From Anaerolineae bacterium (GTDB lineage Bacteria; Chloroflexota; Anaerolineae; SpSt-600), in the NCBI GenBank assembly GCA_042408195.1, contig JBHOQL010000107.1, positions 31,976-95,975 of the forward strand: a stretch of 64,000 bases of DNA. The letters run 5' to 3'. How positions within the stretch are numbered: position 1 is the stretch's first letter; the number at the start of each line of letters is the position of its first letter. Below the pieces are notes generated by a model. It had not been told where the DNA came from. It was given only the letters and a program-made list of their open reading frames with translations, and searched no databases. Made by a program: the position numbers and the translations under genes. Of this stretch, positions 1-64,000 are shown one piece after another.

Positions 1-1
1 C

Positions 2-883
2 GAGCTGTACGGCTTTAAAAGAGGTATCCTGGGGATAGATGCAGGCGGGATGCACACAGTAATGGTCGGGGTTACTGGGGAGAACTTCTTTACCAGCGTA
101 CGGAGCGACATAAGCTTGAACCGGGCCGAGTTCCTCTTGCGAGATTCGGAAAGAATCGCCCGCTGGCTTCCTTACAAGATAGATCAGGAAAAAATAGCCG
201 AAGCAATATTAGAAAAAACTCTTCGCCCCGAAACCATACCCCTTACAAAGGAAGAACTTGCTCTGGAAATGGCCATCCTCAGAGAGGTTCTTCGGGAAGC
301 TTTTTCCACTGCACGGGAACCTCTCAAATCTGCTTTTGGTCCCGAGCTCTCAGTGGACACGATATTACTGACAGGGGGAACTCTGAGTTCAATCCCTGTA
401 ATAGGATGGATGATCTTGGCGGCAATAGATGCCCTTCAGCCTTCTGGGGTAACCATGCTTGTGGTAGACAAAGTAGGCCTCTGTTCCCCATTAGGTTCTC
501 TTGCTTACCTCCATCCTCAAGCTGTCCTTGAAGTTCTGGAACGCGATGCTCTCGTGCCCGTAGGGACTTTGATAGCTCCTCTGGGCATTGCTCCGGAAGG
601 AAGTGTTGCCATGAGAGCCCGCATATCCTTTGATGATGGAAGACATCTTGAGGCAGAAGTCAAATCTGGTGAAATAGAGGTCATACCGCTGGCTCCTGGC
701 CGTAAAGCTTCCATAAGCGTTTCCCTTTCAAAGGGGCTGAGTTTGGGCCCAGCACAGACGGAACGGACTATAGAAGTAAAGGGAGGGCTCGTAGGCATTA
801 TCATGGACCTCAGAGGCCGACCTTTGCCGTTGCCCGCACGGCGGGAGAAAATCCAAAAATGGCTCTGGGGGATGGAAACATGA
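2..883 (+). CDS. ASKHA-fold (actin/HSP70/sugar-kinase-like) ATPase, 5'-truncated at window edge; the reading frame is open from nt 2 (…GILGIDAGGMHTVMVGV…)
   Basis: Phosphate-1-like motif GIDAGG at the very start of the open frame and an LLTGGTLS adenosine-type motif later; a C-terminal beta-rich extension follows. No stop between nt 2 and the listed ATG at 50, so the gene begins upstream of the window. Confidence 0.45.
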   Translation, partial: ELYGFKRGILGIDAGGMHTVMVGVTGENFFTSVRSDISLNRAEFLLRDSERIARWLPYKIDQEKIAEAILEKTLRPETIPLTKEELALEMAILREVLREAFSTAREPLKSAFGPELSVDTILLTGGTLSSIPVIGWMILAAIDALQPSGVTMLVVDKVGLCSPLGSLAYLHPQAVLEVLERDALVPVGTLIAPLGIAPEGSVAMRARISFDDGRHLEAEVKSGEIEVIPLAPGRKASISVSLSKGLSLGPAQTERTIEVKGGLVGIIMDLRGRPLPLPARREKIQKWLWGMET

Positions 884-1917
884 ATTTTGCCAGCACTGTT
901 CGCATAACCCCTTTCTCCTCGATTCAGGTGGAAAGGCGTCTGCCGATACCTGGAGAGGTCCTCGTTCAGCCCGGGGAACCTGTAGAACCTTCCCAAACCA
1001 TCGCTATCGCGGAAGTTAATAGCTGGGTTTGCCTTGACGTTGCCAGGGAAATCGGGGTGAAGGAAAGCGAGTTGGAGCGTTTCCTCAAGAAAAAGTGCGG
1101 GGAAAAAGTTAAAGCCGGAGAAGAGCTCGCCTCCCGAAAAGGTCTCCTACCCTTTACCTTTGTTAGCTATGCCTCTCCTGTATCTGGCCAGGTGGCTGCT
1201 GTTGGCATGGGAATGGTTATTCTGGAGACAACCTCGGGCTCTATAGAGCTCAAAGCCGGCCTGAAGGGCACGGTAAGCAGATTAATCCCATACTATGGAG
1301 CAATCATAGAAACCAAAGGCGCATTGGTGGAAGGTGTGTGGTGCAACGGAAAAGAGAAGGCAGGAATCCTGAAAGTCCTGGGGGACAGAGAAACTCCCCT
1401 TTCTGCCGAAAGCATCCAAGTTTCGGCCAGGGGTTTCATTTTAGTATGTGGGACTATCCGGGATGAGGCTGTCCTTTCCAAAGCCGCTGCAGTTAAGGTG
1501 GACGGTATAATAGCTGGAAGCCTAAGAGCCTCCCTAAAGGATATAGCTTCAGCCATGCCTTACCCCGTAATCCTTACGGAAGGATTTGGAGAGATACCCA
1601 TGAGCACCCCTGCCTTTGAACTTCTGCGCAGTTCTGAAGGTTATGAGGTGGCATTAATTGCTTCACCTCCTTCTGTAATTATATCAGTTCCGGAGGAGAT
1701 AGTGTCTCCCGTTCACATTCTCAGGAAAGAAGAGGCTGGCCTCAAGGTTAAAGTAATCCGAGGGCCTCATAAAGGCTTGTTCGGGGAAATCCTGGAAGTG
1801 GGTCGGCGCGAGACTCTTCTGGAAAGTGGATACCTCGTTCCTTCCGCTCTGGTTCGCTTGGAAAACGGAGCGGAAGTGGAGTTGCCCACCCTCAACCTGG
1901 AAGTGATTGAATCGTAA
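859..1917 (+). CDS. hypothetical protein with a C-terminal KOW-like motif (…GLKVKVIRGPHKGLFGEILEV…)
   Basis: 352-aa ORF overlapping the upstream ASKHA gene by 25 nt, suggesting translational coupling. The C-terminus resembles NusG/L24 KOW motifs (GxxVxVIxGPxxGxxGxI); the central region looks like a hybrid-barrel fold. No confident family assignment. Confidence 0.4.
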   Translation: MALGDGNMNFASTVRITPFSSIQVERRLPIPGEVLVQPGEPVEPSQTIAIAEVNSWVCLDVAREIGVKESELERFLKKKCGEKVKAGEELASRKGLLPFTFVSYASPVSGQVAAVGMGMVILETTSGSIELKAGLKGTVSRLIPYYGAIIETKGALVEGVWCNGKEKAGILKVLGDRETPLSAESIQVSARGFILVCGTIRDEAVLSKAAAVKVDGIIAGSLRASLKDIASAMPYPVILTEGFGEIPMSTPAFELLRSSEGYEVALIASPPSVIISVPEEIVSPVHILRKEEAGLKVKVIRGPHKGLFGEILEVGRRETLLESGYLVPSALVRLENGAEVELPTLNLEVIES

Positions 1918-1928
1918 AGGAGGGAAAA

Positions 1929-2360
1929 ATGTCAATAAAATTGCCGAGGTTATCTTTAGGCGAGGGACGCGATAGGCTTTTCAACTTGCTGGCCCTTGCC
2001 CTGGTGGCTATCCTAATAGTAGGACTATGCTTGCTCGGCTTCGTTGCCCTGTTCATGAGGCCCGGAGTGCGCGCTACTCCAGCTCCAGCCACTCTAACTC
2101 CTCCTTTGGCAAGGCTCACGCCGGTAGCTACCTGGACTTTCACTCCTACTCCAATTTTAACACCCACTCCCACCTTTACCCCAGTACTGGCAGGTATACC
2201 CACTCCAACCCCCACCCCAACCCCTACCCCTCTAGCCCCAACGCCTACTCCTACCTCGACTCCGACAGCTACCCCCCCGACTGGTTACGGATTGCCATTG
2301 GTAGCCGTTGGCGCTGCGCTTTTCTTTCTGATAGTGCTGTTCAGAAAACTGCGCTCCTGA
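1929..2360 (+). CDS. small bitopic membrane protein with a Thr/Pro-rich (TPTPTPTP) low-complexity linker
   Basis: An N-terminal hydrophobic helix (LLALALVAILIVGLCLLGFVALF), about 70 aa of TP/TPxP repeats, then a C-terminal hydrophobic helix followed by a basic tail (LVAVGAALFFLIVLFRKLRS). An RBS (aaggaggg) lies upstream of the ATG. Confidence 0.45.
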   Translation: MSIKLPRLSLGEGRDRLFNLLALALVAILIVGLCLLGFVALFMRPGVRATPAPATLTPPLARLTPVATWTFTPTPILTPTPTFTPVLAGIPTPTPTPTPTPLAPTPTPTSTPTATPPTGYGLPLVAVGAALFFLIVLFRKLRS

Positions 2361-2367
2361 AGGAAAC

Positions 2368-2733
2368 ATGGAAGAATTGATCCTCGAGAACTTGGAAGAG
2401 GGTAAACTTCCCTGCGAGAGAGCTTTTGCCATAGCCCGAAAGCTCAGGGTAAAACCTTTAGCAGTAGGGCAAAAAGCGGATGAAATGGGCATAAAGATAA
2501 GCCGGTGCCAGCTTGGCTTGTTCGGTTACGCGGGTAAAAAGCTTATCGCTCCCATGGCCGAAATCCCTCCCAAGCTAGAAGAAGAGATAAAACGCCGGAG
2601 TAAAGAAGGAAGATTGACATGCGCGGGGGCGTGGGCTATAGCGCGTAAGCTCAACCGGAGCAAGCTTGAAGTTTCAAGCGCTGCCGAAACTCTTGATATC
2701 CACATAATTCAATGCCAACTCGGATGCTTCTAA
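2368..2733 (+). CDS. small protein built from two homologous ~45-aa repeats, each carrying two Cys (C-ERAFAIARKL…KISRCQLGLF and C-AGAWAIARKL…IIQCQLGCF)
   Basis: The internal duplication is evident from the translated ORF. Four to five conserved Cys suggest metal or cluster binding. It is tightly packed between the TP-rich gene and the MoaD-like gene. Confidence 0.45.
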   Translation: MEELILENLEEGKLPCERAFAIARKLRVKPLAVGQKADEMGIKISRCQLGLFGYAGKKLIAPMAEIPPKLEEEIKRRSKEGRLTCAGAWAIARKLNRSKLEVSSAAETLDIHIIQCQLGCF

Positions 2734-2744
2734 AGGAGGTACTT

Positions 2745-3140
2745 ATGCGAGTGGAAGTTTGGCTCTATGGTCCTATAGCGAAATATGGAGGAGGCGAACA
2801 CTACGCCAAAGTGGAATTGGACTTGCCCGAGGGTGCCACTCTGAAAGAAGCGCTGGAAAAACTTGGCATCCCGCTGGAAGAGCGAGGTATAACGTTTATA
2901 AACAGCCAGCTTTCAGCCATGCCAGGCTTTTACCCCGATATGGATGTGCAACTTAAGGAAGGGGACAGAGTCGGAATATTTCATCACAAAAGCATGTGGC
3001 CTTTCCAGTATCGCTTTGGAGCCAAAATGCACCCAGCTTTTGAAGAGGGCTTAAAGAAAGGGGAAGTCGGCTATCTGCGCCATTCCTACCGCCAAATCGA
3101 ACAAACCAATCCTGAAACCAGTAAGGATGAGCAAACTTGA
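2745..3140 (+). CDS. MoaD/ThiS-like beta-grasp sulfur-carrier-like protein lacking the C-terminal Gly-Gly, with a ~50-aa C-terminal extension
   Basis: A perfect RBS aaaggaggt lies 4 nt upstream of ATG 2745, making the 2712 start less likely. MRVEVWLYGPIAKYGGGEHYAKVELDLPEGATLKEALEKL…LKEGDRVGIF matches the MoaD/ThiS pattern (LPEGATv…L…GDeVaIipPvsGG), but it ends …VGIFHHKSMW… with no GG. Confidence 0.5.
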   Translation: MRVEVWLYGPIAKYGGGEHYAKVELDLPEGATLKEALEKLGIPLEERGITFINSQLSAMPGFYPDMDVQLKEGDRVGIFHHKSMWPFQYRFGAKMHPAFEEGLKKGEVGYLRHSYRQIEQTNPETSKDEQT

Positions 3141-3659
3141 GGGTACATAGGATCGAGTCCAATGCTGGGGGAGTGAAGATATCTCCCCCAAAGAGATAAG
3201 AGGAGGGGGTTAAAGGACAAATTCCTGCCATTGCCCGCGGGCGGGACTCTAAACCACAGCGAGCTCGAGGCCTACGGGGGTTAGAAAGATTAAGGCACCG
3301 ATGGGCGCAAACCCTTTGCCAGGGGTTTTCTTAAGAGAGTCCAAGCTGTTGACTTCAGCCATCTGCTTACGAGAGGAGCCCTCCGAGGCAACCCCAAAGC
3401 TAATGGAGGCAGACAAAATCGGGGGAGCAAGGGACAAAGCCCTTGCGGGGGAACTTAAGATGTCTCCTCAAGAAGGCAAAAGAGGGGGTATAGATCCTGG
3501 CTGTCACCTACGATGGGGATCAGTAACCGAAGCGGACCCGAAGCCAATGAGGATAGGCAGAATCTAACGAGGGTGGGTCCTCAGCCTGTCAAAGCCGTGG
3601 ACAGGATGTGAACCCCACTGAAGTAGGCAGAATCGAACACAGGCAGACGAAAGAGAAAA
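3141..3659 (+). promoter_or_regulatory. 520-nt GC-rich, highly structured non-coding leader between the MoaD-like gene and moaA; candidate Moco/Wco riboswitch region
   Basis: No convincing ORF; the listed ORFs at 3249-3437 (-), 3301-3567 (+) and 3589-3777 (-) are short, overlap each other and have no RBS. Contents: many perfect hairpins (e.g. GCAAGGG-ACAAAG-CCCUUGC at ~3425-3445, CCUGUC…GACAGG at ~3586-3608); an imperfect direct repeat, AGGCAGAAUCUAAC at 3556-3569 and AGGCAGAAUCGAAC at 3625-3638 (13/14); and a CUCCGAGGC element reminiscent of Moco RNA motifs. Its position immediately 5' of moaA (ATG 3660) is where Moco riboswitches occur. Confidence 0.3.
3215..3284. repeat. copy 1 of a conserved two-block structured motif (GGrCAAAyTCCTGCCmTTGCCCGCG..GGGAC + variable hairpin + ACGGG(GG)TTAG)
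   Basis: Block A runs 3215-3247 and block B 3274-3284. They are separated by the short palindromic hairpin GCGAGCUCGAGGC. A second copy sits at 60508-60574. Confidence 0.4.
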
Positions 3660-4643
3660 ATGGGTTGCATTGATGCCTACAATCGCTCGATAAGTTACCT
3701 CCGAATATCAGTAACAGACCGGTGCAATCTCCGCTGTATCTACTGCATGCCGAGGCAGGGTGTCCCCTTGAAACCACATCATGAACTCCTCACCTTTGAA
3801 GAAATCGCCAGAATCGTGAAAATTTCCTCCTCTCTGGGTATAACCAAAATCCGCTTGACCGGAGGAGAGCCTCTCGCCCGCCGGGGCATCGTTGAATTGG
3901 TAAGGATGATAGCCTCGATTCCGGGGATTGAGGATCTGGCCATGACCACCAACGGGACTTTGCTACCCCCTCTTGCCCACCAGCTAAAGGAGGCGGGCCT
4001 CCAGAGAGTGAACATAAGCCTTGACACCCTCAAACCTGAGCGCTTTCACCGGATAACAGGGGGAGGAAACCTGGAGGATGTCCTCAGGGGAATAGAAGAA
4101 GCCAGAAAGGCTGGCTTAACCCCCGTTAAAATAAACGTCGTGGTCCTTGACGGGTTCAACCGAGACGAGGTGGTGGACTTTGCCCGTCTCACCTTGCACG
4201 ACGAATGGCACATCCGCTTCATTGAAGTAATGCCATTAGGGCTTGAGGCAGAAAACAACCTGGGGAAATATGTCTCCATGCAGGAGGTTCGGGAAGACAT
4301 TGAAAAGGCTCTCGGGGAGTTGATACCCGCAAATCTGAAAGGCAACGGGCCTGCTCGTTACTTCCGATTAAAAGAAGCTAAAGGCACCATAGGATTCATA
4401 ACCCCTGTGAGCGAGCACTTCTGTTACGAGTGCAACCGTTTACGCCTCACCTCTGACGGCAAGCTGAGGCCTTGCCTTCTATCGGACTTTGAGGTAGACA
4501 TTAAAACAGCCCTGCGTTCCGGGGCTACCGATGAGGAATTGAAGGAGATCCTTAGAGGAGCTGTTCGCCTTAAACCTGAACGCCATCAACTGGAGGCTTC
4601 TTCCTTCCCTACCGGAAGGGCAATGGCAGAAATCGGTGGATAG
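3660..4643 (+). CDS. moaA: GTP 3',8-cyclase MoaA (radical SAM, molybdenum/tungsten cofactor biosynthesis)
   Basis: The N-terminal radical-SAM motif LRISVTDRCNLRCIYCMP and overall MoaA layout (GGEPL, second C-terminal Cys cluster CYECNRLRLTSDGKLRPCL) are present; length is 327 aa. Confidence 0.9.
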   Translation: MGCIDAYNRSISYLRISVTDRCNLRCIYCMPRQGVPLKPHHELLTFEEIARIVKISSSLGITKIRLTGGEPLARRGIVELVRMIASIPGIEDLAMTTNGTLLPPLAHQLKEAGLQRVNISLDTLKPERFHRITGGGNLEDVLRGIEEARKAGLTPVKINVVVLDGFNRDEVVDFARLTLHDEWHIRFIEVMPLGLEAENNLGKYVSMQEVREDIEKALGELIPANLKGNGPARYFRLKEAKGTIGFITPVSEHFCYECNRLRLTSDGKLRPCLLSDFEVDIKTALRSGATDEELKEILRGAVRLKPERHQLEASSFPTGRAMAEIGG

Positions 4644-4657
4644 GAGGGTGGGAGCGT

Positions 4658-5470
4658 ATGGATGAGATCTTCCGGGAGATAACCAGAGCGCTGGAAAGGG
4701 GGGAAAGTGTAGCCCTTGCTACCATCGTAAAAGTTAGCGGGTCTGCCCCGAGGAAGGAGGGCGCTAAAATCCTAATAAAACCCGATGGTTCCACTGTGGG
4801 CACCATAGGGGGTGGACCTTTAGAAAACGCCGTAATCCAAGAAGCTCTCAAGGCTATTACCGAAAAGAAGCCCCGCCTCCTCCACTATGGCCTAAGGGCT
4901 GACTTACATCCCGAAGATCTGGGGATATGCGGTGGAGATGTAGAAGTTTTCGTGGACGTAATTTCACCGACTGAAACCCTCCTGTTAATCGGGGGTGGAC
5001 ATGTTAGTCTAGCTTTAGCCAGGTTGGCAAAGGAGCTAGGCTATCGGATTGTCGTGCTGGATGAGAAGAGCGAATTTGCCTCAAAGGAACGCTTCCCTTT
5101 CGCCGACGATGTGCAAGCTGGTGAGTTGGCTTCGCTCCTTGAAAACTTCCCCATAACTTCCCATACCTGGATAGTCATAGCCACCAGGTCCCACGAGAGC
5201 GATGCTTTGGCTCTGGAAAAGGTCATAAATTCCCCTGCTTCTTACATAGGGCTCCTGGGAAGCCGCCGCAAAGTGGCCCTTATCTTCAAAGGTCTTAGGG
5301 AGAAAGGGGTTGAGGAAAGCCTGCTGGCCAGAGTCTTTGCTCCCGTGGGCTTGGATATAGGGGCTGAAACCCCCGAGGAAATCGCCATAAGCATAATGGC
5401 TGAGATGGTCATGCGAAAGCGAGGGGGAAGTGGAAAACCGCTCAGCAAACTCCAGGAGGGTGAAAAGTGA
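4658..5470 (+). CDS. XdhC/CoxI-family molybdenum (tungsten) cofactor insertion chaperone
   Basis: An N-terminal XdhC_CoxI-type domain (ALATIVKVSGSAPRKEGAKILI…GTIGGGPLE) is followed by the Rossmann-like XdhC C-domain (LLLIGGGHVSLALARLAKELGYRIVVLD). Sits between moaA and a Mo/W enzyme gene. Confidence 0.75.
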   Translation: MDEIFREITRALERGESVALATIVKVSGSAPRKEGAKILIKPDGSTVGTIGGGPLENAVIQEALKAITEKKPRLLHYGLRADLHPEDLGICGGDVEVFVDVISPTETLLLIGGGHVSLALARLAKELGYRIVVLDEKSEFASKERFPFADDVQAGELASLLENFPITSHTWIVIATRSHESDALALEKVINSPASYIGLLGSRRKVALIFKGLREKGVEESLLARVFAPVGLDIGAETPEEIAISIMAEMVMRKRGGSGKPLSKLQEGEK

Positions 5471-6396
5471 GCGCAGGCCCTGTAGCGTTTGTCCTGAGCG
5501 GAGGAGGCAACAGAGGAGCTTTGGAAGTGGGAGCTCTACAGGCTCTCTTTGAACATGGAATAAAGCCCGATATCTTGGTGGGAACTTCCGCTGGAGCTAT
5601 GAATGCTGCCTTCATCGCCACTGACCCTACTTTGGAAGGAGCCTATAGGCTCGGGGAACTGTGGAAGAGCATCCGGAGGGAAGACGTCTTTCCAGGCAAT
5701 AAGTTCACTATGTTCTGGCGCCTTATAACAGGCAAAGACAGCCTCTTCCCAAGCGATCACTTGCGCCGCCTGGTGGAAAAATACATCCCGCCCAACAAGA
5801 AACGTTTTGGCGATTTGAGCATCAAACTTTACATTACTGCAGCCAACCTCAACACTGCTACCCTTTACCTCTTCGGCGATGACCCTGATGCACTGTTGGT
5901 GGATGCGGTGATGGCCAGCGCAGCCCAGCCTGTAACTTTCCCACCACTAGAATACAATGGCTGGCAGTTCGTGGACGGAGGTGTAGTAGCCAATGTCCCA
6001 ATAGAGGTAGCCATAGAAAAAGGAGCAAAGGAAATATATGCCATTGATGTAAGCTACGGTGGACAAGTAGAGCCTCGGGTCAGTGGATTGGTGAACATAG
6101 CCCGGCGTTGCATCACTATAATGCTCTACGAACACCTGCTGGAAGATCTGGAAGATGCTGCCCTCAATCCCGAAATCACCCTCCACCACATCAAAATCAC
6201 AGCCTTTGCGGGCCTTGACCCACAGGACTTTTCCAAGACGGCCGAAATGATAGCCGAAGGCAAGAGGATAGCAGAAGAATACCTCCGCTCGCCTGCTCCC
6301 GGATACCGGCCTGAAATCCGCCCTACACTGGCAATACAGGCCCCGCCTGGCTCTCATCCTTGGCGTCGTAAAAGGAGAAGAACCGCGGATAAATGA
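5467..6396 (+). CDS. patatin-like phospholipase
   Basis: The oxyanion/Gly-rich motif SGGGNRGALEVG, nucleophile elbow GTSAG (GxSxG) and catalytic Asp motif DGGVVANVP are all present. Start overlaps the xdhC-like stop (ATGA-type coupling). Confidence 0.8.
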   Translation: MSAGPVAFVLSGGGNRGALEVGALQALFEHGIKPDILVGTSAGAMNAAFIATDPTLEGAYRLGELWKSIRREDVFPGNKFTMFWRLITGKDSLFPSDHLRRLVEKYIPPNKKRFGDLSIKLYITAANLNTATLYLFGDDPDALLVDAVMASAAQPVTFPPLEYNGWQFVDGGVVANVPIEVAIEKGAKEIYAIDVSYGGQVEPRVSGLVNIARRCITIMLYEHLLEDLEDAALNPEITLHHIKITAFAGLDPQDFSKTAEMIAEGKRIAEEYLRSPAPGYRPEIRPTLAIQAPPGSHPWRRKRRRTADK

Positions 6397-9300
6397 GCAG
6401 CTCTGGAAAGGGTGATCGGGCCTTGAAAGCAGTGAGGATTTCACCTATCTTCTGGCTTTTTCTGATCCTTACCGTAAGCCTCACCCTTCGCCTCTACAAC
6501 ATCAATTGGGATGAATTCCAGCATGCTCACCCCGATGAGCGCTGGATAACCATGGTGGCGGTGAAACTCCGACCGCCCCGGAACCTTCCGGAGGCTTTTA
6601 ACCCTCGCCTTTCACCCTTAAATCCTCTCTACGATCCGGAAACCCAAACTCCGAGGAGCTTCGCCTATGGCCACTTACCCCTCTACATCCTCACAACCCT
6701 GGCTTGGCTCCTTTCGGCCTTAGGCAAGACCTTATTCCCGCAATCTTTCCTGCCCTTGATTACTTCTTACGACTACATAAACCTACTGGGCCGGGTCCTG
6801 TCGGCCCTTTTCGATACCGGAACCGTAGGGCTTATATACCTAACGGGGAGAAAGCTCTACGGGGAAAGGGTGGGATTATGGGCTGCCGCCTTCGTGGCTT
6901 TGACCGTTTCCCATATCCAGCTGGCTCACTATTACGCCTTTGACCCCGTTGCTGCTTTTTTTGTGGTGCTTTCCGTCTATTTCTCTGTGAAACTAGCCGA
7001 GGGGGGCTCTTGGAAAGAAGCTCTCTTGGCAGGAGCAGCTGCAGGACTAGGGGTTTCATCAAAATTTAGTGCTATCCCCGTGACGGCGGCTGTCGCTATC
7101 GCCTGTTTGCTCGCTCCAGGAAAGGGGCGTTTCCGGTTTGGACTTCTGATTCTTTCGGCTCTGGCCGCCTTCCTGGCCTTTGCCCTGACCTCCCCCTTCG
7201 CCTTATTGGACCTTAGGTTATACCTCATCCAGATCGGAGAACAAGGCCAGATGGTCCGAGGCATACTTGATTATCCTTACACTAGGCAGTACCGAGGGAC
7301 AGTGCCTTTTGCCTATCACATTGAGCAACAACTCCGCTGGGGTATGGGCTGGGCTCTTGGGCTGGCGAGCTTCATCGGCTTTGCCTGGGCAGTGATTCGA
7401 TTGCTGCTTAGGAGAAGCCCCCCTGGCGAGATCGCAATCATGGCTTGGGTCTTGCCCTATTTCCTTATTAACGGCTCCTTCATGGTCAAGTTCATGCGTT
7501 ATATGCTCCCTATTTTGCCCTTCCTCTGTCTTTTCGGTGCCCTATTCCTTGAGCATCTTTCGGCAAAAACCCGTCGGTTGCCCCTTGCTCTTCTCGTCCT
7601 AATCCCCACTGCCCTCTGGGCGCTGGCTTTCGTGAAGGGAGTTTACGGTCACACTCACCCCTGGATCGAGGCCTCGCGCTGGATCTACCGGAACATCCCC
7701 CCTGGTTCCACCATTGCCGTGGAACACTGGGACGACGAATTGCCCAAGCCTCTCGAAGATGAGCCATACCCTGGTTACAGGCACCTCGTCCTCCCCCTTT
7801 ACGAAGAGGACACTCGTGAGAAATTCGCCATCATAAAGGAAACCCTCCGCCAAGCCGATTACATAGTTATTGCCAGCAACCGGCTTTACGGTTCAATCCC
7901 TCGCTTGCCCTTCCGTTACCCAATGACCACCCGCTATTACGAACTGCTCTTTTCGGAAAAACTGGGCTTTGTGAAAGTGGCCGAATTCTCCTCCTACCCC
8001 CGCCTTGGTCCATGGGTTATCCCCGATGATGGGGCTGATGAAAGCTTTACCGTTTACGACCACCCTAAGCCTATGATCTTCAAGAAAATCCGAGATCTGA
8101 CCGATGAGGAATGGGAGAAACTGCTCGGTGGGCTCTGGGAAGAAGCAATTCCTGGCCATCTGGGAGGACCACCCAATGAAAAGCGGAAGCCTTCGCTACT
8201 TCTGAATACTCCTGTGGACAAGCTGCCCGTGGTAGACGATTACCGATGGAACCATATCGCCTCTTCCAACCCTTTCCTTGCGGCTATGACTTGGTGGCTT
8301 GTCTTAGAGGTTATCGGCATTGCTGCTTGGCCTCTGGCTTCCCTCCTCTTCCGACGGGTTTACCTGAGAGGTTACCCCCTAGCTAAGGCATTGGGATTGG
8401 TGCTGCTCGCTTACGTAAACTGGCTTGGGGCAAGCTTGCACTTCACTCAGAATAGAACCAGCACAATTGTTATAATCCTGCTCCTTATGGCTGTTGGAGG
8501 CTTATGGTGCTTCTGGAAGAACCGACGGGAAATTTCCGGCTTTTATCGCACAAACCTCAAAGGGATTTTCCTGAGCGAGCTCCTCTTTCTTGCCAGCTAT
8601 CTCGCCTTCGTTTTCCTGCGCTTCCTGAACCCAGATCTATGGCATCCATGGAATGGTGGGGAGAAACCCATGGAGCTGGCCTTCCTCAATGCCATCCTCA
8701 AGAGCGCTTACTTTCCACCTTACGACCCCTATTACGCTGGAGGTTACATAAACTATTACTACTACGGCCTTTACATGGTCTCGGTTCTGGTTAAACTTAC
8801 GGGCATAACCCCCACCGTTGCTTTCAACTTAGCTATTCCTACTCTGTTTGCCCTCACCTTCTCCGGTGCTTTCTCCATCGGAGCCACAATTGGGGGCAGG
8901 ATTAGCATGGGTCTCTTGAGCGCTTTTTTCGTAACCCTTCTGGGCAACCTGGCACCCATCCGCAATTTCGCCGAAGAATTGCTCAAGGGAAACCTGCAGC
9001 AGGCTCTTGTCGCTTTTGATTACTGGGCACCGAGCCGCGTTATTCCTTACACCATTAACGAATTCCCCTTCTGGAGCTTCCTCTTTGCCGACCTGCACCC
9101 CCATGTTGTGGCAATGCCTTTGGATATTCTCTTCCTAATTCTTGTTATGGAGGCATTCCTTGGAGGGATTGAGGGTTGGCACAGAAAAGAGCTCGTCTTG
9201 ACGCAGATCCTGACTTTGGGAACGGTGGCTGCGGTTAACACGTGGAATTTCCCAACCTTGACGTTCGTCGCCGTCCTCACCCTCCTTTTCACCCTTTACC

Positions 9301-10484
9301 GGGAAAGGAGGAAGTGGGGAACCCTGGCTTTAGTCCCAATCCTTCCCCTTTCAGCTCTTGTCCTATTTTCCCCTTTTTTCCTCTCTTACAAGCCTGTAAG
9401 TGCGGGCATAGGGCTTGTCCGCCAGCAGACTGAATGGTTTCCCTTCGTAACCTTTTGGGGTTTTTTCCTCGCGCTCTCAATCCTGGCAGGCTTCGGTTCC
9501 CTTTCGCTTAAGAGCATTACGAGGTCTAAAGGCCTCATGGCTTTCTTGGCTGTGGTCGCCATGGCCTTCGCCATCAGGCGCCTGTGGACCCCGCTGACGA
9601 TACTCCTGGCTGCTGCTCCCTTCATCCTCGGAAGCAGCGAATGGCAGATGAGGCATAGCGGAGGGGAAACGGATGAAAAACATGTCCTTCGCCTCTTCTC
9701 TGCCCTTCTGGTGTTGGCTGGCTTTGCAGTGCTCATAGGCTGTGAGTTCTTCTACTTCAGGGATTTCCTCCATGGAAGCGAATATTATAGGATGAACACC
9801 GTTTTTAAGTTCTATGTCCAAGCCTGGGTCTTGCTGGGTCTTGGGTTAGCTTCTTACTTTCAGGTCCCTTTTGAAGGGAAAGGGAAAGGATGGGAAGTGG
9901 CCAGGGTCTTCGTCCTGCTCCTTCTGGTTTTGTCTTCCATCTTCTTGATTTACGGAACGATCGCCAGGGTGCGCGACAGGTTCCCAGGGGCTAAACCTCC
10001 TCTTGGGACCCTGGACGGCATGGAGTTCATGCGTTATGGTTCTTTCTTCTGGCCCGATGAGGCGCATCCCATTTACCTCCGCTACGATTACGAAGCTATC
10101 CGTTGGCTACTGGAAAACACCAGGGGAACACCGGTCCTGGCTGAGGCCCCTATCGGTTATTACCGGGAGTTCGGAGTGAGGGTTGCAAGTTTCACGGGCT
10201 TGCCCACCCTGCTGGGCATGCACCAGAGCGAACAACGCTATGGTGACCAGGTTGGAAAGAGGTCAGAAGAAGCATGGCAGTTCTTTGCCTCCACTGATAA
10301 GAATTTAACGCTGAAGCTTGTGAGAAAGCTCAGAATCGGATATATTTATATTGGACAGTTGGAAAGAATCCTCTTTTCCCCCGAATCCCTGGCCAAGTTT
10401 GAGGAGTTGGCCAAGGAAGGCTGGCTCAAAGAAGTTTTCCGCAATGAAGGCACTGTAATTTATAGCACTTTCCTTGCACCTTAG
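6393..10484 (+). CDS. 1363-aa polytopic membrane protein; N-terminal half is GT-C-like (ArnT/PMT-family glycosyltransferase-like), C-terminal half is a second multi-TM domain
   Basis: More than 20 predicted hydrophobic helices. The first extracytoplasmic loop carries the DE motif typical of GT-C glycosyltransferases (NWDEFQHAHPDERW). Start overlaps the patatin stop. Confidence 0.6.
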   Translation: MSSSGKGDRALKAVRISPIFWLFLILTVSLTLRLYNINWDEFQHAHPDERWITMVAVKLRPPRNLPEAFNPRLSPLNPLYDPETQTPRSFAYGHLPLYILTTLAWLLSALGKTLFPQSFLPLITSYDYINLLGRVLSALFDTGTVGLIYLTGRKLYGERVGLWAAAFVALTVSHIQLAHYYAFDPVAAFFVVLSVYFSVKLAEGGSWKEALLAGAAAGLGVSSKFSAIPVTAAVAIACLLAPGKGRFRFGLLILSALAAFLAFALTSPFALLDLRLYLIQIGEQGQMVRGILDYPYTRQYRGTVPFAYHIEQQLRWGMGWALGLASFIGFAWAVIRLLLRRSPPGEIAIMAWVLPYFLINGSFMVKFMRYMLPILPFLCLFGALFLEHLSAKTRRLPLALLVLIPTALWALAFVKGVYGHTHPWIEASRWIYRNIPPGSTIAVEHWDDELPKPLEDEPYPGYRHLVLPLYEEDTREKFAIIKETLRQADYIVIASNRLYGSIPRLPFRYPMTTRYYELLFSEKLGFVKVAEFSSYPRLGPWVIPDDGADESFTVYDHPKPMIFKKIRDLTDEEWEKLLGGLWEEAIPGHLGGPPNEKRKPSLLLNTPVDKLPVVDDYRWNHIASSNPFLAAMTWWLVLEVIGIAAWPLASLLFRRVYLRGYPLAKALGLVLLAYVNWLGASLHFTQNRTSTIVIILLLMAVGGLWCFWKNRREISGFYRTNLKGIFLSELLFLASYLAFVFLRFLNPDLWHPWNGGEKPMELAFLNAILKSAYFPPYDPYYAGGYINYYYYGLYMVSVLVKLTGITPTVAFNLAIPTLFALTFSGAFSIGATIGGRISMGLLSAFFVTLLGNLAPIRNFAEELLKGNLQQALVAFDYWAPSRVIPYTINEFPFWSFLFADLHPHVVAMPLDILFLILVMEAFLGGIEGWHRKELVLTQILTLGTVAAVNTWNFPTLTFVAVLTLLFTLYRERRKWGTLALVPILPLSALVLFSPFFLSYKPVSAGIGLVRQQTEWFPFVTFWGFFLALSILAGFGSLSLKSITRSKGLMAFLAVVAMAFAIRRLWTPLTILLAAAPFILGSSEWQMRHSGGETDEKHVLRLFSALLVLAGFAVLIGCEFFYFRDFLHGSEYYRMNTVFKFYVQAWVLLGLGLASYFQVPFEGKGKGWEVARVFVLLLLVLSSIFLIYGTIARVRDRFPGAKPPLGTLDGMEFMRYGSFFWPDEAHPIYLRYDYEAIRWLLENTRGTPVLAEAPIGYYREFGVRVASFTGLPTLLGMHQSEQRYGDQVGKRSEEAWQFFASTDKNLTLKLVRKLRIGYIYIGQLERILFSPESLAKFEELAKEGWLKEVFRNEGTVIYSTFLAP

Positions 10485-10492
10485 GAGGATAT

Positions 10493-10972
10493 ATGCTGGA
10501 AAAAGAAGTGGGCAAGCTCCTGAGGCAGCTTAGGTTGACCCTCGCCGTAGCTGAATCCTGCACTGGTGGCCTCCTGGCTCACCGCATAACCAACGTCCCT
10601 GGAAGCTCTTATTACTTCATCGGCGGAGTTGTGGCCTACGCAAACCAGGTAAAAAGTTCCCTGCTCAAGGTAGGCGAAGAAACTCTGAACACCAAAGGGG
10701 CCGTAAGTGAGGAGACAGCCCTCCAAATGGCCAGAGGAGTGCGGGAACTCCTGGGGACCGATATCGGCATCGGGATAACAGGGATTGCGGGACCGGGAGG
10801 TGGAACCCCTTCTAAACCTGTCGGACTTGTGTATGTGGCCCTTTCCGCCCCCGACTATGAAGAGTGCCGCCAGTTTAAATGGGAAGGCCATCGGATTCAG
10901 AACAAGAGACTCTCAACAGAAGCTGCTCTGGAAATGCTCTTACAATACCTGAGACAACGGAGCGGGGATTGA
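10493..10972 (+). CDS. pncC: CinA C-terminal domain protein / nicotinamide-nucleotide amidohydrolase PncC
   Basis: [40 protein letters not shown] is the conserved CinA_C signature; 159 aa. Confidence 0.8.
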
Positions 10973-12735
10973 TAATCAAAGTTGAACCTTCTAAAGATGC
11001 CACCCTGTTGGAAATCACCCGCACTAAAGGCATTGCCCTGATAGCGCCATGCGGTGGACGGGGCAAGTGCGGCCGTTGTATAGTCCGAATCGTTGAAGGT
11101 GAGGTCTCCCCACCTACTCACGCTGATCAACGATTTCTCTCCTTAGTACAACTCGCTCGTGGATACCGACTGGCTTGTCAGGCTAGGCCTCTTTCCCTTT
11201 GTCACATTTACATACCCCCCGAGTCCTTATCTTTCTCCCAGCGAATCCAGCTCGAAGGCCAAGAAGTTCCGGCAAAGCCCGAACCTCCTGTCCGGGCGTA
11301 TCATATAACCCTTTCCCCGCCTTCCTTACAGGACCTTCGCTCCGATGCTGAGAGGATTGTCCAGGCCCTCGAAAGCCTTTACGGGATAAAGGTTTCTCTG
11401 GATTTCTCTTTCCTCCGCGAGCTCCCTGAAAAGCTCCGGGGCCAGAACTGGCAAGGGAAAGTTGTAGTCCGCGGGGACGAGGTCATTTCCCTCCTCCCTC
11501 CGGAAGCTTCCCTTCTGGGCTTGGCCATAGACCTGGGAACCACCAAAATCGCCTTTTACCTTGTAGACCTTGAAAGTGGCCGGACCCTATCAGTGCGGGG
11601 TATTGTGAACCCTCAGAGCTCATACGGCGAAGACATTATCTCCCGGATAACCTATGCTCTGCAAAAACCGGAGGGGGCGACCGAGCTTCAGAAGATTGTT
11701 ATAGGGAGTATAAATGAGGTGACAAAAGAGATGTGCACCGAGATAGGGGCAGACCCCTCCCAGGTGGTTGAATCGGTAGTGGTGGGGAACACCGCCATGC
11801 ACCACTTGCTGCTTGGGTTGCCAGTCCGCCAACTCGGATACGCTCCTTACGTTCCGGCCGTCCAGAGCGCCTTAGAGGTAAAGGCGCGGGAACTGGGCCT
11901 GAACTTTGCTCCCGGGGCTGTGGTTTATTTCCCGCCCCTCATCGCTGGATTTGTCGGAAGTGACCACGTGGCAGCCCTCCTGGCCACGGGTTTTAGCGAG
12001 GTAGAAGGTCCAGCTCTGCTCTTGGACATCGGCACTAATACCGAAATATGCCTGGCCCACGGGGGCAGATTGATAAGCCTTTCCTGTGCTTCCGGCCCTG
12101 CTTTTGAGGGAGCTCATATTTCTTGCGGGATGAAAGCCTCTCCGGGAGCCATTGAAAGTTTCTCCTTAGACGACGATGGGGTTAAATTCCAGACCATAGA
12201 TGACCTACCCCCGGTAGGGCTGTGTGGGTCAGGTATTCTGGACGTGGTGGCGCAACTCCGAAAAGCTGGAATAATAGATCCCAGTGGACGGATGGGTACG
12301 CATCCTCTGGTGCGTAGGGTGGATGGTCAGGCTGCCTTTGTAATTGTGGAGGAAACCCCTGAACAGCGCCCAATCCTCTTAACTCAGAAGGATGTAAGAG
12401 AAATCCAACTGGCCAAAGGGGCTATCCGTACGGGCATCGAAGTGCTCCTCAGGGAAACGAACTCTAACCCGGAAGATGTCCGAGAAGTAGTGCTAGCCGG
12501 AGCCTTTGGCACATACCTTAGAACCGAAAGCGCTGTGGAGATCGGGATGTTCCCCAGGATACCTCTGGAACGTTTCCGCCAGGTGGGGAACGCCGCCGGG
12601 ACTGGGGCGACGGCCATGCTCATTTCTACCTGGATGAGAGCTGAAGCTGAAAAGCTGGCCCGGAGAATTGAATACATTGAACTTGCCGCCGTCCCCGACT
12701 TTGCCCAGCTATTTGCCAAAGCAATGCTCCTTTGA
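10969..12735 (+). CDS. 2Fe-2S ferredoxin + ASKHA ATPase fusion (DUF4445 / RACo-like reductive activator of corrinoid proteins)
   Basis: A plant-type ferredoxin Cys cluster ([10 protein letters not shown]…C) precedes a long ASKHA-like domain ([19 protein letters not shown]…). The listed ATG at 10879 lies inside pncC; an in-frame TTG at 10969 overlapping the pncC stop (gaTTGa) is the more plausible start. Start uncertain. Confidence 0.65.
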
Positions 12736-12862
12736 CTGATTTTGACGGAAGCTGCATTCCGTGGTAGAGGTTTTCCAGAAAGCAAAACAAGTATTTCAGG
12801 CAGATGAAGCTCAGCATGCTCTCAAAACGATGGCGACAAAATCTGTATTAGCGAGGTGTAAG

Positions 12863-14671
12863 ATGGCATACGTTTACCATGGCCGATTGCTGCTAGTAGA
12901 CCTTAACGAGTGTTCCATTCAAGAAGTCCCGGTGGAGGAAAAAGACGTGAGGGAATTCCTCATGGGGAGTGGACTTGGCGCTGAGCTCTTCCGCCGGGAT
13001 GAAGCTTACCGAAAAGCTCCCCTTTCCCCTCAGAGCCCCCTTTATGTTATAAATGGTTTGCTCACAGGTTCTTTCATCCCGACTGCCTCCAAGACGAGTT
13101 TCTGTGCCCGCTCGCCCTTAACGAAAATCTGGTGCGAGGCGACAGTCGGGGGATATTTCGGTTCAATGCTCCGCTTTGCTGGTTACGATGGGATAATTTT
13201 CACGGGAAAAGCTGAAAAACCCCTTTACCTCTGGGTAACTGAAGGCAAGGCTGAGTTGCGCGATGCTTCACGCCTGTGGGGGCTGGATACCTACCGCACA
13301 GCAGAGGCCATCAGAGCCGAAACGCACCCCAAGGCCCAAGTGGCTGCCATTGGTCCTGCAGGGGAGAATCAGGTTTTCACTGCCTCCGTAATGATCGGCG
13401 GCCTCGATGGGAGGGCTGCGGGGAGAGGTGGCATGGGGGCAGTGATGGGATCCAAAAATCTCAAGGCCATAGCTGCTTTCGGGACCGCGCGCCTCCGTTA
13501 CTACAACGAGCAGGGCCTCAAGGAAGAGATCCGGCGAGTTAATCCCAGAATAAAGGAGAACACCGTCGCCCTTGGGATGTGGGGGACGGCAGGGGGTGTT
13601 CTCAGAGCTGAGGCCTACGGTGATTTCCCCCTGAAGAACTGGCGTGAAGGGAGCTGGCCCGACGGAGCCGCAAAAATCTCCGGTCAACGCATTCGGGAGA
13701 CTATCTTCGTAAGGGATTACCGCTGCTTTGCTTGCCCCATCGCCTGCGGGAAAGACGTGAAACTCAAAAGAGGCGACCAAGAGGTCATAGTATCGGGACC
13801 AGAATACGAAACGGTGGCCGGGTTTGGGGGAATGTGTCTCATAGACAACCTTGAGGCCATAGCTGAGGCTAACGATCTATGCAATCGCCTGGGCCTTGAT
13901 ACTATTTCCGTATCGGCAACCATAGCTTTTGCTATAGAAGCCTTTGAAAGGGGACTCATCACCGAAAAGGACACAGGAGGATACGCCCTTCAGTGGGGCG
14001 ACCCGGAAGGCGTTCTGAGCTTAATAGAGGACATAGCTTACAAGAGGGGACTTGGAGAACTTTTAGCCATGGGTGTAAAGCGAGCAGCTGAAGCCCTGGG
14101 CCCCCAAGCTCAAGAATTTGCTGTCCACGTCAAGGGCATGGAAGTGCCATACCATGACCCGAGGGCCTTCACAGGGATGGCCCTCAACTACGCCACTGCC
14201 AACCGCGGAGCCTGCCATCTGGAATCCCTCACGTACTGGGTAGGCTACGGAGTGAGAATAGATGAACTCTACATTCCTGAGGATTATCACCCTCATTCTT
14301 CCCGAGGCAAAGCCAGGATGGTGGTGGACTTTCAGAATTACATGACTCTCTACAACGCTCTGGGACTTTGCAAGTTTGCCGGAAGAGGCAATCTTCCGCC
14401 CAGTCTCCTGGCCCGTTGGCTCAACCTTGCGCTGGGGTGGGAGGTTACGGGAGAAGAACTGATGGCCACGGGCGAGCGCCTCTTCAATCTCAAAAGGGCT
14501 TTAAATGTGGAAATGGGGATCACCCGGTCCGATGATACCCTACCCTCTCGCTTGCTGAAAGAGGCCAGGCCTTCCGGCGGAGCGGCCGGAGTACTCCCTG
14601 AACTTGAACTCATGCTGGAGGAATACTACCAGATCCGAAAGTGGGATAAAAGAGGAAGACCTTTTATTTAA
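12863..14671 (+). CDS. aor: aldehyde:ferredoxin oxidoreductase (tungsten/molybdopterin enzyme, AOR family)
   Basis: AOR-family N-domain (MAYVYHGRLLLVDLNECSIQEVPV…) and C-domain are present, about 600 aa. ATG 12863 is preceded by gaggtg; the listed 12761 start lacks an RBS. Co-localised with moaA and xdhC. Confidence 0.85.
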   Translation: MAYVYHGRLLLVDLNECSIQEVPVEEKDVREFLMGSGLGAELFRRDEAYRKAPLSPQSPLYVINGLLTGSFIPTASKTSFCARSPLTKIWCEATVGGYFGSMLRFAGYDGIIFTGKAEKPLYLWVTEGKAELRDASRLWGLDTYRTAEAIRAETHPKAQVAAIGPAGENQVFTASVMIGGLDGRAAGRGGMGAVMGSKNLKAIAAFGTARLRYYNEQGLKEEIRRVNPRIKENTVALGMWGTAGGVLRAEAYGDFPLKNWREGSWPDGAAKISGQRIRETIFVRDYRCFACPIACGKDVKLKRGDQEVIVSGPEYETVAGFGGMCLIDNLEAIAEANDLCNRLGLDTISVSATIAFAIEAFERGLITEKDTGGYALQWGDPEGVLSLIEDIAYKRGLGELLAMGVKRAAEALGPQAQEFAVHVKGMEVPYHDPRAFTGMALNYATANRGACHLESLTYWVGYGVRIDELYIPEDYHPHSSRGKARMVVDFQNYMTLYNALGLCKFAGRGNLPPSLLARWLNLALGWEVTGEELMATGERLFNLKRALNVEMGITRSDDTLPSRLLKEARPSGGAAGVLPELELMLEEYYQIRKWDKRGRPFI

Positions 14672-15079
14672 ATCCGGCACATTCTCTTCTAATTGGCCGG
14701 AAAGTCTCTCTTACGGGCAAACCCGGAGTCAGCAGGGGAGGAAAACATAGGGTGGAGAGGAACTCTTCCTCGAAACCCAACTTTTTAAGTATTTAAAGCT
14801 CGGGCATGAGTTGGGACGGACAAGACGATGGCAACAAAGTGGTCTGGGTCCTTTCTGCTATTTTCTCCTCATCTCGGGCCAAAAGCGATTATTTCTGTTT
14901 GAGCGAAGTAAAAGGGCCTAAATATCCCTTGTCTGCGCAGACATTGAACCTGCCTATTTGCATAGCCGGCAGAGCCGGAAAAGATGTCAGCCTCTGAAAC
15001 AAAGCGTAGGTAAAGGAAACAGGACTTATTAAGCCTCAGGAGTTACGGGGTAGCGCTTAAATCCCTAGGGAGGTAGACC

Positions 15080-16438
15080 ATGAGGGAATTCAAGAAAATC
15101 CTGTTTTACATCCGCTATTCTCTGGGCAATTTCGCCAACACAATCGCCTATCAAGTCTTCGGCAACCGCATCCAGTTTTACTACGTGGACATTTTGGGAC
15201 TGAATGCGGCGATCGCTGGAATGATCTGGAGCCTTTACGGTGTCTGGAATGCCCTCAACGACCCACTCATGGGCCAAATTTCTGACCGAACTCGCACTCG
15301 GATGGGCAGACGCGTCCCTTACGTTCTTTTCGGGGCGATCCCGTTAGGTCTTTCGTTCTTCTTCCTTTGGACACCGCCAGGCCACAGCCCCCTCTTGTTA
15401 GCCATTTACTTTTTCCTCATTCTCTTCATCTTTGACGGCCTCTACAGCCTTACTTGGATTGCATATACCTCCTTGTTCCCGGAAATCGCAGTTACTGTGC
15501 GGGACCGAGTCAATTTATCGGCTGCACGTGAGGTCCTGGCAGTCATCGCCCTCTTACTTTCTTACATTTTAGCACCTATCCTGGCCGAGACCATGGGATA
15601 CATATGGATGGGAGCCATCATGGGGGCTACCATCGCACTTGGATACTTGATCTCAATTCTGGGCATCCGGGAACGTCCGCTGGCAAAAGAGGAGGACACT
15701 GTAAGCTTGCTCCAAGCCTTGAAAATCGTCCTTTCCAGCCGTCCCTTTCGCTGGTTCCTGGGCGCCAACATGGCCAAAGAATACATCTGGCTGGTTCTGG
15801 CCGCGACACTCCCCTTCTGGCGCAAGTACGCCTTGGGCATCACGGGCAAGACCGAAATCTTCGGGATCATGATGAATCCTGGGGATGTGGAAGCAATCCT
15901 GCTGGGATTGCCCATATTGCTCACTGCGCCCTCCATCCTGCTTTGGCGCCCTATCGTTCCTCGCTTGGGCTATCGCAGGGCCTGGATTCTGGCCAGCTTT
16001 GCCTTTATTCCCGGTCTCCTGCTGATGGCTTTCGCCCACAATTTCTACACAGGCCTGTTGGGGACTATCTTGGCCGCACCAGGGCTGGCAGGCTCCATGA
16101 TCATGCCGTTTCCGGTCCTTTCGGAAATCGTGGACCACGATGCAGCCCAGCACGGCTACCGCCGGGAGGGTATATTCTTCGGAATGAATGCCGGGATCAT
16201 CAAATTGGCTTTCTCCGCTCAAGGGCTCTTGTTCGCGGGAATAATGGCCGCTGCCGGATACGTAGCTGGAAGCGATGTCCAGCCTGCCAGCGCTATTTGG
16301 GGCATTCGCTTCCTCATCGGTATTACACCGGTGATCGCTTGCCTCATTATCGCTTATTGCATGTACAAGTATCCTCTGGGAAGAACCCGCACGGTAAAGG
16401 AGATGCCCTTTCAGGAGATCGCACTGGCCGACGAATAA
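15080..16438 (+). CDS. MFS transporter, glycoside-pentoside-hexuronide (GPH):cation symporter family
   Basis: 12-TM layout and a GPH-family N-terminus (GNFANTIAYQVFGNRIQFYYVDILGL…DRTRTRMGRRVPY). An RBS gggagg lies upstream. Confidence 0.8.
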   Translation: MREFKKILFYIRYSLGNFANTIAYQVFGNRIQFYYVDILGLNAAIAGMIWSLYGVWNALNDPLMGQISDRTRTRMGRRVPYVLFGAIPLGLSFFFLWTPPGHSPLLLAIYFFLILFIFDGLYSLTWIAYTSLFPEIAVTVRDRVNLSAAREVLAVIALLLSYILAPILAETMGYIWMGAIMGATIALGYLISILGIRERPLAKEEDTVSLLQALKIVLSSRPFRWFLGANMAKEYIWLVLAATLPFWRKYALGITGKTEIFGIMMNPGDVEAILLGLPILLTAPSILLWRPIVPRLGYRRAWILASFAFIPGLLLMAFAHNFYTGLLGTILAAPGLAGSMIMPFPVLSEIVDHDAAQHGYRREGIFFGMNAGIIKLAFSAQGLLFAGIMAAAGYVAGSDVQPASAIWGIRFLIGITPVIACLIIAYCMYKYPLGRTRTVKEMPFQEIALADE

Positions 16439-16449
16439 GGAGGAGAACC

Positions 16450-17877
16450 ATGCCCATCCCACAGAAAGGCTTATCCAAGGAGGAAATTCTCACTGCACTG
16501 GAACGCTTCAAGGCCCACGACCTAAACTGGAAAGCAGGGCGAGTGTGGGCATATGTTTATAATCCTGGGGACGAAATCCGCGAAGTGGTTGAGCAAGCTT
16601 ATACAATGTTCCTCACCGAGAACGCCCTGGATCCGACCGTCTTTCCCAGCCTATTGCGGCTGGAGGTAGAGGTTGTCCGGATGCTGGCGGATTTGCTGAG
16701 AGGGGATGAAAATGTTGTAGGAAATGTAACCTCCGGAGGAACGGAAAGCATCCTGTTGGCGGTAAAAGCGGCAAGGGACTGGGCCCGCGCCCAACGGCCT
16801 GAAATCACTATCCCGGAAATGGTGCTTCCGATGACTGCGCATGCTGCTTTCCACAAAGCTGCCCATTATTTTGGAGTTAAGCCTGTGATTGTTCCATTTA
16901 ATCCTGAAACATACCGCGCTGATGTAGAGGCAATGCGAAAGGCCATCACCGAGAACACAATCCTCCTGGTCGCCTCCGCACCTTGCTATTCTCACGGAGT
17001 AGTAGACCCTATAGAAGAAATCGGAGCTCTAGCCCTGGAAAAGGGGTTGCTCTTTCACGTGGACGCTTGCGTAGGAGGCCTCCATCTCTCCTTCATGAGG
17101 AAGATGGGCTATCCGGTGCCCAACTTTGACTTCAGTGTACCAGGCGTCACGTCAATCTCCGTGGACATGCACAAGTACGGGTATGCAGCTAAGGGATGTT
17201 CCATCATCTTGTATCGAAACAAGGAGTTAAGACGGTACCAGATTTTCGCTTGCTCGGAAACCACAGGCTACGCCTTGATTAACCCCACTCTCCTTAGCAG
17301 CCGCACCGGTGCACCAATCGCCGGAGCGTGGGCAATCTTAAACTACCTCGGGGAAGAGGGGTATTGCCGCATTGTCCGAGCCGTACAGGAAGCCACCCAG
17401 AAGCTGATAGAGGGAATCAGTGCTATAGAAGGGTTGCGGATCCTGGGCCAGCCGGATATGTGCATGTTCTCCTTCACCTCCGATACGGTAAACGTCTTTC
17501 TATTAGCGGATGAGATGCGGCGGCGAGGATGGTACCTACAGCCCCAGTTCTCCACCCCCCTCTCTCCGCGCAGCCTACATGTATCCGTGACTTACGGGAC
17601 AATCCCCGCAGTAGATGCACTTCTGGCCGATTTACGGGATGCGGTGGAAGTGATCCAAAAGATGCCCGAGCCAGATCCGCAGCTCGTTCAAGCAATGGTT
17701 ACAGTACTGCTGGAAAACCCTACTCCAGAAGCCATAGCCCATATGTTATCTGCAGCAGGCATTAAGACCACTGAGTTGCCTCGGGATATGGCTCTCATCA
17801 ACGAAATTCTGGATGCACTACCCTCTGAAGTGGTCAATGACCTTTTGATCGGCTACTTTAATGACCTTTACGCATAA
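16450..17877 (+). CDS. pyridoxal-phosphate-dependent decarboxylase/lyase, group II (sphingosine-1-phosphate-lyase / MfnA / glutamate-decarboxylase-like)
   Basis: A PLP-lysine motif (SISVDMHKYGYAAKGCS) and group-II fold pattern are present. The true start is ATG 16450 after RBS aaggaggag; the long listed ORF 15604-17877 is an in-frame read-through artefact across the MFS gene. Confidence 0.8.
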   Translation: MPIPQKGLSKEEILTALERFKAHDLNWKAGRVWAYVYNPGDEIREVVEQAYTMFLTENALDPTVFPSLLRLEVEVVRMLADLLRGDENVVGNVTSGGTESILLAVKAARDWARAQRPEITIPEMVLPMTAHAAFHKAAHYFGVKPVIVPFNPETYRADVEAMRKAITENTILLVASAPCYSHGVVDPIEEIGALALEKGLLFHVDACVGGLHLSFMRKMGYPVPNFDFSVPGVTSISVDMHKYGYAAKGCSIILYRNKELRRYQIFACSETTGYALINPTLLSSRTGAPIAGAWAILNYLGEEGYCRIVRAVQEATQKLIEGISAIEGLRILGQPDMCMFSFTSDTVNVFLLADEMRRRGWYLQPQFSTPLSPRSLHVSVTYGTIPAVDALLADLRDAVEVIQKMPEPDPQLVQAMVTVLLENPTPEAIAHMLSAAGIKTTELPRDMALINEILDALPSEVVNDLLIGYFNDLYA

Positions 17878-17943
17878 CAACTTAATAGGGCCTTGGCTCT
17901 AATGCGCTAACTCAAGGCCTATATGGGCTGGACTGGCCTGGTA

Positions 17944-18828
17944 TCAGAACCCGAACCACCGCAGGACCAAATCGGGTACCCAAAACCCTCCAATCCCCAA
18001 GCCAATTCGCACGAAGGTAGAGGCTACCAATAGCAGCACGCTAAAGGCGATGAGGGCATAGTCTCGCGGCGCGTATCGCAACTCGTGAATCCATGTGCGG
18101 GGGCGCAGGCCGAAACAGCGCAGGTCCATCGCGTTGATGATGTCCTCCGCCCCAACGATCGCGTTGATGGTCACTGGAACGATGAGAGGAGCCATCTTCC
18201 GAATCTGAGCGATTAGCCCCCCTGTCAGTTTTTCAACCTCGTAACCCCGCGCTCGCTGTGCATCCAGCGTAATGCTGAAATCCCGCGCCAACGTAGGCAC
18301 GAACCGGAAAGCCAAGTCCATGGAAAAGGCTACCTTATCGGGCAGCCCCAAATATCGGAAAGTTACCCCGTAGTGATTGGGGTTGAAAGTGTATGCCACG
18401 GGGATAAAGAGGGTGGCGACGGTAAGCATCCGAACCATCTGGCTTACAGCAAAGACCAATTTCTCCACCGTGATGGTAGGGTGGATCTCCCATCCCACCC
18501 TCGGGATGACCCACCGAACCTCCCAGATAACGTGGTAGCTCCCCCGCAGGACCTCCACAGGCCCGCCTCGCCCTGTTAGAACCGCGTTGATTCCGATGAT
18601 AACCACCACCAGAATCAGAACAAAGGTCCATATCCGGCGGGTCTCCCGCCACGTCAGCCGACAAAGGAAATAATATACCAAGGTGAGGCCGAAGAAAAAG
18701 AGCAAAAACCGCAGATCCCAGAACTGGATCACCGAAAAGAGGACAGCCAGCATAAAGATCCACCGCGCTCGCGGGTCCAACTTTTGGATGAAGGTATTGC
18801 GCTCCCGGTAACGCCACGAGACCAGCAT
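17944..18828 (-). CDS. ecfT: ECF transporter transmembrane (T) component, EcfT/CbiQ family
   Basis: EcfT-like polytopic layout with coupling-helix region (…ARDFSITLDAQRARGYEV…). Last gene of the ecfA-A/S/T module. Confidence 0.8.
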   Translation of the reverse strand: MLVSWRYRERNTFIQKLDPRARWIFMLAVLFSVIQFWDLRFLLFFFGLTLVYYFLCRLTWRETRRIWTFVLILVVVIIGINAVLTGRGGPVEVLRGSYHVIWEVRWVIPRVGWEIHPTITVEKLVFAVSQMVRMLTVATLFIPVAYTFNPNHYGVTFRYLGLPDKVAFSMDLAFRFVPTLARDFSITLDAQRARGYEVEKLTGGLIAQIRKMAPLIVPVTINAIVGAEDIINAMDLRCFGLRPRTWIHELRYAPRDYALIAFSVLLLVASTFVRIGLGIGGFWVPDLVLRWFGF

Positions 18829-18889
18829 CCGTCCTCCTGGGTTGGTTTACAGCGGCGGCCTAAAAGGCCGCCGCTGATGGACCCTTAAT

Positions 18890-19438
18890 TTACCGCCCGG
18901 TCCGGGCGGTTATGGCGCTGTAGGCAATCATCAAGATGGGCACCAGGATAACACCATTGACGACGTCCGTCAAGCCTGCGGGCAAAAAGTAGCCAACAAG
19001 GGCTGTCCTGAGGTCAATCCCGGAGACCCATATCTCCGAAAGTGATGCTAAGAGCATTCCCACAATCGCGCCCAAGGCAGAAAAGATATCGGCAATGACT
19101 AAGGACCGAGTGCTGCGGAAATCCCGAATTAGAAGCCCCGCGAATCCCGGGATCAGCCCCATGATGCCGTTGCCCAGGTCCCACCAAAACCAGAAGCCCC
19201 AGCCGGAGAGGGCATCACCAATGATGTTCCCCAAGAAACCGCTGATAAAGCCCACCCATGGCCCAAAGGCAACGCCGAAGAACATGGGGATACAAACGGC
19301 AGGACGAAAGGCTATGTTGCCTGCGGCGGGAAGGGCTAACATGTTTGTGGCAAAGGAGAGGACGCCATAGAGAGCCGCCCCTAGTGCCGCAAGGACTATT
19401 TAGCGAGTCCCAAAGGCATACCACTTTTTCTCTCGCAT
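18890..19438 (-). pseudogene. ECF transporter substrate-specific (S) component interrupted by an in-frame TAA after codon 12 (MREKKWYAFGTR*IVLAALGAALYGVLSFATN MLALPAAGN…)
   Basis: ATG 19438 sits 12 nt after the ecfA-A stop and has an RBS (aaagaggttacc). The frame then hits TAA at 19402-19400 and continues open, in the same frame, through a canonical S-component first TM helix to the listed ORF 19342-18890. The substrate class is not recognisable from the sequence. Confidence 0.55.
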
Positions 19439-19450
19439 GGTAACCTCTTT

Positions 19451-21073
19451 TTATGAAAATTTTGCAACCGCATGGGCCAGGGCTTCCGCCCTCATAAAAC
19501 GGCCCGTCTGCGGCAAATACTCCAGGTTCAATCGCAAAAGGGACGTGGGCACAATCCGGCACCGACGCAGACGGTCTATGTCCGCTAGAACGGCCTCCGG
19601 CGCACCGTCGGCAACGATTTCCCCTTCCGCCATGAGTATAACCCGATTTGCGTAGCAGATAGCCAAGTCCAGGTCATGGGTAACAAACAAAACTGCTGCC
19701 AAGTCCGGCATCCGAAGAATAGAATCCATGAACGCCATGTAATTCCAGTAATCCTGGCCTGCCGTCGGCTCATCCATGATCAGGATTCGGGACCCCATTG
19801 TCAGGATGGCTGCAATGCTCACTCGCTTTTGCTGCCCAAAAGAGAGGGCCAGAGGCGGGTAATCCTCCTGTCCTCTCAGGTTGACAACCTCCACCGCCCG
19901 AGCAATTCCTGCGGCAATTTCCTCCGGCGAAAAGCCTAAGTTCTTCGGTCCAAAGGCCAATTCCTCCCTAACCGTTGGGGCAAAAAGCATGTGGCTTGGG
20001 CTTTGGAAAACATAACCAACGGTATGGGCTAGCTGGGCCACACTCAATTCCCGAGTGTCCCATCCCTCCACCAGCACCCGGCCGCGTCGAGGCTTAAGAA
20101 GACCAATGACGTGCTTGACTAGCGTCGTCTTCCCGGCACCGTTAGGGCCTAGTATGGCGATGATGTCTCCCCGATAAATGGTCAGGTTAACATCGCGGAT
20201 GACCGGTGGACCCTCCTCGTCGTAAGCGAAGGTCACGTTCTCAAAGACCACAAGGGGTTCACGACCGTTAGGCCGGATAGCGGGTTCAAAGGTAGGAGGT
20301 GAGGCCTTGACAGCACGCTGAAAAACCAGAGGTGCGGGCAACTTTACCTCCTGGTAGTCCACCGCTTCCGTCATCCTTTCCGGTGGGCCCTCGTAGATTA
20401 CCCGTCCGTCCCGCATGAATAGGACACGGTCAGGCCGGATGCTCAGAGCGTCCTCCACTCGGTGCTCCACCAGCAAAATACTGATGCCCTCGTCGGCTAA
20501 GTGGCGGAAGAGAGCCAAAGCTTCTTGCGCGCTGACAGGATCCAGGTTCGCCAGCGGCTCGTCCAACAGCAAAATCCGGGGCCGCATTGCCAGAACCCCT
20601 GCCAGAGCCACTTTTTGCTTTTCACCACCAGAAAGGTAGAAAGTCTCCCGGTCCCGAAGGTGAGAGATGCCCAGGTGCGCTAAAACCTCGTCCACCCGCC
20701 TGAGGATTTCCGACCGAGACAACCCCAGGTTTTCCAGGCCAAAAGCCACTTCGTTGAGAACGAAACTCCCCACAATCTGCCGCTCCGGATCCTGCAAAAG
20801 CGTCCCCACCTGTTGGGAGAGTTCAGGCATGCTCATGGAGCGGGTATCCCGACCGTAGAGCAGAATCCGTCCTTGGAGTTCGCCTTTGTATGTGCGAGGG
20901 ATCAGTCCGTTGATACAACGGATGAGAGTGGTCTTCCCACAGCCGCTAGCCCCGGCAACCAGCACGATTTCCCCTGGTTTCAGAGCAAAGGAAACATCTT
21001 TAATGGCAGGCTCCGGTCGGGCTCGATAGCGGAAGCTCAAATTCTCAATTAACAGAGGTAGTTCTCCGGACAA
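19451..21073 (-). CDS. ecfA: ECF transporter ATPase, fused tandem EcfA1-EcfA2 (two ABC nucleotide-binding domains)
   Basis: Two Walker A motifs (GASGCGKTT and GPNGAGKTT) and two ABC signatures (LSGGEKQKVALA / LSFGQQKRVSIA) are present. Confidence 0.9.
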   Translation of the reverse strand: MSGELPLLIENLSFRYRARPEPAIKDVSFALKPGEIVLVAGASGCGKTTLIRCINGLIPRTYKGELQGRILLYGRDTRSMSMPELSQQVGTLLQDPERQIVGSFVLNEVAFGLENLGLSRSEILRRVDEVLAHLGISHLRDRETFYLSGGEKQKVALAGVLAMRPRILLLDEPLANLDPVSAQEALALFRHLADEGISILLVEHRVEDALSIRPDRVLFMRDGRVIYEGPPERMTEAVDYQEVKLPAPLVFQRAVKASPPTFEPAIRPNGREPLVVFENVTFAYDEEGPPVIRDVNLTIYRGDIIAILGPNGAGKTTLVKHVIGLLKPRRGRVLVEGWDTRELSVAQLAHTVGYVFQSPSHMLFAPTVREELAFGPKNLGFSPEEIAAGIARAVEVVNLRGQEDYPPLALSFGQQKRVSIAAILTMGSRILIMDEPTAGQDYWNYMAFMDSILRMPDLAAVLFVTHDLDLAICYANRVILMAEGEIVADGAPEAVLADIDRLRRCRIVPTSLLRLNLEYLPQTGRFMRAEALAHAVAKFS

Positions 21074-21492
21074 AGCTCCCTCCCTATAACGACCTTACAA
21101 AACAGCATTCGTACGAAGTGGGTCTTCAAAATGTTAGCGCTAACTACTGGGCAAAACGAGAACCGCCCCGGTGTTGCCAAAGAGATGCAGACAATGCAGC
21201 TGCGGCCTCGGGGGATCATCCCCCCCCATCAATTGCTAAGTTTTACCATTCACTGGCCTTTTTAGGGCTGAAATCGCCGTCGGCAGTAAAATTATATACC
21301 TATCAGGCAAGAGTAGCAACTTACTAATTGGGGCCAAGGCCTTTCCCTTTCGCTTAATTGTCCGCAAAATCAAACACATCACCTCGAGCCCTAACTAACT
21401 GAGGAGCCGAGGCTGCAAGCTATTTCGGGCCCGCTTGCATATGTAAAGCTCGGGAAAACAGCGTTAAAGTTGCCAAGCAAGAGGGGAAAAGC

Positions 21493-21897
21493 TTATCCCA
21501 TATACCATACCCACTTGGGGCCGCGCATATCCCTTATGATGTCAGTAGTGGAAAGGACACCAATGGGCTCGCTTCCTTTCTCGGAATCAATGGTAACTAT
21601 TACCCTGTGGATTTTATTTTCTAGCATTATCTTGGCCGCATCTTCTACCGGGGTGTCTGGATGCACAGAAATAACGGGCGATTTCATAACGTCTTTGGCT
21701 TTATAACCAGATATGTCCTGGCCGTAAAGAGGGAGGAGGTCCATGTGAGAGATTATGCCCATTATATAGCCTTCGGGGTCGGTAACTACTATAGCATGGA
21801 CATCGGTATCGGCTATGACCCGCACCACTTCCTGAAGGGAGGTTTCCGGACCGCAAGAGATAACACCTTTGTGCATTATGTCCTTAACGACCTTCAC
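21493..21897 (-). CDS. CBS-domain pair protein
   Basis: Two CBS motifs in 134 aa (DIMHKGVISCGPETSLQEV… / …HRVIVTIDSEKGSEPIGVLSTTDII). Confidence 0.7.
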   Translation of the reverse strand: MKVVKDIMHKGVISCGPETSLQEVVRVIADTDVHAIVVTDPEGYIMGIISHMDLLPLYGQDISGYKAKDVMKSPVISVHPDTPVEDAAKIMLENKIHRVIVTIDSEKGSEPIGVLSTTDIIRDMRGPKWVWYMG

Positions 21898-21992
21898 TTT
21901 CCTGCCTCCTTGCCTTAATGTTAAAATAACGGCGAGGCCGTTACCGTGGTGGAACGAACGGCCTCGCCGATCACCTTCACCCGGTAGCCCCT

Positions 21993-24278
21993 TTAGAACA
22001 ACGGCGGCATGCTGAGAGCTGGATGGCCTTTCTCCTCAAGGTAGGCTAAGAGCTCTTCCACTGTGGTGGCAACCCGCTCATCAGCAATCTTGTCCAGAAG
22101 GTCGGGGTCACCTTCTCGCTCGCAGACCTTCTGAAGCTCCTCTTTCATAGTCTCCTTAAGGAAGCTGGACATCCACACAATGCGCTTGAAGCCGCCATCG
22201 GCCCGGATGAATTTCCTGGAGAGGAGGAAATACTTACCAATACCCATCACGCCCGGGGTTTGGAGGCCACCACCAGCCGTTCCTGCCAGGGTTGAGAAGG
22301 TCATTCCAGCTGGGGTCATGGACGGATCCTCGCGGCTGACCACCATAAAGCCGTTGGCTTCAGGGATTATCATCATTATGCACTCAAAGCAGCCGCAGGC
22401 GGTCATCGGGTTCTCCATAATGGAATACATGGCTACCTGGTCGACGGCCCCGCGGGAAGCCTGCTTTACGAACCGGTTAACTCCTTCAAAGTAACCTTTC
22501 CATTCGTCCAAGACCTTGCCTTTGGGAACCGGCTGGTTGGGGCCTGTGGGGTTGATCTGGTGAGAAGCCTTGCAGTCCAACCAGTTGTAGGCACCACACA
22601 GCCCTAAGCGCTCAGGGCTGATGATGCAGACGTGGTTGGGAGCAAAGCTCTGGCAGAGGGTGCAGGAGTAGAATTCCTCCACGCTTTCGTCCGTCATCTC
22701 TTCCAGGCGGCGGTTGCGGAAGTTATAAGCTTCACGTGCTTTCTGGAGCCACTCTTGCAGGAGACTCTTGTCAGTGATTATCTTGACCTGAACCTTGTCC
22801 ACAATAGCGCCAAAATCGGAGTGGAAACGAGCGTGGAGGATCTTACCAAAATGCTCGAGCCTAAAGCCAGCCTGGGAAGCTTTCTTGGAAACTCGGATCC
22901 AGGCTATATCCCTCTGACCTATGTGCTGGATGCCGGAGGCACCGTTAATAAAGTAGTGGATCTGGCGCTCCAAGACGGGCTCAAAGTCCTTCTGCATCTT
23001 GCGCCCGGCGACTTCTACTATGATGCCCATGTCCATAGCTCCGCCTTCCGGCACCTCGTCAAAATCTGGTCCTATGACTTCAATCTTGCCATCCTCCACT
23101 TCCTCCATAGGCTTCATGTAGAGGTACTCGAAGCAACGGGAGTCCTTGCCACCAAACTCCACCCTCATGTCCTGGCGGCGGACTCTCTCCCCCTCAAAAG
23201 CGGAACCGTAAGGAACCGGAATGTCAATGCGGGTTATCTTTACCTTGACTCCGCGCACCTCAATGCACTTTTCTACAAGCCTCTTGACCCTCTCTATATC
23301 GTCTTTGCCCTCAATATCGTCAAATGGCATAGAGATAACGTGTTCATACTGGGTTACGCCGGTGGGGAGGATCTGCGGAATAATGGTATCGGCAATGACT
23401 GGGAAACCATAGTTAATGGCACCGGCGGCGGTTGCGTACTTGAGGTCATCCACTTCACCGAGAGCCAGGACGAAAGCAAAAACCCTGTACTTGTTGTAGA
23501 GAAGGATTTCCTTAGCCTGGCCGGGCTTGAGGCCGCCGAAGCTCAGGGCAGAGCGGGTAGCAAAACCAAGGGCGTAAATAGCCGAGATGGTATCAGTTCC
23601 GAAGGGGACGATATAAGTATCGTAGCCCATCTCCACCCCTTCTTCCATGAGCTGATGGATTATAGAGCGCCCGTTCACATTGCCGGCAAGGAGGACAAGG
23701 ATGTTGCGCTGCTGGAGCTCACGGACAAGTTGGACTGCTACCTCGTTGGATTTGGCACAGCCGACAATGGCCGCAAAGCCCGGCATTCGTCCGTCTACCA
23801 ACTGAATGCCCCACGCTCGCATCTGAGAGTCATCAATGGGGCCATTGAGGCGGGTTCCTTCCTCGCCTTTCATAAAATCAGGGGCGGTGAAGCTGGCAGA
23901 AGGAACGTAATAACCTCCCCAGGTTATCTTTTCGGGCTCAAGGCCGTAGGCGAAGCGGATGCCTTCAATGGCCTCTTCGGCCAGTAGGGTAGCGATTCCG
24001 CAGTCCAAGGCCTCCCCCAGATAAGGAAGCCAGTGCTTCTCTTCGGGAATAGGGTGCAATAGATTCTTGGCTATGTTCAGAACCTGTTCCAGGTCCTTAA
24101 GTTTTGTGACCGGGATGCCGGTAAGGCCGTAAATGACTGGAAGGTAATATGCAGTGTTAGGGAAAGCCACCTTGGCCTCCGGGCCAAGCTCTTGAAGGGC
24201 CTTTTGGAGCATCTTCTCGGCTTCGTTGACAATGTAGTTGGCGCCTCTTATCGCACGGGTGGCAATATATCTGGACAT
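21993..24278 (-). CDS. acsB: acetyl-CoA synthase (CODH/ACS complex, ACS catalytic subunit AcsB)
   Basis: About 760 aa with the characteristic N-terminal region (…FPNTAYYLPVIYGLTG…), matching the ACS alpha-subunit family. Adjacent to cooS/acsA. Confidence 0.85.
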   Translation of the reverse strand: MSRYIATRAIRGANYIVNEAEKMLQKALQELGPEAKVAFPNTAYYLPVIYGLTGIPVTKLKDLEQVLNIAKNLLHPIPEEKHWLPYLGEALDCGIATLLAEEAIEGIRFAYGLEPEKITWGGYYVPSASFTAPDFMKGEEGTRLNGPIDDSQMRAWGIQLVDGRMPGFAAIVGCAKSNEVAVQLVRELQQRNILVLLAGNVNGRSIIHQLMEEGVEMGYDTYIVPFGTDTISAIYALGFATRSALSFGGLKPGQAKEILLYNKYRVFAFVLALGEVDDLKYATAAGAINYGFPVIADTIIPQILPTGVTQYEHVISMPFDDIEGKDDIERVKRLVEKCIEVRGVKVKITRIDIPVPYGSAFEGERVRRQDMRVEFGGKDSRCFEYLYMKPMEEVEDGKIEVIGPDFDEVPEGGAMDMGIIVEVAGRKMQKDFEPVLERQIHYFINGASGIQHIGQRDIAWIRVSKKASQAGFRLEHFGKILHARFHSDFGAIVDKVQVKIITDKSLLQEWLQKAREAYNFRNRRLEEMTDESVEEFYSCTLCQSFAPNHVCIISPERLGLCGAYNWLDCKASHQINPTGPNQPVPKGKVLDEWKGYFEGVNRFVKQASRGAVDQVAMYSIMENPMTACGCFECIMMIIPEANGFMVVSREDPSMTPAGMTFSTLAGTAGGGLQTPGVMGIGKYFLLSRKFIRADGGFKRIVWMSSFLKETMKEELQKVCEREGDPDLLDKIADERVATTVEELLAYLEEKGHPALSMPPLF

Positions 24279-24508
24279 AGCCTCTACCTCCTTCAGAAGG
24301 TTCTCTCAAAGAAATTCTCGGCCAGATGCACACACTGGCACGCAGCCTCTAGAACTTTACACGCATATTCTTCTTCATTGTGAGGCCTGGAAACAAGCCC
24401 GTAGCTTGCTCCCCTTTTCAGTAGCCAATTGCGCACTGAACACGCTCCTTGCCTACCCCCTGTGCCGGAAACTAGTTTAAGCCCACTCCAGGTAACGCCA
24501 AGCTAATT

Positions 24509-25024
24509 TCAACCGGAAGTCAGCATCTTCTCCGAAAAGCATCCCTTGAACCCTTCCCGGGTCAGGGACCAGCCGGGTTTGGATGGTAGTCCTTCCCACC
24601 ACCAATAAAGGATACCCAGCGAATCTCTTCGGCGGACAAGCTTGGCCTCTTTTATGAACTGTCGTACCTCTTTAAGACGAGTTTCCAGAAAGCCCTCTAG
24701 GTCAGAAATTATAACAGTATGTTGGGAAAGGTCAAGATGCAGAGATGTTACATCGGAATTGAATTCTTCAACTGTGCGGGCCAGGATAGAAATCCTACCC
24801 TGGCCCGCCCTGTCCACTATCGGTTTATAGCCTACCTTTCCCCGCTCAATGGGATTGAGCGGCAATTCTCTGGTTATAAGGAGCAGGTCAATATCGCTTT
24901 CTTCCCTCGCTTTTCCCTTAGCCCAGGAACCGAAGAACGCTAATGCCATTGGGTTGTCTTCCAACCCTTCTTTCATCCTCTGGGTAAGCTCTACAGCGAG
25001 CTCATCGAAATTGACCTGCTCCAT
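24509..25024 (-). CDS. Pol-beta-superfamily nucleotidyltransferase domain protein
   Basis: The hG[GS]x9-13Dh[DE]h motif is present (FFGSWAKGKAREESDIDLLLI). The start lies only 10 nt after the acsA stop, so it is probably co-transcribed. Confidence 0.6.
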   Translation of the reverse strand: MEQVNFDELAVELTQRMKEGLEDNPMALAFFGSWAKGKAREESDIDLLLITRELPLNPIERGKVGYKPIVDRAGQGRISILARTVEEFNSDVTSLHLDLSQHTVIISDLEGFLETRLKEVRQFIKEAKLVRRRDSLGILYWWWEGLPSKPGWSLTREGFKGCFSEKMLTSG

Positions 25025-25034
25025 GCTTCCGCCT

Positions 25035-27023
25035 TTATGCCTCCGCTAAGCTTTTGGCGCTGTAGAGGCTCACTTCCCTGCCCTCTTCCAGGGCCTTCAG
25101 GAACTGCAGCATCACACGGTCGCCGCTCTTCCCAAACTTGGCGGGATTGTATTCCTCCAGGCCAAGGGCAGCCCGCTTCTTGTCAATATGCTCAAGGGCT
25201 CGACGAACGATCTCTTCGGGGTCCTCTACGAACTCAAGTTTGCCCCCTACCGTCTTTTCCCAGCCCTCGCTCATTATGCGCTGGACTTCCGCACTGGCTT
25301 TAATGGGTGAGCCGACGCCAAACATGACGTATACACCCGAAGCAGCGAAGTAGGTCCCAATAGCGAGAGCCTTTTCGCTCATCCACTCAGGAGCAATGCC
25401 CACTGCCGGGAGATCGGCTATGTCCTCACCCAGGCCACCCTCAGTGGCCATTTGACTAGCTACAGTGAGGATGCGAGAGTTATCCACACAGGCACCCATG
25501 TGCAGCACAGGCGGAATACCTACAGCTTCACAGATCTCTCGCAAGCCAGGACCAACTTCTTCCATCGTTTCCGGGAGCAACAGCCCATATTTAGCGGAGG
25601 CAATGGCTCCGCACCCAGTTTGAACCACAAGCACATCGTTTTTGATAAGCTCTTTAACAATGTATTCGTGGGCGGCGTCCTGAGTGCAGTGTGGGTTATT
25701 GCAACCCACTACTCCAGCCACGCCCCGGATGCGTCCGTGGATAATGGCATCGTTGAGGGGGCGGAAGGAACCACGGTAGTAACCACCGAGGGCGTAAGTT
25801 ATGTATTCGTGCGAGAAACCAGCCACCACCTCGGAAACTTGCTTAGGTATGCGAACTTTGCCCCGGTTGGGGAAGTTATCAATGGCCATCCTAACAATTT
25901 GCTTGGCGATTTCCAGGGCGCGGCTCTCATCGAATTCTACATGAAGGGCGCCCTTGACTTTTACCTTGGGGGAAGTGGTGATAAGCTTGGTATGGAACCG
26001 TTCGGCCAGTGGGGCGAGGGCCTCCATTATGCATTGAATATCCACAGCCATCAAATCAACGGCACCAGTTAGAATAGCCAACTCTTGGTGCAAGAAGTTA
26101 CCAACAGTCGGAATACCCTGGCGCATAAGGGTTTCATTGGCAGTGCAGCAGATTCCGGCCAGATTTATCCCTTTGGCCCCCTTGGACCTGGCATACTCAA
26201 TAAGTTCGGGGTCATTGACTGCTAGGACCATCATTTCGGAGAAGAGAGGTTCATGGCCATGGACTACGATGTTAACTTCGTCCTCCTTAAGAGCTCCCAG
26301 GTTAGCCCTGGTCTTGAGAGGAGCTGGGGAACCGAAGAGGATATCGGTGATATCAGTGGACAACATGGAACCACCCCACCCATCAGCCAGGGCGCAACGC
26401 ATGGCTCCCAAAAGCAAGTGCTCGGGGTCCTGGTCGTTTCCCATGACGGTTCGGTGCATTAGTTCCACCACTTCCCGGTCAATACCCCGGGGAGCTATCT
26501 CGTATTTTCGCCATATCTCCTGACGGCGCAGAGGAGCTCGTTTAAGATAGGTAAGCTCTCCCTTTTGCTGGCCAAATTCAGCCAGAACTTTTAGGGCTAA
26601 ATCTCTGGCTATTTCCCTTTCATTCCGATCCTTGTAGGGCACGCCAAAAATGTCGGCTATCTCCAACAGCTTCTGCAAGTCCCTTATGCGGTAATCAGGG
26701 GCCTCACCTTCAGCCGCAGCCAAAAGGGTAAGGGCCATATCGCGTCCATGGTCACTGTGAGCAGCCGAGCCAGCAGCGATGGCTCTTGCCAGGTTGCGGG
26801 CTACTACTGTATCAAGGGTCGCACCGCAAATCCCGCGGGTGATCTTGCCCACCAGACGGCAAGGACCCATAAAGCAATGCTTACAGCACGCCCCGTCCCG
26901 CCCTATTGGGCAGGGTTTAATTTCTTCTACTCTGGAGAATACTGTTTCATAGCCTTCCTCTTCCGCAATCTTCAGCATTTCCAGAGCAGCTGGGTCTATG
27001 CTCTTATATCCGTTCCCTCCCAT
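25035..27023 (-). CDS. acsA: Ni,Fe carbon-monoxide dehydrogenase catalytic subunit (CooS/AcsA)
   Basis: CooS/hybrid-cluster-family Cys motifs (CPIGRDGACCKHCFMGPC…CGATLDTVVARNLA) and overall 660-aa CODH layout. Confidence 0.9.
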   Translation of the reverse strand: MGGNGYKSIDPAALEMLKIAEEEGYETVFSRVEEIKPCPIGRDGACCKHCFMGPCRLVGKITRGICGATLDTVVARNLARAIAAGSAAHSDHGRDMALTLLAAAEGEAPDYRIRDLQKLLEIADIFGVPYKDRNEREIARDLALKVLAEFGQQKGELTYLKRAPLRRQEIWRKYEIAPRGIDREVVELMHRTVMGNDQDPEHLLLGAMRCALADGWGGSMLSTDITDILFGSPAPLKTRANLGALKEDEVNIVVHGHEPLFSEMMVLAVNDPELIEYARSKGAKGINLAGICCTANETLMRQGIPTVGNFLHQELAILTGAVDLMAVDIQCIMEALAPLAERFHTKLITTSPKVKVKGALHVEFDESRALEIAKQIVRMAIDNFPNRGKVRIPKQVSEVVAGFSHEYITYALGGYYRGSFRPLNDAIIHGRIRGVAGVVGCNNPHCTQDAAHEYIVKELIKNDVLVVQTGCGAIASAKYGLLLPETMEEVGPGLREICEAVGIPPVLHMGACVDNSRILTVASQMATEGGLGEDIADLPAVGIAPEWMSEKALAIGTYFAASGVYVMFGVGSPIKASAEVQRIMSEGWEKTVGGKLEFVEDPEEIVRRALEHIDKKRAALGLEEYNPAKFGKSGDRVMLQFLKALEEGREVSLYSAKSLAEA

Positions 27024-27120
27024 AGTCTTTTCCTCCTGAAGAAATTTTAATACCTACGGGAGGCCCTTACTTCCCTTCAGGGAAGCCGCTTTCTCCACTC
27101 CCGTGGTCCAGAATAGCTAA

Positions 27121-27453
27121 TTAATACTTCCTGAAGTCACCTGCCATCTCAATGTCGCGTCGGTCAGTCCAGGTAATGCGCTTTATCACTTTGAACCAGG
27201 GCGAATTGTCATCAATATGGCGCGGAGGGCGTGGGATTTCAGGCTCTTTTCCAGGTTCATATCCGGCTTCCTTGAGCTTCGATTCTAGAACTGTGGGGTC
27301 GAGCTTAGAACTGTCGTAGGAAACGACAACCTTTTTCAACATAGAGCTGGCATATACATCCTTAACCCCGTCCAGGCTGAGGAGCACTTCTCTAACCTTT
27401 TTTACATGATGGTCCGCATACATTGAGGGCAGGTCAATTGTTACCTTTTCCAT
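27121..27453 (-). CDS. HMA (heavy-metal-associated) fold-like small protein with the CxxC metal site replaced by ADHH
   Basis: VTIDLPSMYADHHVKKVREVLLSLDGVKDVYASSMLKKVVVSYDSSKLDPTVLESKLKEAGYEP aligns with the CopZ/HMA pattern (V.GM.C.HCV..VE..L..L.GV.........V.V.D......I...I...GY), but the loop reads M-Y-A-D-H-H. No Cys in the protein. Has its own RBS (gggaggtaaagg) and a -10-like TATAAT. Lies between fhs and cooS. Confidence 0.5.
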   Translation of the reverse strand: MEKVTIDLPSMYADHHVKKVREVLLSLDGVKDVYASSMLKKVVVSYDSSKLDPTVLESKLKEAGYEPGKEPEIPRPPRHIDDNSPWFKVIKRITWTDRRDIEMAGDFRKY

Positions 27454-27551
27454 AGCCTTTACCTCCCTGGAATAAATTATACCATTTTAATCCGTTTTAT
27501 GCAAGTTCAATCAGGGGGAGGCAGGGGTGCCCCCACCTCCCCCGTCCTTCT

Positions 27552-29333
27552 TTAGAACAGGCCTTTTATCTTCCCGGTCTCCAAGTCAATGTCCACATCC
27601 ATGAAGGCCGGGCGGCTGGGGAGACCGGGCATGGTGCGCATCTCGCCGCAGAGTGGATAGAGGAAACCAGCTCCCACCGAGGCCCTTATGTCACGGATGG
27701 GAAGCCGGAATCCCTTCGGTCGGCCTCTCAGGTTGGGGTCGTGGCTCAGGGAGTACTGGGTCTTGGCCATGCAGATGGGGAATTTATCGTAGCCAAGCTT
27801 GGTATAGAGGGCGATCTTGCGCTCGGCTTCCTGGCTGTAATCCACTCCATCGGCTCCGTAGACCTTAGTGGCGATGATTTCGATCTTGTCCTTGATGGGT
27901 ATATCCAGCGGGTAGAGGAAACGGAATTGGGAAGGTTTGTTGGCAGCAGCAATTACGGCTTCGGCGAGTTCGACTCCACCCTCGCCGCCCTTGGCCCAGA
28001 CTTCGGAGATGCAAGCGGCTTCAGCACCAAACTCTAGGGCCGCCTTCTTTATTAGCTCCAACTCAGCTTGGGTGTCAGTGGGGAAGCGGTTTATGGCCAC
28101 GACTGCGGGGACGCCGAAGAGTTTCACGATGTCAAGAGTGGCCTCCAGGTTGCTCAGCCCTTTCTCCACAAGCTCCAGGTTCTCCTCAGTGTAAGCGGGA
28201 TCGAGAGGTCTTCCAGGCACAACCCTGGGACCACCGCCGTGCATCTTCAGAGCCCTGACGCTGACCACCACCACTACGCAATTGGGGATAAGGCCAGAAA
28301 CGCGGCACTTGATGTTGAAGAACTTCTCCATGCCGCAGTCAGCGCCGAAGCCTGACTCGGTCACCACGTAGCCATCCTCGCCCACCAGTTTTAGGGCTAT
28401 GTAATCGGCCACGATGGAAGAGTTGCCATGGGCGATGTTGGCGAAGGGCCCGGTGTGGACAAAGGCCGCATTGCCTTGCAGGGTTTGCATTAGGTTGGGC
28501 ATCAGAGCATCCTTCAGGATTACCGTCATAGCTCCGGCGACCCCAAGATCTTCAGCCGTGACGGGGTTTCCCTTTTTATCCATGCCGATGACGATCCTGC
28601 CCAGGCGCTCTCTTAGGTCCTTGAGGCTCGTGGCGAGGGCAAGGATGGCCATGATCTCTGAAGCCACAGCGATGTCAAAGCTGGCCTCCCTGGGGCGACC
28701 ATCCTCCTCCGTGCCCAGGCCGATAATTATTTTGCGCAGAGCACGGTCGTTGACGTCAACTACTCGTGGCCAAGTGATGGTATAGGGGTCAATGTTCAGA
28801 CGCCTGAGGCCTATCTTGGCCAGCTGTTCATCGGAGAGGCGGTCTTCGTGCATTATACGGGCGTCTATGGCCGCCGCCAGGAGGTTATGGGCTATGGATA
28901 CAGCGTGGATATCACCAGTGAGGTGAAGGTTGAAATCCTCCATCGGAACAACCTGAGAATAGCCACCACCCGCCGCCCCTCCTTTAATGCTGAAGGTAGG
29001 CCCCATAGAAGGCTGGCGGATGCAAGTGAAAACTTTCTTGCCCAGATAATAGAGGGCTTGGCTAAGGCCTATAGTAGTTACGGTCTTGCCTTCGCCCAAG
29101 GGCGTGGGGTTTATGGCGGTAACGTCAATATACTTCCCGTTGGGCTTATCCTTAAAACGCTCAAGCACCTCTAAGTGGACCTTGGCCTTGTATTTACCGT
29201 ACAGTTCGATGTCATCCTCGGTGAGCCCGTACTCTTCGGCGACCTCTATAATTGGGCGCAGCTTAGCGGACTGGGAAATCACAATATCAGGGGGTACTGG
29301 CTCAACGCGTTTGACTAAGAGTTCCCGTGCCAT
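27552..29333 (-). CDS. fhs: formate--tetrahydrofolate ligase (formyl-THF synthetase)
   Basis: Full-length FTHFS family match: N-terminal [38 protein letters not shown]-loop region [15 protein letters not shown]; 593 aa. Confidence 0.9.
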
Positions 29334-29705
29334 GTTTACCTCCTCCTTGGGATTTTAAGTTTAACCGTAGCTTATAAAGCCCTAACGGGTATGGTCTTAC
29401 AAATGGATCTTGAACAGCTCCCACTCCGCCCTTTGTTACGCTTGCCAGCCTCCTTTTCTCCTTGCGCATAAGAGCCGATGTATCCGATGTACAGCGCTTT
29501 TCTCTTAATGTCCAGGAGCTAAAAGCCTGGTTGATTTCTTCAGCATTTGGCTATCTGAGCACGGATAAACTCAAGGATCGCTGGGTATAGTTTACAGTTG
29601 CTTGCTGAGCAGCAAAGCAAAGCCCATTTATGCCAACCAACTTCTCTGGCTTTTTCCGCAAGGCCGAGCTCTCGCTCTACCCGTCTGAACCAGTCAGAGG
29701 CCCAG

Positions 29706-30290
29706 TTAGGCATCGGACTTGCTCCGCCAGATCAATTTCCACGCCGAAGGTAAAGCAAGTGTTGCTATTACAAGTTTCACCAGATCACCCGGGATGAAGG
29801 GGTAAAGTCCCGCCACCAACACTCTTTCCATTCCTATAAACCGGGCCAGCCATGGAAGCCCGAAGACATAAATGATGATGTTCCCGATAAGCATTGCCAA
29901 AAAGTTGCTCCAGAACTTCCTGTCCCAATGGCGCTCGGCCAACCAGCCAGTTACGAAAGCAGCGGCCACAAAGCCGAACAGGTAACCTCCGGTAGGCCCG
30001 AAGAGGCGGTAAAGGTTGCTTGTCCCTCCAGCGAAAACTGGAAGGCCAGCAGCACCTTCGAGCAAATAGAGGAGCAAGGATAAGGCTCCCCGTTTGCTGC
30101 CTAGCAAGGCCCCTACCATAAGTACTGCCAAGGTCTGCCCCGTAATGGGAACCGGGGTGAAGGGAAGGGGTATAGCAATGCGAGCCGCCAGAGCTACAAA
30201 AGCACTACCTCCAAGGATAAGAGCTAAGTCGTAAAGAATCGCTATCTGCTTTCTGGCAATAGGAGGCCGCAGAGCTTCGGCTATGGTCAC
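29706..30290 (-). CDS. bioY: BioY-family biotin ECF transporter S component
   Basis: BioY signature (IPLPFTPVPITGQTLAVLMVGALLGSKRGAL…GLPVFAGG), 194 aa, about 6 TM. Confidence 0.8.
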   Translation of the reverse strand: MTIAEALRPPIARKQIAILYDLALILGGSAFVALAARIAIPLPFTPVPITGQTLAVLMVGALLGSKRGALSLLLYLLEGAAGLPVFAGGTSNLYRLFGPTGGYLFGFVAAAFVTGWLAERHWDRKFWSNFLAMLIGNIIIYVFGLPWLARFIGMERVLVAGLYPFIPGDLVKLVIATLALPSAWKLIWRSKSDA

Positions 30291-30301
30291 TGGAGTGCCT
30301 C

Positions 30302-31180
30302 CTACTTCATTTGTCTCTTTGCTGCTTCCAGCACGTTCTTGAGCAACATGGCATTAGTCATTGGGCCGGTTCCCCCAGGGACAGGGGTTATTGCTCCGGC
30401 CACTTCCTTCACTGACTCAAAGTCAACATCACCCACCATTTTACCATTAATAAAGTTAACGCCAAAATCCACCACTACAGCACCAGGCTTGACCATGTCG
30501 GCGGTAACGAGATTAGCTCGACCGACGGCTACGCATAGGATATCGGCTTCCCGGCAAATGGCTCCCAGATCCGGCGTGCGTGAATGGCATATAGTTACCG
30601 TGGCATCTTCTCTGAGGAGGAGCAAAGCCATCGGTTTGCCTACAATATTGGACCGGCCCACCACTACTGCCCTCTTGCCGCTTATCGTTATGCCATAGCG
30701 CTTGAGGAGTTCGAGACCACCAAGAGGGGTAGCGGGGACAAAGTAATCCATTACTCCAGGAGGACGCCCCACAGGAGCCACTTGGGCCAGCCTTCCAGCA
30801 TTAACTGGGTGCACCCCATCTACATCCTTGGCAGGGTCAAGGCTTTCTTTTATGAGAGCTTCGTCCCAGCCTTTGGGGAAAGGCTCCTGCAGGATTATGC
30901 CGTGGACAGTGGGATCGGCACTCAGTTCTTTTACCAGTTTTATCATCTCTTCCTGAGAAGCCGTCTCCGGGAGGACGTAGAGCTTAAAACCGAGGCCATT
31001 GCTCTCAAAGGTCTTTTTTATAGCATTGGCATAGCTGACAGAAGCAGGATCTTCTCCAGCCCTAACTACGGCTATGGTTGGGATTACGCCATAATTATCC
31101 TTGAAAGAAGCCACCTCTGCTGCTACTTCGGCCTGAATATCCTTAGCTATAGAGCGGCCGTCCAAGATCTGGGCAGGCAT
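30302..31180 (-). CDS. folD: bifunctional methylene-THF dehydrogenase / methenyl-THF cyclohydrolase
   Basis: FolD family: MPAQILDGRSIAKDIQAEV…; NAD(P)-binding VVVGRSNIVGKPMALLLL; 292 aa. Confidence 0.9.
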   Translation of the reverse strand: MPAQILDGRSIAKDIQAEVAAEVASFKDNYGVIPTIAVVRAGEDPASVSYANAIKKTFESNGLGFKLYVLPETASQEEMIKLVKELSADPTVHGIILQEPFPKGWDEALIKESLDPAKDVDGVHPVNAGRLAQVAPVGRPPGVMDYFVPATPLGGLELLKRYGITISGKRAVVVGRSNIVGKPMALLLLREDATVTICHSRTPDLGAICREADILCVAVGRANLVTADMVKPGAVVVDFGVNFINGKMVGDVDFESVKEVAGAITPVPGGTGPMTNAMLLKNVLEAAKRQMK

Positions 31181-31191
31181 TTAGCACCTCC

Positions 31192-31848
31192 TTAAAGTTT
31201 GCTCTTGACAAATTCATATACTTCTTCTTTCAATTGCGATTTGCCTTCCAACAGTTTATCGAGCCGGGTCTGGGCTTCTTTTTTGAAGTTCTCGTCTTTG
31301 AGCCAGCCCAAGTTTATGAGCACGTTGAGAGCAGCGCTACGCAGGCCTGCCTCTGCCATCACCACGGCTACGCCCGCATCGCTTACAGCATTTACATTGC
31401 CCTTTTCAGCCACCGGCCGGCAGAGGTCTATGACCTTGACACAAGCTTCCGCCACCCGCAGAGGGACTTCGGTGGCCTCTTTGAGAGCTTTATCCAATGC
31501 TTCTTCTCGGATCGCCCTCTGCTCCTCAGTGTCTCTCGGCATCTTCATTGCTTCCGATACTTTGGTGTAAGCAGCTATGTCCCCCTCCAGAAGATCTAAA
31601 AGCTCCCGACGCAGGGCTTCCGATTGCTCCAGGATTGCTTTTATCTCTCCTTCTACATCAGCATACTTCTTTTTGCCGATGGTGAGATTGCAGACCATGC
31701 TTACTAAGGCAGCCCCCATCGCCCCGGCAAGAGCAGCAACGCTTCCACCACCGGGAGCAGGGGCTGAGCTAGCAAGCTCATCCATAAATTGGGTTATGGA
31801 TTTTTCGGCCAGCATGGTAACCTCCGTTTTCCTTAAATAGACGGGCAC
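31192..31848 (-). CDS. fchA: formiminotransferase-cyclodeaminase C-domain family protein (methenyl-THF cyclohydrolase FchA-like)
   Basis: FTCD_C signature (APAPGGGSVAALAGAMGAALVSMV…). The true start may be the internal MLAEKS at about 31815. Confidence 0.75.
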   Translation of the reverse strand: MPVYLRKTEVTMLAEKSITQFMDELASSAPAPGGGSVAALAGAMGAALVSMVCNLTIGKKKYADVEGEIKAILEQSEALRRELLDLLEGDIAAYTKVSEAMKMPRDTEEQRAIREEALDKALKEATEVPLRVAEACVKVIDLCRPVAEKGNVNAVSDAGVAVVMAEAGLRSAALNVLINLGWLKDENFKKEAQTRLDKLLEGKSQLKEEVYEFVKSKL

Positions 31849-32039
31849 CCCTTAGAGGCCTGCAGCTTCGAAACCAGGCCCCAGAGCGTTGAATTCTTCC
31901 CCTCATGTAGACATGCGGCTCCAGTCCTGGAACACTGACAATTTTTCAGCAAGGAAAAAGGGCCCTTTCCCTTTTCGCTCCTTCATAAATCCACACGCTG
32001 GTGACTGGCTTAACCTCTTCATTTCCTTGCTACGCTATA

Positions 32040-33422
32040 TCAGGCTGCCACTACCTTGAGGACTGGACTCACATCTACAAAGTGTTTCTGGAAACCAAGC
32101 TCAACTGGCTTTACTCCGAAGGCCAAGCCCAAAAGCTGAGTTATGTAAATCACTGGCATGCGGTAATCAAGCCCCAGCAGGTCCTGACGGGTGTCCAGAT
32201 TTATCTGACACAGCGGGCAAGCTACCACGATAGCGTTAGCCCCTACATTGTGGGCATCTTCAAGGATGCGACGGATCATGTCCAACACCGCTTCAGTCTT
32301 GCTCAGAGCAATGGAACCACCACAGCAATAGGTCTTGTAAGACCAATCCAAGCTCCGAGCTCCTGTGATTTCCACTAGCCTGTCCATTATCATTGGGTAT
32401 TCATAATGAGGCGCTTGCACAATTTTAGGCGGCCGCGTGATAAGGCAGCCGTAGTAGTTTACAACTTTGAGGCCGCTTAGGGGATGGGTAACTTTCTGGG
32501 CTATTTTGTCCATCCCAACATTTTCAAGGGCTTCAAGTAGATGCAGTATCTGTATGCCTCCCTTGTATTTGTACCCCGTTTGCTCTTCAACCGCTTTGGC
32601 CAGCTCTTTGTTCCGCTGAACATCGTAAACGGCGGCCTTGAAGCGGGAATAGCAGGCAGAGCAAGGCATCATAACCTTGTTGAGGCCTGCTTTTTCAAAT
32701 ATGGACATGTTCTGCATGGGCAAAGCAGCCGCAAGGACGTGATCGGTAGAGTGAGCGGGGGAAGTACCACAACAGACCCAGCCCTCGGGCTCGTAAAGGG
32801 ACACACCCAAATGCTGGAACACAGCCCTTACGGACATGTCATATTCGGACGAGGTGGAATGGAGAGAACAACCAGGGTAATATCCCAATACACCTTCTGG
32901 TGCTTTGCCCTCAGGCTTGCCGGAACGAGCGGGAAGAAGCCGGAGCTTGCCTTTGAGGAACATCTTTATACCCATCGGGACATCCCGCCGCAGGACGCCT
33001 CTGAAATCCAAACTCCTGCTAAGGAGCATGCGGAGATACATCTCCACCATCATCCCCAGCTCATACATCCTGCCGAAAATACGTATATTGTTCACCCCCG
33101 CCTTGGCAAAGGCGTAAACCTCCGGCAGCGGCGAAGGAATGCCCCGCTTCTGAGCCTCCACTTTGACTACATCCATTATGCGGGCGATGTCCAAGTCCTG
33201 AGGGCAGCGAGTGCTGCAGGTGTAACAAGTGGCGCAGAGCCATGCCGTGCGGGAACGCAGAACTACATCATCGCGCCCAAACTGAAGGTATCGCATGAGC
33301 TGGTGGGGGGTAAGGTCAAACTTATCGGCCAGAGGACAGCCATTTGTGCACTTCTTGCATTGGTAGCAAAGGTAAACGTTAGTGCCGAGTTCCTTGTTGA
33401 TCAGTCGTGCCAGTTCTCCCAT
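32040..33422 (-). CDS. heterodisulfide-reductase-like Fe-S oxidoreductase, fused HdrC-like (2x[4Fe-4S]) + HdrB-like (two CCG domains)
   Basis: Two ferredoxin motifs (CYQCKKCTNGCP, CATCYTCSTRCP) are followed by two CCG domains (…WVCCGTSPAHS…, …YCCGGSIALS…). Confidence 0.75.
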   Translation of the reverse strand: MGELARLINKELGTNVYLCYQCKKCTNGCPLADKFDLTPHQLMRYLQFGRDDVVLRSRTAWLCATCYTCSTRCPQDLDIARIMDVVKVEAQKRGIPSPLPEVYAFAKAGVNNIRIFGRMYELGMMVEMYLRMLLSRSLDFRGVLRRDVPMGIKMFLKGKLRLLPARSGKPEGKAPEGVLGYYPGCSLHSTSSEYDMSVRAVFQHLGVSLYEPEGWVCCGTSPAHSTDHVLAAALPMQNMSIFEKAGLNKVMMPCSACYSRFKAAVYDVQRNKELAKAVEEQTGYKYKGGIQILHLLEALENVGMDKIAQKVTHPLSGLKVVNYYGCLITRPPKIVQAPHYEYPMIMDRLVEITGARSLDWSYKTYCCGGSIALSKTEAVLDMIRRILEDAHNVGANAIVVACPLCQINLDTRQDLLGLDYRMPVIYITQLLGLAFGVKPVELGFQKHFVDVSPVLKVVAA

Positions 33423-33606
33423 TGTAGAGCCTCCTTATGGGATGTTGAACGGGGAATGGCGAAATGGTTATTTGTCCCCCGACTTTTTAACTTGGTAAAA
33501 CGGCAACGCCAACCCTCAGTGGTCACCTCTTTATCTCTGTAAGAGGCTATTTATCCCATTCCTCGTAACTTATATTCACCATCCGCCATGCCTCGTCCGC
33601 TATTCC

Positions 33607-34542
33607 TTAAATTTGCGGCCTGGGAAGGAGACCGGCCATCTCTGCAATCTGCGGCACGGCTTCTTCCCATTCTATAGCCATTATGTGGACCCCAGCCACA
33701 CCCGGGATTTCCTTTATCTGCTGGATTATTTCCACGCAGATTTTTATTCCCTCTTCTTTTTGTTGTTCCTTGGGAGTCTTGCGCATCCTTTCCACAATTT
33801 CTTCGGGGACATCCATTCCCGGCACTTTCGTAGCCATGTACTTAGCTGCGCCATAGCTCTTTATGGGCCCAACGCCAGCCAAAATGTAAACTTGCTTGTC
33901 AAGACCAAGGTCCCTCACTCGGCTCATAAAGTGGGCAAACTTTGGAACATTGTAAATGAGCTGGGTCTGAATGAAGCGAGCTCCAGCTTTGACCTTTTTG
34001 GCTAATCGGTAAGGACGGAAATCGAAAGGATCAGCGAAAGGATTCTCCGCTGCCCCCACGAAGAAGCGAACCGGCCCCCCTTCAATCTCCTCACCATTGG
34101 CAAATACACCTTCTTCCCCCATCCTGTGAACGATCTGAAGGAGCTGGATGGAATCTAGGTCAAAAACCCCTTTGGCCTCGGGGTGGTTACCGAAGCTCTG
34201 GTGATCGCCGGTGAGGGCGAGGAGGTTGCGGACGCCAAGAGCATAGGCTCCCAGAAGGTCGCTCTGAATGGCAATGCGGTTGCGATCCCGACAGGTCATT
34301 TGCATTACTGGCTCTATACCGAGCTCCAGCAATATCTTGGCCACGGCCATAGAGCACATTCGCACCACCGCCGTCTGGCAATCGGTGATATTGACGGCAT
34401 CTACGATACCCTTGAGGTGCTGGGCTTTGTGCTCAATAACGGAGCGTTCGGCTCCCTTGGGTGGACCCAGCTCACCTGTAACCGCAAAATAGCCTTTGGT
34501 CAATATCTTCTCAAGCCGACTAACAGGCTCACGCTCGCTCAT
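33607..34542 (-). CDS. metF: 5,10-methylene-THF reductase
   Basis: MTHFR family match across 311 aa (…YFAVTGELGPPKGAE…TDCQTAVVRMCS…). Confidence 0.85.
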   Translation of the reverse strand: MSEREPVSRLEKILTKGYFAVTGELGPPKGAERSVIEHKAQHLKGIVDAVNITDCQTAVVRMCSMAVAKILLELGIEPVMQMTCRDRNRIAIQSDLLGAYALGVRNLLALTGDHQSFGNHPEAKGVFDLDSIQLLQIVHRMGEEGVFANGEEIEGGPVRFFVGAAENPFADPFDFRPYRLAKKVKAGARFIQTQLIYNVPKFAHFMSRVRDLGLDKQVYILAGVGPIKSYGAAKYMATKVPGMDVPEEIVERMRKTPKEQQKEEGIKICVEIIQQIKEIPGVAGVHIMAIEWEEAVPQIAEMAGLLPRPQI

Positions 34543-34659
34543 CTTGTTTGCTCCTCCTTAAAAGCTTCGAGGATAACGTAGCCATATCCACAGGGGAAGC
34601 CCAAACATCTCCTCAGCTTTCTCCCAAGGCTTCCCGTAACCTTTTCGAGGCCCATCAAG

Positions 34660-35343
34660 CTATACCTCCATAAATTCCAGCCTTTCCTCTTCTCTGATGA
34701 TTTTTCTCGGACCGCCGCCACCAGCAGGACGCCAATCCTTGGGTCCTCTGATTTCCATCAGGGCATCAAGCCTACCCATGGCTCTGAGTTTCTCGTAAAT
34801 AAGTTGCCAGGCACAATCAATATCGGGATTGACTTCGCACTTGCCGTTCTGAGAACCACCGCACGGTCCATTGAGGAGGTTCTTGGAACAGCGTGCAATG
34901 GGGCAAATAGCGCCGGTAAAAGCAAGGACGCAATCCCCACACCCGGCACACCGCTCCACGAAAACTCCAGCCTCCGTAGGCATTCCCATCATGACCGTGT
35001 TGAGGGCCGGCAAGATAATTTTATCAGGGTAGCGCTCAGCCATTGCCTGAACACCAACCCCACAAGCCATGGAGAGCACAGCATCTACCCCGCGCACCAT
35101 CTCCCCAATGGGGTCTATGAATTCCCACTCACATTGCCTTTGCACGGTATACTCCACTGTTTCCAAAGGCTTACCTTCAAGCTGGCGGGCCATCCTCAAT
35201 TCCGCAGCCAGTATACCCACCTGTTTTTCTCCTCCCGAGAAATCCACCGTAACGCAGGTGCCGCACCCCAGGATCAGAATGCGGTTGAAGGGGGCTACCA
35301 TCGTTTTGATCTCCTCGAATGGTTTCCGGTTGGCGATTATCAT
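34660..35343 (-). CDS. metV: MetV-like methylene-THF reductase-associated zinc-ribbon/Fe-S protein (MTHFR C-terminal-domain family)
   Basis: Cys-rich protein (CGTC…, CAGCGDCVLAFTGAICPIARCSKNLLNGPCGG…) adjacent to metF, as in acetogen metVF pairs. Confidence 0.7.
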   Translation of the reverse strand: MIIANRKPFEEIKTMVAPFNRILILGCGTCVTVDFSGGEKQVGILAAELRMARQLEGKPLETVEYTVQRQCEWEFIDPIGEMVRGVDAVLSMACGVGVQAMAERYPDKIILPALNTVMMGMPTEAGVFVERCAGCGDCVLAFTGAICPIARCSKNLLNGPCGGSQNGKCEVNPDIDCAWQLIYEKLRAMGRLDALMEIRGPKDWRPAGGGGPRKIIREEERLEFMEV

Positions 35344-35795
35344 TTCTTGGCCTCCTTTCGCAACGGATTAGGGCCGAGGCTCCTTATCTTTTCCGTCATC
35401 TCGGCCACTACTTCGGCAAAGCGAGCTCCTTCAGCTGAAGACATATAATAAATGTTTAAGCGCTCTCCGTCAAGACCTATTTCCTCTAAAAGTTTCTTAG
35501 CGTACTGAACTCTTTTCGTGGCCTTTACATTCCCATCCTTAAAATGACAGTCTCCTATCCTGCACCCAGCGACTATCACTCCATCGGCCCCCTTTTCAAA
35601 GGCCGTAAGGATGTGGTGGACGTCAATCCTGCCGGTGCAGGGGATCTTCACAATTCGGATAGAGTCAGGATACTGTAGACGCATCACCCCTGCCAGGTCG
35701 GCAGCTCCATAAGCGCAGTAATGGCAAGCAAAAGTCACGATAATCGGCTTAAAGTCCTGCATAGTCTCTGCCTCCATATCACACCCATGCCGCAA
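35340..35795 (-). CDS. mvhD: MvhD/FlpD-like hydrogenase delta-subunit-type [2Fe-2S] electron-transfer protein
   Basis: MvhD signature (IVTFACHYCAYGAADLAG… IRIVKIPCTGRIDVHHILTAFEKGADGVIVAGCRIGDCHF). Confidence 0.8.
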   Translation of the reverse strand: MRHGCDMEAETMQDFKPIIVTFACHYCAYGAADLAGVMRLQYPDSIRIVKIPCTGRIDVHHILTAFEKGADGVIVAGCRIGDCHFKDGNVKATKRVQYAKKLLEEIGLDGERLNIYYMSSAEGARFAEVVAEMTEKIRSLGPNPLRKEAKK

Positions 35796-38700
35796 ACAGA
35801 GCCTCTACTTTCGCTTCAATCTGGTCATCCCGGTAATGCAACAGTTGTATCGCCTTGGCTGGACATTCGGCAACACAGACGCCACAGCCGTGGCACTGAA
35901 CGGGTTCAATATAGGCTGCCCCCTTTATTCCCCCAACTCCTATGAGTGTCGGGTCAATCTTGGGGACACTGTAAGGGCAAACACGTACACAAGTGAGGCA
36001 GGCTGTGCATTTTTCCGGGCTGACTACCGCCACGACTCCACCAACTTTCAGGGCATTTTGAGCCAAGATCGTGGCAGCACGGGCGGCGGCGGCTTTGGCT
36101 TGGGCTATTGTTTCATCCAGATGTTTAGGCCAGTGAGCCACCCCTGCCATGAAAATCCCATCCGAAGCAAAATCCACAGGGCGGAGTTTTATATGGGCCT
36201 CCCAGAAGAAGCCCTCCGGCATGAGTGGAACCTTGAGGATTTTGCCCAGCTCTTCGGCTCCCTCCGAGGGCACAATCCCCACGCTCAGGACTAAAAGATC
36301 AGCCCTCAGTTCCGTTTCCTCCCCGATCTCCGCATCCCTCACGCGCACCCTTAAGGTTCCATCTCCATCTGGTTCCACTTGAGGCCTTGAATCTCCATCG
36401 TAACGGATGAAAATGACCCCCCTTTCACGGGCCTTAGTATAGTACCGCTCTCTGAGCCCGTAAACCCTTATATCTCTGTGGAGAATGTAGACAGGTAAAT
36501 CGGGCCAAAGCTCTTTCAGCTTGAGGGCATTCTTGAGAGCCTGGGTGCAGCATACACCTGAACAGTACTTATCAGCTAGATCATCAGCGCACTGGATCAT
36601 CACCACAGGCCCGTAAGGGGCTTCACCCCGGGCGAGCTTTTCCTCCAGTTCCCGCTGGGTGTAAACTGCAGGATGCAGCCCATATAGGTAAAAGGCAGGT
36701 TTGTTCTCTTTTCCGCCCGTGGCCACGATGGTCACTCCGTGCTCGATGGAAAAACGCTGCCCATCGGGACCTTCCAACAGGGCAAAGAAGTTCCCGACAA
36801 ACCCCGAATGCTCTACAACCTTGGTATTCAAGTGAATGGTTATAAGGGGATTGGAGGTTACTTCAGCCACAAGTTTTTGGAGGAAAGCTTGCGGATCATC
36901 GCCTTCAAGGGTGTAATGGATGTGCCGGAGGTTGCCACCCAGCACATTCTCCCTCTCCACCAGGTGGACAGAAAACCCCTGCCGGGCGAGGGAGAGAGCA
37001 GTCGTCATCCCAGCCACACCTCCACCTATGACCAGGGCCGATTTGCGGACCGGAACATCTATAGTGTGGAGGGGCTCAAGACGGGCAGCCCTCGCCACAG
37101 ACATCCTTAGCAGGTCTTTGGCTTTCTCAGTGGCCTCCTTCCAGTTGCGGGAATGGACCCAGGAACACTGGTCCCGGATGTTGGCCATCTCAAATAGGAA
37201 GGGGTTTAGACCTGCCTGGCGGATAGTGTCCTGGAAGAGGGGCTCATGGGTGCGAGGAGTGCACGCGGCCACGACTATCCGGTTCAGGTTATGCTCCTTA
37301 ATAGCCTGTTTGATGAGCTCCTGAGTATCCTGCGAGCAAGTGTATAGGTTGTGGGTAGCATATACCACCCCCGGCAGAGAGCGAGCGTATTCAGTTACAG
37401 CTTCCACATCTAAATAGCCTGCAATGTTGGAACCACAGTGGCATACAAATACTCCGATGCGGGGCTCCTGGCCGCTTACGTCGATCTCAGGGGGATAGAC
37501 CGGGACTGTCACCTCTGTACCCCTGGCTGAAGCCAGCAACTCACCAATAGCTCCCGCAGCAGCGCTACCTTCTACAACCGAAGAGGGAATGTCCTTAGGG
37601 GCTGAGAACACCCCTGAAACGAAAACTCCTTCCCTCCCGGTTCCGAGGGGGTCGAAGAGGGAATTTTCCACAAAACCAAATTCGTTAACCTTAATGCCCA
37701 GCCTCTGGGCCAGCTCCCTCAAATCTTCCGGTATCTCCATCCCCACCGAGAGCACCACAAGGTCAAAGCGCTCTTCTTTGAACTGGCCGTTCTCCTGGTA
37801 GCGGACCAGGATGTCTCTTGTTTGAGGGTCTTCAAACAGGGCTGAAATGCGGCTGCGGGTGTAGACGATGCCGTATTCATCCTTGGCCCGGTTGAAATAA
37901 GCCATGTAGCCCTTGCCGAAAGCCCGCATATCCATCAGGAAAATCTGGCATAAAGTATCGGGCTCGTGCTCCTTGGCCATTATCGCCTGTTTGGTGGCAT
38001 ACATGCAACAGGCCGAGGAGCAGTAATCGCGCTCTTTATCCCTGGAGCCTATGCACTGGAGCCATGCTATGCGCTTAGCCTTCTTGCCATCGGATGGGCG
38101 AACAACGTGGCCTCCGGTAGGGCCAGAAGCGGAAAGGAGCCTTTCAAACTGGATTGAGGTCACCACGTTCGGGAAACGGCCGAAGCCGTATTCCTCCAAG
38201 GTGGAAGGGTCAAAGGGTTTATAGCCCGGAGCCAGAACTACAGCTCCCACTTCCAGCTTCAATGTCTGTTCCTTTTCCTCATGAGTCTCCTTCGTAACAG
38301 CCTGGGCTTGGCACACATATACGCACTGCAGGCACTCGGAACAGATCCCGCATTGGAGACAACGCTCAGCTTCGGCCCGGGCCTGCTCTTCGCTCAAAGG
38401 CAAGACTATTTCCCTAAAGGTGGTCTTGCGCTCATCGAGGGGGATAAGTTCAGGCTCCGCCCTTGGGACAGGTTTAAATTTGCCCTCTTCCACCAGTTTA
38501 AGGGCTTGTTCCTTTGTCCATCTGGCTACCTTCCAAGACTTCCCCTCTTCCTTAAGGGGCAACCCTTGGAGGTAACGGTCTATCATCCGGGCAGCCTTGT
38601 GACCCAGGGCCACTGCATGGATTATAAAGTTAGTCCCGGGCACTATCCCGCTACCGGCAAATATTCCGGGGATTTGGGTCTGAAGCGTTTCCAAGTCACC

Positions 38701-40206
38701 GTAAAGCTTATCGTAAGGCGGATCAAGGAAAGAAAGGTCTGATAGCTGCCCAACCGCCCTTATTACCGCATCCACTTCCAGAGTGAACTCTGTGCCAGGG
38801 ATGGGGACACGGCGCTCCTGACCTCCTTCGATTACGGTCTTCACCTTAGCACACTCTACCCCTGTGACTTTGCCATTTTGGCCTAGAATTCTGGTTACGG
38901 CTACCCCTTCCAGGAGCTCAACCCCTTCCCTTGCCACTTCTTCCAGTTCCCAGCGGTAAGCCGGGAGTTCTTCCCTGGTGCGCCGGTATATCAAATAAAC
39001 CTTTTCGCTTCCCAACCTTACCGAAACGGCAGCGGCATCTATGGCCGTTATTCCCCCACCGATAACGGCAACCCGCCGGCCAACTTTATGACGCCACCCG
39101 AGGTTTACTTCTCTCAGGAACTTCAGGGCTGGGATAACCCCTTCCAGATCCTCCCCTTCAATGTTCAAACGCCTGTCCCCGGCCACTCCAACAGCCAAGA
39201 AAACGGCGTCGTAACCTTCCTGAAGGAGCTTCTCAGGGTTGCGAACGGGGGTATTGAGGCGAAGTTCAACGCCCAGGGCGAGTATTTCGTCAATATCTCG
39301 CTGCAGTATAGCTTTAGGGAGACGATGTTCAGGTATACCAACACGCATCATCCCCCCGGCCACGGGCAAAGCCTCAAAAACGGTCACACCATAGCCCATG
39401 AGGACCAAATCTTTAGCAGCTGTGAGGCCAGCTGGCCCAGCACCCACAATGGCTATCTTCTGAGGCTTAGTCCGGGGAGCAGGCTTTGGAGGTTCATAAG
39501 GCCCATGGGTATAAACGTAATCCACCACGAAACGCTTCAGGGCCATAATGGCTATGGGTTCGTCTATATAGCGGCGGTTGCAGTGGCCTTCACAAGGGTG
39601 ATGGCAGGTGCGACCGCACACGCTGGGGAAAGGGTTATCTTCTTTAATAACTCGGAGAGCATCGTGGTAGCGGCCTTCCCGGATTAAAGCGATGTAACCC
39701 TGAGCCCTCTGTCCCGCAGGACAAGCATCCCTACAAGGGGCGACGCCCTCTTTCTCAACGGCGTAGGCATTAGGTACAGCCTGGGGGTACCGTTTGTAGA
39801 TAGCTTTGCGTTTCGATAGCCCTCCTTCATAGTCGTTGGGCAAAGAGATAGGGCAAACTCTGGTGCAATCGCCACAGGAGGTGCACTTGTTTTCATCTAC
39901 ATAACGGGGTTTGCGGCGAATGGTAGCTACAAAATGGCCTGGCTCCCCCTCCAGGTTAATAAGTTCAGCTCCGGTGATTATCTCTATATTGAGGTTTCGT
40001 TCCACTTCCACTAACCAGGGGGAAAGGATGCACATAGCGCAATCGTTGGTGGGGAAAGTCTTATCAAGCTGGGCCATCCTCCCCCCGATGGCGCTCTCTT
40101 TGTCCAAGAGGTAAACTTTAAATCCAGCAGCGGCCAAGTCCGAGGCTGCCCGAACTCCGGCTACGCCACCTCCTATTACTAGGACGGAACCTTTGACCTC
40201 AGGCAC
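35779..40206 (-). CDS. hdrA: giant HdrA-like flavoprotein (1475 aa): HdrA N-part with an inserted GltD/NfnB-like NAD(P)H-binding FAD domain, ferredoxin domains, and a second complete HdrA-like module
   Basis: Two FAD dinucleotide motifs of HdrA type (VLVIGGGVAGVRAA…, SALVIGGGVAGMTTA…). A GltD-type insert is present (CRDACPAGQRAQGYIALIREGRYHDALRVIKEDNPFPSVCGRTCHHPCE…KIAIVGAGPAGLTAAKDL). Several 4Fe-4S motifs (CLQCGICSECLQC…, CHGCGVCVAECP). One continuous ORF with no internal stop. Confidence 0.8.
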   Translation of the reverse strand: MPEVKGSVLVIGGGVAGVRAASDLAAAGFKVYLLDKESAIGGRMAQLDKTFPTNDCAMCILSPWLVEVERNLNIEIITGAELINLEGEPGHFVATIRRKPRYVDENKCTSCGDCTRVCPISLPNDYEGGLSKRKAIYKRYPQAVPNAYAVEKEGVAPCRDACPAGQRAQGYIALIREGRYHDALRVIKEDNPFPSVCGRTCHHPCEGHCNRRYIDEPIAIMALKRFVVDYVYTHGPYEPPKPAPRTKPQKIAIVGAGPAGLTAAKDLVLMGYGVTVFEALPVAGGMMRVGIPEHRLPKAILQRDIDEILALGVELRLNTPVRNPEKLLQEGYDAVFLAVGVAGDRRLNIEGEDLEGVIPALKFLREVNLGWRHKVGRRVAVIGGGITAIDAAAVSVRLGSEKVYLIYRRTREELPAYRWELEEVAREGVELLEGVAVTRILGQNGKVTGVECAKVKTVIEGGQERRVPIPGTEFTLEVDAVIRAVGQLSDLSFLDPPYDKLYGDLETLQTQIPGIFAGSGIVPGTNFIIHAVALGHKAARMIDRYLQGLPLKEEGKSWKVARWTKEQALKLVEEGKFKPVPRAEPELIPLDERKTTFREIVLPLSEEQARAEAERCLQCGICSECLQCVYVCQAQAVTKETHEEKEQTLKLEVGAVVLAPGYKPFDPSTLEEYGFGRFPNVVTSIQFERLLSASGPTGGHVVRPSDGKKAKRIAWLQCIGSRDKERDYCSSACCMYATKQAIMAKEHEPDTLCQIFLMDMRAFGKGYMAYFNRAKDEYGIVYTRSRISALFEDPQTRDILVRYQENGQFKEERFDLVVLSVGMEIPEDLRELAQRLGIKVNEFGFVENSLFDPLGTGREGVFVSGVFSAPKDIPSSVVEGSAAAGAIGELLASARGTEVTVPVYPPEIDVSGQEPRIGVFVCHCGSNIAGYLDVEAVTEYARSLPGVVYATHNLYTCSQDTQELIKQAIKEHNLNRIVVAACTPRTHEPLFQDTIRQAGLNPFLFEMANIRDQCSWVHSRNWKEATEKAKDLLRMSVARAARLEPLHTIDVPVRKSALVIGGGVAGMTTALSLARQGFSVHLVERENVLGGNLRHIHYTLEGDDPQAFLQKLVAEVTSNPLITIHLNTKVVEHSGFVGNFFALLEGPDGQRFSIEHGVTIVATGGKENKPAFYLYGLHPAVYTQRELEEKLARGEAPYGPVVMIQCADDLADKYCSGVCCTQALKNALKLKELWPDLPVYILHRDIRVYGLRERYYTKARERGVIFIRYDGDSRPQVEPDGDGTLRVRVRDAEIGEETELRADLLVLSVGIVPSEGAEELGKILKVPLMPEGFFWEAHIKLRPVDFASDGIFMAGVAHWPKHLDETIAQAKAAAARAATILAQNALKVGGVVAVVSPEKCTACLTCVRVCPYSVPKIDPTLIGVGGIKGAAYIEPVQCHGCGVCVAECPAKAIQLLHYRDDQIEAKVEALFAAWV

Positions 40207-40239
40207 CTTTGCCCCTCCGTATTTTAAACAGCGATCGGC

Positions 40240-40674
40240 TTATCTTTTATTACCTTCAGGCTTAAAGCCGTTCTTGATGGGATTGGGCCCTAATTTCTTA
40301 AGCCTTTCCACCATGGTGTTCACAGCGTTGGCGAAGGTTCCTCCCTGTCCACCGGACATGTAAAAGATTTCCAAGCGTTCTCCTCCAAGCCCGATTTCAT
40401 TCAGAAGTTTTTTAGCAAATTGAACTCGCCTTGCGGCCTGGATATTGCCGTGGACGTGATGGCAATTGCCGATAGGGCAAGCTACCACTATCACTCCATC
40501 GGCTCCCTTTTCAAAGGCTTCGAGGATGTAACGGACATCCAACTTTCCAGTGCAGGGGAAACGTATTAATTTTGTATTAGGGTGGTATTGAATGCGTAAA
40601 GCTCCCGCTGTATCCGCAGCCATATATCCACAGTATATACAGGTGAAAAGAGTAATTTCAGGCTGAAACTCCAT
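40240..40674 (-). CDS. mvhD: MvhD/FlpD-like protein, second copy
   Basis: MEFQPEITLFTCIYCGYMAADTAG…FPCTGKLDVRYILEAFEKGADGVIVVACPIGNCHH is a paralogue of the 35340-35795 gene. Confidence 0.8.
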   Translation of the reverse strand: MEFQPEITLFTCIYCGYMAADTAGALRIQYHPNTKLIRFPCTGKLDVRYILEAFEKGADGVIVVACPIGNCHHVHGNIQAARRVQFAKKLLNEIGLGGERLEIFYMSGGQGGTFANAVNTMVERLKKLGPNPIKNGFKPEGNKR

Positions 40675-40738
40675 GCTTTCGCCTCCCTCTCACATTAGGC
40701 TAATCCCTTCACCCCTTACCGTTCGCCATTCAAGACAC

Positions 40739-41761
40739 TCAAAAAGTAATAAGACTCCTTCTCAGTCTATCAAAGTCCTCCAATGCCTTCCCCGCTCCCA
40801 GGGCTACACAAGCCAGAGGATTATCAGCTACATAGCAGGGCACGCCTGTCTCTTTGGTCAACAATCGGTCCATGTTCCTGAGAAGTGCTCCCCCTCCTGT
40901 GAGAAGCATACCCCGGTCAATTATATCCGATGCCAGCTCAGGGGGAGCTTTCTCCAGCACTCTCTTGACCATCCCAATGATTGCTTTCAGCGGCTCAGAA
41001 ATAGCTTCGGTAACCTCATCGGAATTTATTACAACAGTTTTAGGCAAGCCTGTCACCAAGTCCCTGCCTTTGACTTCGGTCTGGAGTTTCTCTGGAAGGG
41101 GAAGCGCACTGCCTATTTCAATCTTCACTGCTTCGGCGGTCCCCTCGCCTATCTGCAGGTTATATTTCTTTCGGATGTAAGAGGCAAGGGCCTCATCAAT
41201 TTTCAGCCCACCCACCCTGACAGCATCAGCCACCACAATTTCATTCATTGAAATAATGGCCGCCTCACTTATTCCTCCGCCAATATCCACTACCATGTTC
41301 CCGGTAGGGGTGTGAATGGGCATACCAGCTCCCAAGGCAGCGGCCAGTGGTTCGGGGATTAAGTAAACCTCTTTACCTCCAGCCTGAATCCCAGCATCAT
41401 GGACGGCCCTCGTTTCCACACTAGTTATACCCACTGGCGCACTTATCATAACTCTGGGTTTAAAGAGACTGAAGCGACCACAAACCTTTTCCAGAAAATA
41501 ACGCAACATGGCTTCTGTCACGAGGTAATCGGCTATAACGCCGTCCTTAAGGGGCCGGACCACATCAATGCTTTCCGGGGTCCGCCCCTGCATGGTCATA
41601 GCTTCTTTGCCTATAGCCACGATTTTCTTGTCTTTTTTAGATATGGCTACAATGGACGGCTCCTGGATTACAATCCCCTTTCCCTTCACGTAGATTATAA
41701 TGTTGTAGGTGCCCAAGTCTATGCCAATTAACTTCTCAAACATTTTCCCCTTCCTTTTCAA
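40739..41761 (-). CDS. mreB: rod-shape-determining actin homologue MreB/Mbl
   Basis: [27 protein letters not shown]… matches MreB throughout. The likely real start is [12 protein letters not shown] at about 41743. The 5' end overlaps the atpC stop. Confidence 0.85.
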
Positions 41762-42185
41762 TCTGAGGAACCTGAAGGCAGCGGTAGCGCTGGGCGATCT
41801 TTATCCTGGTCATAGCCTTGCGGAGCCTCGCTTCAGCCTGAGCGAACTCCTCACGGCTGAGCCTGCCCCTTTCCTTGAGCAGCTCCATAGCCCTACGACG
41901 GGCTTCCTCCGCTCGGGCAATGTCAATCTCCTCAGCTCTCTCAGCGGTATCTGCCAGGACTATGACCCTATCCTTGTAAACCTGCATGAAGCCTCCGCCT
42001 ATGGCGAAAGAGAGCTCCTCTTCGCCTTTCCGTGCCTTTAGTTCCCCTATGCTCAAAGCTGTAAGTAGGGGGGCATGCTTGGGCAATATACCAAGTTGCC
42101 CGTCAACCCCCGGCGCTATTACTATATCCACCTCATCGGAAAAAACCATCCTCTCTCCAGTGACTATCTCCAAACGAAGGGGCAT
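41736..42185 (-). CDS. atpC: F1 ATP synthase epsilon subunit
   Basis: Epsilon family ([46 protein letters not shown]). Confidence 0.85.
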
Positions 42186-42195
42186 TGCTCTCTCC

Positions 42196-43641
<1,446 letters not shown>

Positions 43642-44535
43642 TCACCCTGTAAATCCGGCTTTCATGGCTTTGGCTTTGCGGAGGGCCTCGGCCCCCCCTG
43701 CTATGTCCATCATCTCACGGGTTATGTTCCATTGCCTAACCTTATTGAATCGGATGGTCAGTTCATTTATCAGTTCTTGAGCGTTTTCGGTGGCATTGCG
43801 CATTGCCACCATCCTGGCGGAATGCTCGCTAGCCTGAGCTTCCAGAATAGCCTGATAAACCTGAAGCTCAGTGAAACGGGGGAGGACTTCTCCCAGAACT
43901 GTCTGGGGATCGGGTTCAAAGATGTAGAGGGCAGCAAGCCTTTCCTCAGGGACAGGCCTTTCTATGGGCAGAAGCTTTTTTATCGTTGGAGTTTGGGTTA
44001 TTGTTGAGATAAAACGGGTGTAGGCCAGATAGACTTCATCCACCCGTCCAGATGTGAATTCATCCATGGCTATCCTGGCTATCGGAGCTATCTCCATAAG
44101 GGTGGGGCGGTCCCGTACCCTGGTAAATTCGGCTATGATGTTATGCCCGTAGCGGAGCATGAAATCCCGCCCTTTCCTCCCCACTGTAATCAGCCGCAGC
44201 TCTATTCCTTTGTCCATGCATCCCAGCATGAACTGTGCAGTTGTCCGGAGGATGTTGTGGTTGTAAGGGCCACACAGACCACGATCGCTTGTGATCAAGA
44301 TTATGCCGACAGCTTTTACAGGCCGGACTTCGTAAAGAGGGTGGTCAATCCTTTCAGGCTGTCCGGCAAGATAGGTTAAAACCTCCCAAGCCTTCTGCGC
44401 GTAGGCTCTTGAAGCCATGGCCTGCTGTTGCGCCCTCAGCATTTTGGACGCAGCAACCATCTCCATGGCCCTGGTAATCTGAGAGATATTGCGGACGCTT
44501 CTGATGTGCCGGCGTATTTCCCTGAGGGTTTCCAT
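43642..44535 (-). CDS. atpG: F1 ATP synthase gamma subunit
   Basis: Gamma family (METLREIRRHIRSVRNISQITRAMEMVAASKMLRAQ…). Confidence 0.9.
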   Translation of the reverse strand: METLREIRRHIRSVRNISQITRAMEMVAASKMLRAQQQAMASRAYAQKAWEVLTYLAGQPERIDHPLYEVRPVKAVGIILITSDRGLCGPYNHNILRTTAQFMLGCMDKGIELRLITVGRKGRDFMLRYGHNIIAEFTRVRDRPTLMEIAPIARIAMDEFTSGRVDEVYLAYTRFISTITQTPTIKKLLPIERPVPEERLAALYIFEPDPQTVLGEVLPRFTELQVYQAILEAQASEHSARMVAMRNATENAQELINELTIRFNKVRQWNITREMMDIAGGAEALRKAKAMKAGFTG

Positions 44536-46044
44536 TTAGATCACCACAGTTCTCTTAAATTCTTCTATAGCTGCCCTGAGGGCCTTTTCAGTTTCCTCGT
44601 CCAGATCCTTGGTCTCGGCAATGCGGTTGCCTATTTCGGGATGATGGAGATCCATCCAGCGGTGGAATTCCCTTTCCCACCTCTGGATCTTGTGCACCGG
44701 GACATCATCCAGGTAGCCCTGGGTTCCAGCGAAGATGATCATGACTTGATGCTCTACTGGCATGGGCTCGTACTGGGGCTGCTTGAGGATTTCTTGAAGC
44801 CTCTGCCCCCTCTCTATTACCTTGCGAGTGGCCGGGTCGAGTTCAGAAGCGAACTGAACGAAAGCAGCTAGTTCCCGGAACTGAGCAAGTTCCAGGCGCA
44901 GTTTGCCCGCCACTTTACGCATCGCCTTTATCTGAGCGTTCCCGCCAACCCTTGAGACTGAAAGGCCCACGTTGATGGCCGGACGAATTCCAGCGTTGAA
45001 GAGCTCAGGCTCTAGGTATATCTGGCCATCGGTTATGGAAATTACGTTGGTGGGGATGTAGGTAGTGATATCGCCAAGCTGGGTTTCAATGATGGGAAGG
45101 GCGGTAAGGGAACCCCCACCATATTCAGGGGCGAGGCGAGCAGCTCTTTCCAGGAGGCGAGAGTGAAGGTAGAAGATATCACCGGGATAAGCTTCCCGGC
45201 CCGGCGGCCGCCTGAGGACCAGGGAAATCTGGCGGTAAGCCCAGGCGTGCTTGGTGAGGTCATCGTAAACAATGAGGGCATCCTTGCCCGATTCCATAAA
45301 TTCTTCGCCCATGGCGCAACCGGCATAAGGGGCGATGTACTGCATTGCTGCCGGTTCTGCGGCCGAAGCCACCACTACAATGGTGTGCTCCATGGCCCCG
45401 TATTTTTCCAGAGTAGCCACTACCCTTGCCACCTGCGACATCTTCTGCCCTATCGCAACATAGATACAGTAAAGGTCTTTGCCCTTCTGGTTTATGATGG
45501 TATCGATGGCGATGGCCGTTTTACCCGTCTGCCGGTCGCCGATTATAAGCTCGCGCTGCCCTCTCCCGATCGGTATCATAGAGTCAATGGCTTTGATCCC
45601 CGTCTGCACCGGTGTATTAACGGGGAGGCGGGTCACCACGTTGGGGGCGATGCGCTCTATGGGGCGGTACTTTGTGGCCCTGATAGGCCCCTTACCATCA
45701 ATGGGCTGGCCGAGGGCATTCACCACTCTGCCCAAAAGCTCCTCTCCCACCGGCACAGATATAATTCTTCCAGTGGAGCGGGCTATATCCCCTTCTTGAA
45801 GGCGGCTGTAGTCCCCAAGGAGGATTACTCCCACGTTATCCTTTTCCAGGTTAAGAGCCATACCGTAAAGCCCCCCGGGGAACTCCACCAGCTCTGAGGC
45901 CATAACCCCGCTCAGTCCTCTGACCCGGGCCACGCCATCCCCCACTTCTATAACTGTACCTACCTCAACAGCTTCTATGGGGGCCTCAAAGGCCTCTATT
46001 TGCTTCTTGATTTCCAGAGCTACATCTGCAACCCTTAAGGCCAT
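44536..46044 (-). CDS. atpA: F1 ATP synthase alpha subunit
   Basis: Walker A GDRQTGKT and full alpha-subunit match; 502 aa. Confidence 0.95.
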
Positions 46045-46056
46045 ATTAACCTCCCT

Positions 46057-46593
46057 TTAGATCTCCCGCTTCAACCTCTCCCTCAGACTTTCAAGTCTTC
46101 CAGCTATGCTTCCATCTATGACCGTATCCCCGATCCTTACGATAACTCCTCCCAGGATTTCGGGGTCAACGTTGTAACGGAAGTCAAGGTCGGAGCCAAA
46201 GCGGGCTATCAAGCGGGCTTGAAGAGCTCTCTTCTCATCGTCAGTAAGAGGCACCGCGGTGGTAATGTTGACCACTCGACGGGCAGCGCCACCTCTGGAA
46301 AGCCTGCCCAGTTCATCCAGGATTTCGGGGAGATAATGGAGGTGTCCTTTAGAGGCCAGAAGGTAGATGAAGTTACGTATTTCTACAGGGGTCTCATCAT
46401 CCATCAACTTATTTATCAGCTCCTGTTTATCCTGGAAAGGAACATTGAGGTCATCCAGCTTTTCCAGAAGGTCATTCTGGGCGATATCTCCCCACATTCG
46501 GGCCAGTTTTTTAATCCACCCTTCCAAAGCGGCTTCGTAAAAAGCCCTGGCGTAGAGGTCGGCTTTCTCCCTTCTTTCGAAGATTTTTTCCAA
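46057..46593 (-). CDS. atpH: F1 ATP synthase delta (OSCP) subunit
   Basis: Position between atpF and atpA, 178 aa, OSCP-like pattern. Confidence 0.8.
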   Translation of the reverse strand: MEKIFERREKADLYARAFYEAALEGWIKKLARMWGDIAQNDLLEKLDDLNVPFQDKQELINKLMDDETPVEIRNFIYLLASKGHLHYLPEILDELGRLSRGGAARRVVNITTAVPLTDDEKRALQARLIARFGSDLDFRYNVDPEILGGVIVRIGDTVIDGSIAGRLESLRERLKREI

Positions 46594-46609
46594 ATTTCAC
46601 CTCCCCGGA

Positions 46610-47104
46610 TCAATCGGTTCGCTCAAGGGTGGAAAGGAAATCGCTTATAATCCGGCGTTGAGCCTTTTCATCCAGAGCTTGGCCCACAATCTTGCGGGCG
46701 GTCAAAACGGCCAGGTCAATGGCCTGACGGCGGATTTCAGCCATAGCCATTTCCTTTTCCCTTTCCGCCTCCAACCTGGCCCTTTCAAGGATACGGCCAG
46801 CCTCTATCCTGGCCTGGGCTATTATGTCTTCTTTAAGCTTGTTTCCCTCTTGAGAAGCAAGGGCTATAATCTCCTGAGCTCTCGCCCTTGCTTCTGCCAG
46901 AATACGTTCGGCCTCAGCTTCTGCCTCAGCCAAGCGCCGGGAAGCTCTTTCTGCCTCTTCTAGCCCTTTTTGTATTCTTTCCTGCCGGGTTTTTATGGCG
47001 TTTAAAATCGGCTTATAGAGAAATTTTTGCAGGATGAAAAGCAATAGAAGGAAATTTATCGCCTGTAAAATTAGACCCGGAAGGTTTACTCCAAGCTTTT
47101 CCAT
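46610..47104 (-). CDS. atpF: Fo ATP synthase b subunit
   Basis: N-terminal TM helix plus a long charged coiled coil (AEAEAERILAEARARAQEI…). Confidence 0.8.
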   Translation of the reverse strand: MEKLGVNLPGLILQAINFLLLLFILQKFLYKPILNAIKTRQERIQKGLEEAERASRRLAEAEAEAERILAEARARAQEIIALASQEGNKLKEDIIAQARIEAGRILERARLEAEREKEMAMAEIRRQAIDLAVLTARKIVGQALDEKAQRRIISDFLSTLERTD

Positions 47105-47107
47105 CCC

Positions 47108-47344
47108 TTATCCTCCGCCCACGAATATGAGGGCAAGGGCTACTACGAGGCAATATATAGCCACCGCCTCAGCGAGGCCAAGTCCCACGATCATGGGGGT
47201 GAAGAGTTTATCAGCGGCCTCAGGGTTGCGCCCTATAGCCTCCATAGCCTTGCTTACCCCCATTCCTATGCCCAAACCAGTGCCTATGGAACCTACACCC
47301 ATAGCGAAAGCTGCTCCAATATTGGCTGCTACTTTAGGATCCAT
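47108..47344 (-). CDS. atpE: Fo ATP synthase c subunit (proteolipid)
   Basis: 78-aa hairpin with a conserved carboxylate helix (…LGLAEAVAIYCLVVALALIF). Confidence 0.85.
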   Translation of the reverse strand: MDPKVAANIGAAFAMGVGSIGTGLGIGMGVSKAMEAIGRNPEAADKLFTPMIVGLGLAEAVAIYCLVVALALIFVGGG

Positions 47345-47366
47345 CTCTGCTCCTCCTCAGTTGAAT

Positions 47367-48113
47367 TTAATGCTTTGCCTCGTGGGCAGCTGTAGACATG
47401 GAAAAGTAAATTGTGCTCAGCACAGCAAAGATCACCGCCTGGATCAGGCCAAAAAGGGATTCCAGTATCATAAATGCGACAGGAACGAGGGCCGGAAGCA
47501 TGACGAAAATCACGGTAAGAACCACATCGCCCCCGAATATATTCCCGAAAAGTCGTGCTGAGAGGGAAAGGATATGGGAAAGCTCACTAATAACGTGGAT
47601 CGGAGCCATAAGGGGTGCAAGGATAGGAGGAGTGATGAACTCTTTAAGGTAACCTTTTATACCCCTGTAAACAATTCCAGCCACCTGGACTAGAAATACG
47701 GTGATTAAAGCCATAGCTAAAGTGGTGTTGAGGTCACTGTTGGGTGGACGAAAGATAGGGACGTGGTGATAAGTTATAGTGCCAAAGCCTGGCATAAGGG
47801 CAAGCCAGTTGGCCGTAAGGATGAAGATGAAGAGGGTCATGATAAGGGGGAAGATAACGCGTCCCACCTTTTCCCCTGTTACGCCTTTCACCAGGTTGTA
47901 GACAGTTTCGATTACTATCTCCGCTACGCTTTGCAGAGCTCCGGGGATAAGGCTGAGGCGCTTTCTCACCACAAGAGCCAGAGTTACAAGAAGCGCCATC
48001 ACAATCCACGTGGTAAGAATAGTGTTAGTGATAGGGAAAGGGCCAAGGTAGAAAAGTTTTTCCGCTCCCATGGAGATTTCGTGAAATTCAATTCCGAGCA
48101 GTTTTCCCAGCAT
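47367..48113 (-). CDS. atpB: Fo ATP synthase a subunit
   Basis: Subunit-a pattern with the conserved Arg helix (…SLSARLFGNIFGGD…). Confidence 0.85.
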   Translation of the reverse strand: MLGKLLGIEFHEISMGAEKLFYLGPFPITNTILTTWIVMALLVTLALVVRKRLSLIPGALQSVAEIVIETVYNLVKGVTGEKVGRVIFPLIMTLFIFILTANWLALMPGFGTITYHHVPIFRPPNSDLNTTLAMALITVFLVQVAGIVYRGIKGYLKEFITPPILAPLMAPIHVISELSHILSLSARLFGNIFGGDVVLTVIFVMLPALVPVAFMILESLFGLIQAVIFAVLSTIYFSMSTAAHEAKH

Positions 48114-48123
48114 GCTCTATCCC

Positions 48124-48432
48124 TCAGGATGCGGGTTTATTATGGGCATACCACTTGTAGACTTTGTAAAAGATCCGAAAGACCTGATGGGTTAAAATTC
48201 CAGCTATAACGCCCCAAAGGTTAAAATTAAGGAAACGGATGACCGCATAACAGTAGGCGAAGAAAAAGAAGAGCTTAGTCACAAAGAAAAATCCGAAAAG
48301 GCCCCCAAGCCACTTGGGAGCTTGGGGAGAAAAAAGAAGTTTCCTCACAGAAAACTCTGTAAGGAAACTATTGAACCATGAACCTATTGCCCCCGCCAGG
48401 AACCCAGCCGCGATCAGACCAAAACCTGTCAT
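48124..48432 (-). CDS. atpI: AtpI-like small membrane protein of the ATP synthase operon
   Basis: Hydrophobic 102-aa protein immediately upstream of atpB; its start overlaps the atpZ stop. Confidence 0.5.
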   Translation of the reverse strand: MTGFGLIAAGFLAGAIGSWFNSFLTEFSVRKLLFSPQAPKWLGGLFGFFFVTKLFFFFAYCYAVIRFLNFNLWGVIAGILTHQVFRIFYKVYKWYAHNKPAS

Positions 48433-48629
48433 TTCCTCACCATAGAAGAAAGGCGGTAAAGGTTATAGATCGCTGAAGCTAAGCCCAGGAAAAGTCCAAT
48501 CAGCGTGAATATGGGCTTGGTACCAAGCTTCCCGTCCAGCCACCACCCTGCCCCGATCCCGATAAGAAGGCTAAACCCGATGGTAAAACCTAATTCCGTG
48601 ATAAAAGCTACCACCCGCCATCTTTTCAC
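48429..48629 (-). CDS. atpZ: AtpZ-like (ATP synthase protein I/gene-1) small membrane protein
   Basis: 66-aa two-helix protein (WWLDGKLGTKPIFTLIGLFLGLASAIYNLY) at the head of the atp operon. Confidence 0.5.
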   Translation of the reverse strand: MKRWRVVAFITELGFTIGFSLLIGIGAGWWLDGKLGTKPIFTLIGLFLGLASAIYNLYRLSSMVRK

Positions 48630-49170
48630 CAGCCCGGCTCCGCAGGAAATAAACCAAATCTATTATAGTCAAGAACGGCGAAAATGCAAGAGCAATAAGC
48701 TTTCTTGACTTTACCCACATCTTGGAGCAACTGGAGAAACAGACCCCTTTGCGGTTTGATAAAAGTCCTCTATCCCATTGCAGGAGATCAGCGATGGCTC
48801 AAGCCCTTCAGTGCGCTACCAAGACTGCTCTTCCCATCCCTCTTTCCTCGCCCAATTGGCCACTTATCTTCTGCCTTATAGCGCCGTTTCCCGCCGTTTC
48901 CTCCAGGCCGTCCAAGGCCTCGTCGCCCGGATCGCCGCTGGAATCCTCCAAATTGGTTTGGCCACAGCTCGTAATCCCTACGGCGGGCGGGGTCAAAGTC
49001 CCAGCCCTTGTCCTCCCCTTCGGTTCGGGGCACACTTCTTAGCTATCGTCGTTGACTTTAAAGATTTGCAGCAAAAAGGCGCTCTTTCTGCCATTGCTTC
49101 TTTAATTTGCGCTATACAGCCTTCCAGGTATAATTCTTACGGAAATTCCCACGGACCGGGGAGGATAGCC

Positions 49171-49761
49171 GTGCGGAAGGTTAGAATTATTATAGCCGAT
49201 GATGAGCCTATAATCCGGATGGACCTCAAAGAAATGCTTACCCACCTCGGTTACCTCGTAGTGGGAGAGGCAGGCGATGGAAGGAGCGTAGTCAACATGG
49301 CCAGGGAGCTCCGTCCAGATCTCGTGATCATGGATATAAAAATGCCTGATATGGACGGGATTGAAGCTGCCCGTATCCTTACCCAGGAGGATATCGCTCC
49401 TGTCATATTCCTCACTGCTTACAGCCAGAAGGAACTGGTGGACCAGGCCAAAGAGGCCGGCGTCGTGGCTTACCTTGTGAAACCCTTCCGCGAGTCAGAT
49501 CTTGCCCCTGCTATCGAAATCGCCCTGGCCCGCTTTGAACAGTTCAGAGCTTTGAAAAAAGAGGTGGCTGACCTGAAAGAGGCCCTTGAAACCCGCAAGC
49601 TTGTGGAAAGGGCCAAGGGAATCCTCATGGACACCCAAGGCCTATCCGAAGCTGAAGCCTTCAGGCGCATCCAGAAGTTGAGCATGGACACCCGCAAACC
49701 TATGAAGGAAGTAGCTGAAGCCATAATTCTGGCTTACGAGGCCACTAAAAAACAGGAGTAA
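49171..49761 (+). CDS. response regulator with receiver + ANTAR RNA-binding antitermination domain (AmiR/NasT-like)
   Basis: Receiver domain (IIIADDEPIIRMDLKEMLTHLGY…DLVIMDIKMPDMDG…) followed by ANTAR (…LETRKLVERAKGILMDTQGLSEAEAFRRIQKLSMDTRKPMKEVAEAII…). A GTG start at 49171 sits after RBS gggagga; the upstream portion of the listed ORF (from 48778) has no RBS and a -10/-35 promoter lies inside it. Confidence 0.8.
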   Translation: MRKVRIIIADDEPIIRMDLKEMLTHLGYLVVGEAGDGRSVVNMARELRPDLVIMDIKMPDMDGIEAARILTQEDIAPVIFLTAYSQKELVDQAKEAGVVAYLVKPFRESDLAPAIEIALARFEQFRALKKEVADLKEALETRKLVERAKGILMDTQGLSEAEAFRRIQKLSMDTRKPMKEVAEAIILAYEATKKQE

Positions 49762-49770
49762 GAGGGAAGC

Positions 49771-50496
49771 ATGGACTACGAAGAACTTGAAGAGAAAATA
49801 GTCCACTGGCTTGGAAACAAAGTGGAGGAGGCTGGAGCCAAGGGGTTAGTCTTTGGCATAAGCGGAGGACTTGATTCCTCTATTACAGCCGTCCTTGCTA
49901 AGAAAGCTGTGGGCGAGAACCACTTGGCCCTGATCATGCCCTGCTACAGTTCCACGACCGATCTGGAGCACGCAAACCTTATAGCACGAACTTTTGGTCT
50001 TAAAACTGAAACCGTGGATTTAACACCGGTCTATGACCTTCTCCTCACTATCCTTCCTCCAGGCACCCCCATGGCCAAGGCCAACCTAAAACCACGCCTT
50101 AGGATGCTCACCCTCTACTATTACGCCAACACCATGAATTACTTGGTGGTAGGCACCGGGAACAAAAGCGAATTGCAGGTAGGATATTTCACCAAGTATG
50201 GCGATGGTGGAGTCGACCTTTTACCCTTGGGTAACCTCTACAAGACCCAACTCCGAGGCTTTGCCCGTTACCTTGGAATTCCCGAGGAAATTATAGAAAA
50301 ACCTCCCAGTGCTGGACTCTGGGAGGGCCAGACCGATGAGGGCGAAATGGGCATTACTTACCCGGAACTGGATGCCATTCTGGAAGCTTTGGAAAAAGGA
50401 GAAGCAGATCTCTCTTCCCCAAAGGTCCTTAAGGTAATGGGGATGGTAAAGGCATCAGCCCATAAGAGAGCTCTGCCTCCGATATGCCCCTTGTAA
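49771..50496 (+). CDS. nadE: NH3-dependent NAD+ synthetase
   Basis: PP-loop SGGLDSS and NadE pattern (…LVFGISGGLDSSITAVLA…). Confidence 0.85.
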   Translation: MDYEELEEKIVHWLGNKVEEAGAKGLVFGISGGLDSSITAVLAKKAVGENHLALIMPCYSSTTDLEHANLIARTFGLKTETVDLTPVYDLLLTILPPGTPMAKANLKPRLRMLTLYYYANTMNYLVVGTGNKSELQVGYFTKYGDGGVDLLPLGNLYKTQLRGFARYLGIPEEIIEKPPSAGLWEGQTDEGEMGITYPELDAILEALEKGEADLSSPKVLKVMGMVKASAHKRALPPICPL

Positions 50497-51185
50497 AGAA
50501 GGTAACAATGCGCGGACACTATGAACTTCATACCCATTCGTTTTTAAGTGATGGAGAACTTTTGCCTAGCGAACTGATACGTCGTGCCTATGTTAAAGGA
50601 TGCATTGCTATAGCCATAACTGATCACGCTGATGCCTCGAACCTTGAAAGGGTTGTTAGAGAACTGGTGAGATTAGCCATGGAGCAGAACGATAATCTGC
50701 CCATCACTTTCATCCCTGGGGTGGAAATAACCCATGTACCCCCTTCGGCGATACCTCGTTTGGCTCGAAGAGCCAAGGAACTGGGGGCTGGCATCGTTAT
50801 AGTGCACGGTGAAACCCTAATGGAACCAGTTCGCCCAGGGACGAACAGAGCAGCTGTGGAATGCCCTGATGTAGACATCCTTGCCCACCCTGGCTTCATC
50901 ACGGTTGAAGAGGCGGCTATCGCCGCTGAAAACGGCGTTTACCTCGAAATAAGCGCCCGGAAGGGGCACTGCCTTACCAACGGTCACGTGGTCAAAGTGG
51001 CGAATATTGCTGGGGCGAAACTCATTGTAAGCTCCGATGCTCACTCTCCGGGTGACCTCATGGACCCTGAACTAGCGAGGAAGGTGGCTATGGGGGCGGG
51101 TCTAGAGGGGGAGGAGCTTGAGTTAACCCTTTTCCACAATCCAGCCAACCTTGTAGAAAAGGCTCTGCAAGCCTCGAGGATTTAG
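50484..51185 (+). CDS. PHP-domain metal-dependent phosphoesterase
   Basis: PHP His motifs (ELHTHSFLSDGELLP…AIAITDHAD…IVHGE…). Confidence 0.7.
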   Translation: MPLVKKVTMRGHYELHTHSFLSDGELLPSELIRRAYVKGCIAIAITDHADASNLERVVRELVRLAMEQNDNLPITFIPGVEITHVPPSAIPRLARRAKELGAGIVIVHGETLMEPVRPGTNRAAVECPDVDILAHPGFITVEEAAIAAENGVYLEISARKGHCLTNGHVVKVANIAGAKLIVSSDAHSPGDLMDPELARKVAMGAGLEGEELELTLFHNPANLVEKALQASRI

Positions 51186-51290
51186 CCCGGAGAACAGGTT
51201 TTGCTCTCCCTGGATTGTTGCGCAGAGATGTCCGTTTATTTTTGCTTCATCGGTGCAGCTGGGTTATAATTTCCCCGAGAGGGCGAAGCC

Positions 51291-51980
51291 GTGAGTAAAA
51301 TTATATCTCTGGTTCTCATTCTAACAGGGCTTATCTCGATAGCAGCCGGAGCCTTTTACTGGGAGCAGGAAAAGGAAATTCTGGAATCCAGCAGTTTAAT
51401 TATCACTGAACCGCTGACCACACCTGAACCTTCTCCGAGCATTGCTGCAAGCCCCACTCCCCAGCCCTCGCCATTTAAAAATGTCTACCCCACCCGTGCC
51501 CCGAAGCCTGTCAAAATTGTGATCCCGAAGATCGGAGTTAACGCTCCAGTTGTGGAAGTGGGAATCAAGTTGGTGCACACTGAAAGAGGCCTTGTAGCGC
51601 AGTGGGAAACCGCAGATTACGCCGCCGGCCACCATTCAACCAGCGCCAATCCTGGCGAAAACGGGAACATTGTGATTTCGGGCCACAACAACATAAAGGG
51701 CAAAGTTTTCCAGAGATTATGGGAACTCAGGCCGGGCGACAGAGTTTTACTCTTCAATGCTGAGGGGGAGGGGTTCATATATGAGGTCAAAAAAGTCTTG
51801 ATAGTAAGGGAAAAGGGAGCGAGCGAGGAACAACGCAGAGCCAACGCAAGATATATAGGACCCACTCCGGATGAAACTCTGACACTGATAACATGTTGGC
51901 CTCCTCATGGGAACTCTCACAGAGTCATAGTCATAGCTAAGCCGGTTGGGGTTCCTCTTTATCGGGAGCAAGTAAAATAA
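51291..51980 (+). CDS. sortase family transpeptidase (class E-like), membrane-anchored with a Pro/Ser-rich linker
   Basis: Catalytic triad context: His (VISGHNN), Cys in TLITCWP, Arg (HRVIVIA); N-terminal TM helix. Confidence 0.75.
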   Translation: MSKIISLVLILTGLISIAAGAFYWEQEKEILESSSLIITEPLTTPEPSPSIAASPTPQPSPFKNVYPTRAPKPVKIVIPKIGVNAPVVEVGIKLVHTERGLVAQWETADYAAGHHSTSANPGENGNIVISGHNNIKGKVFQRLWELRPGDRVLLFNAEGEGFIYEVKKVLIVREKGASEEQRRANARYIGPTPDETLTLITCWPPHGNSHRVIVIAKPVGVPLYREQVK

Positions 51981-51994
51981 AGTAAGAGGGACAT

Positions 51995-52381
51995 ATGATG
52001 AAGGAGAAGAAGCGCATCCTTTGCATAGAAGATGAACCGGAAATGATAGAGCTCATCAAAATCATCCTGGAAAAGCGAGGCTTTGAAGTCAAAGGGGCTG
52101 TGGGGGGGAAGGAGGGTATAGAAAAGGCAAAAGCTGAAAAGCCCGACCTAATTCTTTTAGACTTGATGATGCCCGAAATGGATGGGTGGGAGGTTTACCG
52201 CCAGCTCAAAACCGATGACGAACTTAAGGATATCCCGGTGATCGTCGTCACCGCTAGGTCCCAGAGCATAGATAGAATCTTGGGGCTTCACATAGCTAAG
52301 GTGGATGATTACATCACGAAACCTTTTGGCCCGGGCGAATTGATTGAAAGCATAAAGAAAGTGCTCGGACTTCAAGATTAA
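51995..52381 (+). CDS. single-domain CheY-like response regulator receiver
   Basis: ILCIEDEPEMIELIKIIL…DLILLDLMMPEMDGWEV…DIPVIVVTA…; 128 aa. Confidence 0.8.
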   Translation: MMKEKKRILCIEDEPEMIELIKIILEKRGFEVKGAVGGKEGIEKAKAEKPDLILLDLMMPEMDGWEVYRQLKTDDELKDIPVIVVTARSQSIDRILGLHIAKVDDYITKPFGPGELIESIKKVLGLQD

Positions 52382-52408
52382 AAGCAAAAAGCCGGGCTGA
52401 AGCCCGGC
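52381..52408 (-). terminator. Rho-independent terminator (perfect 7-bp GC stem GCCGGGC-uuca-GCCCGGC followed by a U6GCU4 tract on the minus strand)
   Basis: Plus strand aaagcaaaaaGCCGGGCtgaaGCCCGGC. On the minus strand the hairpin is followed by UUUUUUGCUUUU and lies just downstream of the 52417-52602 gene; it may also act for the convergent plus-strand gene. Confidence 0.6.
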
Positions 52409-52416
52409 CTGTATAA

Positions 52417-52602
52417 TTACTTCGCTTTTGAAGGTTTAGGCGGCAACTCGATAGGAGCCCAAGGGCTTATCCTGCGGATCTTTTGGATGATACGTTCCCG
52501 TTCTGCTGGATCGGTGGTAGTAGCAAGCTTGGCACGTAGTTTACGGAGCTTCTGTTTACGGACTCTCCTTCTCCTCAGTTCCTGTTCCCTTTCTCTAACC
52601 AT
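52417..52602 (-). CDS. small highly basic Arg/Lys-rich protein (61 aa)
   Basis: The ORF ends 9 nt before a strong terminator. Very basic helical sequence (EQELRRRRVRKQKLRKLRAKL…). Its 5' end overlaps the downstream gene by 28 nt. Confidence 0.4.
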   Translation of the reverse strand: MVREREQELRRRRVRKQKLRKLRAKLATTTDPAERERIIQKIRRISPWAPIELPPKPSKAK

Positions 52603-53558
52603 ACCCTCCCTCCTTTAGAATTGTTAGCTTTTCTGCTTCGCCACCAAAGGAAAGCCCCTGGGAGGCTTGTAAGGTAAATTATAGCTTGCATTAGCAAAGA
52701 GAGGGAAAAAGCGCCTGCTGGGGTCGCTACACCCGCCAGATTACTGTAAAGAAAAACGAAAGCCCCCTGATTCACCCCCAACCCGCCAACTGAAGGGATA
52801 AGGACTGGTGCAAAAGGCGTTAGAGGGTTCAGGATGAAGATGTAAAGGGGAGGGATACCCGCCTGAATAGCTTCCGAAGCACACCAATTCACGAGGCTCG
52901 TCAGAGTAAGACCAACAAGGGCTATGAGGAAGGCTTTTGCCAGAGCTTCTGGCTTAGTTCTGTAGGCTTCTACAGCTTTGGAAAGCCGCACGAAAAGGGG
53001 GCTGAGCCCGAAAATTCTCCCCATTAGCCCCCGGAACCGCCGGCTCAAGAGAGAAGCGAAACCTGCAAAGAAAAGGATGTTCACAATAGTCACTACCGCC
53101 ATCAGCCCGGAAAGGTCAATCCTTTTCATCCCCCATAGGGCGAAGGCTACACCAACCAGTCCTCCAAAGAGGAAAGAAGCTAACCCTACCAACCTGTCCA
53201 CAAGCACGGATATAGCCGCTTCGGGTACCTGTTCCGAATCTACCGCCAAACCATAGCCCCTCATAACATCACCTGCTACCATCGGGAAGAGGAAATTTCC
53301 AAAGAAAAGGCCAGTGAAAAAATAGGAGGTCAAGGTACCAAGAGGCACCTTCATGCCCATTGCTCTGAGAAGCAGACCCCACTTGAATATGTTGGCGAAT
53401 ATGGCCAGGAAGTAAAGGACAAAGGCCAGGGCAATTAATTCAATTTTAGCTCTTGTGAAGAGTTCCCAAGATTGGTGTATTTCAGGCTTTGTTAGAAGAA
53501 AGGCTAACAATCCCAGGCTTACCGCTACTTTGAGCGCAGAAGTGAGAGCCCTTTTCAT
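52575..53558 (-). CDS. UPF0104/flippase-like membrane protein (lysyl-phosphatidylglycerol-synthase TM-region family)
   Basis: About 8-TM protein with the family's N-terminal pattern (LKVAVSLGLLAFLL…IELIALAFVLYFLAIFANIFKWGLLLRAMGMKVPL). Overlaps the stop of the GT2 gene. Confidence 0.65.
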   Translation of the reverse strand: MKRALTSALKVAVSLGLLAFLLTKPEIHQSWELFTRAKIELIALAFVLYFLAIFANIFKWGLLLRAMGMKVPLGTLTSYFFTGLFFGNFLFPMVAGDVMRGYGLAVDSEQVPEAAISVLVDRLVGLASFLFGGLVGVAFALWGMKRIDLSGLMAVVTIVNILFFAGFASLLSRRFRGLMGRIFGLSPLFVRLSKAVEAYRTKPEALAKAFLIALVGLTLTSLVNWCASEAIQAGIPPLYIFILNPLTPFAPVLIPSVGGLGVNQGAFVFLYSNLAGVATPAGAFSLSLLMQAIIYLTSLPGAFLWWRSRKANNSKGGRVWLEKGNRN

Positions 53559-54547
53559 TCCTCTGTGTGCTCCACATCAATGAGGGGTGCAAAGGGGTCC
53601 AGAGTTAACCTCGTTAAAACAGAAGGTGATGCCTTTTCCAGCTTTGGGGGAGGCTCCACCTTCTTTGTGGTCCAGGCCATATCCCAGACCACATGCTTAC
53701 GTCCCCTAATGTAATAATCATAAGCCCCAAGAAGCCGTGCGAAAGCCTCAATGGCAGCCAAAGCTATGAGGACATAGATAAGCCTTATGGCTCCCCACAG
53801 TTCCCCGAGCCAGAGGCGCACAACTCGCCAGGTGTCCAGGCTTGCTACTTTGTAACCGTATTTGCGCATAAGATGTAGGTGACCGGCATAATTGCGGCGG
53901 CGCTGACGGATAAAGTCCCCAAGAGTTGTCGGGCCCATGTTGAAGACCACAGCGTCGGGGGCGTAGCGCACTTCAAGGCCACGCTTTATGACCAACGCTT
54001 CCACGAAAGCCTCATCCATGGCCACATCGGGCGGAATCTGGTCAAAGACCCTGCGGAAAGCAATAAGCTCTCCAAGGCGCGGGATTTCCATACACAGCTC
54101 GTGCTCGAGCTTCAACCGCAGGTGGGAAAGAGCAGCGATAATGTGATCGGGAGTGTTGACTGCGACTTTCTGAGCGCCCGTCATTCCAACTTTGGGATCC
54201 CTGAACATCCTAACCAGGTTCTCAATGGCATCGTAGCGCGGCAGGGTATCGCCGCTTTCCAAAACGCATATATCCTCTTTGGCGTGTTTGAGGAAAAGAT
54301 TGACGGCGGAGGTTTTCCCCTCCCGGCGTTCCTGGACCAGCAACTTTATCCTGGGGTCTTTCTTCTGATATTCCTGGACTATATCAACAGTGCGGTCAGT
54401 GCAACCCGAGGCCACCACAATTATTTCCGTAATTTCAACCTCGTGGAGCTTCTGGTTGAGGAGGGCATCCAGGAGTTTACCAATATTGGCCTCCTCATTG
54501 TAAGCAGTAACACCTACACTGCAGCGGATTTTCCCCTCTCCGGTCAC
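53555..54547 (-). CDS. family-2 glycosyltransferase
   Basis: GT2 N-terminal signature (SVGVTAYNEEANIGKLLDALLNQ…) and DxD region. Confidence 0.8.
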   Translation of the reverse strand: MTGEGKIRCSVGVTAYNEEANIGKLLDALLNQKLHEVEITEIIVVASGCTDRTVDIVQEYQKKDPRIKLLVQERREGKTSAVNLFLKHAKEDICVLESGDTLPRYDAIENLVRMFRDPKVGMTGAQKVAVNTPDHIIAALSHLRLKLEHELCMEIPRLGELIAFRRVFDQIPPDVAMDEAFVEALVIKRGLEVRYAPDAVVFNMGPTTLGDFIRQRRRNYAGHLHLMRKYGYKVASLDTWRVVRLWLGELWGAIRLIYVLIALAAIEAFARLLGAYDYYIRGRKHVVWDMAWTTKKVEPPPKLEKASPSVLTRLTLDPFAPLIDVEHTEE

Positions 54548-54627
54548 CTCTTTTCCTCTGGAGAAAATTCTGTGAAGCGATTATAGCACAAAAGGGGAGC
54601 GAACGCAAAGGAGAAGCCGGAAAAGGG

Positions 54628-55944
54628 GTGGCATTGTTTTTCATGTTCCGATGTGATATAATCGAGCAGGAGGGCAGGGTGAGAGAGAAAGGTAAGGTGC
54701 CTCTTCTGTTTGTCCTCTGGGTTGTGAGTCTGGCCCTTATGCTCAGCACCGGCCACGCCCTTTTCCGCTTTTTCTTTTACCTTTTCACGAGCTTAATGGC
54801 CTTCTCGATCCTCTGGGTTTGGCAAAACCTGTGGGGGTTAGAAGTTGAAAGGTCCGTCGCTTCCCCCAAGGCGCAGGTGGGAAAAATCCTGGAAGAGGAA
54901 ATTGTAGTACGCAATCGCAGTTTCCTGCCCAAATTCTGGCTTGAAGTTAGAGATCATTCCTCACTTCCCGCCCATGTGGCCGGTAGAGTTATAAGCTCAA
55001 TACCCAGGAAGGGAGAAAACCGTTGGTCCGTGAAAACCCTGTGCCGGAAAAGAGGAGTCTTCACCCTCGGCCCCACCACAGTGGTCAGTTCCGATCCCCT
55101 GGGGCTCATTGCAATTGAGAAGACTTTCCCCGCGAAGCTGAGGGTTACAGTTTACCCACCCATTTACCCGTTGCCATATTTTAAGCTCTATTCCGGAATA
55201 TTGCCCGGGGGAGAGGTAGTGCGCCAGCGCGCTCCTTACGCCACGACCAATGTGGCTGGAGTAAGGGAATATTACCCGGGCGATAGCTTCAACCGCATCC
55301 ACTGGCCCACCACAGCCCACGTTGGCCGGTTGATGGTCAAAGAATTCGAGCTGGACCCTTTGAGCAACGTTTGGATATTTCTCGACCTGGACAAGAAGGT
55401 TCAGAAGGGAGAACCGTGGCCTCCCTCTTTTGTGGAAAGCCGTGGACCAAGCCTTTTCTGGGCAGAAGGGTGGGCCCTGAGGCCTGAACCTACTACGGAA
55501 GAATACGCTGTGGCCATCGCCGCATCCCTGGCTAGCCGCCTGTTGGGAGAGAAGAGAGCACTGGGTCTTGTCACTTACTCCACTACAAGGTATGTCCTGA
55601 GGCCGGAAAGGGGTCTAAGGCAATTGATAAAAATCCTGGACCTCCTAGCCGTGGTCAGGGCCGAAAGCGATAAACCTTTTGAAGAACTGCTGGCTTGTGA
55701 AAGCCCACTGCTTGAAGGGAACTCCACGGTAATAGCCATAACTTCTTCGGAAAGCACAGGATGGGTTAAGGCTCTCCAAAGTATAAAGATGAAAGGGCTT
55801 GCCGCCTTGGCCATAATCGTCGCTGAAAGCCCTGAAAGTTACCAAGAGGTCCTGGCCGAACTGAAAGCTGTGGGTGTACCTTGGATTTTCATTCACCTTG
55901 GTGATGAAATACCTGCTGTTATGGATCTGGGGAGGGTAAAATGA
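54628..55944 (+). CDS. DUF58-family (vWA-like) membrane-anchored protein
   Basis: DUF58 core (VREYYPGDSFNRIHWPTTAHVGRLMVKEFE) with N-terminal TM helices. Alternative internal starts are possible. Confidence 0.7.
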   Translation: MALFFMFRCDIIEQEGRVREKGKVPLLFVLWVVSLALMLSTGHALFRFFFYLFTSLMAFSILWVWQNLWGLEVERSVASPKAQVGKILEEEIVVRNRSFLPKFWLEVRDHSSLPAHVAGRVISSIPRKGENRWSVKTLCRKRGVFTLGPTTVVSSDPLGLIAIEKTFPAKLRVTVYPPIYPLPYFKLYSGILPGGEVVRQRAPYATTNVAGVREYYPGDSFNRIHWPTTAHVGRLMVKEFELDPLSNVWIFLDLDKKVQKGEPWPPSFVESRGPSLFWAEGWALRPEPTTEEYAVAIAASLASRLLGEKRALGLVTYSTTRYVLRPERGLRQLIKILDLLAVVRAESDKPFEELLACESPLLEGNSTVIAITSSESTGWVKALQSIKMKGLAALAIIVAESPESYQEVLAELKAVGVPWIFIHLGDEIPAVMDLGRVK

Positions 55945-56933
55945 GGACCGTGGTGGCTGTTGATCTGGGTGGAACCAACGTTAGGGCAGCCCTTTACACC
56001 GAAGACGGGAAACTTCTGTCTCACTGCATTCTCCCTACCCTCGCTCACGAAGGGTTGGAGCCGACCTTAGGCCGAATTTTTGCCGCAATTGAAGAGGTAA
56101 TTAAAGGTCATGAAAGGCCTATGGCTATAGGGGTTGGAGCACCTGGGCCTTTGGACCCATGGAAGGGGGTTATATTGTCGGCACCAAACCTGCCGGGCTG
56201 GGAGAACATCCCCTTGGCCGATATCCTTTCGGAACGTTTCGGGATACCTGCTTTTGTGGGAAACGATGCCAACTTGGCAGCTTTGGCTGAACACAGACTC
56301 GGTGCTGGCAAAGGTTTCTCCAATATCATTTACGTTACGGTGAGCACAGGCATAGGTGGGGGTGTGATTGTGGATGGTTCTTTGCTCCTGGGAGCAAAGG
56401 GCTTCGCAGGGGAAGTGGGGCACATCATTGTTAAACCTGATGGGCCTCCTTGTAGCTGTGGAAGCGTGGGATGTTTGGAAGCTGTGGCTTCGGGACCGGC
56501 CATTGCCCGGGAAGCTTTGAGGCGCATCAGGGAAGGAGAGGTCTCTTCCATCCCAAAGTTCGTGGAAGGCCCTCTTGAGGGCTTGAGTGCAAGGGAGGTA
56601 GCAAAAGCTGCTTTGGAGGGGGATCCCTTAGCTCGGGAACTTTTCAGGGAAGCTGGATACTATCTGGGGATTGGCTTCGTAAGCCTCATCCACATTTTCA
56701 ACCCATCAAGGATAATAGTGGGGGGAGGGGTTGCAAAGATTGGGAAATTGCTTCTTGAGCCTGCTGAAGAAACGGTCAGGAAGTTTACAATGAGGGAATT
56801 TTTGGAGGACTTTAAAATAGTACCTACCGCCCTTGGGGACGAGGTTGGGCTTTTAGGAGCCTATATTCTGGCTAAAGAGAGCCTTTACTCTTCCTCCTCA
56901 AATTCCTCAAGCCAGTCCTCTGGCTCCTCGTAA
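55941..56933 (+). CDS. glk: ROK-family glucokinase
   Basis: N-terminal VVAVDLGGTNVRAAL and the ROK zinc motif CSCGSVGCLEA. The Ser-rich C-tail is translated from the antisense of the convergent HEAT gene. Confidence 0.85.
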   Translation: MRTVVAVDLGGTNVRAALYTEDGKLLSHCILPTLAHEGLEPTLGRIFAAIEEVIKGHERPMAIGVGAPGPLDPWKGVILSAPNLPGWENIPLADILSERFGIPAFVGNDANLAALAEHRLGAGKGFSNIIYVTVSTGIGGGVIVDGSLLLGAKGFAGEVGHIIVKPDGPPCSCGSVGCLEAVASGPAIAREALRRIREGEVSSIPKFVEGPLEGLSAREVAKAALEGDPLARELFREAGYYLGIGFVSLIHIFNPSRIIVGGGVAKIGKLLLEPAEETVRKFTMREFLEDFKIVPTALGDEVGLLGAYILAKESLYSSSSNSSSQSSGSS

Positions 56934-57763
56934 AGCTCACACCCCTCGAGGGCTGCCTCTGCTACTTCCCGAACATCAGGGTCAGGGTCCGCACAAAGTT
57001 TGGAAAGAACCCTTTTGGCCTCTTCCCCGCCGATGAGGCCAAGGGACCATATGGCTTCCATGCGGATGTCCTTGTTCTCTTCGGAAAGGGCAACTTCAAT
57101 GAGATTAGGTACAGCTTCTGCCACTGAAGCTTCTCCTGCGGCTTTGATAGCCTCGTAGCGGATATCGTAGATATTGCTTTTGAGTTCTTTTAGGATTATG
57201 GGCCCCCACCTATGATGGCCGTTTCTGCCCATGGCGAAGAGAGCGCTTACCTTCATCCCCACATCGGGGTAATTGTAGGCTTCTTCAATTATCTCAACCA
57301 CTTCCGGATCCGTGAGGAAGCCAAGAGCTTCTACGGCACATCGCCTCGACTCCAGAGGTAGATCATCGTTGCGGAAAACACTTATGAGGAAATTCTTCAC
57401 CCTAAGGAAATCCTCAAGGGGGAGTTCCGGCCCGAGGATATCAGCCAGGGGGTCAGAAGAGAAAAACTCATACTCGTTTATTGAGCCCTCATATATGTAT
57501 CGTCCCAGTGTTTTGATGGCCTGGGAGCGGACTTCTTGAGCCGGGTCGTTTACAGCGAGGTCGAAGAGTTTATCAATAAAACGGACCTCCGGGTAATTCC
57601 AAATAGCCATGGCAGCCCCTGCCCTGACATCCGGGTCTTCATCTTCCAACAATACTTCCAAAACTTTTACATGCTCTTCATTGTATTCATCGCTTTCAGA
57701 GATGTTGTCCAGCAGCCTCAGTTTATCCCTCTTGCTCCATTGCTTTACTTTTTCCACCTTCAT
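56885..57763 (-). CDS. HEAT-repeat (PBS-lyase-like) protein
   Basis: Repeated DPDVR/AAxALG motifs (…DEDPDVRAGAAMAIWNY…, …DPDPDVREVAEAAL…). Confidence 0.7.
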   Translation of the reverse strand: MKVEKVKQWSKRDKLRLLDNISESDEYNEEHVKVLEVLLEDEDPDVRAGAAMAIWNYPEVRFIDKLFDLAVNDPAQEVRSQAIKTLGRYIYEGSINEYEFFSSDPLADILGPELPLEDFLRVKNFLISVFRNDDLPLESRRCAVEALGFLTDPEVVEIIEEAYNYPDVGMKVSALFAMGRNGHHRWGPIILKELKSNIYDIRYEAIKAAGEASVAEAVPNLIEVALSEENKDIRMEAIWSLGLIGGEEAKRVLSKLCADPDPDVREVAEAALEGCELYEEPEDWLEEFEEEE

Positions 57764-58874
57764 CTTCTCCCCTCTCTTTTGCGATCTTCCGGAGACGGAC
57801 TTTCCCTATTCGCCTTCCCACTAAAGATAGGACTTCAAAATCGAAGCCTTCTAGTTGAAAATGGGCGCCTCTTTCAGGTATCTTTCCAAATTTACTATAC
57901 ACCAAGCCTCCCACAGTGTCAATACCTTCCAGATCCAGTTCTTTTCCTATTATCTCTTCCAGATCCTCGAGGCTGAGCCTACCATCCAGAATGTATTCTC
58001 CTTCCCCGCTCTCTCGCAGGAGGGGTTCTTCTCGGTCATATTCGTCTTGGATCTCTCCCAGGATTTCCTCTAACAGGTCCTCCAGGGTGATTATCCCAGC
58101 CGTGCCTCCGTATTCGTCCACCACTATGGCCATGTGGATCCTCTGGCGCTGCATCTCCTTCAGAAGTTCGGCAGCGTTCTTGGTTTCAGGGACAAAATAC
58201 GGGGGACGGAGAATGCTCTTCACTTCTTCAGTCCACTTTCCTTCCCACGCTTTCTGGAGAAGGTCCTTCACGTGGATTATCCCGACTATGTTATCTATAG
58301 TCTCTTCGTAGGCAGGAAGACGGGAATGCCCGCTTTCGTTGGCAATTTTCACAGCTTCTGAAACAGTGGCCTCCGCCTTGACGGCCACCAGATCTATCCT
58401 TGGCACCATTATCTCCCGCACGATGGTTTCCTCAAGGTCCAGAGCCCCTTCCACGATCTTGCGCCTCTCCCCTTCCAGCACGCATATAATTTCGCCGGAT
58501 TTTTCATCACTAAAGGAAATCTCGCGAGCCTTTTTGTAGAAAAAGGCAAACGGAGCGAAGAGCAGAGCGACAAACTCAGCAAACCCCTCAAGGAAATTAA
58601 TGCGGCTGCCCACCTTTTCACCGAGACCATGGAGCAGCATAGCGGAAAAACTGTTAATTGCAAGCATTAAAAGAACAGTTAATCCCAAAGGGAAAAAGGG
58701 TTCCAGGAGCTTGAACAAGCTTGCCCCAGCCATCAGGAGGGAAGCACCGGCCAGAAAGTCAAAAGAATATTGTCTTTTTTCCTCGGGTTTATGTCTTTTC
58801 AACCACAGGTTCTTTAAGGCAAAACTTGCCCAGAAACCAACCAGACTTGCAAGCCAGAGCCCCGCATAAATCAT
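57723..58874 (-). CDS. corC: CNNM/CorC-HlyC-family transporter (DUF21 TM domain + CBS pair + CorC_HlyC domain)
   Basis: N-terminal 4-TM DUF21, CBS pair (IMVPRIDLVAV… / IVGIIHVKDLL), and a C-terminal transporter-associated domain. Confidence 0.8.
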   Translation of the reverse strand: MIYAGLWLASLVGFWASFALKNLWLKRHKPEEKRQYSFDFLAGASLLMAGASLFKLLEPFFPLGLTVLLMLAINSFSAMLLHGLGEKVGSRINFLEGFAEFVALLFAPFAFFYKKAREISFSDEKSGEIICVLEGERRKIVEGALDLEETIVREIMVPRIDLVAVKAEATVSEAVKIANESGHSRLPAYEETIDNIVGIIHVKDLLQKAWEGKWTEEVKSILRPPYFVPETKNAAELLKEMQRQRIHMAIVVDEYGGTAGIITLEDLLEEILGEIQDEYDREEPLLRESGEGEYILDGRLSLEDLEEIIGKELDLEGIDTVGGLVYSKFGKIPERGAHFQLEGFDFEVLSLVGRRIGKVRLRKIAKERGEDEGGKSKAMEQEG

Positions 58875-60208
58875 TTTTTCTCCTTAGCTGGGACCCCATA
58901 AACTAATGCTCCGGGAGGGACATCTCTCGTAACTACCGAGCCAGCTCCAGTCCTGGCTTTCTTACCCACTTTGACCGGTGCCACCAACATGGTATCGCTT
59001 CCAATGAAGGCCTCATCCTCTATGATAGTCGGATGCTTTGTGTAACCATCAAAATTGCAAGTTATGGTTCCTGCTCCTATGTTTACTTTGGCTCCCACCG
59101 TGGCATCACCCAGGTAACTGAAGTGATTTACCTTGGTACCGGGGCCCAGGTAACTTTTCTTGATTTCGGCAAAGTTTCCGATGTGGACTCCACGGGCGAG
59201 GTGGGTTCCAGGCCGGAGGTGGGAGAAAGGGCCAACTCTGACTTCTTCCTCTAATACGGCTCCTTCAACCACCGAAGCCTCTATAATGCAGGCATTCCCT
59301 ATTTTGGAATCCCTGATGATAGTTCCAGGCCCTATCACACACCCTTCCCCGATCTGTGTTTTGCCTAGAACGAAAGAGTTGGGGTAGATAACCGTGTCCA
59401 TGCCTATCTCTACTCCCGCTTCCACATAAGTGGCTTCGGGGTTCACAATAGTAACCCCGTTTTCCATCCAGTAACGGTTTATCCTTTGGCGCATGATGGC
59501 CTCAGCCATAGCCAGGTGGACTCTAGTGTTCACTCCAAGGGCTTCTTCAGGGTCCTTAAGGGCGACCGTATGCACAGGGGAATTTTCCTCAATGGCGATA
59601 GCGACAAGGTCCGTCAGGTAATATTCACCATTGGGGTGAGGTTTGAGCAAGGGCAGGTGAACTTTCAGCCACTCAGTCTGGAAGCAATAAACCCCTACGT
59701 TAAGTTCCGTCAAAGTTTTCTCCTGGGGAGTAGCTTCTGCTTCCTCTACTATCTTTACCACATTACCATTCTCATCCCGGACCACTCTTCCAAAGCCCAT
59801 GGATTCGGAAGAATGGACGGTTAAGAAAGTCACCGGTGGCTTCCTCTCAAAGTGAGCCTTGATCAATTCTTCTACGGTCTCTTTCCTCAACAAGGGCATA
59901 TCGCCATAGAGGACAAGGGTCGTTTGAGGCCAGGAAGGCACAGCTTCCAGAGCTTTGAGGACAGCGTGGCCTGTGCCCAGAAGCTCCCCCTGGTGGACCG
60001 TTATGGCTCTTTCACCTATTAATTTGGCTACTTCTTCTCCCCCGTAGCCTATCACGACCACAGGCTTGTAAGCAGTTAAGGCAATGGCTGTTTCCAAAAC
60101 GTATTCCAGCAGGGGCTTGCCGCAGAGGGGATGTAAGACTTTCGGGAGCTTTGATTTCATTCTCTTGCCGAGCCCTGCAGCTAAAATTACGACTTTAAGT
60201 TCTTCCAT
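58871..60208 (-). CDS. glmU: bifunctional UDP-GlcNAc pyrophosphorylase / GlcN-1-P N-acetyltransferase
   Basis: N-terminal nucleotidyltransferase (VVILAAGLGKRMKS…) and C-terminal left-handed beta-helix hexapeptide repeats; 445 aa. Confidence 0.9.
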   Translation of the reverse strand: MEELKVVILAAGLGKRMKSKLPKVLHPLCGKPLLEYVLETAIALTAYKPVVVIGYGGEEVAKLIGERAITVHQGELLGTGHAVLKALEAVPSWPQTTLVLYGDMPLLRKETVEELIKAHFERKPPVTFLTVHSSESMGFGRVVRDENGNVVKIVEEAEATPQEKTLTELNVGVYCFQTEWLKVHLPLLKPHPNGEYYLTDLVAIAIEENSPVHTVALKDPEEALGVNTRVHLAMAEAIMRQRINRYWMENGVTIVNPEATYVEAGVEIGMDTVIYPNSFVLGKTQIGEGCVIGPGTIIRDSKIGNACIIEASVVEGAVLEEEVRVGPFSHLRPGTHLARGVHIGNFAEIKKSYLGPGTKVNHFSYLGDATVGAKVNIGAGTITCNFDGYTKHPTIIEDEAFIGSDTMLVAPVKVGKKARTGAGSVVTRDVPPGALVYGVPAKEKK

Positions 60209-60507
60209 CCCTTACTCCCGGGGTAAAATTTACAATTCTTTACCGATAATTTTAGCACAGCGCCCTACACCGGGGCAAGCTTCAAAAGGGTGAACACTCA
60301 GAGGTACACGAGGAAAATTTGGTTAAGGCAAGTTGCTGTCTTCTATAGCTCGCCCATAGGTGGTGGAAACGTAGAGGGCGTCTCTTCACCCGCAAGCGGG
60401 ATCCTCAAGGCGGTAAACTAAAGACCCGAGAGGCAAGCAAAGCTGAGGGCTAGGAAGGCCTTTTCCTCCTTGGGGGTATCCCCGCAGGAAGAAAGAATGA
60501 GGGCACA

Positions 60508-60574
60508 GGGCAAACTCCTGCCCTTGCCCGCGAAGGGGACCGGAGCTGGAATGGCTCCAGGGTCAACGGGTTAG
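60508..60574. repeat. copy 2 of the conserved two-block structured motif (block A 60508-60540; hairpin GGAGC-UGGAAUG-GCUCC; block B 60566-60574)
   Basis: Block A matches copy 1 at 29 of 33 positions, including GGRCAAAYUCCUGCC, UUGCCCGCG and GGGAC. Block B (ACGGGUUAG) also matches. The intervening hairpin differs in sequence from copy 1 but is still a hairpin. It lies in the 368-nt ridA-glmU spacer. Confidence 0.4.
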
Positions 60575-60576
60575 GG

Positions 60577-60957
60577 TTAATTTTGCAGTAGTGCTATAGC
60601 GTCTATTTCTACCAGAGCTCCCCTTGGGAGAGCCGCCACCTGCACAGTGGTCCTGGCCGGAGGAGATTGGGGGAAAAATTCAGCATAAACAGCGTTCATG
60701 GCCTGAAAATCATTGAGGTCCTGGAGGAAAACCCCTACTCTTACAACATCATCCAAAGAGGCCCCTGCTGCCTCCAGGATAGCCTTGAGATTCAACAGAG
60801 CCTGTCTGGTCTGAGCTTCAATCCCTTCCTCAAGTTGTCCGGTAGCAGGATTGATGCCAATCTGCCCAGCTACGAAAAGGAAATTCCCAGCTTTTACTGC
60901 CTGAGAGTAAGGCCCTATGGCTGGAGGAGCCTTTTCAGTGCTTATCACTTCCCTCAT
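60577..60957 (-). CDS. ridA: RidA/YjgF-family reactive-intermediate deaminase
   Basis: [42 protein letters not shown]… is the canonical RidA N-terminus. Confidence 0.85.
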
Positions 60958-61134
60958 CTTCCCCCCTTTTCAGCAGGGATTTTTTACGGGCGGAATGCGA
61001 CGCAGAGTTGCTATTTGCTGTTTTTATCCCGGTTTTATAAATTCATTACAAAGGTGCGGGAGGAGACAAAGTGGAAAAATCGCCTTAATGCTCAAGGGCA
61101 TTTGGGATATTTGGGATAAATTTGGGATATCGGA

Positions 61135-61644
61135 CTAAACATAGAGGTATTTCTTCCAGACTTCGTGGCAGCGGACTTCCCCCAGAAGGACAAAGACTAT
61201 ATAGCGAGGACGGGAAGGTTTGGAGATGAGGCGAAGGCCAGCCTCTTCGGGGGTCCGAGAGCCTTTGCGGTGATTGCAACTCTTGCACGCAGTCACCACG
61301 TTTTCCCACTCTGTCTTACCACCTCTATGGCGGGGGATCACGTGGTCCAAAGTTAATTCGCTCTTCGGCAACTGTCTTCCGCAGTACTGGCAGGTATAAT
61401 GGTCTCGAGCGAAGACGGTCTTGCGTGTAAGGGGGACGTTCACGAACCTCGGAACTCTCACGTAAGCCACAAGCCTGATGACCGATGGAACTGGTAAGCA
61501 CAGTTTTTCGGAGCGCAAATAGGCATCAGTAGCTTCCACGATCTCGGCCTTCTCTTTAAGGACCAACACGATAGCCCTTTTAACCGAGACCACACTCAGG
61601 GGTTCATATGTAGAGTTAAGGACCAGTACTGAGCCTTCCAACAT
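61135..61644 (-). CDS. HNH endonuclease family protein
   Basis: HNH motif (CQYCGRQLPKSELTLDHVIPRHRGGKTEWENVVTACKSCNHRKG). Confidence 0.75.
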   Translation of the reverse strand: MLEGSVLVLNSTYEPLSVVSVKRAIVLVLKEKAEIVEATDAYLRSEKLCLPVPSVIRLVAYVRVPRFVNVPLTRKTVFARDHYTCQYCGRQLPKSELTLDHVIPRHRGGKTEWENVVTACKSCNHRKGSRTPEEAGLRLISKPSRPRYIVFVLLGEVRCHEVWKKYLYV

Positions 61645-61716
61645 TTTCGCTTCCCCCTCCCAGCTTTCAGGGAAGCCTTAAAAACAAAGCCCCTTTGGGG
61701 GGCTCTGTTTTTAAGG

Positions 61717-61788
61717 TGGGCGAGGAGGGTTTCGAACCCCCGACCTCGCGGATGTGAGCCGCGCGCTCTACCGCTGAGCTACTCGCCC
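61717..61788 (-). tRNA. tRNA-Val (anticodon CAC)
   Basis: The reverse complement folds as a cloverleaf: acceptor GGGCGAG/CUCGCCC, D-arm GCUC-AGCGGUAGA-GAGC, anticodon stem CGCGG/CCGCG with loop CUCACAU (anticodon CAC), T-arm GGGGG-UUCGAAA-CCCUC, discriminator A; CC is encoded after it. Confidence 0.85.
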
Positions 61789-62231
61789 CTTTTGATTTTA
61801 TTATATGGCAAATTCAGGGACTTGTCAAAATTTGTGAAAGCTTGCCTTCGAAAAACAGGCCCCGCTCACAAAGCTTGGCCCAATTTAACAATCTCAAGCC
61901 AGACCAGGGACCGGCTTTCGCTGGCCTTTTGAAGAAGTAACGGGATGTGCTTCAGAAAAGACGAAACAGGTAGTTAATTGCTATCCATGCAATTTGTCCG
62001 CGAACACAGCCATGAGCCAAGCAAATCCAAACCTGGAGGGGTAAGTAGAAAGGGCATAGAGCAATTTCCTGCATCTGCCTACAAGTGGGACCTACAGCCG
62101 AAACAAACCCGGAGCTCACAAGGGGAAGCGAACGCAGGATGAGTTTTCAGAATTGCCAATTTGAGGAGGCGCTGGAAGCTTCCAAGCACAGATCCAAAAC
62201 CGGCGGTATGTTAACTGTACCTCCAGAAAAA

Positions 62232-62259
62232 TTGCAAACCCCTGAGCACGGAGTATAAT
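62232..62259 (+). promoter_or_regulatory. sigma70-type promoter (TTGCAA-16 nt-TATAAT) for the downstream YfhO-family gene
   Basis: -35 TTGCAA at 62232-62237 and -10 TATAAT at 62254-62259 with a 16-nt spacer. Followed by the leader hairpin CUUGAG-agaacucccuggagg-CUCAAG that encloses the SD. Confidence 0.5.
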
Positions 62260-62288
62260 AGCTTGAGAGAACTCCCTGGAGGCTCAAG

Positions 62289-64000
62289 TTGAGCAAGAAA
62301 GCGAACCTATTGGCCTTCCTTTTCCTCCTCTGCACAGTGCTGCTCTTAGCCCACCGTATCCTTTTCACCAACCGCATTTTGGTTGGCCTTGACCTTTTCA
62401 CTTATTTTTACCCCTATTGGCACCTTGCAACTGAAGCCTTGAAAAGAGGCCAAATCCCTTTGTGGAACCCCTACCTCTTCATGGGCAGTCCGCTTCTGGC
62501 TAACATCCAGCTCTCCTTTTTCTACGGGATCAACTGGCCTCTTATAGTCTGGTTTTCCCCTCCGCAAGCTGTAAAGTTTTCCATAGTCCTCCACCTCTTC
62601 TTGGCGGGTCTTTCTACCTGGCTTCTAGCCAGGAAGAAACTCGGACTTTCCCCGGCCGCCTCTCTGCTTTCAGCCACGGGATTCTCTGCAGGGGGATTCC
62701 TTGTGGCCCAGGCTGAGCATGTAAACCAACTGGCGGTGATTACTTGGCTGCCCCTTTTCATTTTCTTAGTAAACTACAGCCCTTTAGCTGCAGCTTTTAT
62801 CTTCTGTCTTATGGTTTTCGCTGGTCACCTGCAAGCTTTGTACATAAGCCTTGCCGCCGCAAGCCTTTATCTCCTCTTCTCCAGTTTTTCTGATAGAGGT
62901 AGAAGCCTACTTAAACTGCTTATCGCCTGTGGGGCCGGACTTGGTCTATCAGCTATCCAGCTCATCCCTACACTGGAACTGGCAGGCCTCTCCATCCGCA
63001 GTCAGGGTCTATCGTTTCAGGATGCAACCGCTTTTTCCCTGAGGCCTTTTCTCCTTGCCTATTCTCTGCTGCCTCCCATAGGCATAAAGCTTGAAGTCTT
63101 TTTCGGAAGCAGAGCCTTCACCGAATATGTAGCCTACGAGGGGGTTATATGCTTGCTTCTGGCCATCGCTGGCCTGATTTCTCCTGAGAAGAAAAAGTGG
63201 CCTTGGGCGGCGATGGTCTTAGTGGGTTTGTTTCTGGCTTTCGGGCGAGCCAATCCCTTCTACCGTTTCCTGTATGAATTTGTCCCGGGTTTTTCTTCCT
63301 TCCGGGCTCCTGCACGTTGGATGTTGCTCTACGCTCTGGGGCTACCGGTGCTTGCGGGAATAGGCCTGGATCACCTGCGCTTTCTTTCTCTGAAGATTTA
63401 CTTACCATTGCTGGGGGCGGCATCCATCATCCTTGTCCCCTCTTTTATCGTTTCACCGCCGCCTCTCACGACATTAATGGCCTGGCTGGTCGCAGGCTTA
63501 CTGGGGTTAATTTTAATCCTCGGGGTGCGGATGAAAGGCTTTCCCACCTGGCCCGCTGCCTTTATTCTGATCGCTGAATTGATCCTGGCTTCAGGCAGCA
63601 TGCCCCTAAGTAACCCAACTGCTCCTCAGGCTTTCTCCAGCTGGCGGACCGCCCCTCTTCACCTAGCCCTCGTCCAAGAAAAGGGGGAAATCTTCCGCTT
63701 TCTCTCCTTTTCCTCCCTTGTCTTCGACCCGGGCGATCTTGGGGAAATGCGCTCCGCTTACCTTGAACCGTTGGGGGAGGAAGCTTTTTACGATTTAGTC
63801 GTCGCTGTAAAGCAGAAGGAAGTATTAGCTCCTAACCTCCCCGCTCTTTACGGCTTCCATACCGTTGACGGCTATGACGGAGGGCTATTACCCCTGAGAG
63901 ATTTCGTGAAAGTAACGGGGCCCATGCATTATGCCGGCCGGAAGGCCATGGACGGTAGGCTCTATCAGTTCATCCATGCGCCGCCCCCTGATCCATTGCT
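62289..64000 (+). CDS. YfhO-family polytopic membrane protein (GT-C-like glycosyltransferase), 3'-truncated at window end; absent from the supplied ORF track because it has no stop inside the window
   Basis: Open frame from TTG 62289 (RBS ggagg 6 nt upstream) to the window end. The translation …LDLFTYFYPYWHLATEALKRGQIPLWNPYLFMGSPLLANIQLSFFYG… is the YfhO family signature, followed by many hydrophobic helices. Confidence 0.7.
   Translation, partial: MSKKANLLAFLFLLCTVLLLAHRILFTNRILVGLDLFTYFYPYWHLATEALKRGQIPLWNPYLFMGSPLLANIQLSFFYGINWPLIVWFSPPQAVKFSIVLHLFLAGLSTWLLARKKLGLSPAASLLSATGFSAGGFLVAQAEHVNQLAVITWLPLFIFLVNYSPLAAAFIFCLMVFAGHLQALYISLAAASLYLLFSSFSDRGRSLLKLLIACGAGLGLSAIQLIPTLELAGLSIRSQGLSFQDATAFSLRPFLLAYSLLPPIGIKLEVFFGSRAFTEYVAYEGVICLLLAIAGLISPEKKKWPWAAMVLVGLFLAFGRANPFYRFLYEFVPGFSSFRAPARWMLLYALGLPVLAGIGLDHLRFLSLKIYLPLLGAASIILVPSFIVSPPPLTTLMAWLVAGLLGLILILGVRMKGFPTWPAAFILIAELILASGSMPLSNPTAPQAFSSWRTAPLHLALVQEKGEIFRFLSFSSLVFDPGDLGEMRSAYLEPLGEEAFYDLVVAVKQKEVLAPNLPALYGFHTVDGYDGGLLPLRDFVKVTGPMHYAGRKAMDGRLYQFIHAPPPDPL

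Follow-up and report, generated by a model that had tools for sequence, protein, structure and literature searches.

Five packed genes ahead of moaA in an Anaerolineae bacterium probably belong to two abutting modules

Five co-directional, tightly packed genes precede moaA at the start of the window, a 64,000-nucleotide stretch of a contig from an Anaerolineae bacterium (JBHOQL010000107.1). Their arrangement raises the question of whether they encode one undescribed module for cofactor maturation or protein modification, as a sequence-only reading had suggested, or separate functions. Our analysis favours, with a probability of roughly 0.75, two independent functional units, modules A and B, which abut by chance, with 7 nt between them, in a single small clade of Anaerolineae. 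The features concerned are the following.

2..883, + strand: g1, GlmL/MutL-like ATPase, cut by the window edge (3′ part, 293 of 571 codons)
880..1917, + strand: g2, soluble three-domain protein, 345 aa (352 aa from an alternative ATG at 859)
1929..2360, + strand: g3, Thr/Pro-rich protein, 143 aa
2368..2733, + strand: g4, tandem Cys protein, 121 aa
2745..3140, + strand: g5, MoaD-like β-grasp protein, 131 aa, same as P0241
3141..3659, + strand: spacer between g5 and moaA, 519 nt, T-poor
3660..4643, + strand: moaA (GTP 3′,8-cyclase), module B
4658..5470, + strand: maturation factor of the XdhC family, most like the AOR-associated type, module B
12761..14671, + strand: tungsten-type aldehyde:ferredoxin oxidoreductase (AOR), 9.6 kb further downstream

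The described packing was confirmed, with junctions of −4, 11, 7 and 11 nt in the order g1 to g5 and ribosome-binding sites preceding g3 and g5 (AGGAGG-like), g2 (GGGGGA) and g4 (a weaker AGGAA). The g2 start at 880, which overlaps the g1 stop as ATGA, is that of database protein P0001 (from a 98.9-kb contig) and is also called on the near-identical contig L001 (99.85% identical to the window), so the protein previously given as 352 aa is taken to be 345 aa long; its KOW-like tail was borne out. As each of the five has many conserved homologues, g1–g5 are real genes; this, together with their domain content, conservation and co-occurrence patterns, is read directly from the data. Contig L001 shows full-length g1 (571 aa) and, outside the window, at least two further genes upstream of it, with four to five visible across relatives, so the array does not end at five genes as had been assumed.

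To describe the distribution of module A we used 80 genome loci retrieved with g2 as similarity query, nearly all from Anaerolineae. The core of the cluster was found in 75–78 of them: the two genes upstream of g1 in 75, g2 in 78, a g1 homologue directly 5′ of g2 likewise in 78, and a g3-like gene directly 3′ of g2 in 53. Further upstream, co-directional members of the DUF6754 family (55 loci), a ~215-aa family (57) and a ~95-aa family (29) recur. Module A, represented in the window by g1–g3, is the 3′ end of a larger, widespread cluster of 7–8 genes that starts upstream of the window and comprises a ~100-aa small protein, a DUF6754 protein, a ~205-aa multi-TM protein, a Zn-ribbon/TM protein, a ~230-aa multi-TM protein, g1, g2 and g3. 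Beyond these loci, an adjacent g1–g2 pair with DUF6754 close by occurs in Bathyarchaeota BA1, in a marine metagenome contig (probably Marinisomatota) and in a third contig; the two upstream membrane proteins have homologues in the first two (E 1e-37 to 1e-49). These three distant versions lack g3, and no molybdenum-cofactor genes were found near their g1–g2 pairs. One 6.2-Mb contig carries g2 without a neighbouring g1.

The combination with g4 and g5 is far narrower. Both genes are present in six of the 80 g2-fetched loci, the six closest, a number confirmed by a profile search with g4, and moaA in four; the other ~72 loci lack g4, g5 and moaA within 10 kb of module A. Reciprocally, g1/g2 matches occur in only 3 of 80 g4 loci, and g4 and g5 are seen elsewhere with moaA, wtpABC or AOR without g1–g3. 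As only six g2-fetched loci add g4, g5 or moaA, there is no conserved co-occurrence for the five-gene set as a whole.

These patterns make it very improbable that all five genes form a single operon-encoded module maturing or modifying a cofactor or protein, in which a GlmL-like ATPase chaperone and the Cys and β-grasp proteins as carriers would feed moaA, XdhC and AOR. Such a module would fit the tight packing, the lack of a detected internal promoter or terminator and the placement of g1 in the GlmL family, in which the named proteins are accessory to B12 mutases. Pattern scans of the window found no promoter-like site, also not in front of g4, and no more terminator-like sites than shuffled sequences give. 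Furthermore, wherever a relative carries both modules (six cases, with g2 identity as low as 52%), the 7-nt g3–g4 junction is retained, so read-through transcription and some selected coupling are possible within this clade. The widespread occurrence of the g1–g3 cluster without g4, g5 or moaA, the reciprocal contexts of g4 and g5, and the distant module A loci free of molybdenum-cofactor genes nevertheless speak against a single module. The idea of an undescribed cofactor-maturation module therefore survives for g4 and g5, through their links to moaA, wtpABC, AOR and MoaD, and fails for g1–g3, which have their own cluster; a role in protein modification is unsupported, g5 being without Gly-Gly and no E1-like or JAB gene being present.

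Within module A, g1 is a GlmL/MutL-like ASKHA-fold ATPase with an additional C-terminal β-rich domain, in agreement with its first description. The PF13941 MutL model matches the window fragment with 34.2 bits and the full protein from L001 with 138 bits, and the sequence contains the motif DAGGMHT and an LLTGGT stretch. GlmL-type ATPases are annotated as chaperones of cofactor enzymes, which would suit a cofactor theme and was counted against the split into two modules. As already proposed, g2, g3 and g4 have no Pfam or NCBIfam match above cut-off. The soluble g2 begins with a barrel-sandwich hybrid, continues with a swivelling β/β/α domain whose EGFG motif is invariant, and ends in a KOW/SH3-like domain; its alignment shows no evident conserved lysine of the lipoyl or biotinyl type. 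Membrane topologies in the cluster were derived from hydrophobicity and the positive-inside rule only. On this basis, two TM segments flank the DUF6754 domain, which is probably on the cytoplasmic side, and the Zn-ribbon/TM protein has two TM segments separated by a domain of ~220 aa that is probably extracytoplasmic; the Anaerolineae versions add N-terminal zinc ribbons and an acidic/Pro-rich linker. We infer that g1 would hydrolyse ATP and, via g2 as adaptor, dock on a four-protein membrane platform, where it would perform conformational work, either chaperone-like loading or reactivation or a task in the envelope or in transport; all biochemical steps given here for g1–g5 are of this kind.

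The third gene of the window bears on the envelope option. Its product has one hydrophobic segment on the N-terminal and one on the C-terminal side; between them come a Thr/Pro-rich spacer and TPPTG, a degenerate LPXTG-like motif, and RKLRS forms the tail. Its relatives share the tail consensus ALPxTGFADEVGLPGL-hydrophobic-ARRLR. The LPXTG anchor model TIGR01167 matches the relative in locus L011 with 16.1 bits (cut-off 15.9) and four others with 8.9–14.4 bits over the expected C-terminal stretch, whereas the window g3 itself gave no match. Module A could be a cell-envelope or surface-protein system, in which the ATPase and its membrane partners would build, export or anchor a component of the envelope, in Anaerolineae including g3. 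In line with this are the four conserved membrane proteins, of which one is predicted to have an extracytoplasmic domain, the sortase-type tail of a protein encoded directly after g2, and a phosphoglucomutase-family gene downstream on the opposite strand in 42 of the 80 loci. We regard it as unlikely, however: the conserved members include no glycosyltransferase, flippase, sortase or secretion component, and to our knowledge soluble chaperone roles are the only known roles of the ATPase family of g1. Moreover, the archaeal and other bacterial versions lack g3, which is therefore not the core substrate; g3 is a member of module A specific to the Anaerolineae lineage.

Module B comprises g4, g5, moaA and the XdhC-like gene and is a plausible operon for W/Mo-cofactor and AOR maturation. 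By its sequence, g4 represents a new family without a Pfam model. The tandem duplication reported for it was corroborated, with two ~55-aa helix-turn-helix-like units of 46% identity (E 2e-13), four invariant cysteines (C16, C47, C85, C116), a nearly invariant fifth and two CQLG motifs. Among 80 metagenome loci sampled for g4 context, moaA lies downstream in 13, with a gap of 3–6 nt in eight; g4-moaA-moaC arrangements, with a σ70-like promoter in front of g4, are also seen. The gene order is g4-wtpA-wtpB-wtpC-moaA in locus L100 and g4 followed by wtpABC, encoding a tungstate transporter, in L105. The position of g4 directly upstream of moaA or wtpABC recurs in unrelated lineages. In most of the 80 loci the neighbours are others (peptidase M24, amidohydrolase, 2-hydroxyacid dehydrogenase, GNAT), so the link of g4 to W/Mo genes is not strict. 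Rare fusions join it to HycI, a HypB/CobW-like GTPase or HemD.

As the gene that leads moaA and wtpABC operons, g4 would encode a protein able to bind a metal, an Fe-S cluster or the pterin cofactor through its four invariant cysteines and would act either as a sensor and regulator of W/Mo-cofactor genes or as a small carrier or accessory factor. An accessory protein that does not bind DNA, serving as carrier or store, or supplying MoaA or metal insertion with electrons or clusters, is a tentative choice that we place somewhat below even odds. It is suggested by the cysteine-bearing duplicated unit, by probable translational coupling to moaA across the short gaps and by the fusions to the metal-centre maturation proteins HycI and HypB/CobW-like GTPase; however, g4 has no recognised cluster-binding motif and no ferredoxin or molbindin match by sequence or fold, many family members are distant from any cofactor gene, and the few fusions may be assembly or gene-calling artefacts. 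A transcription factor, possible but rather doubtful, would be a Cys-based sensor of tungstate or molybdate, pterin cofactor or redox state that autoregulates cofactor-synthesis and tungstate-uptake operons in place of the absent Moco riboswitch, which was found neither in the window nor in relatives. Besides its leading position in the arrays, this is consistent with the helix-strand-helix-helix-strand order of each repeat, which is that of a winged helix, with weak fold matches to homeodomains, FtsK-gamma, MarR and CzrA and weak profile matches to RacA and YusO, with a pI of 9.1 for the window protein (family median 8.2), and with the often solitary occurrence in varied contexts, as for regulators. 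Yet the putative recognition helices (consensus VGxxADxxGI and VSxAAEALGI) contain few basic or polar residues for DNA contact, the most conserved motif, CQLGxF, is placed as for a ligand site rather than an operator contact, and no palindrome shared upstream of g4 genes was found.

The assignment of g5 as a MoaD/ThiS-like β-grasp protein without the C-terminal Gly-Gly holds, and it is of the AOR-linked type. Its Pfam matches (ThiS, RnfH, Ub-Mut7C) are all weak and under cut-off, and a conserved extension carries the pattern SMWPFQYRFG...H.Y. Its homologues, which NCBI names ‘MoaD/ThiS family’, fall into at least 1610 clusters. Among the best 120 relatives, WPFQYR is present in 118, three end in GG and 26 are MoaD(GG)–g5 fusions, in which g5 follows a canonical MoaD ending in GG. 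Relatives adjoin AOR in all three independent contexts, and in other Chloroflexota they accompany tungsten AOR genes or are fused to MoaD. From these fusions and the AOR adjacency, g5 would be a non-sulfur-carrying MoaD-like partner in canonical MoaD/AOR maturation.

Downstream, moaA, whose product makes cyclic pyranopterin monophosphate, matches TIGR02666 with 396 bits (cut-off 284) and has Radical_SAM and Mob_synth_C domains. The XdhC-like protein, with XdhC_CoxI and XdhC_C domains, matches NF045664 XdhC_rel_AOR (E 2.6e-81, 273.6 bits, under the 350 cut-off) and by analogy would hold and insert the finished cofactor. The nearby AOR (AFOR_N, E 1.6e-67; AFOR_C, E 7.7e-133) is the likely client of module B. 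The structured leader that had been placed before moaA was not substantiated: the spacer has no recognisable riboswitch or leader, its folding energy is ordinary (MFE z = −0.38 versus shuffled sequence), it holds no tRNA or tmRNA, and no similarity was found beyond contig L001. Its length varies among relatives (17, 36, 399, 579 and 692 nt, with 17–36 nt in L005 and L009), and the 692-nt version consists in part of 4.2 tandem copies of a 149-nt unit. It resembles the Moco riboswitch (RF01055) in position only, as a long untranslated stretch before moaA: relaxing the threshold to E ≤ 10 gave no Rfam hit, it folds no better than shuffled sequence, and it is not conserved in relatives.

Among known systems, EutA and DdrA are reactivases related to GlmL/MutL and act as ASKHA-fold chaperones of B12 enzymes. 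Compared to GlmL/MutL of glutamate (methylaspartate) mutase, g1 lies far under the NCBIfam GlmL equivalog cut-off (49 versus 475 bits) and carries the extra C-terminal domain of ~110 aa; the genes conserved around it encode four membrane proteins and g2, with no B12 mutase or dehydratase among them. The N-terminus of g2 resembles the barrel-sandwich of NqrA/RnfC (weak matches to NQRA_N and RnfC_N) and its C-terminus the KOW domains of NusG/Spt5 (a clear match by profile and by fold), but it lacks flavin, Fe-S and NGN domains, and its central EGFG domain is foreign to both families.

The genes for ModE-type molybdate regulators and for Mop/molbindin proteins lie beside mod/wtp and moa genes. 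Likewise, g4 is a small protein heading tungstate-transport and moaA operons, and may have a helix-turn-helix-like fold; it has, however, no Mop domain and no ModE match by sequence or fold, and what is conserved in it is a set of four cysteines, not an oxyanion pocket.

AOR-linked MoaD genes have been described (Iyer, Burroughs and Aravind 2006, PMC1779556), and the aor operon of Aromatoleum aromaticum contains two MoaD-like genes, aorD and aorE (PMC6365974). In contrast to these, g5 lacks the Gly-Gly needed for thiocarboxylate formation, carries the extension of ~35–45 aa and in the window precedes moaA instead of AOR. Its relatives nevertheless share the same setting, adjoining AOR, a tungsten-enzyme radical-SAM gene and canonical MoaD.

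At the 5′ end of the window we called five co-directional open reading frames on the + strand (1–3140), referred to as g1–g5:

2–883, + strand: g1, GlmL/MutL-like ATPase; 3′ part, the gene being cut by the window edge
from 880 (most likely start), + strand: g2, 345 aa, barrel-sandwich/swivel/KOW protein; equals database protein P0001, its start overlapping the g1 stop as ATGA
1929–2360, + strand: g3, Thr/Pro-rich protein
2368–2733, + strand: g4, four-cysteine protein
2745–3140, + strand: g5, 131 aa, MoaD-like protein without Gly-Gly; its start equals that of database protein P0241 and agrees with the amino termini of homologues

The gene junctions measure −4, 11, 7 and 11 nt and carry Shine-Dalgarno-like sequences, bearing out the tight packing proposed by the sequence-only reading. 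For g2 this reading had given 352 aa, a length that an ATG at 859 would indeed yield; in an exact-sequence look-up the 352-aa form had no match and the 345-aa form was matched, and the start at 880 is favoured. A Logan contig (L001) with 99.85% identity to the window across 3377 nt showed the full 571-aa g1 and two more co-directional genes further upstream. A pattern scan of positions 1–4000 yielded no sigma70-like promoter and no excess of terminator-like sites over shuffled sequences. Judged from the sequence, co-transcription of the five genes is plausible.

The g2 family was used to fetch 80 genome loci, nearly all from Anaerolineae and including Longilinea arvoryzae KOME-1 and an Anaerolinea thermophila MAG. 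A broad alignment of the family (A1) was too diverse and a narrower one (A2) was used, biasing the 80 loci to Anaerolineae. All loci were searched with all window proteins and every open reading frame was clustered, relying on our own gene calls. Both g1 and g2 were present in 78 of the 80 loci, the two genes upstream of g1 in 75, and a g3-like gene directly 3′ of g2 in 53, accompanied further upstream by co-directional families of ~215-aa multi-TM proteins (57 loci), DUF6754/PF20539 proteins (55) and ~95-aa proteins (29). Only the six closest loci (L001 and L005–L009; 52–100% g2 identity) contained g4 and g5, in agreement with the g4 profile search, and four of these six also contained moaA. 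These differing distributions refute the proposal that the five genes form one module, showing instead that module A (g1–g3 and the upstream membrane-protein genes) and module B (g4, g5, moaA and an XdhC-like gene) are distributed differently.

A GlmL-like gene adjoining g2, with DUF6754 nearby, was also found in Bathyarchaeota BA1, in a marine metagenome contig (probably Marinisomatota) and in a third contig. Homologues of both upstream membrane proteins were detected in Bathyarchaeota BA1 and the marine contig (E 1e-37 to 1e-49), and a small protein and a multi-TM protein of similar kind were also visible by inspection in the distant lineages, with no molybdenum-cofactor genes near the g1–g2 pair. 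One large contig held g2 without an adjoining g1. Together, the distribution across the loci and in distant lineages indicates that g1–g3 are part of a larger cluster, module A, which is cut short by the window edge and is independent of g4–g5. For annotation, this means that tight packing is insufficient for calling a module, as two units that differ in their evolutionary distribution are joined here.

Upstream of the window, module A continues (L001 3–2256; L005 4739–8295; L087 8137–11807; L083 7021–10853) with a small ~100-aa protein, DUF6754, a ~205–270-aa multi-TM protein in which a YRAFR..R...E motif is conserved, a ~230-aa multi-TM protein and a TM-domain-TM protein, the latter bearing, in Anaerolineae, zinc ribbons and a long linker rich in acidic residues and Pro. 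The gene order was permuted between phyla. In 33 Anaerolineae loci, genes for proteins in which a STAND/AAA NTPase is combined with an OmpR-type Trans_reg_C DNA-binding domain lay on the same strand 3′ of module A (for example L012 9331–10791, downstream of the g3-like gene), many of these loci having two copies. A phosphoglucomutase-family gene was encoded on the other strand in 42 loci.

Full-length g1 from L001 scored 138 bits against PF13941 (MutL/GlmL, ASKHA fold; cut-off 27) over residues 10–460, and the window fragment reached 34.2 bits. The scores for the GlmL equivalogs were far below their cut-offs (NF040745, 49.1 versus 475 bits; TIGR01319, 27.7 versus 204 bits), so that g1 is a distant member of the MutL/GlmL superfamily and no GlmL equivalog. 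It has an additional ~110-aa carboxy-terminal domain and retains the ASKHA nucleotide-binding motifs DWGSFRTK and DAGGMHT, as read directly, and its LLTGGT stretch may represent the adenosine motif. No B12-dependent mutase or dehydratase was found among the scanned conserved neighbour families of g1 (DUF6754, the ~215-aa and ~95-aa families, both upstream membrane proteins, g2, the g3-like family, the Trans_reg_C/STAND regulator and the phosphoglucomutase).

For g2, no family-level match was obtained in Pfam, NCBIfam or PDB sequences. Its AlphaFold2 model (31 homologues, pLDDT 88) showed three parts, the first being an amino-terminal barrel-sandwich hybrid with weak matches to NQRA_N and RnfC_N. 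The protein also carries a KOW/SH3-like barrel with a KOW motif, confirming the KOW-like tail that had been noticed in the sequence. The alignment of the family revealed an invariant EGFG signature, and neither His nor Cys nor a carrier Lys was conserved. Its weak match to D-lysine 5,6-aminomutase was not significant (E 1.1). Single-sequence searches of PDB sequences with g1, g2 and g4 gave matches at chance level only, and PDB profile searches with two module-A membrane families gave no significant match.

The g3 protein consists of an amino-terminal hydrophobic segment, a Thr/Pro-rich spacer, a carboxy-terminal hydrophobic segment and a basic tail. In its relatives the carboxy terminus reads LP[ASTDNQ]TGFADEVGLPGL, followed by ~20 hydrophobic residues and RRLR. 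The LPXTG-anchor model TIGR01167 (cut-off 15.9) scored 16.1 bits in locus L011 and 8.9–14.4 bits in four other relatives, in these on the expected carboxy-terminal stretch, and did not detect the window g3, in which the motif has degenerated to TPPTG. Within the window clade the motif is a degenerate TPPTG or TPQTG, and an LPxTG-like signal occurs in the g3-like genes of the 53 loci (for example L011 4260–4823). These sequence features suggest that module A has, only in Anaerolineae, an associated surface protein anchored by sortase.

PADLOC returned no match for g1–g5 or four upstream members, and an anti-phage defence system was rejected. Beyond the domain families PF13941 and PF20539, module A is unnamed in Pfam, NCBIfam, PADLOC, PDB sequences and PDB folds; the searched literature mentioned neither DUF6754 nor PF13941 and contained nothing relevant on ASKHA/KOW. 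In the working of module A that we propose, g1 would probably hydrolyse ATP and g2, as a soluble three-domain adaptor, would couple it to a membrane platform. Simple hydrophobicity, combined with the positive-inside rule, places the DUF6754 domain probably in the cytoplasm and one partner domain probably outside it. The resemblance of g1 to GlmL/DdrA suggests that this machinery might serve chaperone-like loading or reactivation, and g3 together with the membrane partners suggests an envelope or transport task as the alternative.

Turning to module B, the tandem duplication of a Cys protein described in the sequence-only reading was recovered for g4, the two halves sharing 46% identity (E 2e-13), with two CQLG motifs and four invariant cysteines. 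No match was found in Pfam, NCBIfam or PDB sequences, and a profile search of PDB sequences with the family gave none that was significant. The structural model (pLDDT 89) comprises two helix-strand-helix-helix-strand units and was compared with PDB structures; neither a Mop (molbindin) domain nor a ModE-type winged helix was indicated by Pfam, NCBIfam, PDB sequences or PDB folds. The g4 family, for which we collected 1181 representative clusters (E ≤ 1e-3), has neither a library model nor a structure. In a few rare long members (P0477, P0508, P0392) g4 is joined to an amino-terminal HycI hydrogenase maturation protease or to a fragment of either a HypB/CobW-like GTPase or HemD; such proteins could be genuine fusions or could stem from errors in assembly or gene calling.

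Among 80 metagenome loci found with the g4 profile, moaA lay downstream on the same strand in 13, separated from g4 by 3–6 nt in eight, by g5 in three, by ~114 nt in one and by transporter genes in one; in divergent genomes, moaA-moaC starts 4 nt 3′ of g4. One locus (L100 3896–8254) has the order g4-wtpA-wtpB-wtpC-moaA with wtpA directly after g4, and in another (L105 3547–7530) g4 is followed by wtpABC after a 479-nt gap. NCBIfam identifies these wtpA, wtpB and wtpC genes as a tungstate transporter, linking the family of g4 not only with pterin synthesis but also with tungsten. Other g4 genes occur in unrelated contexts, and in a Pfam survey of the neighbours other than moaA and g5, no upstream family went further than lineage-specific synteny (peptidase M24 in 9 of 49), and the downstream neighbours were mixed.

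In the g4-moaA loci, g4 is preceded by a sigma70-like promoter with an extended −10 element. Its elements were observed within ~60 nt upstream of g4 in eight loci (L112, L117, L128, L116, L149, L168, L089 and L093), consisting of TTGCC or TTGCT, ~17 nt and TAGAAT, TACAAT or TAAAAT, often with TGCGG directly before the −10 element. No such site was found in front of the window g4, which starts 7 nt after g3, and the upstream regions of g4 genes shared promoter-like elements only and no operator-like palindrome.

The 519 nt that separate g5 from moaA (3141–3659) had been taken for a structured moaA leader, a view that our data do not support. This spacer had no Rfam match and contained no tRNA or tmRNA, and its folding was no better than that of shuffled sequence (z = −0.38). 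The Moco riboswitch RF01055 gave no match in 3050–3750, whether the gathering score or E ≤ 10 was applied, and none in the relatives L005, L006, L008 and L009. Across the clade the spacer varied from 17 nt (L005) and 36 nt (L009) to 399 (L006), 579 (L098) and 692 nt (L008), in the last of which a 149-nt unit rich in G-runs and GC hairpins is present in 4.2 tandem copies (8103–8743). All long spacers are T-poor (about A.30, G.31, T.16; window 3141–3659, L006 12228–12626, L098 4704–5282 and L008), and the window spacer shares this composition without significant similarity to the others. The only similar copy in the window or the fetched loci was that of the near-identical L001, by which a dispersed repeat was rejected, as was tandem repetition within the window spacer. 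The spacer is variable and insertion-prone, and is no conserved riboswitch. An unrelated T-box leader (122 bits) was observed in L005 (19258–19505).

For g5 we obtained sub-threshold matches to ThiS (19.4 bits, cut-off 22.5), RnfH (20.6, cut-off 23.7) and Ub-Mut7C (16.5, cut-off 23). Its family comprises at least 1610 clusters labelled ‘MoaD/ThiS family protein’ by NCBI, and some relatives carry precomputed PF02597 or PF14451 matches. In MoaD/ThiS sulfur carriers, the carboxy-terminal Gly-Gly serves adenylation and thiocarboxylation. As had been read from the sequence, g5 lacks this motif, ending in ...TSKDEQT, and a terminal GG is likewise missing from 117 of the 120 best relatives. Instead, g5 has a conserved extension, SMWPFQYRFG...H.Y, with 23–47 more residues beyond the WPFQYR motif in its relatives. 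Given the missing Gly-Gly, g5 would be unable to carry sulfur. Fusions were found in 26 of the 120 best relatives, where a canonical MoaD ending in ...PP[IV][GA]GG is directly followed by a g5-type domain.

Genes for the tungsten-type aldehyde:ferredoxin oxidoreductase (AOR) adjoin g5 relatives in all three independent contexts, with P0257, P0355 and P0353 beside AFOR_N/AFOR_C genes. One of these contexts is arranged as AOR, a radical-SAM/SPASM gene and a MoaD-g5 fusion, another as a g5-type gene, AOR and canonical MoaD. In other Chloroflexota, 360–590 nt of non-coding sequence were observed between g5-type genes and a downstream AOR (L177 6397–6756; L181 6406–6993; L182 4752–5321).

In the window, the gene after g5 is moaA, with a TIGR02666 score of 396 bits (cut-off 284), and next comes an XdhC-family gene, which scored above cut-off on both XdhC Pfam domains and came closest to the model ‘XdhC family aldehyde oxidoreductase maturation factor’ (273.6 bits, below the cut-off of 350). 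The AOR gene itself (12761–14671, same strand as g5) lies 9.6 kb downstream of g5 and does not adjoin it. From the g4 and g5 contexts together with moaA, the XdhC-like gene and AOR in the window, module B is plausibly a tungsten/molybdenum-cofactor and AOR-maturation operon. The earlier suggestion of a cofactor-maturation module accordingly agrees with g4–g5, with their moaA, wtpABC and AOR contexts, and does not agree with g1–g3, given the rarity of g4 and g5 in the g2 loci. Further genes were observed in the wider window, of which those from 10879 onwards form, together with AOR, a neighbourhood of Wood-Ljungdahl type:

5467–6396: patatin-like phospholipase gene, overlapping the xdhC stop; also 3′ of xdhC in L005
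6393–10484: 1363-aa protein after the patatin gene, its sequence looking strongly hydrophobic
10879–12735: RACo-type corrinoid activase, followed by the AOR gene
21993–24278, − strand: ACS/CODH beta subunit
25035–27023, − strand: CODH/prismane-family protein
27552–29333, − strand: formate-tetrahydrofolate ligase

During cofactor synthesis or insertion, g5 would probably partner with MoaD or AOR, and g4 would probably bind a metal, cluster or cofactor through its four cysteines. That g4 acts in this as a carrier or accessory protein is a possibility to which we assign somewhat below even odds, and a role as sensor or regulator, at about a third, is the tentative alternative, both lying within our main reading. 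A bolder joint reading, to which we give roughly one chance in three, is that g4 founds a new class of Cys sensors or carriers for the tungsten/molybdenum cofactor and that g1–g2 belong to a membrane machine of a new kind. Besides g1 as GlmL-like ATPase and g2 as barrel-sandwich/swivel/KOW adaptor, such a machine would include DUF6754, another three membrane proteins and one small protein. Its conservation reaches from Anaerolineae to Bathyarchaeota, and it is described in no library or searched paper. If this holds, the g4 class would fill a regulatory niche that is elsewhere held by the Moco riboswitch, and module A would perform an ATP-driven membrane activity of a kind not yet known.

Taken together, the window contains a plausible tungsten/molybdenum-cofactor operon, two accessory genes of which are uncharacterised, beside an unnamed conserved cluster. 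That cluster, module A, is a gene set common to Bacteria and Archaea, and its presence in cultured strains (Longilinea arvoryzae, Anaerolinea thermophila) renders it experimentally approachable. Module B adds g4 and g5 as uncharacterised players to tungsten/molybdenum-cofactor and AOR maturation, either of which could explain how cofactor supply for tungsten enzymes is controlled or assisted in organisms without a Moco riboswitch. The first is a widespread family (>1000 sequence clusters) of small four-cysteine proteins heading moaA or tungstate-transporter operons. The second, MoaD-like without Gly-Gly, is fused to a real MoaD in many Chloroflexota. AOR-linked MoaD genes have already been published (PMC1779556), and the aor operon of Aromatoleum aromaticum has two MoaD-like genes, aorD and aorE (PMC6365974). 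The contexts of g5 agree with both, and g5 is a variant of this described kind, the AOR-linked MoaD-like genes.

Follow-up and report, generated by a model that had tools for sequence, protein, structure and literature searches.

The Gly-Gly tail of MoaD is the part of the protein that is adenylated and thiocarboxylated. Canonical MoaD genes linked to genes for aldehyde:ferredoxin oxidoreductases (AORs) were proposed in 2006 to serve tungsten-cofactor synthesis (Iyer, Burroughs & Aravind, PMC1779556), and archaeal surveys agree on an AOR-linked MoaD (PMC2948915). In T. kodakarensis, the gene order is AOR, a MoaD-type ubiquitin-like protein (TK1065) and a radical SAM protein, and according to the 2024 genetic study of this organism, it is not known how the cofactor is sent to one enzyme or another (PMC11323500). 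The AOR operons of Aromatoleum aromaticum carry two MoaD-like genes, aorD and aorE (PMC6365974). When aorDE were co-expressed, recombinant AOR had a specific activity of 16 U/mg in place of 4.5, and 85 U/mg was reached when tungstate was added (PMC9295118, PMC6365974).

We analyzed a 64-kb stretch of DNA (the window) that encodes a small relative of these MoaD proteins, referred to here as protein X. Its gene is an intact open reading frame of 131 codons on the + strand (positions 2745 to 3140, with the ATG at 2745 and a TGA at 3138-3140). A ribosome-binding site read from the sequence, AAGGAGG (2733-2739, + strand), lies 5 nt before the ATG and overlaps the TAA stop of the upstream gene, p121. 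An alternative upstream ATG at 2712 was ruled out as the start because homologues begin at the same Met as that of 2745 (M-R-V-E-V-W-L-Y-G). A chance reading frame or a read-through artefact was excluded by at least 1610 homologous protein clusters (in a collection of 5.8 billion proteins), by invariant columns in the tail and by synonymous differences. Among the seven closest loci, codons for residues 81-116 carry many synonymous differences, and this segment is thus translated and constrained. The gene is real and conserved, and its product is a MoaD/ThiS-type beta-grasp that extends past the Gly-Gly end of carriers. The first-pass annotation had described a MoaD/ThiS-like beta-grasp without a C-terminal Gly-Gly, and the reading frame, homologues, fold model and alignments all bear this description out.

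The MoaD/ThiS-type beta-grasp comprises residues 1-80 (2745 to 2984, + strand) and includes the strand-1 sequence W6-L7-Y8-G9, which is invariant in alignments of 22 and 92 members of the protein X family. The same annotation had matched the N-terminal 80 or so residues to the MoaD/ThiS pattern and left that match to be judged by structure prediction. An AlphaFold2 model built on 92 homologues gave a beta-grasp over residues 1-80 (pLDDT 92-98); beside this model RnfH scored 8.1 and ubiquitin about 7. The nearest relatives of protein X in sequence and structure are MoaD-type. Over 80 residues it shares 34% identity (E 5e-12) with the MoaD half of a fusion encoded in one of the cassettes described below, and this alignment ends exactly at GDxVGxF. 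Individual Pfam and NCBIfam models match the beta-grasp below their cutoffs, with all of these matches falling within residues 18-80: protein X scored 19.4 bits for ThiS/PF02597 (cutoff 22.5), 20.6 bits for Ub-RnfH PF03658 (cutoff 23.7), 16.5 bits for Ub-Mut7C PF14451 (cutoff 23) and 14 bits for the NCBIfam model NF002490 (cutoff 75). PF02597 was matched by 67 of 92 family members at E<=0.01, the best at 3.4e-06. The C-terminal 50 residues had no match in Pfam or NCBIfam. Likewise, a profile search of PDB sequences returned no match to the extension; its sole hit was a weak one to MoaD 1vjk over the beta-grasp, and stronger PDB matches to MoaD were traced to the N-terminal MoaD of fused forms within the query alignment.

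Protein X departs from the carriers directly after G73-D74-R75-V76-G77-I78-F79. The MoaDs of the cassettes end at this point with FPPIGGG and a stop, whereas protein X continues F79-HHKSMWPFQYR (the sequence after F79 being HHKSMWPFQYRFGA...). In place of the Gly-Gly tail it has a conserved extension, residues 81-116 (2985 to 3092, + strand), which is defined by conserved columns, a motif census and synonymous changes. The extension holds S83-M84-W85-P86-F87-Q88-Y89-R90-x-G92-A93, a short helix and H113-x-Y115. W85, P86, Q88, Y89 and R90 do not vary across 92 sequences, and S83, M84, F87, G92, A93 and H113 are conserved at 90% or more in the alignments of 22 and 92 members. The exact string SMWPFQYRFGA was found in 88 of 191 motif-bearing sequences, the remaining variants differing mostly at residues 91-93 alone, and distant relatives retain recognizable versions of the tail (SAWPLHYRYG, HMWPYQYRDG, YVWPYHYRGG). 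The AlphaFold2 model places two short helices at moderate pLDDT (64-79) in residues 81-110 and predicts disorder for residues 112-131. C-termini are heterogeneous across the family (191 sequences).

The last 15 residues of protein X are of a different origin from the rest of the extension. In the closest loci, relatives stop 0-5 codons past residue 116, after ...RHSY(R/G). Nucleotide colinearity with these loci runs from about 2304 to 3092 (codon 116) and is then found again from the moaA start at 3657-3660; the end at 3092 was read from four loci (L009, L007, L011 and L012). Residues 117-131 (QIEQTNPETSKDEQT; 3093 to 3140 with the stop codon, + strand), predicted to be disordered (pLDDT <50), are therefore specific to this genome. 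They belong to a lineage-specific segment of 567 bp (3093 to 3659) that has no counterpart in the syntenic loci and that contributes the private tail, the stop codon and a 520-bp spacer before moaA. This segment has no Rfam match, no further copy in the window or in the retrieved loci and no terminator-like site on the + strand. The spacer (3141-3659) held no Moco or other riboswitch at Rfam gathering thresholds, which were matched in the window by just a tRNA located elsewhere, and at E<=1 it gave one chance-level 14-bit match. The 50-residue extension noted in the first-pass annotation thus exists but is composite, with 36 conserved residues (81-116) followed by 15 private ones (117-131).

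No Gly-Gly follows the beta-grasp in protein X, and none is conserved downstream of it anywhere in the family. A GG dipeptide does occur somewhere downstream of W85 in 50 of 191 members, with a consensus position near 108-109. Protein X is free of cysteine, and Cys is found within the domain in just 25 of 191 members; the conserved cysteines that a beta-grasp [2Fe-2S] ferredoxin or a persulfide carrier requires were not found. Because protein X has neither a C-terminal nor a conserved internal Gly-Gly, and no cysteine in this genome, it is probably no sulfur carrier in its present form. We infer that in vivo it carries sulfur neither as a thiocarboxylate nor as a persulfide.

A carrier could nevertheless be hidden in a precursor, as the first-pass annotation had suggested, if the extension of a sulfur carrier or ubiquitin-like protein were cleaved (for example, after G92) to expose a reactive C-terminus. 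The conservation of G92 at 90% or more, the scattered GG dipeptides downstream of W85 and the MoaD-X fusions described below, in which an internal GGG lies in a flexible linker (pLDDT <50) and implies that a processing activity may exist there, are the points in its favor. However, the Gly-Gly itself is not conserved and is missing after the beta-grasp of the window protein, and the residue ahead of G92 is bulky (F, H or Y). The adenylation channel of an E1 is narrow and does not accommodate a bulky residue before the glycine. Conservation of H113 and Y115 extends beyond every candidate cut site, and the C-termini of the family differ from one another. The check that had been proposed for this idea, a search for an E1-like (MoeB/ThiF) or JAMM/MPN gene, returned none among the window proteins scanned or the annotated neighborhoods of relatives. 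We consider a processed precursor highly improbable.

The family of protein X is small. An exhaustive HMMER scan of 1.84 billion cluster representatives gave 238 hits at E<=1e-3, of which 80 reached E<=1e-10 and 15 reached E<=1e-30, and the longest protein among the 150 best hits listed has 206 aa; the family is therefore compact as well, and no fusion to a large enzyme was seen. Weak hits correspond to ordinary MoaD/ThiS proteins of 75-90 aa. Relatives are encoded in 360 stretches of contigs from a set with one genome per species. The best 80 of these 360 loci, on which most of the counts below are based, come nearly all from metagenome-assembled genomes of Chloroflexota (Anaerolineae, Thermoflexia, Ardenticatenales and Caldilineae), with a few from Desulfobacterota. 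Source annotations call the relatives "MoaD/ThiS family protein" or "sulfur carrier protein ThiS".

True MoaD proteins are recurrent partners of the family. In 26 of the 120 best clusters, a MoaD ending in ...FPPIGGG is joined through a linker of about 5 residues to X, forming a fusion of about 205 aa, and the N-terminal halves of these fusions match solved MoaDs. A search for GG-ended reading frames in the 80 non-redundant species-level loci found a separate small GG-ended MoaD gene within 6 kb of X in 25 of them, mostly abutting it and on either side. That a true MoaD is repeatedly fused to X or abuts it, in either order, suggests that the two proteins are functional partners. The fusion was modeled as two independent domains (pTM 0.54) with a linker at pLDDT <50 and a tail at pLDDT 68-76, which is no gain over the single protein. 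Docking of the tail onto MoaD was considered and is not supported by this model, in which there is no fixed packing between the domains and the confidence of the tail is unchanged. By its sequence, protein X is a paralogue, in degenerate form, of the MoaD that is linked to AOR; the 64-kb window has a single copy of X.

The gene order p121, X, moaA and xdhC is common to the window and its seven closest relatives (63-78% identity). The gene p121 (2368 to 2733, + strand) encodes a 121-aa protein with two Cys-containing repeats that end in CQLG(L/C)F and has no match in Pfam or NCBIfam. It occupies position -1 of X in the closest relatives, and another lineage, which does not have X, carries a homologue 4 bp upstream of moaA-moaC. 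Downstream of X are moaA (3660 to 4643, + strand), which encodes a GTP 3',8-cyclase (TIGR02666, 396 bits against a cutoff of 284), and a gene for an XdhC-family cofactor-insertion chaperone (4658 to 5470, + strand) with XdhC_CoxI and XdhC_C domains, whose product scored 273.6 bits for NF045664 XdhC_rel_AOR, under the cutoff of 350. The X-moaA order of the window was also found in loci L007 and L009-L012. The location next to moaA noted in the first-pass annotation holds in that the two genes belong to the same string, although in this genome the 520-bp spacer separates them.

The sole AOR gene in the window (12761 to 14671, + strand; AFOR_N and AFOR_C domains) is 9.6 kb from X. It belongs to another subfamily and is just 27-31% identical to the AORs that adjoin X elsewhere. 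No genes for canonical MoaD, MoaE, MoeB or the TIGR04317 maturase were found in the 64-kb window, which is also without a small GG-ended beta-grasp; a tblastn search of the window with a TIGR04317 query matched moaA only. Elsewhere in the window are genes of the Wood-Ljungdahl pathway, of ATP synthase and of housekeeping functions.

Other X loci have an AOR much closer at hand. Among the 42 loci with at least 2.5 kb on both sides of X, 20 have an AOR gene (AFOR_N/AFOR_C) within 2.5 kb on the same strand, and an AOR lies within 10 kb of X in 33 of 80 loci. These X-adjacent AORs form a tight clade with 57-94% mutual identity (median 68%). A recurrent cassette consists of the AOR, a radical SAM/SPASM protein (TIGR04317), a canonical MoaD with a GGG end and X, with MoaD and X either separate or fused. 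The radical SAM protein scored 420-439 bits (cutoff 380) for TIGR04317, "tungsten cofactor oxidoreductase radical SAM maturase"; a literature search found no publication naming this maturase. Where the flanks are adequate, about one-half of the loci are without a nearby AOR, and at roughly one-third of the informative loci a recognizable cofactor gene is missing from the neighborhood. Two kinds of apparent neighbor were discarded: a 673-aa AOR::MoaD fusion in locus L048 was an artefact of a reading frame bridged by a masked run of N, and several recurrent neighbor clusters from naive ORF calling were antisense reading frames in high-GC DNA. The first-pass annotation had proposed relevance to cofactor sulfur transfer from the location next to moaA; homologues do co-occur with pterin-cofactor genes (AOR, canonical MoaD, TIGR04317, moaA and xdhC).

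In roughly one-half of the informative loci, X is the immediate same-strand neighbor of an AOR from one tight clade, which could also mean that X is a stable small subunit or partner that docks onto or stabilizes the mature enzyme of that clade and is not a maturation factor. Beta-grasp modules are commonly adaptors in complexes (PMC1949818), which is consistent with such a role. Against it, X sits with moaA and xdhC and not with an AOR in the window and its closest relatives, and the fusions are with MoaD and never with AOR, no protein among the 150 best hits listed being longer than the 206 aa given above. In addition, AOR purified from A. aromaticum was without the MoaD-like AorD and AorE (PMC6365974), although their likeness to the X family is one of analogy. 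A structural partner of AOR is therefore possible but unlikely.

The cassette also brings X next to an enzyme that might act on it. Peptides or proteins are the usual substrates of enzymes with a SPASM domain. If X were a substrate or obligate partner of the TIGR04317 maturase, the aromatic W-P-F-Q-Y-R might be modified, for example, by cross-linking. MoaD-X or X is immediately preceded by the TIGR04317 gene in 13 of 80 loci, as it is in further loci from metagenomes, and an invariant aromatic motif on a segment of lower model confidence would suit such a reaction. However, this gene is missing within 10 kb at most X loci, including 20 of the 33 that are linked to AOR, as well as from the 64-kb window, and X does not have a leader/core architecture. 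Furthermore, the AOR, MoaD and radical SAM set of T. kodakarensis was reported without an X-like protein (PMC11323500), so the maturase need not require X. On balance, a role as radical SAM substrate is rather improbable.

A third neighbor raises the question of whether X has anything to do with pterin cofactors at all. The mutS2 gene is immediately upstream of X in 15 of 80 loci, and the Pfam scores for Ub-Mut7C and Ub-RnfH are about equal to that for ThiS; X might thus be a MutS2-linked beta-grasp for nucleic-acid or repair functions, similar to TGS or Mut7-C-type Ub domains. We regard this as very unlikely, because the genes that are fused to X and that abut it encode MoaD and because locus L001 has the order mutS2, X and AOR, by which the mutS2 adjacency looks like lineage synteny.

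Taking the family as a whole, we favor, with moderate confidence, a reading in which protein X is a non-catalytic accessory or adaptor that works beside a true MoaD in making or delivering a W/Mo pterin cofactor for one AOR clade. The first-pass annotation had listed a non-thiocarboxylated beta-grasp adaptor as its other alternative, and the loss of Gly-Gly together with the pterin-cofactor gene context fits it best. Because X sits either in AOR/TIGR04317 cassettes or in moaA-xdhC operons, the job shared with MoaD would be the synthesis or insertion of the pterin cofactor, and a role in cofactor maturation for the window protein may be inferred on that basis. The MoaD beta-grasp body was kept and the flexible ...PP-x-GG tail was replaced by a fixed aromatic S-M-W-P-F-Q-Y-R-x-G-A, a short helix and H-x-Y. 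In this proposal, the beta-grasp would dock on a partner that recognizes MoaD-shaped modules, and the conserved aromatic tail would offer a rigid element for binding instead of a reactive end. Points against this reading are the X loci without a nearby AOR, the 15 of 80 that follow mutS2, the different subfamily of the AOR in the window, and the canonical MoaD, MoaE, MoeB and TIGR04317 genes that were not found in the 64-kb window; the support for a function comes from gene context. X would then act as an adaptor or escort in cofactor making or delivery for one clade of aldehyde:ferredoxin oxidoreductases.

A bolder version would make X, as a GG-less mimic of MoaD, a specificity factor of tungsten-enzyme biogenesis that tethers the true MoaD and the MPT synthesis machinery (or the radical SAM maturase) to one apo-AOR; as an alternative, its WPFQYR tail would itself be modified by the SPASM enzyme. 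This seems unlikely to us, and its two forms would have different consequences. With tethering, the bis-pterin cofactor would be sulfurated or assembled on its target AOR; with modification of the tail, WPFQYR would become a new protein-derived group.

Irrespective of these versions, the adaptor reading gives the family some practical interest. X may be a conserved MoaD partner without the carrier tail, and it is repeatedly fused to MoaD and found in the cassette of AOR, radical SAM protein and MoaD; these properties make it a testable candidate for a step that routes the W/Mo pterin cofactor to, or assembles it on, particular AOR enzymes. Our literature searches found no publication that treats a MoaD-like protein together with maturation, tungsten and aldehyde oxidoreductase. 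The annotation can also be corrected, as the labels "MoaD/ThiS family" and "sulfur carrier protein ThiS" stand on proteins without the residue pair that defines carrier chemistry. If X were merely a passive paralogue, the result would refine, to a modest extent, the picture of how diverse the ubiquitin-like proteins of prokaryotes are.

Several described systems resemble the X family in part. RnfH (PF03658) is related in fold, but scores are under the cutoffs and no Rnf genes were seen in X neighborhoods. The Mut7-C Ub domain (PF14451) precedes a Mut7-C/PIN RNase, whereas X stands alone and has no Mut7-C/PIN context. Processed ubiquitin-like or carrier precursors of the QbsE/CysO and MoaX types have an internal Gly-Gly and a JAMM/MPN peptidase; the X domain has no conserved internal Gly-Gly, and no JAB/MPN family was found among the window proteins scanned or in the annotated neighborhoods. 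M. tuberculosis MoaX is an example of a fusion of the MoaD-MoaE type. The family members of about 205 aa likewise carry a MoaD with an internal GG upstream of a partner, across a flexible linker, as do MoaD fusions of that type that need cleavage (PMC1779556); their partner, however, is a second, GG-less beta-grasp and not MoaE, and the window protein X is stand-alone. AorD and AorE of A. aromaticum offer an analogy, as two MoaD-like genes in one AOR operon whose products are putative W-cofactor maturation factors.

Also related in sequence are short GG-less beta-grasps (84-100 aa, ending in ...DMRMLYV or ...DMALLYRQYFPK) that are encoded in other AOR operons and match PF14451. Some of these are followed, within one fusion protein, by a MoaD whose C-terminal GG is free, and some lie beside MoaD::MoeA or MoeA genes. 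Their homology to the X family covers the beta-grasp (hhalign probability 99%, E 6.7e-18), and they share the LYG motif of strand 1. Their tails, in contrast, are shorter and read M-x-L-L-Y where X has M-W-P-F-Q-Y-R, and the profile alignment stops before the tail.

The closest match in context is the canonical AOR-linked MoaD. AOR adjacency together with cofactor genes, the trait of these MoaD clusters, is found in the X family as well, whereas the neighbors in the window are instead moaA and xdhC. The canonical protein ends in ...FPP(I/V)GGG and is a thiocarboxylate carrier; the X family has no Gly-Gly and a conserved aromatic extension of 36 residues. Our literature searches found no description of a GG-less, WPFQYR-tailed family, and X combines the fold and context of MoaD with the loss of the Gly-Gly that defines a carrier. 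It occurs alongside or fused to the canonical MoaD and does not replace it.

Directly upstream of X, the gene for the beta-grasp protein, lies a small gene on the forward strand (2368..2733) encoding a 121-residue protein, which we call p121. The RBS of X overlaps the p121 stop codon. The p121 protein is built of two repeats of about 45 residues, each containing a Cys and ending in C-Q-L-G-(L/C)-F. Searches of p121 against Pfam and NCBIfam returned zero matches, and all 253 of its homologues are unnamed. In a different lineage, the gene for a homologue with 45% identity precedes moaA-moaC by 4 bp, and p121 may therefore be a so far unrecognised MoaA-associated small protein.

On the other side of X, a 567-bp segment (3093..3659) supplies 15 codons of X. 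The closest syntenic loci have nothing equivalent to it; there, X and moaA are separated by 18-50 bp or by 400-690 bp of unrelated sequence. The segment matched no Rfam family, no repeat copy of it was found in the window or the retrieved loci, and no terminator-like site was found on its forward strand. Among the 80 best-matching species-level loci carrying relatives of X, mutS2 (MutS_V + Smr) is directly upstream of X in 15 (including L016-L026, L033, and L001:5522-8396), and in some loci AOR follows this pair. The adjacency of mutS2 and X is probably lineage synteny.

The AOR-family gene of the window shares only 27-31% identity with the AOR clade that neighbours the X family. Directly upstream of it is a gene for a reductive activator of corrinoid proteins of the RACo type, with Fer2 and RACo domains; the two genes span 10879..14671 on the forward strand. 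A Wood-Ljungdahl-type cluster occupies 21993..35800 on the reverse strand and encodes an ACS/CODH beta subunit and a Prismane/CODH-family protein, together with formate-THF ligase, FolD, an FTCD_C-domain protein, MTHFR and its C-terminal partner, and CCG/Fe-S and FlpD proteins. Its gene content suggests that this Chloroflexota genome belongs to an anaerobe, possibly an acetogen. The sole tRNA gene of the window (61717..61788, reverse strand) adjoins an HNH endonuclease gene (61135..61644, reverse strand).

In other genomes, AOR operons (L096:5754-9694 and L094:5729-6525) carry two or three distinct consecutive beta-grasp genes. The first type encodes proteins of 84-86 residues ending in MLYV or LLYV, the second a 97-residue protein lacking Gly-Gly, and the third a canonical MoaD::MoeA fusion, followed by a fusion of MoeA to a periplasmic-binding-like domain. 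Radical SAM/SPASM maturases of the TIGR04317 family are encoded next to X-family members (L005:6823-8010, L061:2308-3495, and others) and have about 46 additional N-terminal residues beyond the model, as in ...GRLVLPEDFLQRRHIPP.... By eye, this N-terminal stretch resembles an AbrB/SpoVT-type swapped hairpin.

Follow-up and report, generated by a model that had tools for sequence, protein, structure and literature searches.

The window, i.e. the whole 64,000-nt stretch of DNA from an Anaerolineae bacterium that was analysed, contains a 519-nt spacer between a MoaD/ThiS-like gene and moaA, and a second long spacer between ridA and glmU. An earlier note based on the sequence alone had described a conserved, structured two-block motif occurring once in each of these spacers. 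We searched the window using nhmmer with a profile HMM of 116 repeat units, all from other genomes. Related sequences were found at three loci, all of them intergenic, on the + strand and made up of strongly diverged copies, with at least three consecutive units in register in the moaA spacer. The relevant features are listed below.

3089..3658, + strand: DNA absent from four relatives, between the MoaD/ThiS-like gene and moaA (blastn synteny)
3159..3288, + strand: degenerate unit 1 (nhmmer 31.7 bits, E 3.9e-9, HMM positions 28-156)
3304..3419, + strand: degenerate unit 2 (nhmmer 18.6 bits, E 4.1e-5 window-wide, HMM positions 18-158)
3418..3577, + strand: degenerate unit 3 (nhmmer match at 3418-3560, 28.9 bits, E 2.8e-8, HMM positions 3-155)
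3578..3650, + strand: probable further decayed partial unit (sequence reading and direct repeats D1 and D3)
60249..60278, - strand: glmU promoter-like site TTGCCC-18-TGnTAAAAT (promoter scan)
60428..60576, + strand: copy 2, ~1.3 degenerate units (nhmmer match at 60469-60541, blastn to copy 1, sequence)
62050..62124, + strand: copy 3, a partial unit with modules C and A (nhmmer 16.1 bits, HMM positions 73-148)

The repeat unit and its degenerate copies in the window

The repeat unit is ~150 nt long (143-153 nt) and consists of three modules in the order B, C, A. Its purine-rich strand has a composition of G 37%, A 24%, C 28% and T 11%. Module B comprises two G-run/C-run hairpins, H1 and H2. Module C corresponds to ..GGGGCGAG..GCAACC..CCACGAG and module A to GGGAC..GGC.AACCC..AGC..ACG.GGGTGGG.AAA, with CCACGAGTGGGAC and ACGAGGGTGGG as sequence stretches of the C/A part. 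Blocks A and B of the motif described earlier are the two best-conserved sequence stretches of this unit. They align residue by residue with the consensus of the units of H70_729, which like RSWS10 is a sister Anaerolineae MAG, and they fall where the H70_729 and RSWS10 consensuses, which represent at least two diverged subfamilies, agree and are both at least 80% conserved. Arrays recurrently end at HMM positions ~45-47, 75 and 100-110, and units paired head to head are frequent, as are additional B modules at array ends.

In unit 1, which aligns to the H70_729 consensus GGCAACTCCTGCAACCCGGCCACGAGGGGGAC...ACGAGGGTGGG, block A (3215-3247) spans the end of module C and the start of module A, and is followed by a spacer (3248-3273) and by block B (3274-3284), the end of module A. 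Unit 2 has lost its H2 region, and the shorter GAGGCAAC..AAAGCU block singled out in the earlier note (3386-3407) corresponds to its spacer and block-B region. Unit 3 harbours an H1-type hairpin, GCAAGGG(3427-3433)-ACAAAG-CCCTTGC(3440-3446), with GGGGG on either side, and a canonical block-B copy, CTAACGAGGGTGGG, at 3564-3577, which matches the end of an array in a related contig (L103) at 14/14 positions. A covariance model of H1 and H2 (R1) yielded a single weak match in the window, at 3421-3473 in unit 3 (20.7 bits, E 0.009); in the other window units only short substitute hairpins are left, as read from the sequence. The next segment, 3578..3650, ends at the moaA ribosome-binding region and contains a hairpin, CCTGTC-AAAGCCGTG-GACAGG, an H2-like GGATGTGAACCCCAC, and the local duplications TAGGCAGAATC(T/G)AAC and AGGCAGAC(A/G)AAA. 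As its HMM match is not significant, that this segment represents a repeat unit is something we infer.

Copy 2 begins with a module-A remnant at 60430-60454 (GAGGCAAGCAAAGCUGAGGGCUAGG) and an H1-like hairpin, AGGAA(60452-60456)/TTCCT(60463-60467), followed by an H2-like GGGGGTATCCCC at 60472-60483, block A at 60508-60540, a spacer hairpin at 60541-60565 and block B at 60566-60574. Its HMM match is marginal (10.3 bits; E 0.014 window-wide, 1.7e-4 within the spacer alone). Upstream of glmU, a single stretch is conserved in five relatives; it contains the glmU promoter-like site and excludes copy 2. The promoter-like site marks the inner limit of conserved sequence, as blastn synteny to two related loci, L005 and L006, ends at 60260 and 60280, respectively, and no counterpart of copy 2 was found in the spacers of these two loci. 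Copy 3, which had been overlooked, harbours a block-A-like GAGCAATTTCCTGCATCTGCCTACAAGTGGGAC and a block-B-like CACAAGGGG (E 2.4e-4 window-wide, 2.7e-6 in its spacer) and is flanked by divergent promoter-like sites at 61828-61800 (-) and 62232-62259 (+).

The two blocks had thus been placed correctly in both spacers, and the block B copies do match, with a 2-nt indel (ACGGGGGTTAG versus ACGGGTTAG). The identity of the block A copies, given as 29 of 33 positions, is 27/33 on recount. The likeness reaches beyond the blocks, with 44/62 identical positions (71%) between 3186-3247 and 60480-60540 (blastn, E 2e-6 in a 601 x 441 nt search space). In the window, an 18-mer core pattern allowing up to three mismatches matches these two sites only; because 0.31 matches per window are expected by chance, and at least two matches occurred in 5/100 shuffles, the two-copy pair by itself is only borderline beyond chance. 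Independent and strong support comes from the fact that both copies match a profile HMM made solely from the repeats of other genomes. The description as a self-contained motif present twice does not hold, given the three consecutive degenerate units in the moaA spacer and the third locus at 62050-62124. Shorter blocks that seemed rearranged between the two regions reflect the phase of a tandem array, with no rearrangement, and the two GGGGGUAU blocks occupy non-homologous positions, one being the H2 hairpin of copy 2 and the other aligning with the start of module C in copy 1.

Copies 1 and 2 have derived states in common, CCTGCCnTTGCCCGCG and GGGTTAG in place of GGGTGGG, a hint that they belong to a subfamily specific to the window and did not decay independently. 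A metagenome scan with CCTGCCNTTGCCCGCGNNNGGGAC for this window-type subfamily gave six matches, all GC-rich chance matches and none with an HMM match.

Distribution and polymorphism in related genomes

Further copies of the unit are present in relatives, with 315 HMM matches in 550 kb of related loci. The R1 covariance model gave 264 matches at 29-85 bits in 407 kb, canonical units scoring 50-85 bits. When 185,579 species genomes were scanned with a strict pattern, 83 stretches matched. Among the 80 matches listed, 38 belong to H70_729, 26 to RSWS10, 4 to CAZZMI01 and 1 to H87_871; the remaining 11 come from unrelated taxa, none has an HMM match, and their number equals the chance-match estimate. 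The units form direct tandem arrays of 1-6 units or head-to-head inverted pairs, almost only in intergenic DNA. No flanking gene is present on at least one side in 69 of 111 arrays, mostly since the contig ends there.

H70_729 is the closest relative (88% identity for MoaA and 87% for GlmU), and its moaA site harbours a canonical array (113-130 bits per unit) that stops 6 nt short of moaA and is oriented as in the window. In other relatives, the spacer between the upstream gene and moaA measures 24 nt (L001), 47 nt (L002), 36 nt (L003/L004) or 17 nt (L104). In the blastn alignments, positions 5966 and 6000 of L001 correspond to 3088 and 3659 of the window, and positions 5950 and 5997 of L002 to 3092 and 3656. 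The segment 3089..3658 so defined also covers a lineage-specific tail at the C-terminus of the MoaD-like protein, encoded by the final 17 codons of its ORF. The window spacer aligns with 150-nt tandem repeats located upstream of glmU in two related contigs (L008 and L009), and the array upstream of glmU comprises 5.1 versus 2.4 units in contigs coding for identical GlmU proteins. The repeat also coincides with gene-order breaks at these sites.

Filled and empty sites are only 71-79% identical, too diverged for exact junctions to be defined. No inverted repeats bracketing the window arrays and no flanking direct repeats fitting a target-site duplication were found. Likewise, the array flanks (up to 4 kb, 870 ORFs) revealed no transposase or other recurrent protein, the large protein clusters being translations of the repeat only. 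Since neither terminal inverted repeats nor target-site duplications were found, mobility is deduced only from presence/absence and dispersal.

Other origins were considered for the family. ARAGORN found no tRNA-like fold in the arrays, which speaks against a tRNA/SINE origin, and the 11 nt that module C shares with the tRNA-Val gene at the latter's 5' end, GGGCGAGTAGC, are at the level estimated for chance. The ORFs called through the arrays are artefacts, and a coding repeat protein was rejected because the unit lengths are not multiples of 3. A phage origin was also discarded, as a scan of viral contigs gave three matches, at chance level.

Secondary structure, transcription context and alternative explanations

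RNAalifold found almost nothing on a MAFFT alignment of the 116 units, because indels around the hairpins shift the register, and we used a hand-defined structure and a covariance model instead. In H1, two basal pairs switch jointly between GC and CG (79:57 and 86:52) with <7% unpaired, and the triloop varies freely. On the purine-rich strand, G:T pairs outnumber A:C pairs by 31 to 15, a count biased by covariance-model selection. This strand is sense to both flanking genes in 16 arrays and antisense in 3, or ~13:3 after removal of same-locus duplicates (p ~0.01), both based on crude ORF calls; 9 other arrays lie between divergent genes and 6 between convergent genes. Arrays commonly start 0-40 nt past the upstream stop codon. 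The family thus carries signs of constraint beyond what a pure junk reading needs.

These features would fit a functional, co-transcribed structured RNA module whose hairpins act at the RNA level and whose window copies would be weak or lapsed. It might stabilise transcripts at their 3' ends or between cistrons, provide a processing site, serve as a terminator or insulator, or form a Rho-resistant spacer. The compensatory H1 pairs with their free triloop, the excess of G:T over A:C, the same-sense bias and the position of array starts all point in this direction; the reverse transcript is C-rich and would by inference be a good Rho-loading substrate. BOX and other interspersed repeats are moreover thought to act on co-transcribed genes via their structure (PMC3049150). 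However, arrays are also found between divergent and convergent genes and in antisense orientation, head-to-head pairs bring both strands into any transcript, the copy number varies freely at one locus, and four relatives have no array at the moaA site. In the window copies themselves, H1 and H2 are largely gone, the best covariance score being far below the canonical range, and no U-tract terminators were predicted in or beside them. We therefore consider such a module an unlikely explanation. A broader version, in which the family is a selectively maintained, orientation-dependent, purine-rich RNA or ssDNA module of thermophile-type Anaerolineae whose H1 and block A/B motifs are recognised by a putative dedicated protein, is likewise doubtful. 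This role could be filled by a mobilising enzyme of a new kind, or by a host factor for which the arrays serve as intercistronic spacers or terminators.

It is also conceivable, if quite improbable, that the arrays are binding sites for a sequence-specific DNA-binding protein, such as a nucleoid or architectural protein or a recombinase, with CCACGAG.GGGAC and ACG.GGGTGGG as putative sites. The best-conserved columns outside the hairpins are indeed asymmetric motifs common to subfamilies that are only ~70% identical overall, and blocks A and B are exactly these motifs. However, no candidate protein was found in the array flanks, and an orientation bias relative to transcription is unexpected for a pure DNA site. 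This reading and that of a repeat element are compatible, since one protein could both bind the sites and mobilise the element.

The region upstream of moaA is the classic position of the Moco riboswitch. A cis-regulatory leader or riboswitch of this type, or a family of trans-acting sRNA genes as suggested in the earlier note, might account for the position of copy 1 and for its similarity to copy 2, but both are hardly credible here. Rfam searches with both window spacers and a canonical array, run with the gathering score and with a cut-off as loose as E 10, returned only chance matches, e.g. to MIMT1 and PK-BYV; for RF01055, the Moco riboswitch family, the relaxed search of 3100-3700 and the gathering-score search of the window were both negative. 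In four relatives of identical gene order, moaA is preceded by a spacer of just 17-47 nt. The units form tandem mosaics in which nothing is specific to one spacer, and copies 2 and 3 adjoin unrelated genes. No promoter-like sites were found in 2600-3900 or coinciding with copies 2 or 3, and the one terminator-like site in 2600-3900, on the minus strand, is within chance expectation.

Folding analyses do not favour a structured RNA at the blocks either. For the 67-70-nt motif, folding was no stronger than in shuffled sequences (z of +0.60, -1.13 and +0.84), and the predicted folds differ between copies. The whole spacers gave shuffle-like z values of -0.4 and -0.9 on the + strand. On its minus strand the glmU spacer reached -2.35, and none of these three spacer values is convincing. 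A hairpin with a covariation-like signature had been proposed between the blocks of both copies; a clean local hairpin exists in copy 2 only, and inspection by eye of the aligned junctions of 136 units revealed no compensatory changes. The rejection of a simple 5'-UTR riboswitch in the same note was correct, and the miniature repeat among its options turns out to be the right one.

Comparison with known repeats and interpretation

We thus propose, with a probability of about 0.78, that the window motif represents decayed members of a lineage-specific interspersed repeat found in a small clade of uncultured Anaerolineae (Chloroflexota). By analogy, this family is an ordinary kind of bacterial repeat comparable to BOX, BIME and MIRU elements; literature searches on Anaerolineae and Chloroflexi repeats turned up no account of it, nor of any interspersed repeats in Anaerolineae.

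BOX elements of Streptococcus pneumoniae, with their boxA-(boxB)n-boxC organization, are regarded as parasitic and able to affect co-transcribed genes (PMC3049150). Like the Anaerolineae repeat, they are small, modular, non-coding and intergenic, with a variable tandem number, predicted stem-loops, length polymorphism between strains and a distribution restricted to a narrow clade (PMC3049150). The resemblance is one of behaviour only, with no sequence relationship apparent. In BOX one internal module is repeated, whereas here the whole ~150-nt B-C-A unit is. The Anaerolineae unit also differs in being GC-rich with G5-6/C5-6 runs, in its host phylum, and in that neither terminal inverted repeats nor target duplications were found.

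The REP/BIME elements of Enterobacteria and Pseudomonas, which are associated with RAYT, are similarly high-copy and extragenic, form hairpins with compensatory changes, are arranged in direct and inverted mosaics and often lie between co-transcribed genes. However, a REP is an imperfect 20-40-nt palindrome in which a GTAG/CTAC tetranucleotide is conserved, whereas the Anaerolineae unit is ~150 nt long, with two hairpins and long non-palindromic conserved motifs. GTAG occurs in module C in some variants only (GAGTAGCC versus GAGTTGCC or GAGAAGGC) and is not conserved. No gene for a RAYT-like (IS200/IS605-like TnpA) protein was seen among the 870 ORFs of the array flanks.

MIRUs are 46-101 bp long and occupy ~40 loci, and some harbour short ORFs for translational coupling. 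The MIRU-VNTRs of Mycobacterium tuberculosis resemble the present family in being tandem and intergenic, often within operons, and variable in copy number between strains (here 5.1 versus 2.4 units); the moaA array is MIRU-like in lying between co-directional genes with no promoter-like site. The Anaerolineae family differs by its many more loci, by its inverted pairs and by a unit length that is not a multiple of 3. MITEs are also short, non-coding and multi-copy, with insertion polymorphism between relatives, but neither terminal inverted repeats, target-site duplication nor a parent insertion sequence was found here, and tandem arrays are the rule. As for the Moco riboswitch (RF01055), the likeness is limited to the position upstream of moaA; the window element lacks a covariance-model match, is not conserved at this position in relatives and is repeated at unrelated loci.

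In the proposed scenario, non-coding repeat DNA would have spread to new intergenic sites, where units would recombine unequally or slip against each other, so that arrays grow and shrink. Copies may need the H1 hairpin and the C/A motifs to propagate, or these may have been kept as features that are tolerated or useful once co-transcribed. The family looks inactive in the lineage of the window, its copies there being probable decaying relics, and moaA or glmU would be affected only incidentally, if at all. Upstream of moaA, the array is probably part of the MoaD-like-moaA transcript, with its purine-rich strand in sense orientation. Copy 2 would lie antisense between the ridA stop codon and the glmU promoter, and copy 3 between putative divergent promoters.

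For genome annotation, the interpretation as a decayed repeat removes a false lead, in that the long moaA and glmU spacers of this genome most likely contain neither a riboswitch nor an sRNA gene. The repeat accounts for spacers of 370-520 nt in this genome, compared with 17-47 nt before moaA in four relatives. It may also explain the fragmentation of sister MAGs, because contigs often end in arrays. The HMM and the covariance model could be used for masking and annotation, and arrays of variable copy number as strain markers. More generally, this analysis adds to the known bacterial repeats a well-populated Chloroflexota family that numbers hundreds of copies, has a hairpin with covariation and is biased towards the sense of transcription.

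A dispersed modular repeat in Anaerolineae

The window belongs to an uncultured Anaerolineae bacterium (Chloroflexota). The two-block motif described in the earlier note was found in the spacer upstream of moaA (copy 1; block A at 3215-3247, block B at 3274-3284) and in the ridA-glmU spacer (copy 2; 60508-60540 and 60566-60574). The A blocks are identical at 27 of 33 positions, not 29 as first counted, and the match between the B blocks was confirmed, with a 2-nt indel. The top local alignment (3186-3247 versus 60480-60540) has 44 identical positions of 62 (E 2e-6, in a small search space). An 18-mer core pattern with ≤3 mismatches matched solely at both sites, and two matches also occurred in 5 of 100 shuffled windows; the significance of the pair taken alone is only borderline.

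Loci from related genomes, the named ones being "Anaerolineae bacterium" MAGs, revealed a larger unit. In one locus (L009), the glmU spacer is built from a 150-nt unit repeated 5.1 times in tandem, and the corresponding spacer of another (L008), whose GlmU protein is identical, harbours 2.4 copies. The moaA spacer of the window aligned weakly to these units, and a seven-unit profile HMM matched the window and additional dispersed copies in L002, L006, L008, L009 and L010. A strict two-block pattern scan of 185,579 species, with one genome each and an estimated ~11 chance matches, yielded 83 stretches; the 80 listed are distributed among the MAGs H70_729 (38), RSWS10 (26), CAZZMI01 (4) and H87_871 (1) and unrelated taxa (11), and none of these last 11 has an HMM match. 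Within 550 kb of related loci, the HMM identified 315 units. Their 111 arrays span 53-897 nt, with units in one orientation (44), the opposite one (44) or both (23), and H70_729 has many head-to-head pairs of full units or arrays with an additional terminal B module. These data show a modular repeat that is non-coding, present in high copy number and confined to one lineage, and that is polymorphic both in its presence at a site and in the number of copies there.

Arrays tend to start at one recurrent position, and 116 units were realigned in this natural phase; the unit is ordered as module B (two hairpins, H1 and H2), module C and module A. Over the C/A junction, the H70_729 consensus reads GGCAACTCCTGCAACCCGGCCACGAGGGGGAC CCTGAACCCCGGCGAACCCTCAGCA AACGAGGGTGGGG. 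In the alignment, the first of these segments corresponds to block A (GGGCAAACTCCTGCCCTTGCCCGCGAAGGGGAC), the third to block B and the one between them to the supposed variable hairpin. Both blocks fall where the consensus sequences of the H70_729 and RSWS10 subfamilies agree and conservation reaches at least 80% in each; the two subfamilies are otherwise only ~70% identical, versus ~78-79% within each. The GAGGCAA..AAAGCU block thought to be rearranged is the module-A region of the adjacent unit, and its differing order therefore merely reflects array phase. The two GGGGGUAU blocks, noted earlier as shared, are not homologous with one another.

Copies in the window and their gene setting

Far from being limited to two places, the repeat was detected by a larger HMM at a third site and as further units in the moaA spacer, which comprises three consecutive units.

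Repeat copies and neighbouring features in the window
2712-3140, + strand, MoaD/ThiS-like gene
3141-3659, 519-nt spacer with copy 1, between the MoaD/ThiS-like gene and moaA
3159-3288, moaA-spacer unit 1 (larger HMM, E 3.9e-9)
3304-3419, moaA-spacer unit 2 (larger HMM, E 4.1e-5)
3418-3560, moaA-spacer unit 3 (larger HMM, E 2.8e-8)
3660-4643, + strand, moaA
58871-60208, - strand, glmU
60209-60576, 368-nt spacer with copy 2, between glmU and ridA
60278-60249, - strand, glmU promoter-like site, TTGCCC-18-TAAAAT
60469-60541, copy 2 (larger HMM, E 0.014 window-wide, 1.7e-4 in its own spacer)
60577-60957, - strand, ridA
61715-61788, - strand, tRNA-Val(CAC)
61828-61800, - strand, tRNA-Val promoter-like site, perfect TTGACA-17-TATAAT
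62050-62124, copy 3, partial (larger HMM, E 2.4e-4), block-A-like GAGCAATTTCCTGCATCTGCCTACAAGTGGGAC, missed in the earlier note; in a spacer of ~500 nt between tRNA-Val(CAC) and a membrane-protein gene
62232-62259, + strand, promoter-like site of the membrane-protein gene, diverging from that of tRNA-Val
start near 62289, + strand, membrane-protein gene, other flank of copy 3

With 10-32 bits, versus roughly 100-160 bits for full-length units of the relatives, the window copies look like relics. Some derived states are common to copies 1 and 2, which hints at a local subfamily behind both; a metagenome scan for this variant returned chance matches only. By eye, the moaA spacer appears repeat-derived as far as the ribosome-binding region. 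Short direct repeats just 5' of moaA, TAGGCAGAATC(T/G)AAC at 3554-3568 and 3624-3638 and AGGCAGAC(A/G)AAA at 3407-3418 and 3641-3652, are probably remnants of additional decayed units. Elsewhere in the window, a 101-nt direct repeat of 73% identity (35544-35644 and 40459-40559, 4.9 kb apart) probably represents paralogous coding segments. The first 11 nt of tRNA-Val (GGGCGAGTAGC) are identical to part of the module C consensus, at the estimated chance level.

The element upstream of moaA lacks the defining features of a Moco riboswitch, with neither a covariance-model match nor conservation in relatives. The three contexts of the window copies differ, which argues against a single dedicated function. 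As no promoter-like site was found in 2600-3900, the moaA array is probably within the operon transcript, with its purine-rich strand sense. Copy 2 is antisense, between the ridA stop and the glmU promoter-like site, which places it beyond the glmU transcript delimited by that predicted promoter, and copy 3 is located between divergent promoter-like sites.

The moaA and glmU sites in relatives

The gene order MutL-like, three small ORFs, MoaD-like, moaA, XdhC is kept in four relatives. The MoaD-like-to-moaA gap is 24 nt in L001, 47 in L002, 36 in L003/L004 and 17 in L104, with MoaA proteins 83, 84, 71 and 86% identical to that of the window, respectively, and blastn synteny places the additional DNA of the window at 3089-3658. 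L001 and L002 lack the 17-residue tail (RQIEQTNPETSKDEQT, 3089-3140) in which the MoaD/ThiS-like protein of the window ends; since the tail is encoded in this lineage-specific DNA, the stop codon seems to have been shifted by the insertion or by its decay. A small protein predicted to be membrane-anchored, encoded further upstream (1929-2360), contains a long, low-complexity Thr-Pro (TPTPTP) tract and keeps its position in relatives.

In the closest relative, H70_729 (GCA_034432815.1; MoaA 88%, GlmU 87%), a canonical array in the window's orientation lies directly upstream of moaA (L103 2-428; units of 113 and 130 bits). The contig starts within this array, which ends 6 nt before the moaA ATG, and 3564-3577 of the window matches its end at 14 of 14 positions. 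Its terminal GGGTGGGGAG resembles a Shine-Dalgarno sequence and is suitably spaced from the moaA start. Either the array was inserted in a common ancestor, decayed in the window lineage and was renewed in H70_729, or the moaA site is an insertion hotspot.

Long spacers also precede glmU in relatives, and the upstream neighbour differs in each relative examined (aminotransferase, ThrRS or RuvX; RidA in the window). Only about 100 nt near the start codon are conserved, including the promoter-like site. Similarity of 60209-60290 to L005, L006, L008 and L009 ends at that promoter, a recurrent gene-order break filled by repeat arrays in some genomes. The glmU spacers of H70_729 and JANXAG01 have no counterpart of copy 2. 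In H70_729, the 538-nt thrS (-)/glmU (+) spacer (L006 4462-5001) is GC-rich, with several hairpins and no repeat unit, and might hold a thrS leader.

Hairpin, strand bias and known repeat types

The hairpin between blocks A and B had been proposed to covary. No compensatory changes were seen by eye at the aligned junctions of 136 units, both window spacers are no more stably folded than shuffled sequence, and the 67-70-nt motifs have differing predicted folds (z-scores +0.60, -1.13 and +0.84 for copies 1 to 3). Covariation is real in H1, outside that stretch. This hairpin (T-NN-A-GGGGG-C-NNN-G-CCCCC-T-N'N'-C) has a free triloop (GAA, AAA, GGA, GCA, TTT, TTC and others) and two basal pairs, CC/GG, GG/CC or GC/GC, consistent in ~77 units and inconsistent in ~5. 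In a covariance-model alignment of 150 hits, these pairs are GC:79/CG:57 and CG:86/GC:52, counts that reflect a few subfamily haplotypes, each retaining pairing, rather than many independent events; overall, 94.9% of cells are paired versus 87.0% in shuffles, none of 500 reaching the observed value. The model itself favours G:U, and the excess of G:T over A:C on the purine-rich strand (31 versus 15) is therefore weak evidence. Module B is largely lost from the window copies; the sole covariance-model match there is 3421-3473 (20.7 bits, E 0.009), versus 29-85 bits for 264 matches in relatives.

The purine-rich strand, made up of 37% G, 24% A, 28% C and 11% T, is sense to both flanking genes, as crudely called ORFs, in 16 arrays and antisense in 3, or ~13:3 (p about 0.01) once locus repeats across samples are removed; 9 arrays lie between divergent and 6 between convergent genes. 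Annotated cases are consistent with this pattern. For 69 of the 111 arrays, one or both flanking genes are missing, in most cases owing to a contig end. The bias could result from selection against a pyrimidine-rich, C-rich transcript in operons, for instance through Rho loading, or instead from a strand-specific insertion mechanism.

REP elements are defined by short GTAG palindromes, which the Anaerolineae repeat lacks, and MITEs by terminal inverted repeats and target duplications, none of which were found around the window arrays. Closest in behaviour are pneumococcal BOX elements, which are modular, with tandem modules, strain-variable in length and clade-restricted, and which, although judged parasitic, can affect the genes transcribed with them (PMC3049150). 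Similarities also exist to BIME mosaics and MIRU-VNTR loci. Rfam has no model for the repeat and returned nothing for both window spacers at E up to 10, and our literature search for interspersed repeats of Anaerolineae/Chloroflexi retrieved no description of it. We therefore regard it as an apparently undescribed family of a familiar repeat type. No recurrent protein was found in the flanks of the arrays. Dispersal to new intergenic sites probably proceeded through a trans-acting activity, and array length probably changes via unequal recombination or slippage; the conserved hairpin and asymmetric motifs would be what the spreading activity or a host factor recognises.

Follow-up and report, generated by a model that had tools for sequence, protein, structure and literature searches.

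Does the S-component gene of an Anaerolineae ECF operon, which carries an in-frame TAA at its thirteenth codon, still give rise to a working protein, or has it recently been inactivated? The gene lies in a 64,000-nucleotide stretch of contig JBHOQL010000107.1 (hereafter the window, whose numbering is used throughout unless stated otherwise), from an uncultured Anaerolineae/Thermoflexia-like Chloroflexota bacterium. An initial annotation, made from the letters alone, had described the interruption and offered three possibilities for it: a nonsense mutation of recent date, an error of sequencing or assembly, or translational read-through or reinitiation. We evaluated these possibilities by examining the operon, its relatives, a second assembly and the products that could still be made from the interrupted frame.

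The interrupted gene and its operon

Translation from the ATG at 19438 ends after 12 codons at an in-frame TAA (19402-19400) and the frame stays open afterwards, as the initial annotation had stated, although the open part comprises 169 codons rather than the approximately 165 first estimated (Table 1). The frame past the stop reads IVLAALGAALYG...ARTGR (also written IVLAALGAALYGVLSFATNM...ARTGR). Ahead of the start codon, the window contains AAGAGG versus GGAGG at the same place in relatives. The read-through translation scored 79 bits against the Pfam family PF07155 (ECF-ribofla_trS; gathering cut-off, 26.7), with residues 11-174 aligning to profile positions 4-171 of 172, indicating that homology runs through the stop. 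An S component of this family is expected to have an uninterrupted reading frame of around 182 aa, and here that frame is broken by the TAA at codon 13.

As a proxy for the window protein, we modelled with AlphaFold a homologue of the same length and 92% identity (P0001). The model (pLDDT 89, pTM 0.86) consists of six helices, the first of them spanning residues 11-34, and the 21 best matches of a Foldseek search of the PDB were all ECF S components (probability 0.93-1.0, TM 0.48-0.67), including ThiT, FolT, RibU, BioY, PanT and unnamed S chains of ECF complexes. Sequence searches of the PDB, either with the single protein or with a 47-sequence profile, gave no matches, and S components were recognised by the fold search alone. 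Residues A18 and A22, which form an AxxxA motif within helix 1, were invariant in 47 sequences; this motif is described as crucial in docking S components onto EcfT (PMC4820897; PMC11109136).

The gene is flanked by ecfAA, 12 nt upstream, and by ecfT, 61 nt downstream. The EcfAA product contains two ABC_tran domains and scored above the cut-offs of both TIGR04520 (402 bits) and TIGR04521 (394 bits). Its gene aligned over 539-540 codons, with no stops, to those of two relatives, L121 and L045 (dN/dS 0.04-0.06), and its apparent TTG start (21071-21073, minus strand) follows a GGAGGG, with both the TTG and the Shine-Dalgarno sequence kept in most close relatives. Likewise, EcfT matched PF02361 (CbiQ; 61.5 bits) and its gene aligned over 294 codons with relatives (dN/dS 0.054-0.059). 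These domain matches and full-length alignments without stops bear out the initial view of intact A-A and T genes. The order ecfAA-S-ecfT also occurs in L121, in L045 and in a Logan contig (L001, SRR24425229), and among related loci that extend far enough, nearly all have a fused ecfAA some 1.7 kb 5' of the S gene. The ecfAA-S-ecfT cluster is, then, a dedicated ECF module.

Table 1. Coordinates of the ECF operon and of the elements around the premature stop in the window.
Feature	Coordinates	Strand	Remarks
ecfAA, fused double ATPase	19451-21073	-	540 aa; TTG start; ends with TAA at 19453-19451; intact
Shine-Dalgarno-like AAGAGG	19444-19449	-	5 nt between motif and S-gene ATG
S-gene start, ATG	19438-19436	-	12 nt past the ecfAA stop
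S-gene codons 1-12 (MREKKWYAFGTR)	19403-19438	-	now a stand-alone mini-ORF; homologous to residues 1-12 of full-length relatives
Premature in-frame TAA	19400-19402	-	in place of conserved Glu13
ATA (Ile14)	19397-19399	-	adjoins the stop on its 3' side; Val in all 135 relatives
Predicted RNA hairpin, UGCC...GGGACU[CGCUAAAU]AGUCCU...GGCA	19385-19418	-	8-nt loop with the UAA and the AU of the AUA
S-gene remainder	18890-19399	-	169 codons plus terminal TAA (18892-18890); most of helix 1 (A18...A22, AxxxA) and helices 2-6
ATG (Met33)	19340-19342	-	first canonical in-frame start past the stop; product of 150 aa, without helix 1
Perfect 11-bp GC-rich hairpin, CAGCGGCGGCC TTTTA GGCCGCCGCTG	18850-18876	-	5-nt loop; in the 61-nt S-T spacer; no U-run after it
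ecfT, transmembrane scaffold (T)	17944-18828	-	294 aa; Shine-Dalgarno GGAGG; intact

In its Pfam score, its six-helix fold (from the P0001 proxy), the AxxxA motif of helix 1 and its linkage to EcfA and EcfT, the gene product thus conforms to PF07155 S components such as RibU, from which it differs in that its ORF is broken at codon 13, the RibU cut-off is not reached and there is no FMN riboswitch. Bacillus subtilis ykoCDE is a dedicated (group I-like) ECF operon with a fused double ATPase. The window operon is similar in having its own fused A-A ATPase together with S and T genes, but its S component belongs to PF07155, not to the YkoE family, and it lacks a TPP riboswitch.

The substrate was not recognisable, in agreement with the initial annotation. 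The protein scored 72.1 bits against the RibU equivalog NF010182 of NCBIfam, whose cut-off is 99, and 31 bits versus a cut-off of 60 for the FolT family, and the fold search with the P0001 model cannot tell the substrate. Neighbouring genes differ between L001, L045 and L121, and no conserved neighbouring gene pointed to a substrate; literature on 'HtsT' contained nothing useful on the substrate.

Nor did regulation provide a clue. An Rfam search of positions 17500-22500 returned no riboswitch at E values up to 1, and no riboswitch was detected at the operon in 17 related loci at the Rfam gathering threshold. An FMN riboswitch or a riboflavin-gene context, which are common but not obligatory for RibU, was found neither at the window operon nor at those 17 loci. 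The two Rfam matches among the 17 loci were a SAM riboswitch (positions 10364-10480 of L015, 90.6 bits), in a Thermoflexia relative, and a tRNA, also in L015; the former, some 5 kb 3' of the S gene, is unrelated to the ECF operon, and the latter is likewise situated about 5 kb from the S gene. We also aligned the 330 nt upstream of ecfAA in 18 relatives. The 419-nt spacer upstream of ecfAA in the window (21074-21492) was not conserved, and in most relatives a gene ends right before ecfAA. This lack of conservation, together with the lack of Rfam matches, leaves no candidate leader RNA, in agreement with the initial annotation, which had identified no riboswitch in this region. A promoter-like TTGCTA-17-TATAAT occurs within it, at 21319-21291 on the minus strand.

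The hairpin in the S-T spacer occurs once in the window and is absent from the corresponding spacers of L121 and L045 (24-33 nt). Locus L002 contains a different hairpin 3' of the S gene, flanked by T and A runs. Directly upstream of the operon there is a gene for a CBS-pair protein (21493-21897, minus strand) and, beyond it, one for the beta subunit of acetyl-CoA synthase/CODH (21993-24278, minus strand; 761 aa; PF19436, PF03598 and PF18537), which suggests Wood-Ljungdahl capacity in this Anaerolineae-like MAG. On the other side, converging on ecfT, a mechanically called ORF of 757 aa (15604-17877, plus strand) is really a 475-aa PLP-dependent decarboxylase (16450-17877), whose frame stays open upstream across the preceding MFS transporter gene.

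Conservation in relatives and age of the lesion

The initial annotation had proposed a comparison with orthologous S genes. A protein search identified 1,136 relatives, and the 120 best were mostly from Anaerolineae/Thermoflexia MAGs; we also gathered DNA of 43 related loci from species-representative genomes and 74 from metagenomes, of which 114 were usable (42 and 72, respectively). The S protein was 181-186 aa long in the 42 genome loci, in the 72 metagenome loci and in almost all of the 120 best protein matches, and none of the 114 usable loci had an in-frame stop in the S gene. All listed relatives read on through the position of the stop with the near-invariant motif FGT[RK]E(V)V[YFN], and when 135 distinct relatives were merged into one alignment, the column of the stop contained E in 133 and Q in the other two. 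On this comparison the premature stop is lineage-specific: it is private to the window lineage, and no relative has a TAA at this codon.

Codons 13-16 are GAG GTA GTT TTT in L121 and GAA GTA GTT TTT in L045 (92% and 91% amino acid identity to the window, respectively), and TAA ATA GTC CTT in the window. The relatives thus give GAA or GAG as the ancestral codon 13. A single G-to-T change, as initially suggested, is sufficient to convert GAA to TAA, but the other proposed ancestor, GAT, would need two changes. No intact allele from the same species was found in the GTDB representative genomes (best match, 90%) or in JGI metagenomes (best, 86%, partial matches). For the window species, the protein collection contained solely a 131-aa call starting at Met52 (P0055), derived from NCBI (a 98.9-kb contig) and from Logan.

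We estimated dN/dS by the Nei-Gojobori method from codon alignments among the window, L121 and L045. The values for the S gene were 0.029 (window versus L121) and 0.024 (window versus L045), as compared with 0.053 for the control pair, L121 versus L045, and with 0.040-0.066 for ecfAA and ecfT in all three pairs. The ratio is therefore not raised in the S gene with respect to ecfAA or ecfT, although dS exceeded 1 in eight of the nine comparisons, including every one with the window, so that synonymous sites are saturated and the ratios show constraint only for nearly all of the history of the S gene. The gene contains no further lesions, and past codon 16 its product has no residue at a conserved column that is private to the window. 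This lack of decay in the rest of the gene suggests a recent origin of the stop on the time scale of the divergence from the closest relatives sampled.

Only three residues of the window protein were never seen in their column among the 135 relatives, and these are the stop at codon 13, Ile14 (an invariant Val elsewhere) and Leu16 (Tyr, Phe or Asn elsewhere), all within 19391-19402 of the minus strand. Two private changes arising independently would, by our estimate, both fall within three codons of the stop about once in 1000 cases. This cluster is most simply read as one multi-nucleotide mutation event; local relaxation of constraint and compensatory change are alternatives. The same segment is predicted to fold into an RNA hairpin (Table 1) with an energy of -13.4 kcal/mol, a marginal result (z = -2.09), with 10 of 200 shuffled sequences folding as well, and the equivalent segments of L121 and L045 did not stand out in the same test. 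We regard the hairpin as a weak lead for the reinitiation reading considered below, not as evidence for it.

Alternative readings of the interrupted frame

If the TAA were an artefact of sequencing, assembly or consensus building, or a minority variant in the MAG consensus, the real gene would be intact and the locus an ordinary ECF operon. The source genome is metagenome-assembled, the window species is present in only two sources of the protein collection, a common sample, or related ones, may underlie both assemblies in which the stop occurs, and either a systematic error common to both or a within-sample polymorphism is formally possible. Against this, the Logan contig L001, which encodes the exact EcfT protein and covers positions 20236-15594, carries the identical ...CGC TAA ATA GTC CTT... 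while differing from the window at four sites in 4,643 bp: two synonymous (19043 and 18030), one intergenic (18882) and one producing Ile402Val in the neighbouring decarboxylase (17653). That a second assembly with four SNPs agrees on the TAA makes an assembler-specific or random base-call error unlikely. Additionally, the lesion is a base substitution and not an indel in a homopolymer run, and the neighbouring codons also carry real, unusual substitutions. A scan of the window for interrupted genes, based on crude codon usage and on stops flanked by coding-like sequence, yielded six candidates. Three of them, with short upstream parts, read like non-coding frames on inspection and were rejected, and the other three, with long ORFs on both sides, were interpreted as adjacent genes that share a frame. 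There was therefore no other convincingly interrupted gene to indicate an error-ridden window, although the scan is insensitive to lesions of this kind, as it failed to flag the stop at 19402. From these sequence comparisons a sequencing or assembly error appears unlikely, and we assign only a very small probability to the stop being an artefact or a minority variant.

Alternatively, the stop might be subject to programmed recoding, through reassignment of TAA, a suppressor tRNA or ribosome hopping. The sole point in favour is that homology continues in the same frame directly past the stop. Conversely, long ORFs in the window end in TAA more often than in any other stop codon (18 of 38, including ecfAA and the S gene itself), which indicates that TAA is not reassigned; the terminal stop of the S gene is TAA in L045 too. 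A recoded stop would be expected to be conserved in orthologues, or TAA not to be used as a terminator, and neither is the case here, the stop being found in no relative. The only tRNA gene in the window is for tRNA-Val, and no suppressor tRNA was detected there. We rejected ribosome hopping and frameshifting because the homology picks up again, in frame, right at the codon after the stop, with no matching take-off and landing codons around the stop (CGC TAA ATA), so that neither event is needed or supported. Programmed recoding is thus scarcely credible at this locus.

A different way for the S gene to have remained functional would be termination at the UAA followed by restart on the adjoining AUA (UAAAUA), or low-level read-through of the UAA, yielding some full-length protein, with the neighbouring private changes being compensatory. 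Restart of translation downstream of nonsense codons is a classical observation in bacteria (lacI, T4 rIIB), and bacterial ribosomes normally read through UAA only very rarely. Between the stop and Met33 we found no in-frame ATG, GTG, TTG, CTG, ATT or ATC, and the ATA at 19399-19397 is the only start-like codon of translation table 11; the initial annotation overlooked this AUA, the sole start-like codon that would keep helix 1. No Shine-Dalgarno-like sequence precedes the ATG of Met33, and a start there (19342) drops helix 1, as anticipated, given that the helix spans residues 11-34 in the P0001 model. On the basis of that model, products starting at Met33 or Met52 should have no docking helix and should be inactive. 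In contrast, a product started at AUA14 would lack 13 N-terminal residues but keep helix 1, and its N-terminal peptide would be fMet-VLAALGAALYGVLSF.

Several features are in line with such a restart. The AUA lies directly 3' of the stop and arose from the Val that is invariant in the 135 relatives; the three never-seen residues are clustered at codons 13, 14 and 16; the UAA and the AU of the AUA lie in the loop of a predicted hairpin that was not predicted in the two nearest relatives; and the downstream sequence has been under strong apparent purifying selection. Other observations weigh against it. Initiation at AUA reaches only around 1-2% of that at AUG in E. coli (bioRxiv 10.1101/063800), there is no good Shine-Dalgarno sequence ahead of the AUA, with the GGGA stretch being located in the hairpin stem, and a single transition, GTA to GTG, would have made a far better start. 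The marginal significance of the hairpin and the saturation of synonymous sites also weigh against it, as dN/dS is silent on the period after the stop arose. A single multi-nucleotide mutation could account for the clustering equally well, the FGTRE motif that is lost hardly varies across the family and the arrangement was found in no relative. Translational coupling relies on an efficient start (AUG, GUG or UUG) at the stop, usually with a Shine-Dalgarno sequence, and here only the AUA adjoins the stop, with the next AUG 57 nt downstream. Compared with known reinitiation systems (lacI, T4 rIIB; stop-start coupling), the window is alike in containing a short ORF, a stop and then an in-frame start-like codon (UAAAUA), and differs in its AUA start, its lack of a Shine-Dalgarno sequence and its lack of conservation.

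Taking both sides together, we consider it improbable that the S gene is still functional by either route. A more specific version would have a broken gene rescued by restart on the AUA made by V14I, with a hairpin partly built by F16L presenting the UAA-AUA in its loop, to give an S component minus 13 residues; this we hold to be more doubtful still. If true, such a rescue would be a natural case in which non-AUG reinitiation evolved to compensate for a nonsense mutation.

Fate of the transporter

Among the three options initially listed, our results favour a recent nonsense mutation, since the stop is private, is present in a second assembly and interrupts a gene that is otherwise undecayed. 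We assign a probability of roughly 0.75 to a genuine, lineage-specific nonsense mutation of Glu13 (GAA/GAG) to TAA in the S component of the ecfAA-S-ecfT operon, producing a young pseudogene or loss-of-function allele. Ribosomes starting at the ATG at 19438 would terminate after 12 residues, TAA being a normal terminator in this genome, and the full-length S component would not be made. Additionally, the resulting 510 or so untranslated nucleotides ahead of ecfT may lower its expression, through lost coupling or polarity. With no S component and possibly less EcfT, the transporter would be null or strongly reduced. Judging from the sequence, the S allele is most likely null or strongly hypomorphic, and the lack of decay in the rest of the gene points to an event that is young next to the divergence from the closest relatives sampled.

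Three observations run counter to a knockout. We saw no relaxed selection downstream of the stop, which fits a very recent knockout but also a gene still expressed in some way; ecfAA and ecfT on either side are intact; and V14I and F/Y16L cluster at the stop, which a simple single-base change does not predict. The gene resembles ordinary nonsense pseudogenes in having a private stop at a conserved codon, intact orthologues and an otherwise undamaged sequence, and differs from them in the two extra never-seen substitutions within three codons and in that no decay is yet visible. Despite these differences, the locus is most likely a young pseudogene or loss-of-function allele and not a recoding device; that is, an event of an already known kind and not a new mechanism. 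The tight cluster of three private changes would be of interest only if expression showed that the gene still works.

Annotation should accordingly treat the locus as a pseudogene or disrupted gene for an S component, for which gene callers now give a 131-aa fragment from Met52 (P0055), and the transporter should not count as functional in metabolic reconstructions of the source MAG. In the wider clade, the relatives define a well-conserved ecfAA-S-ecfT system in Anaerolineae with an uncharacterised S-component family, which is mildly interesting independently of the stop.
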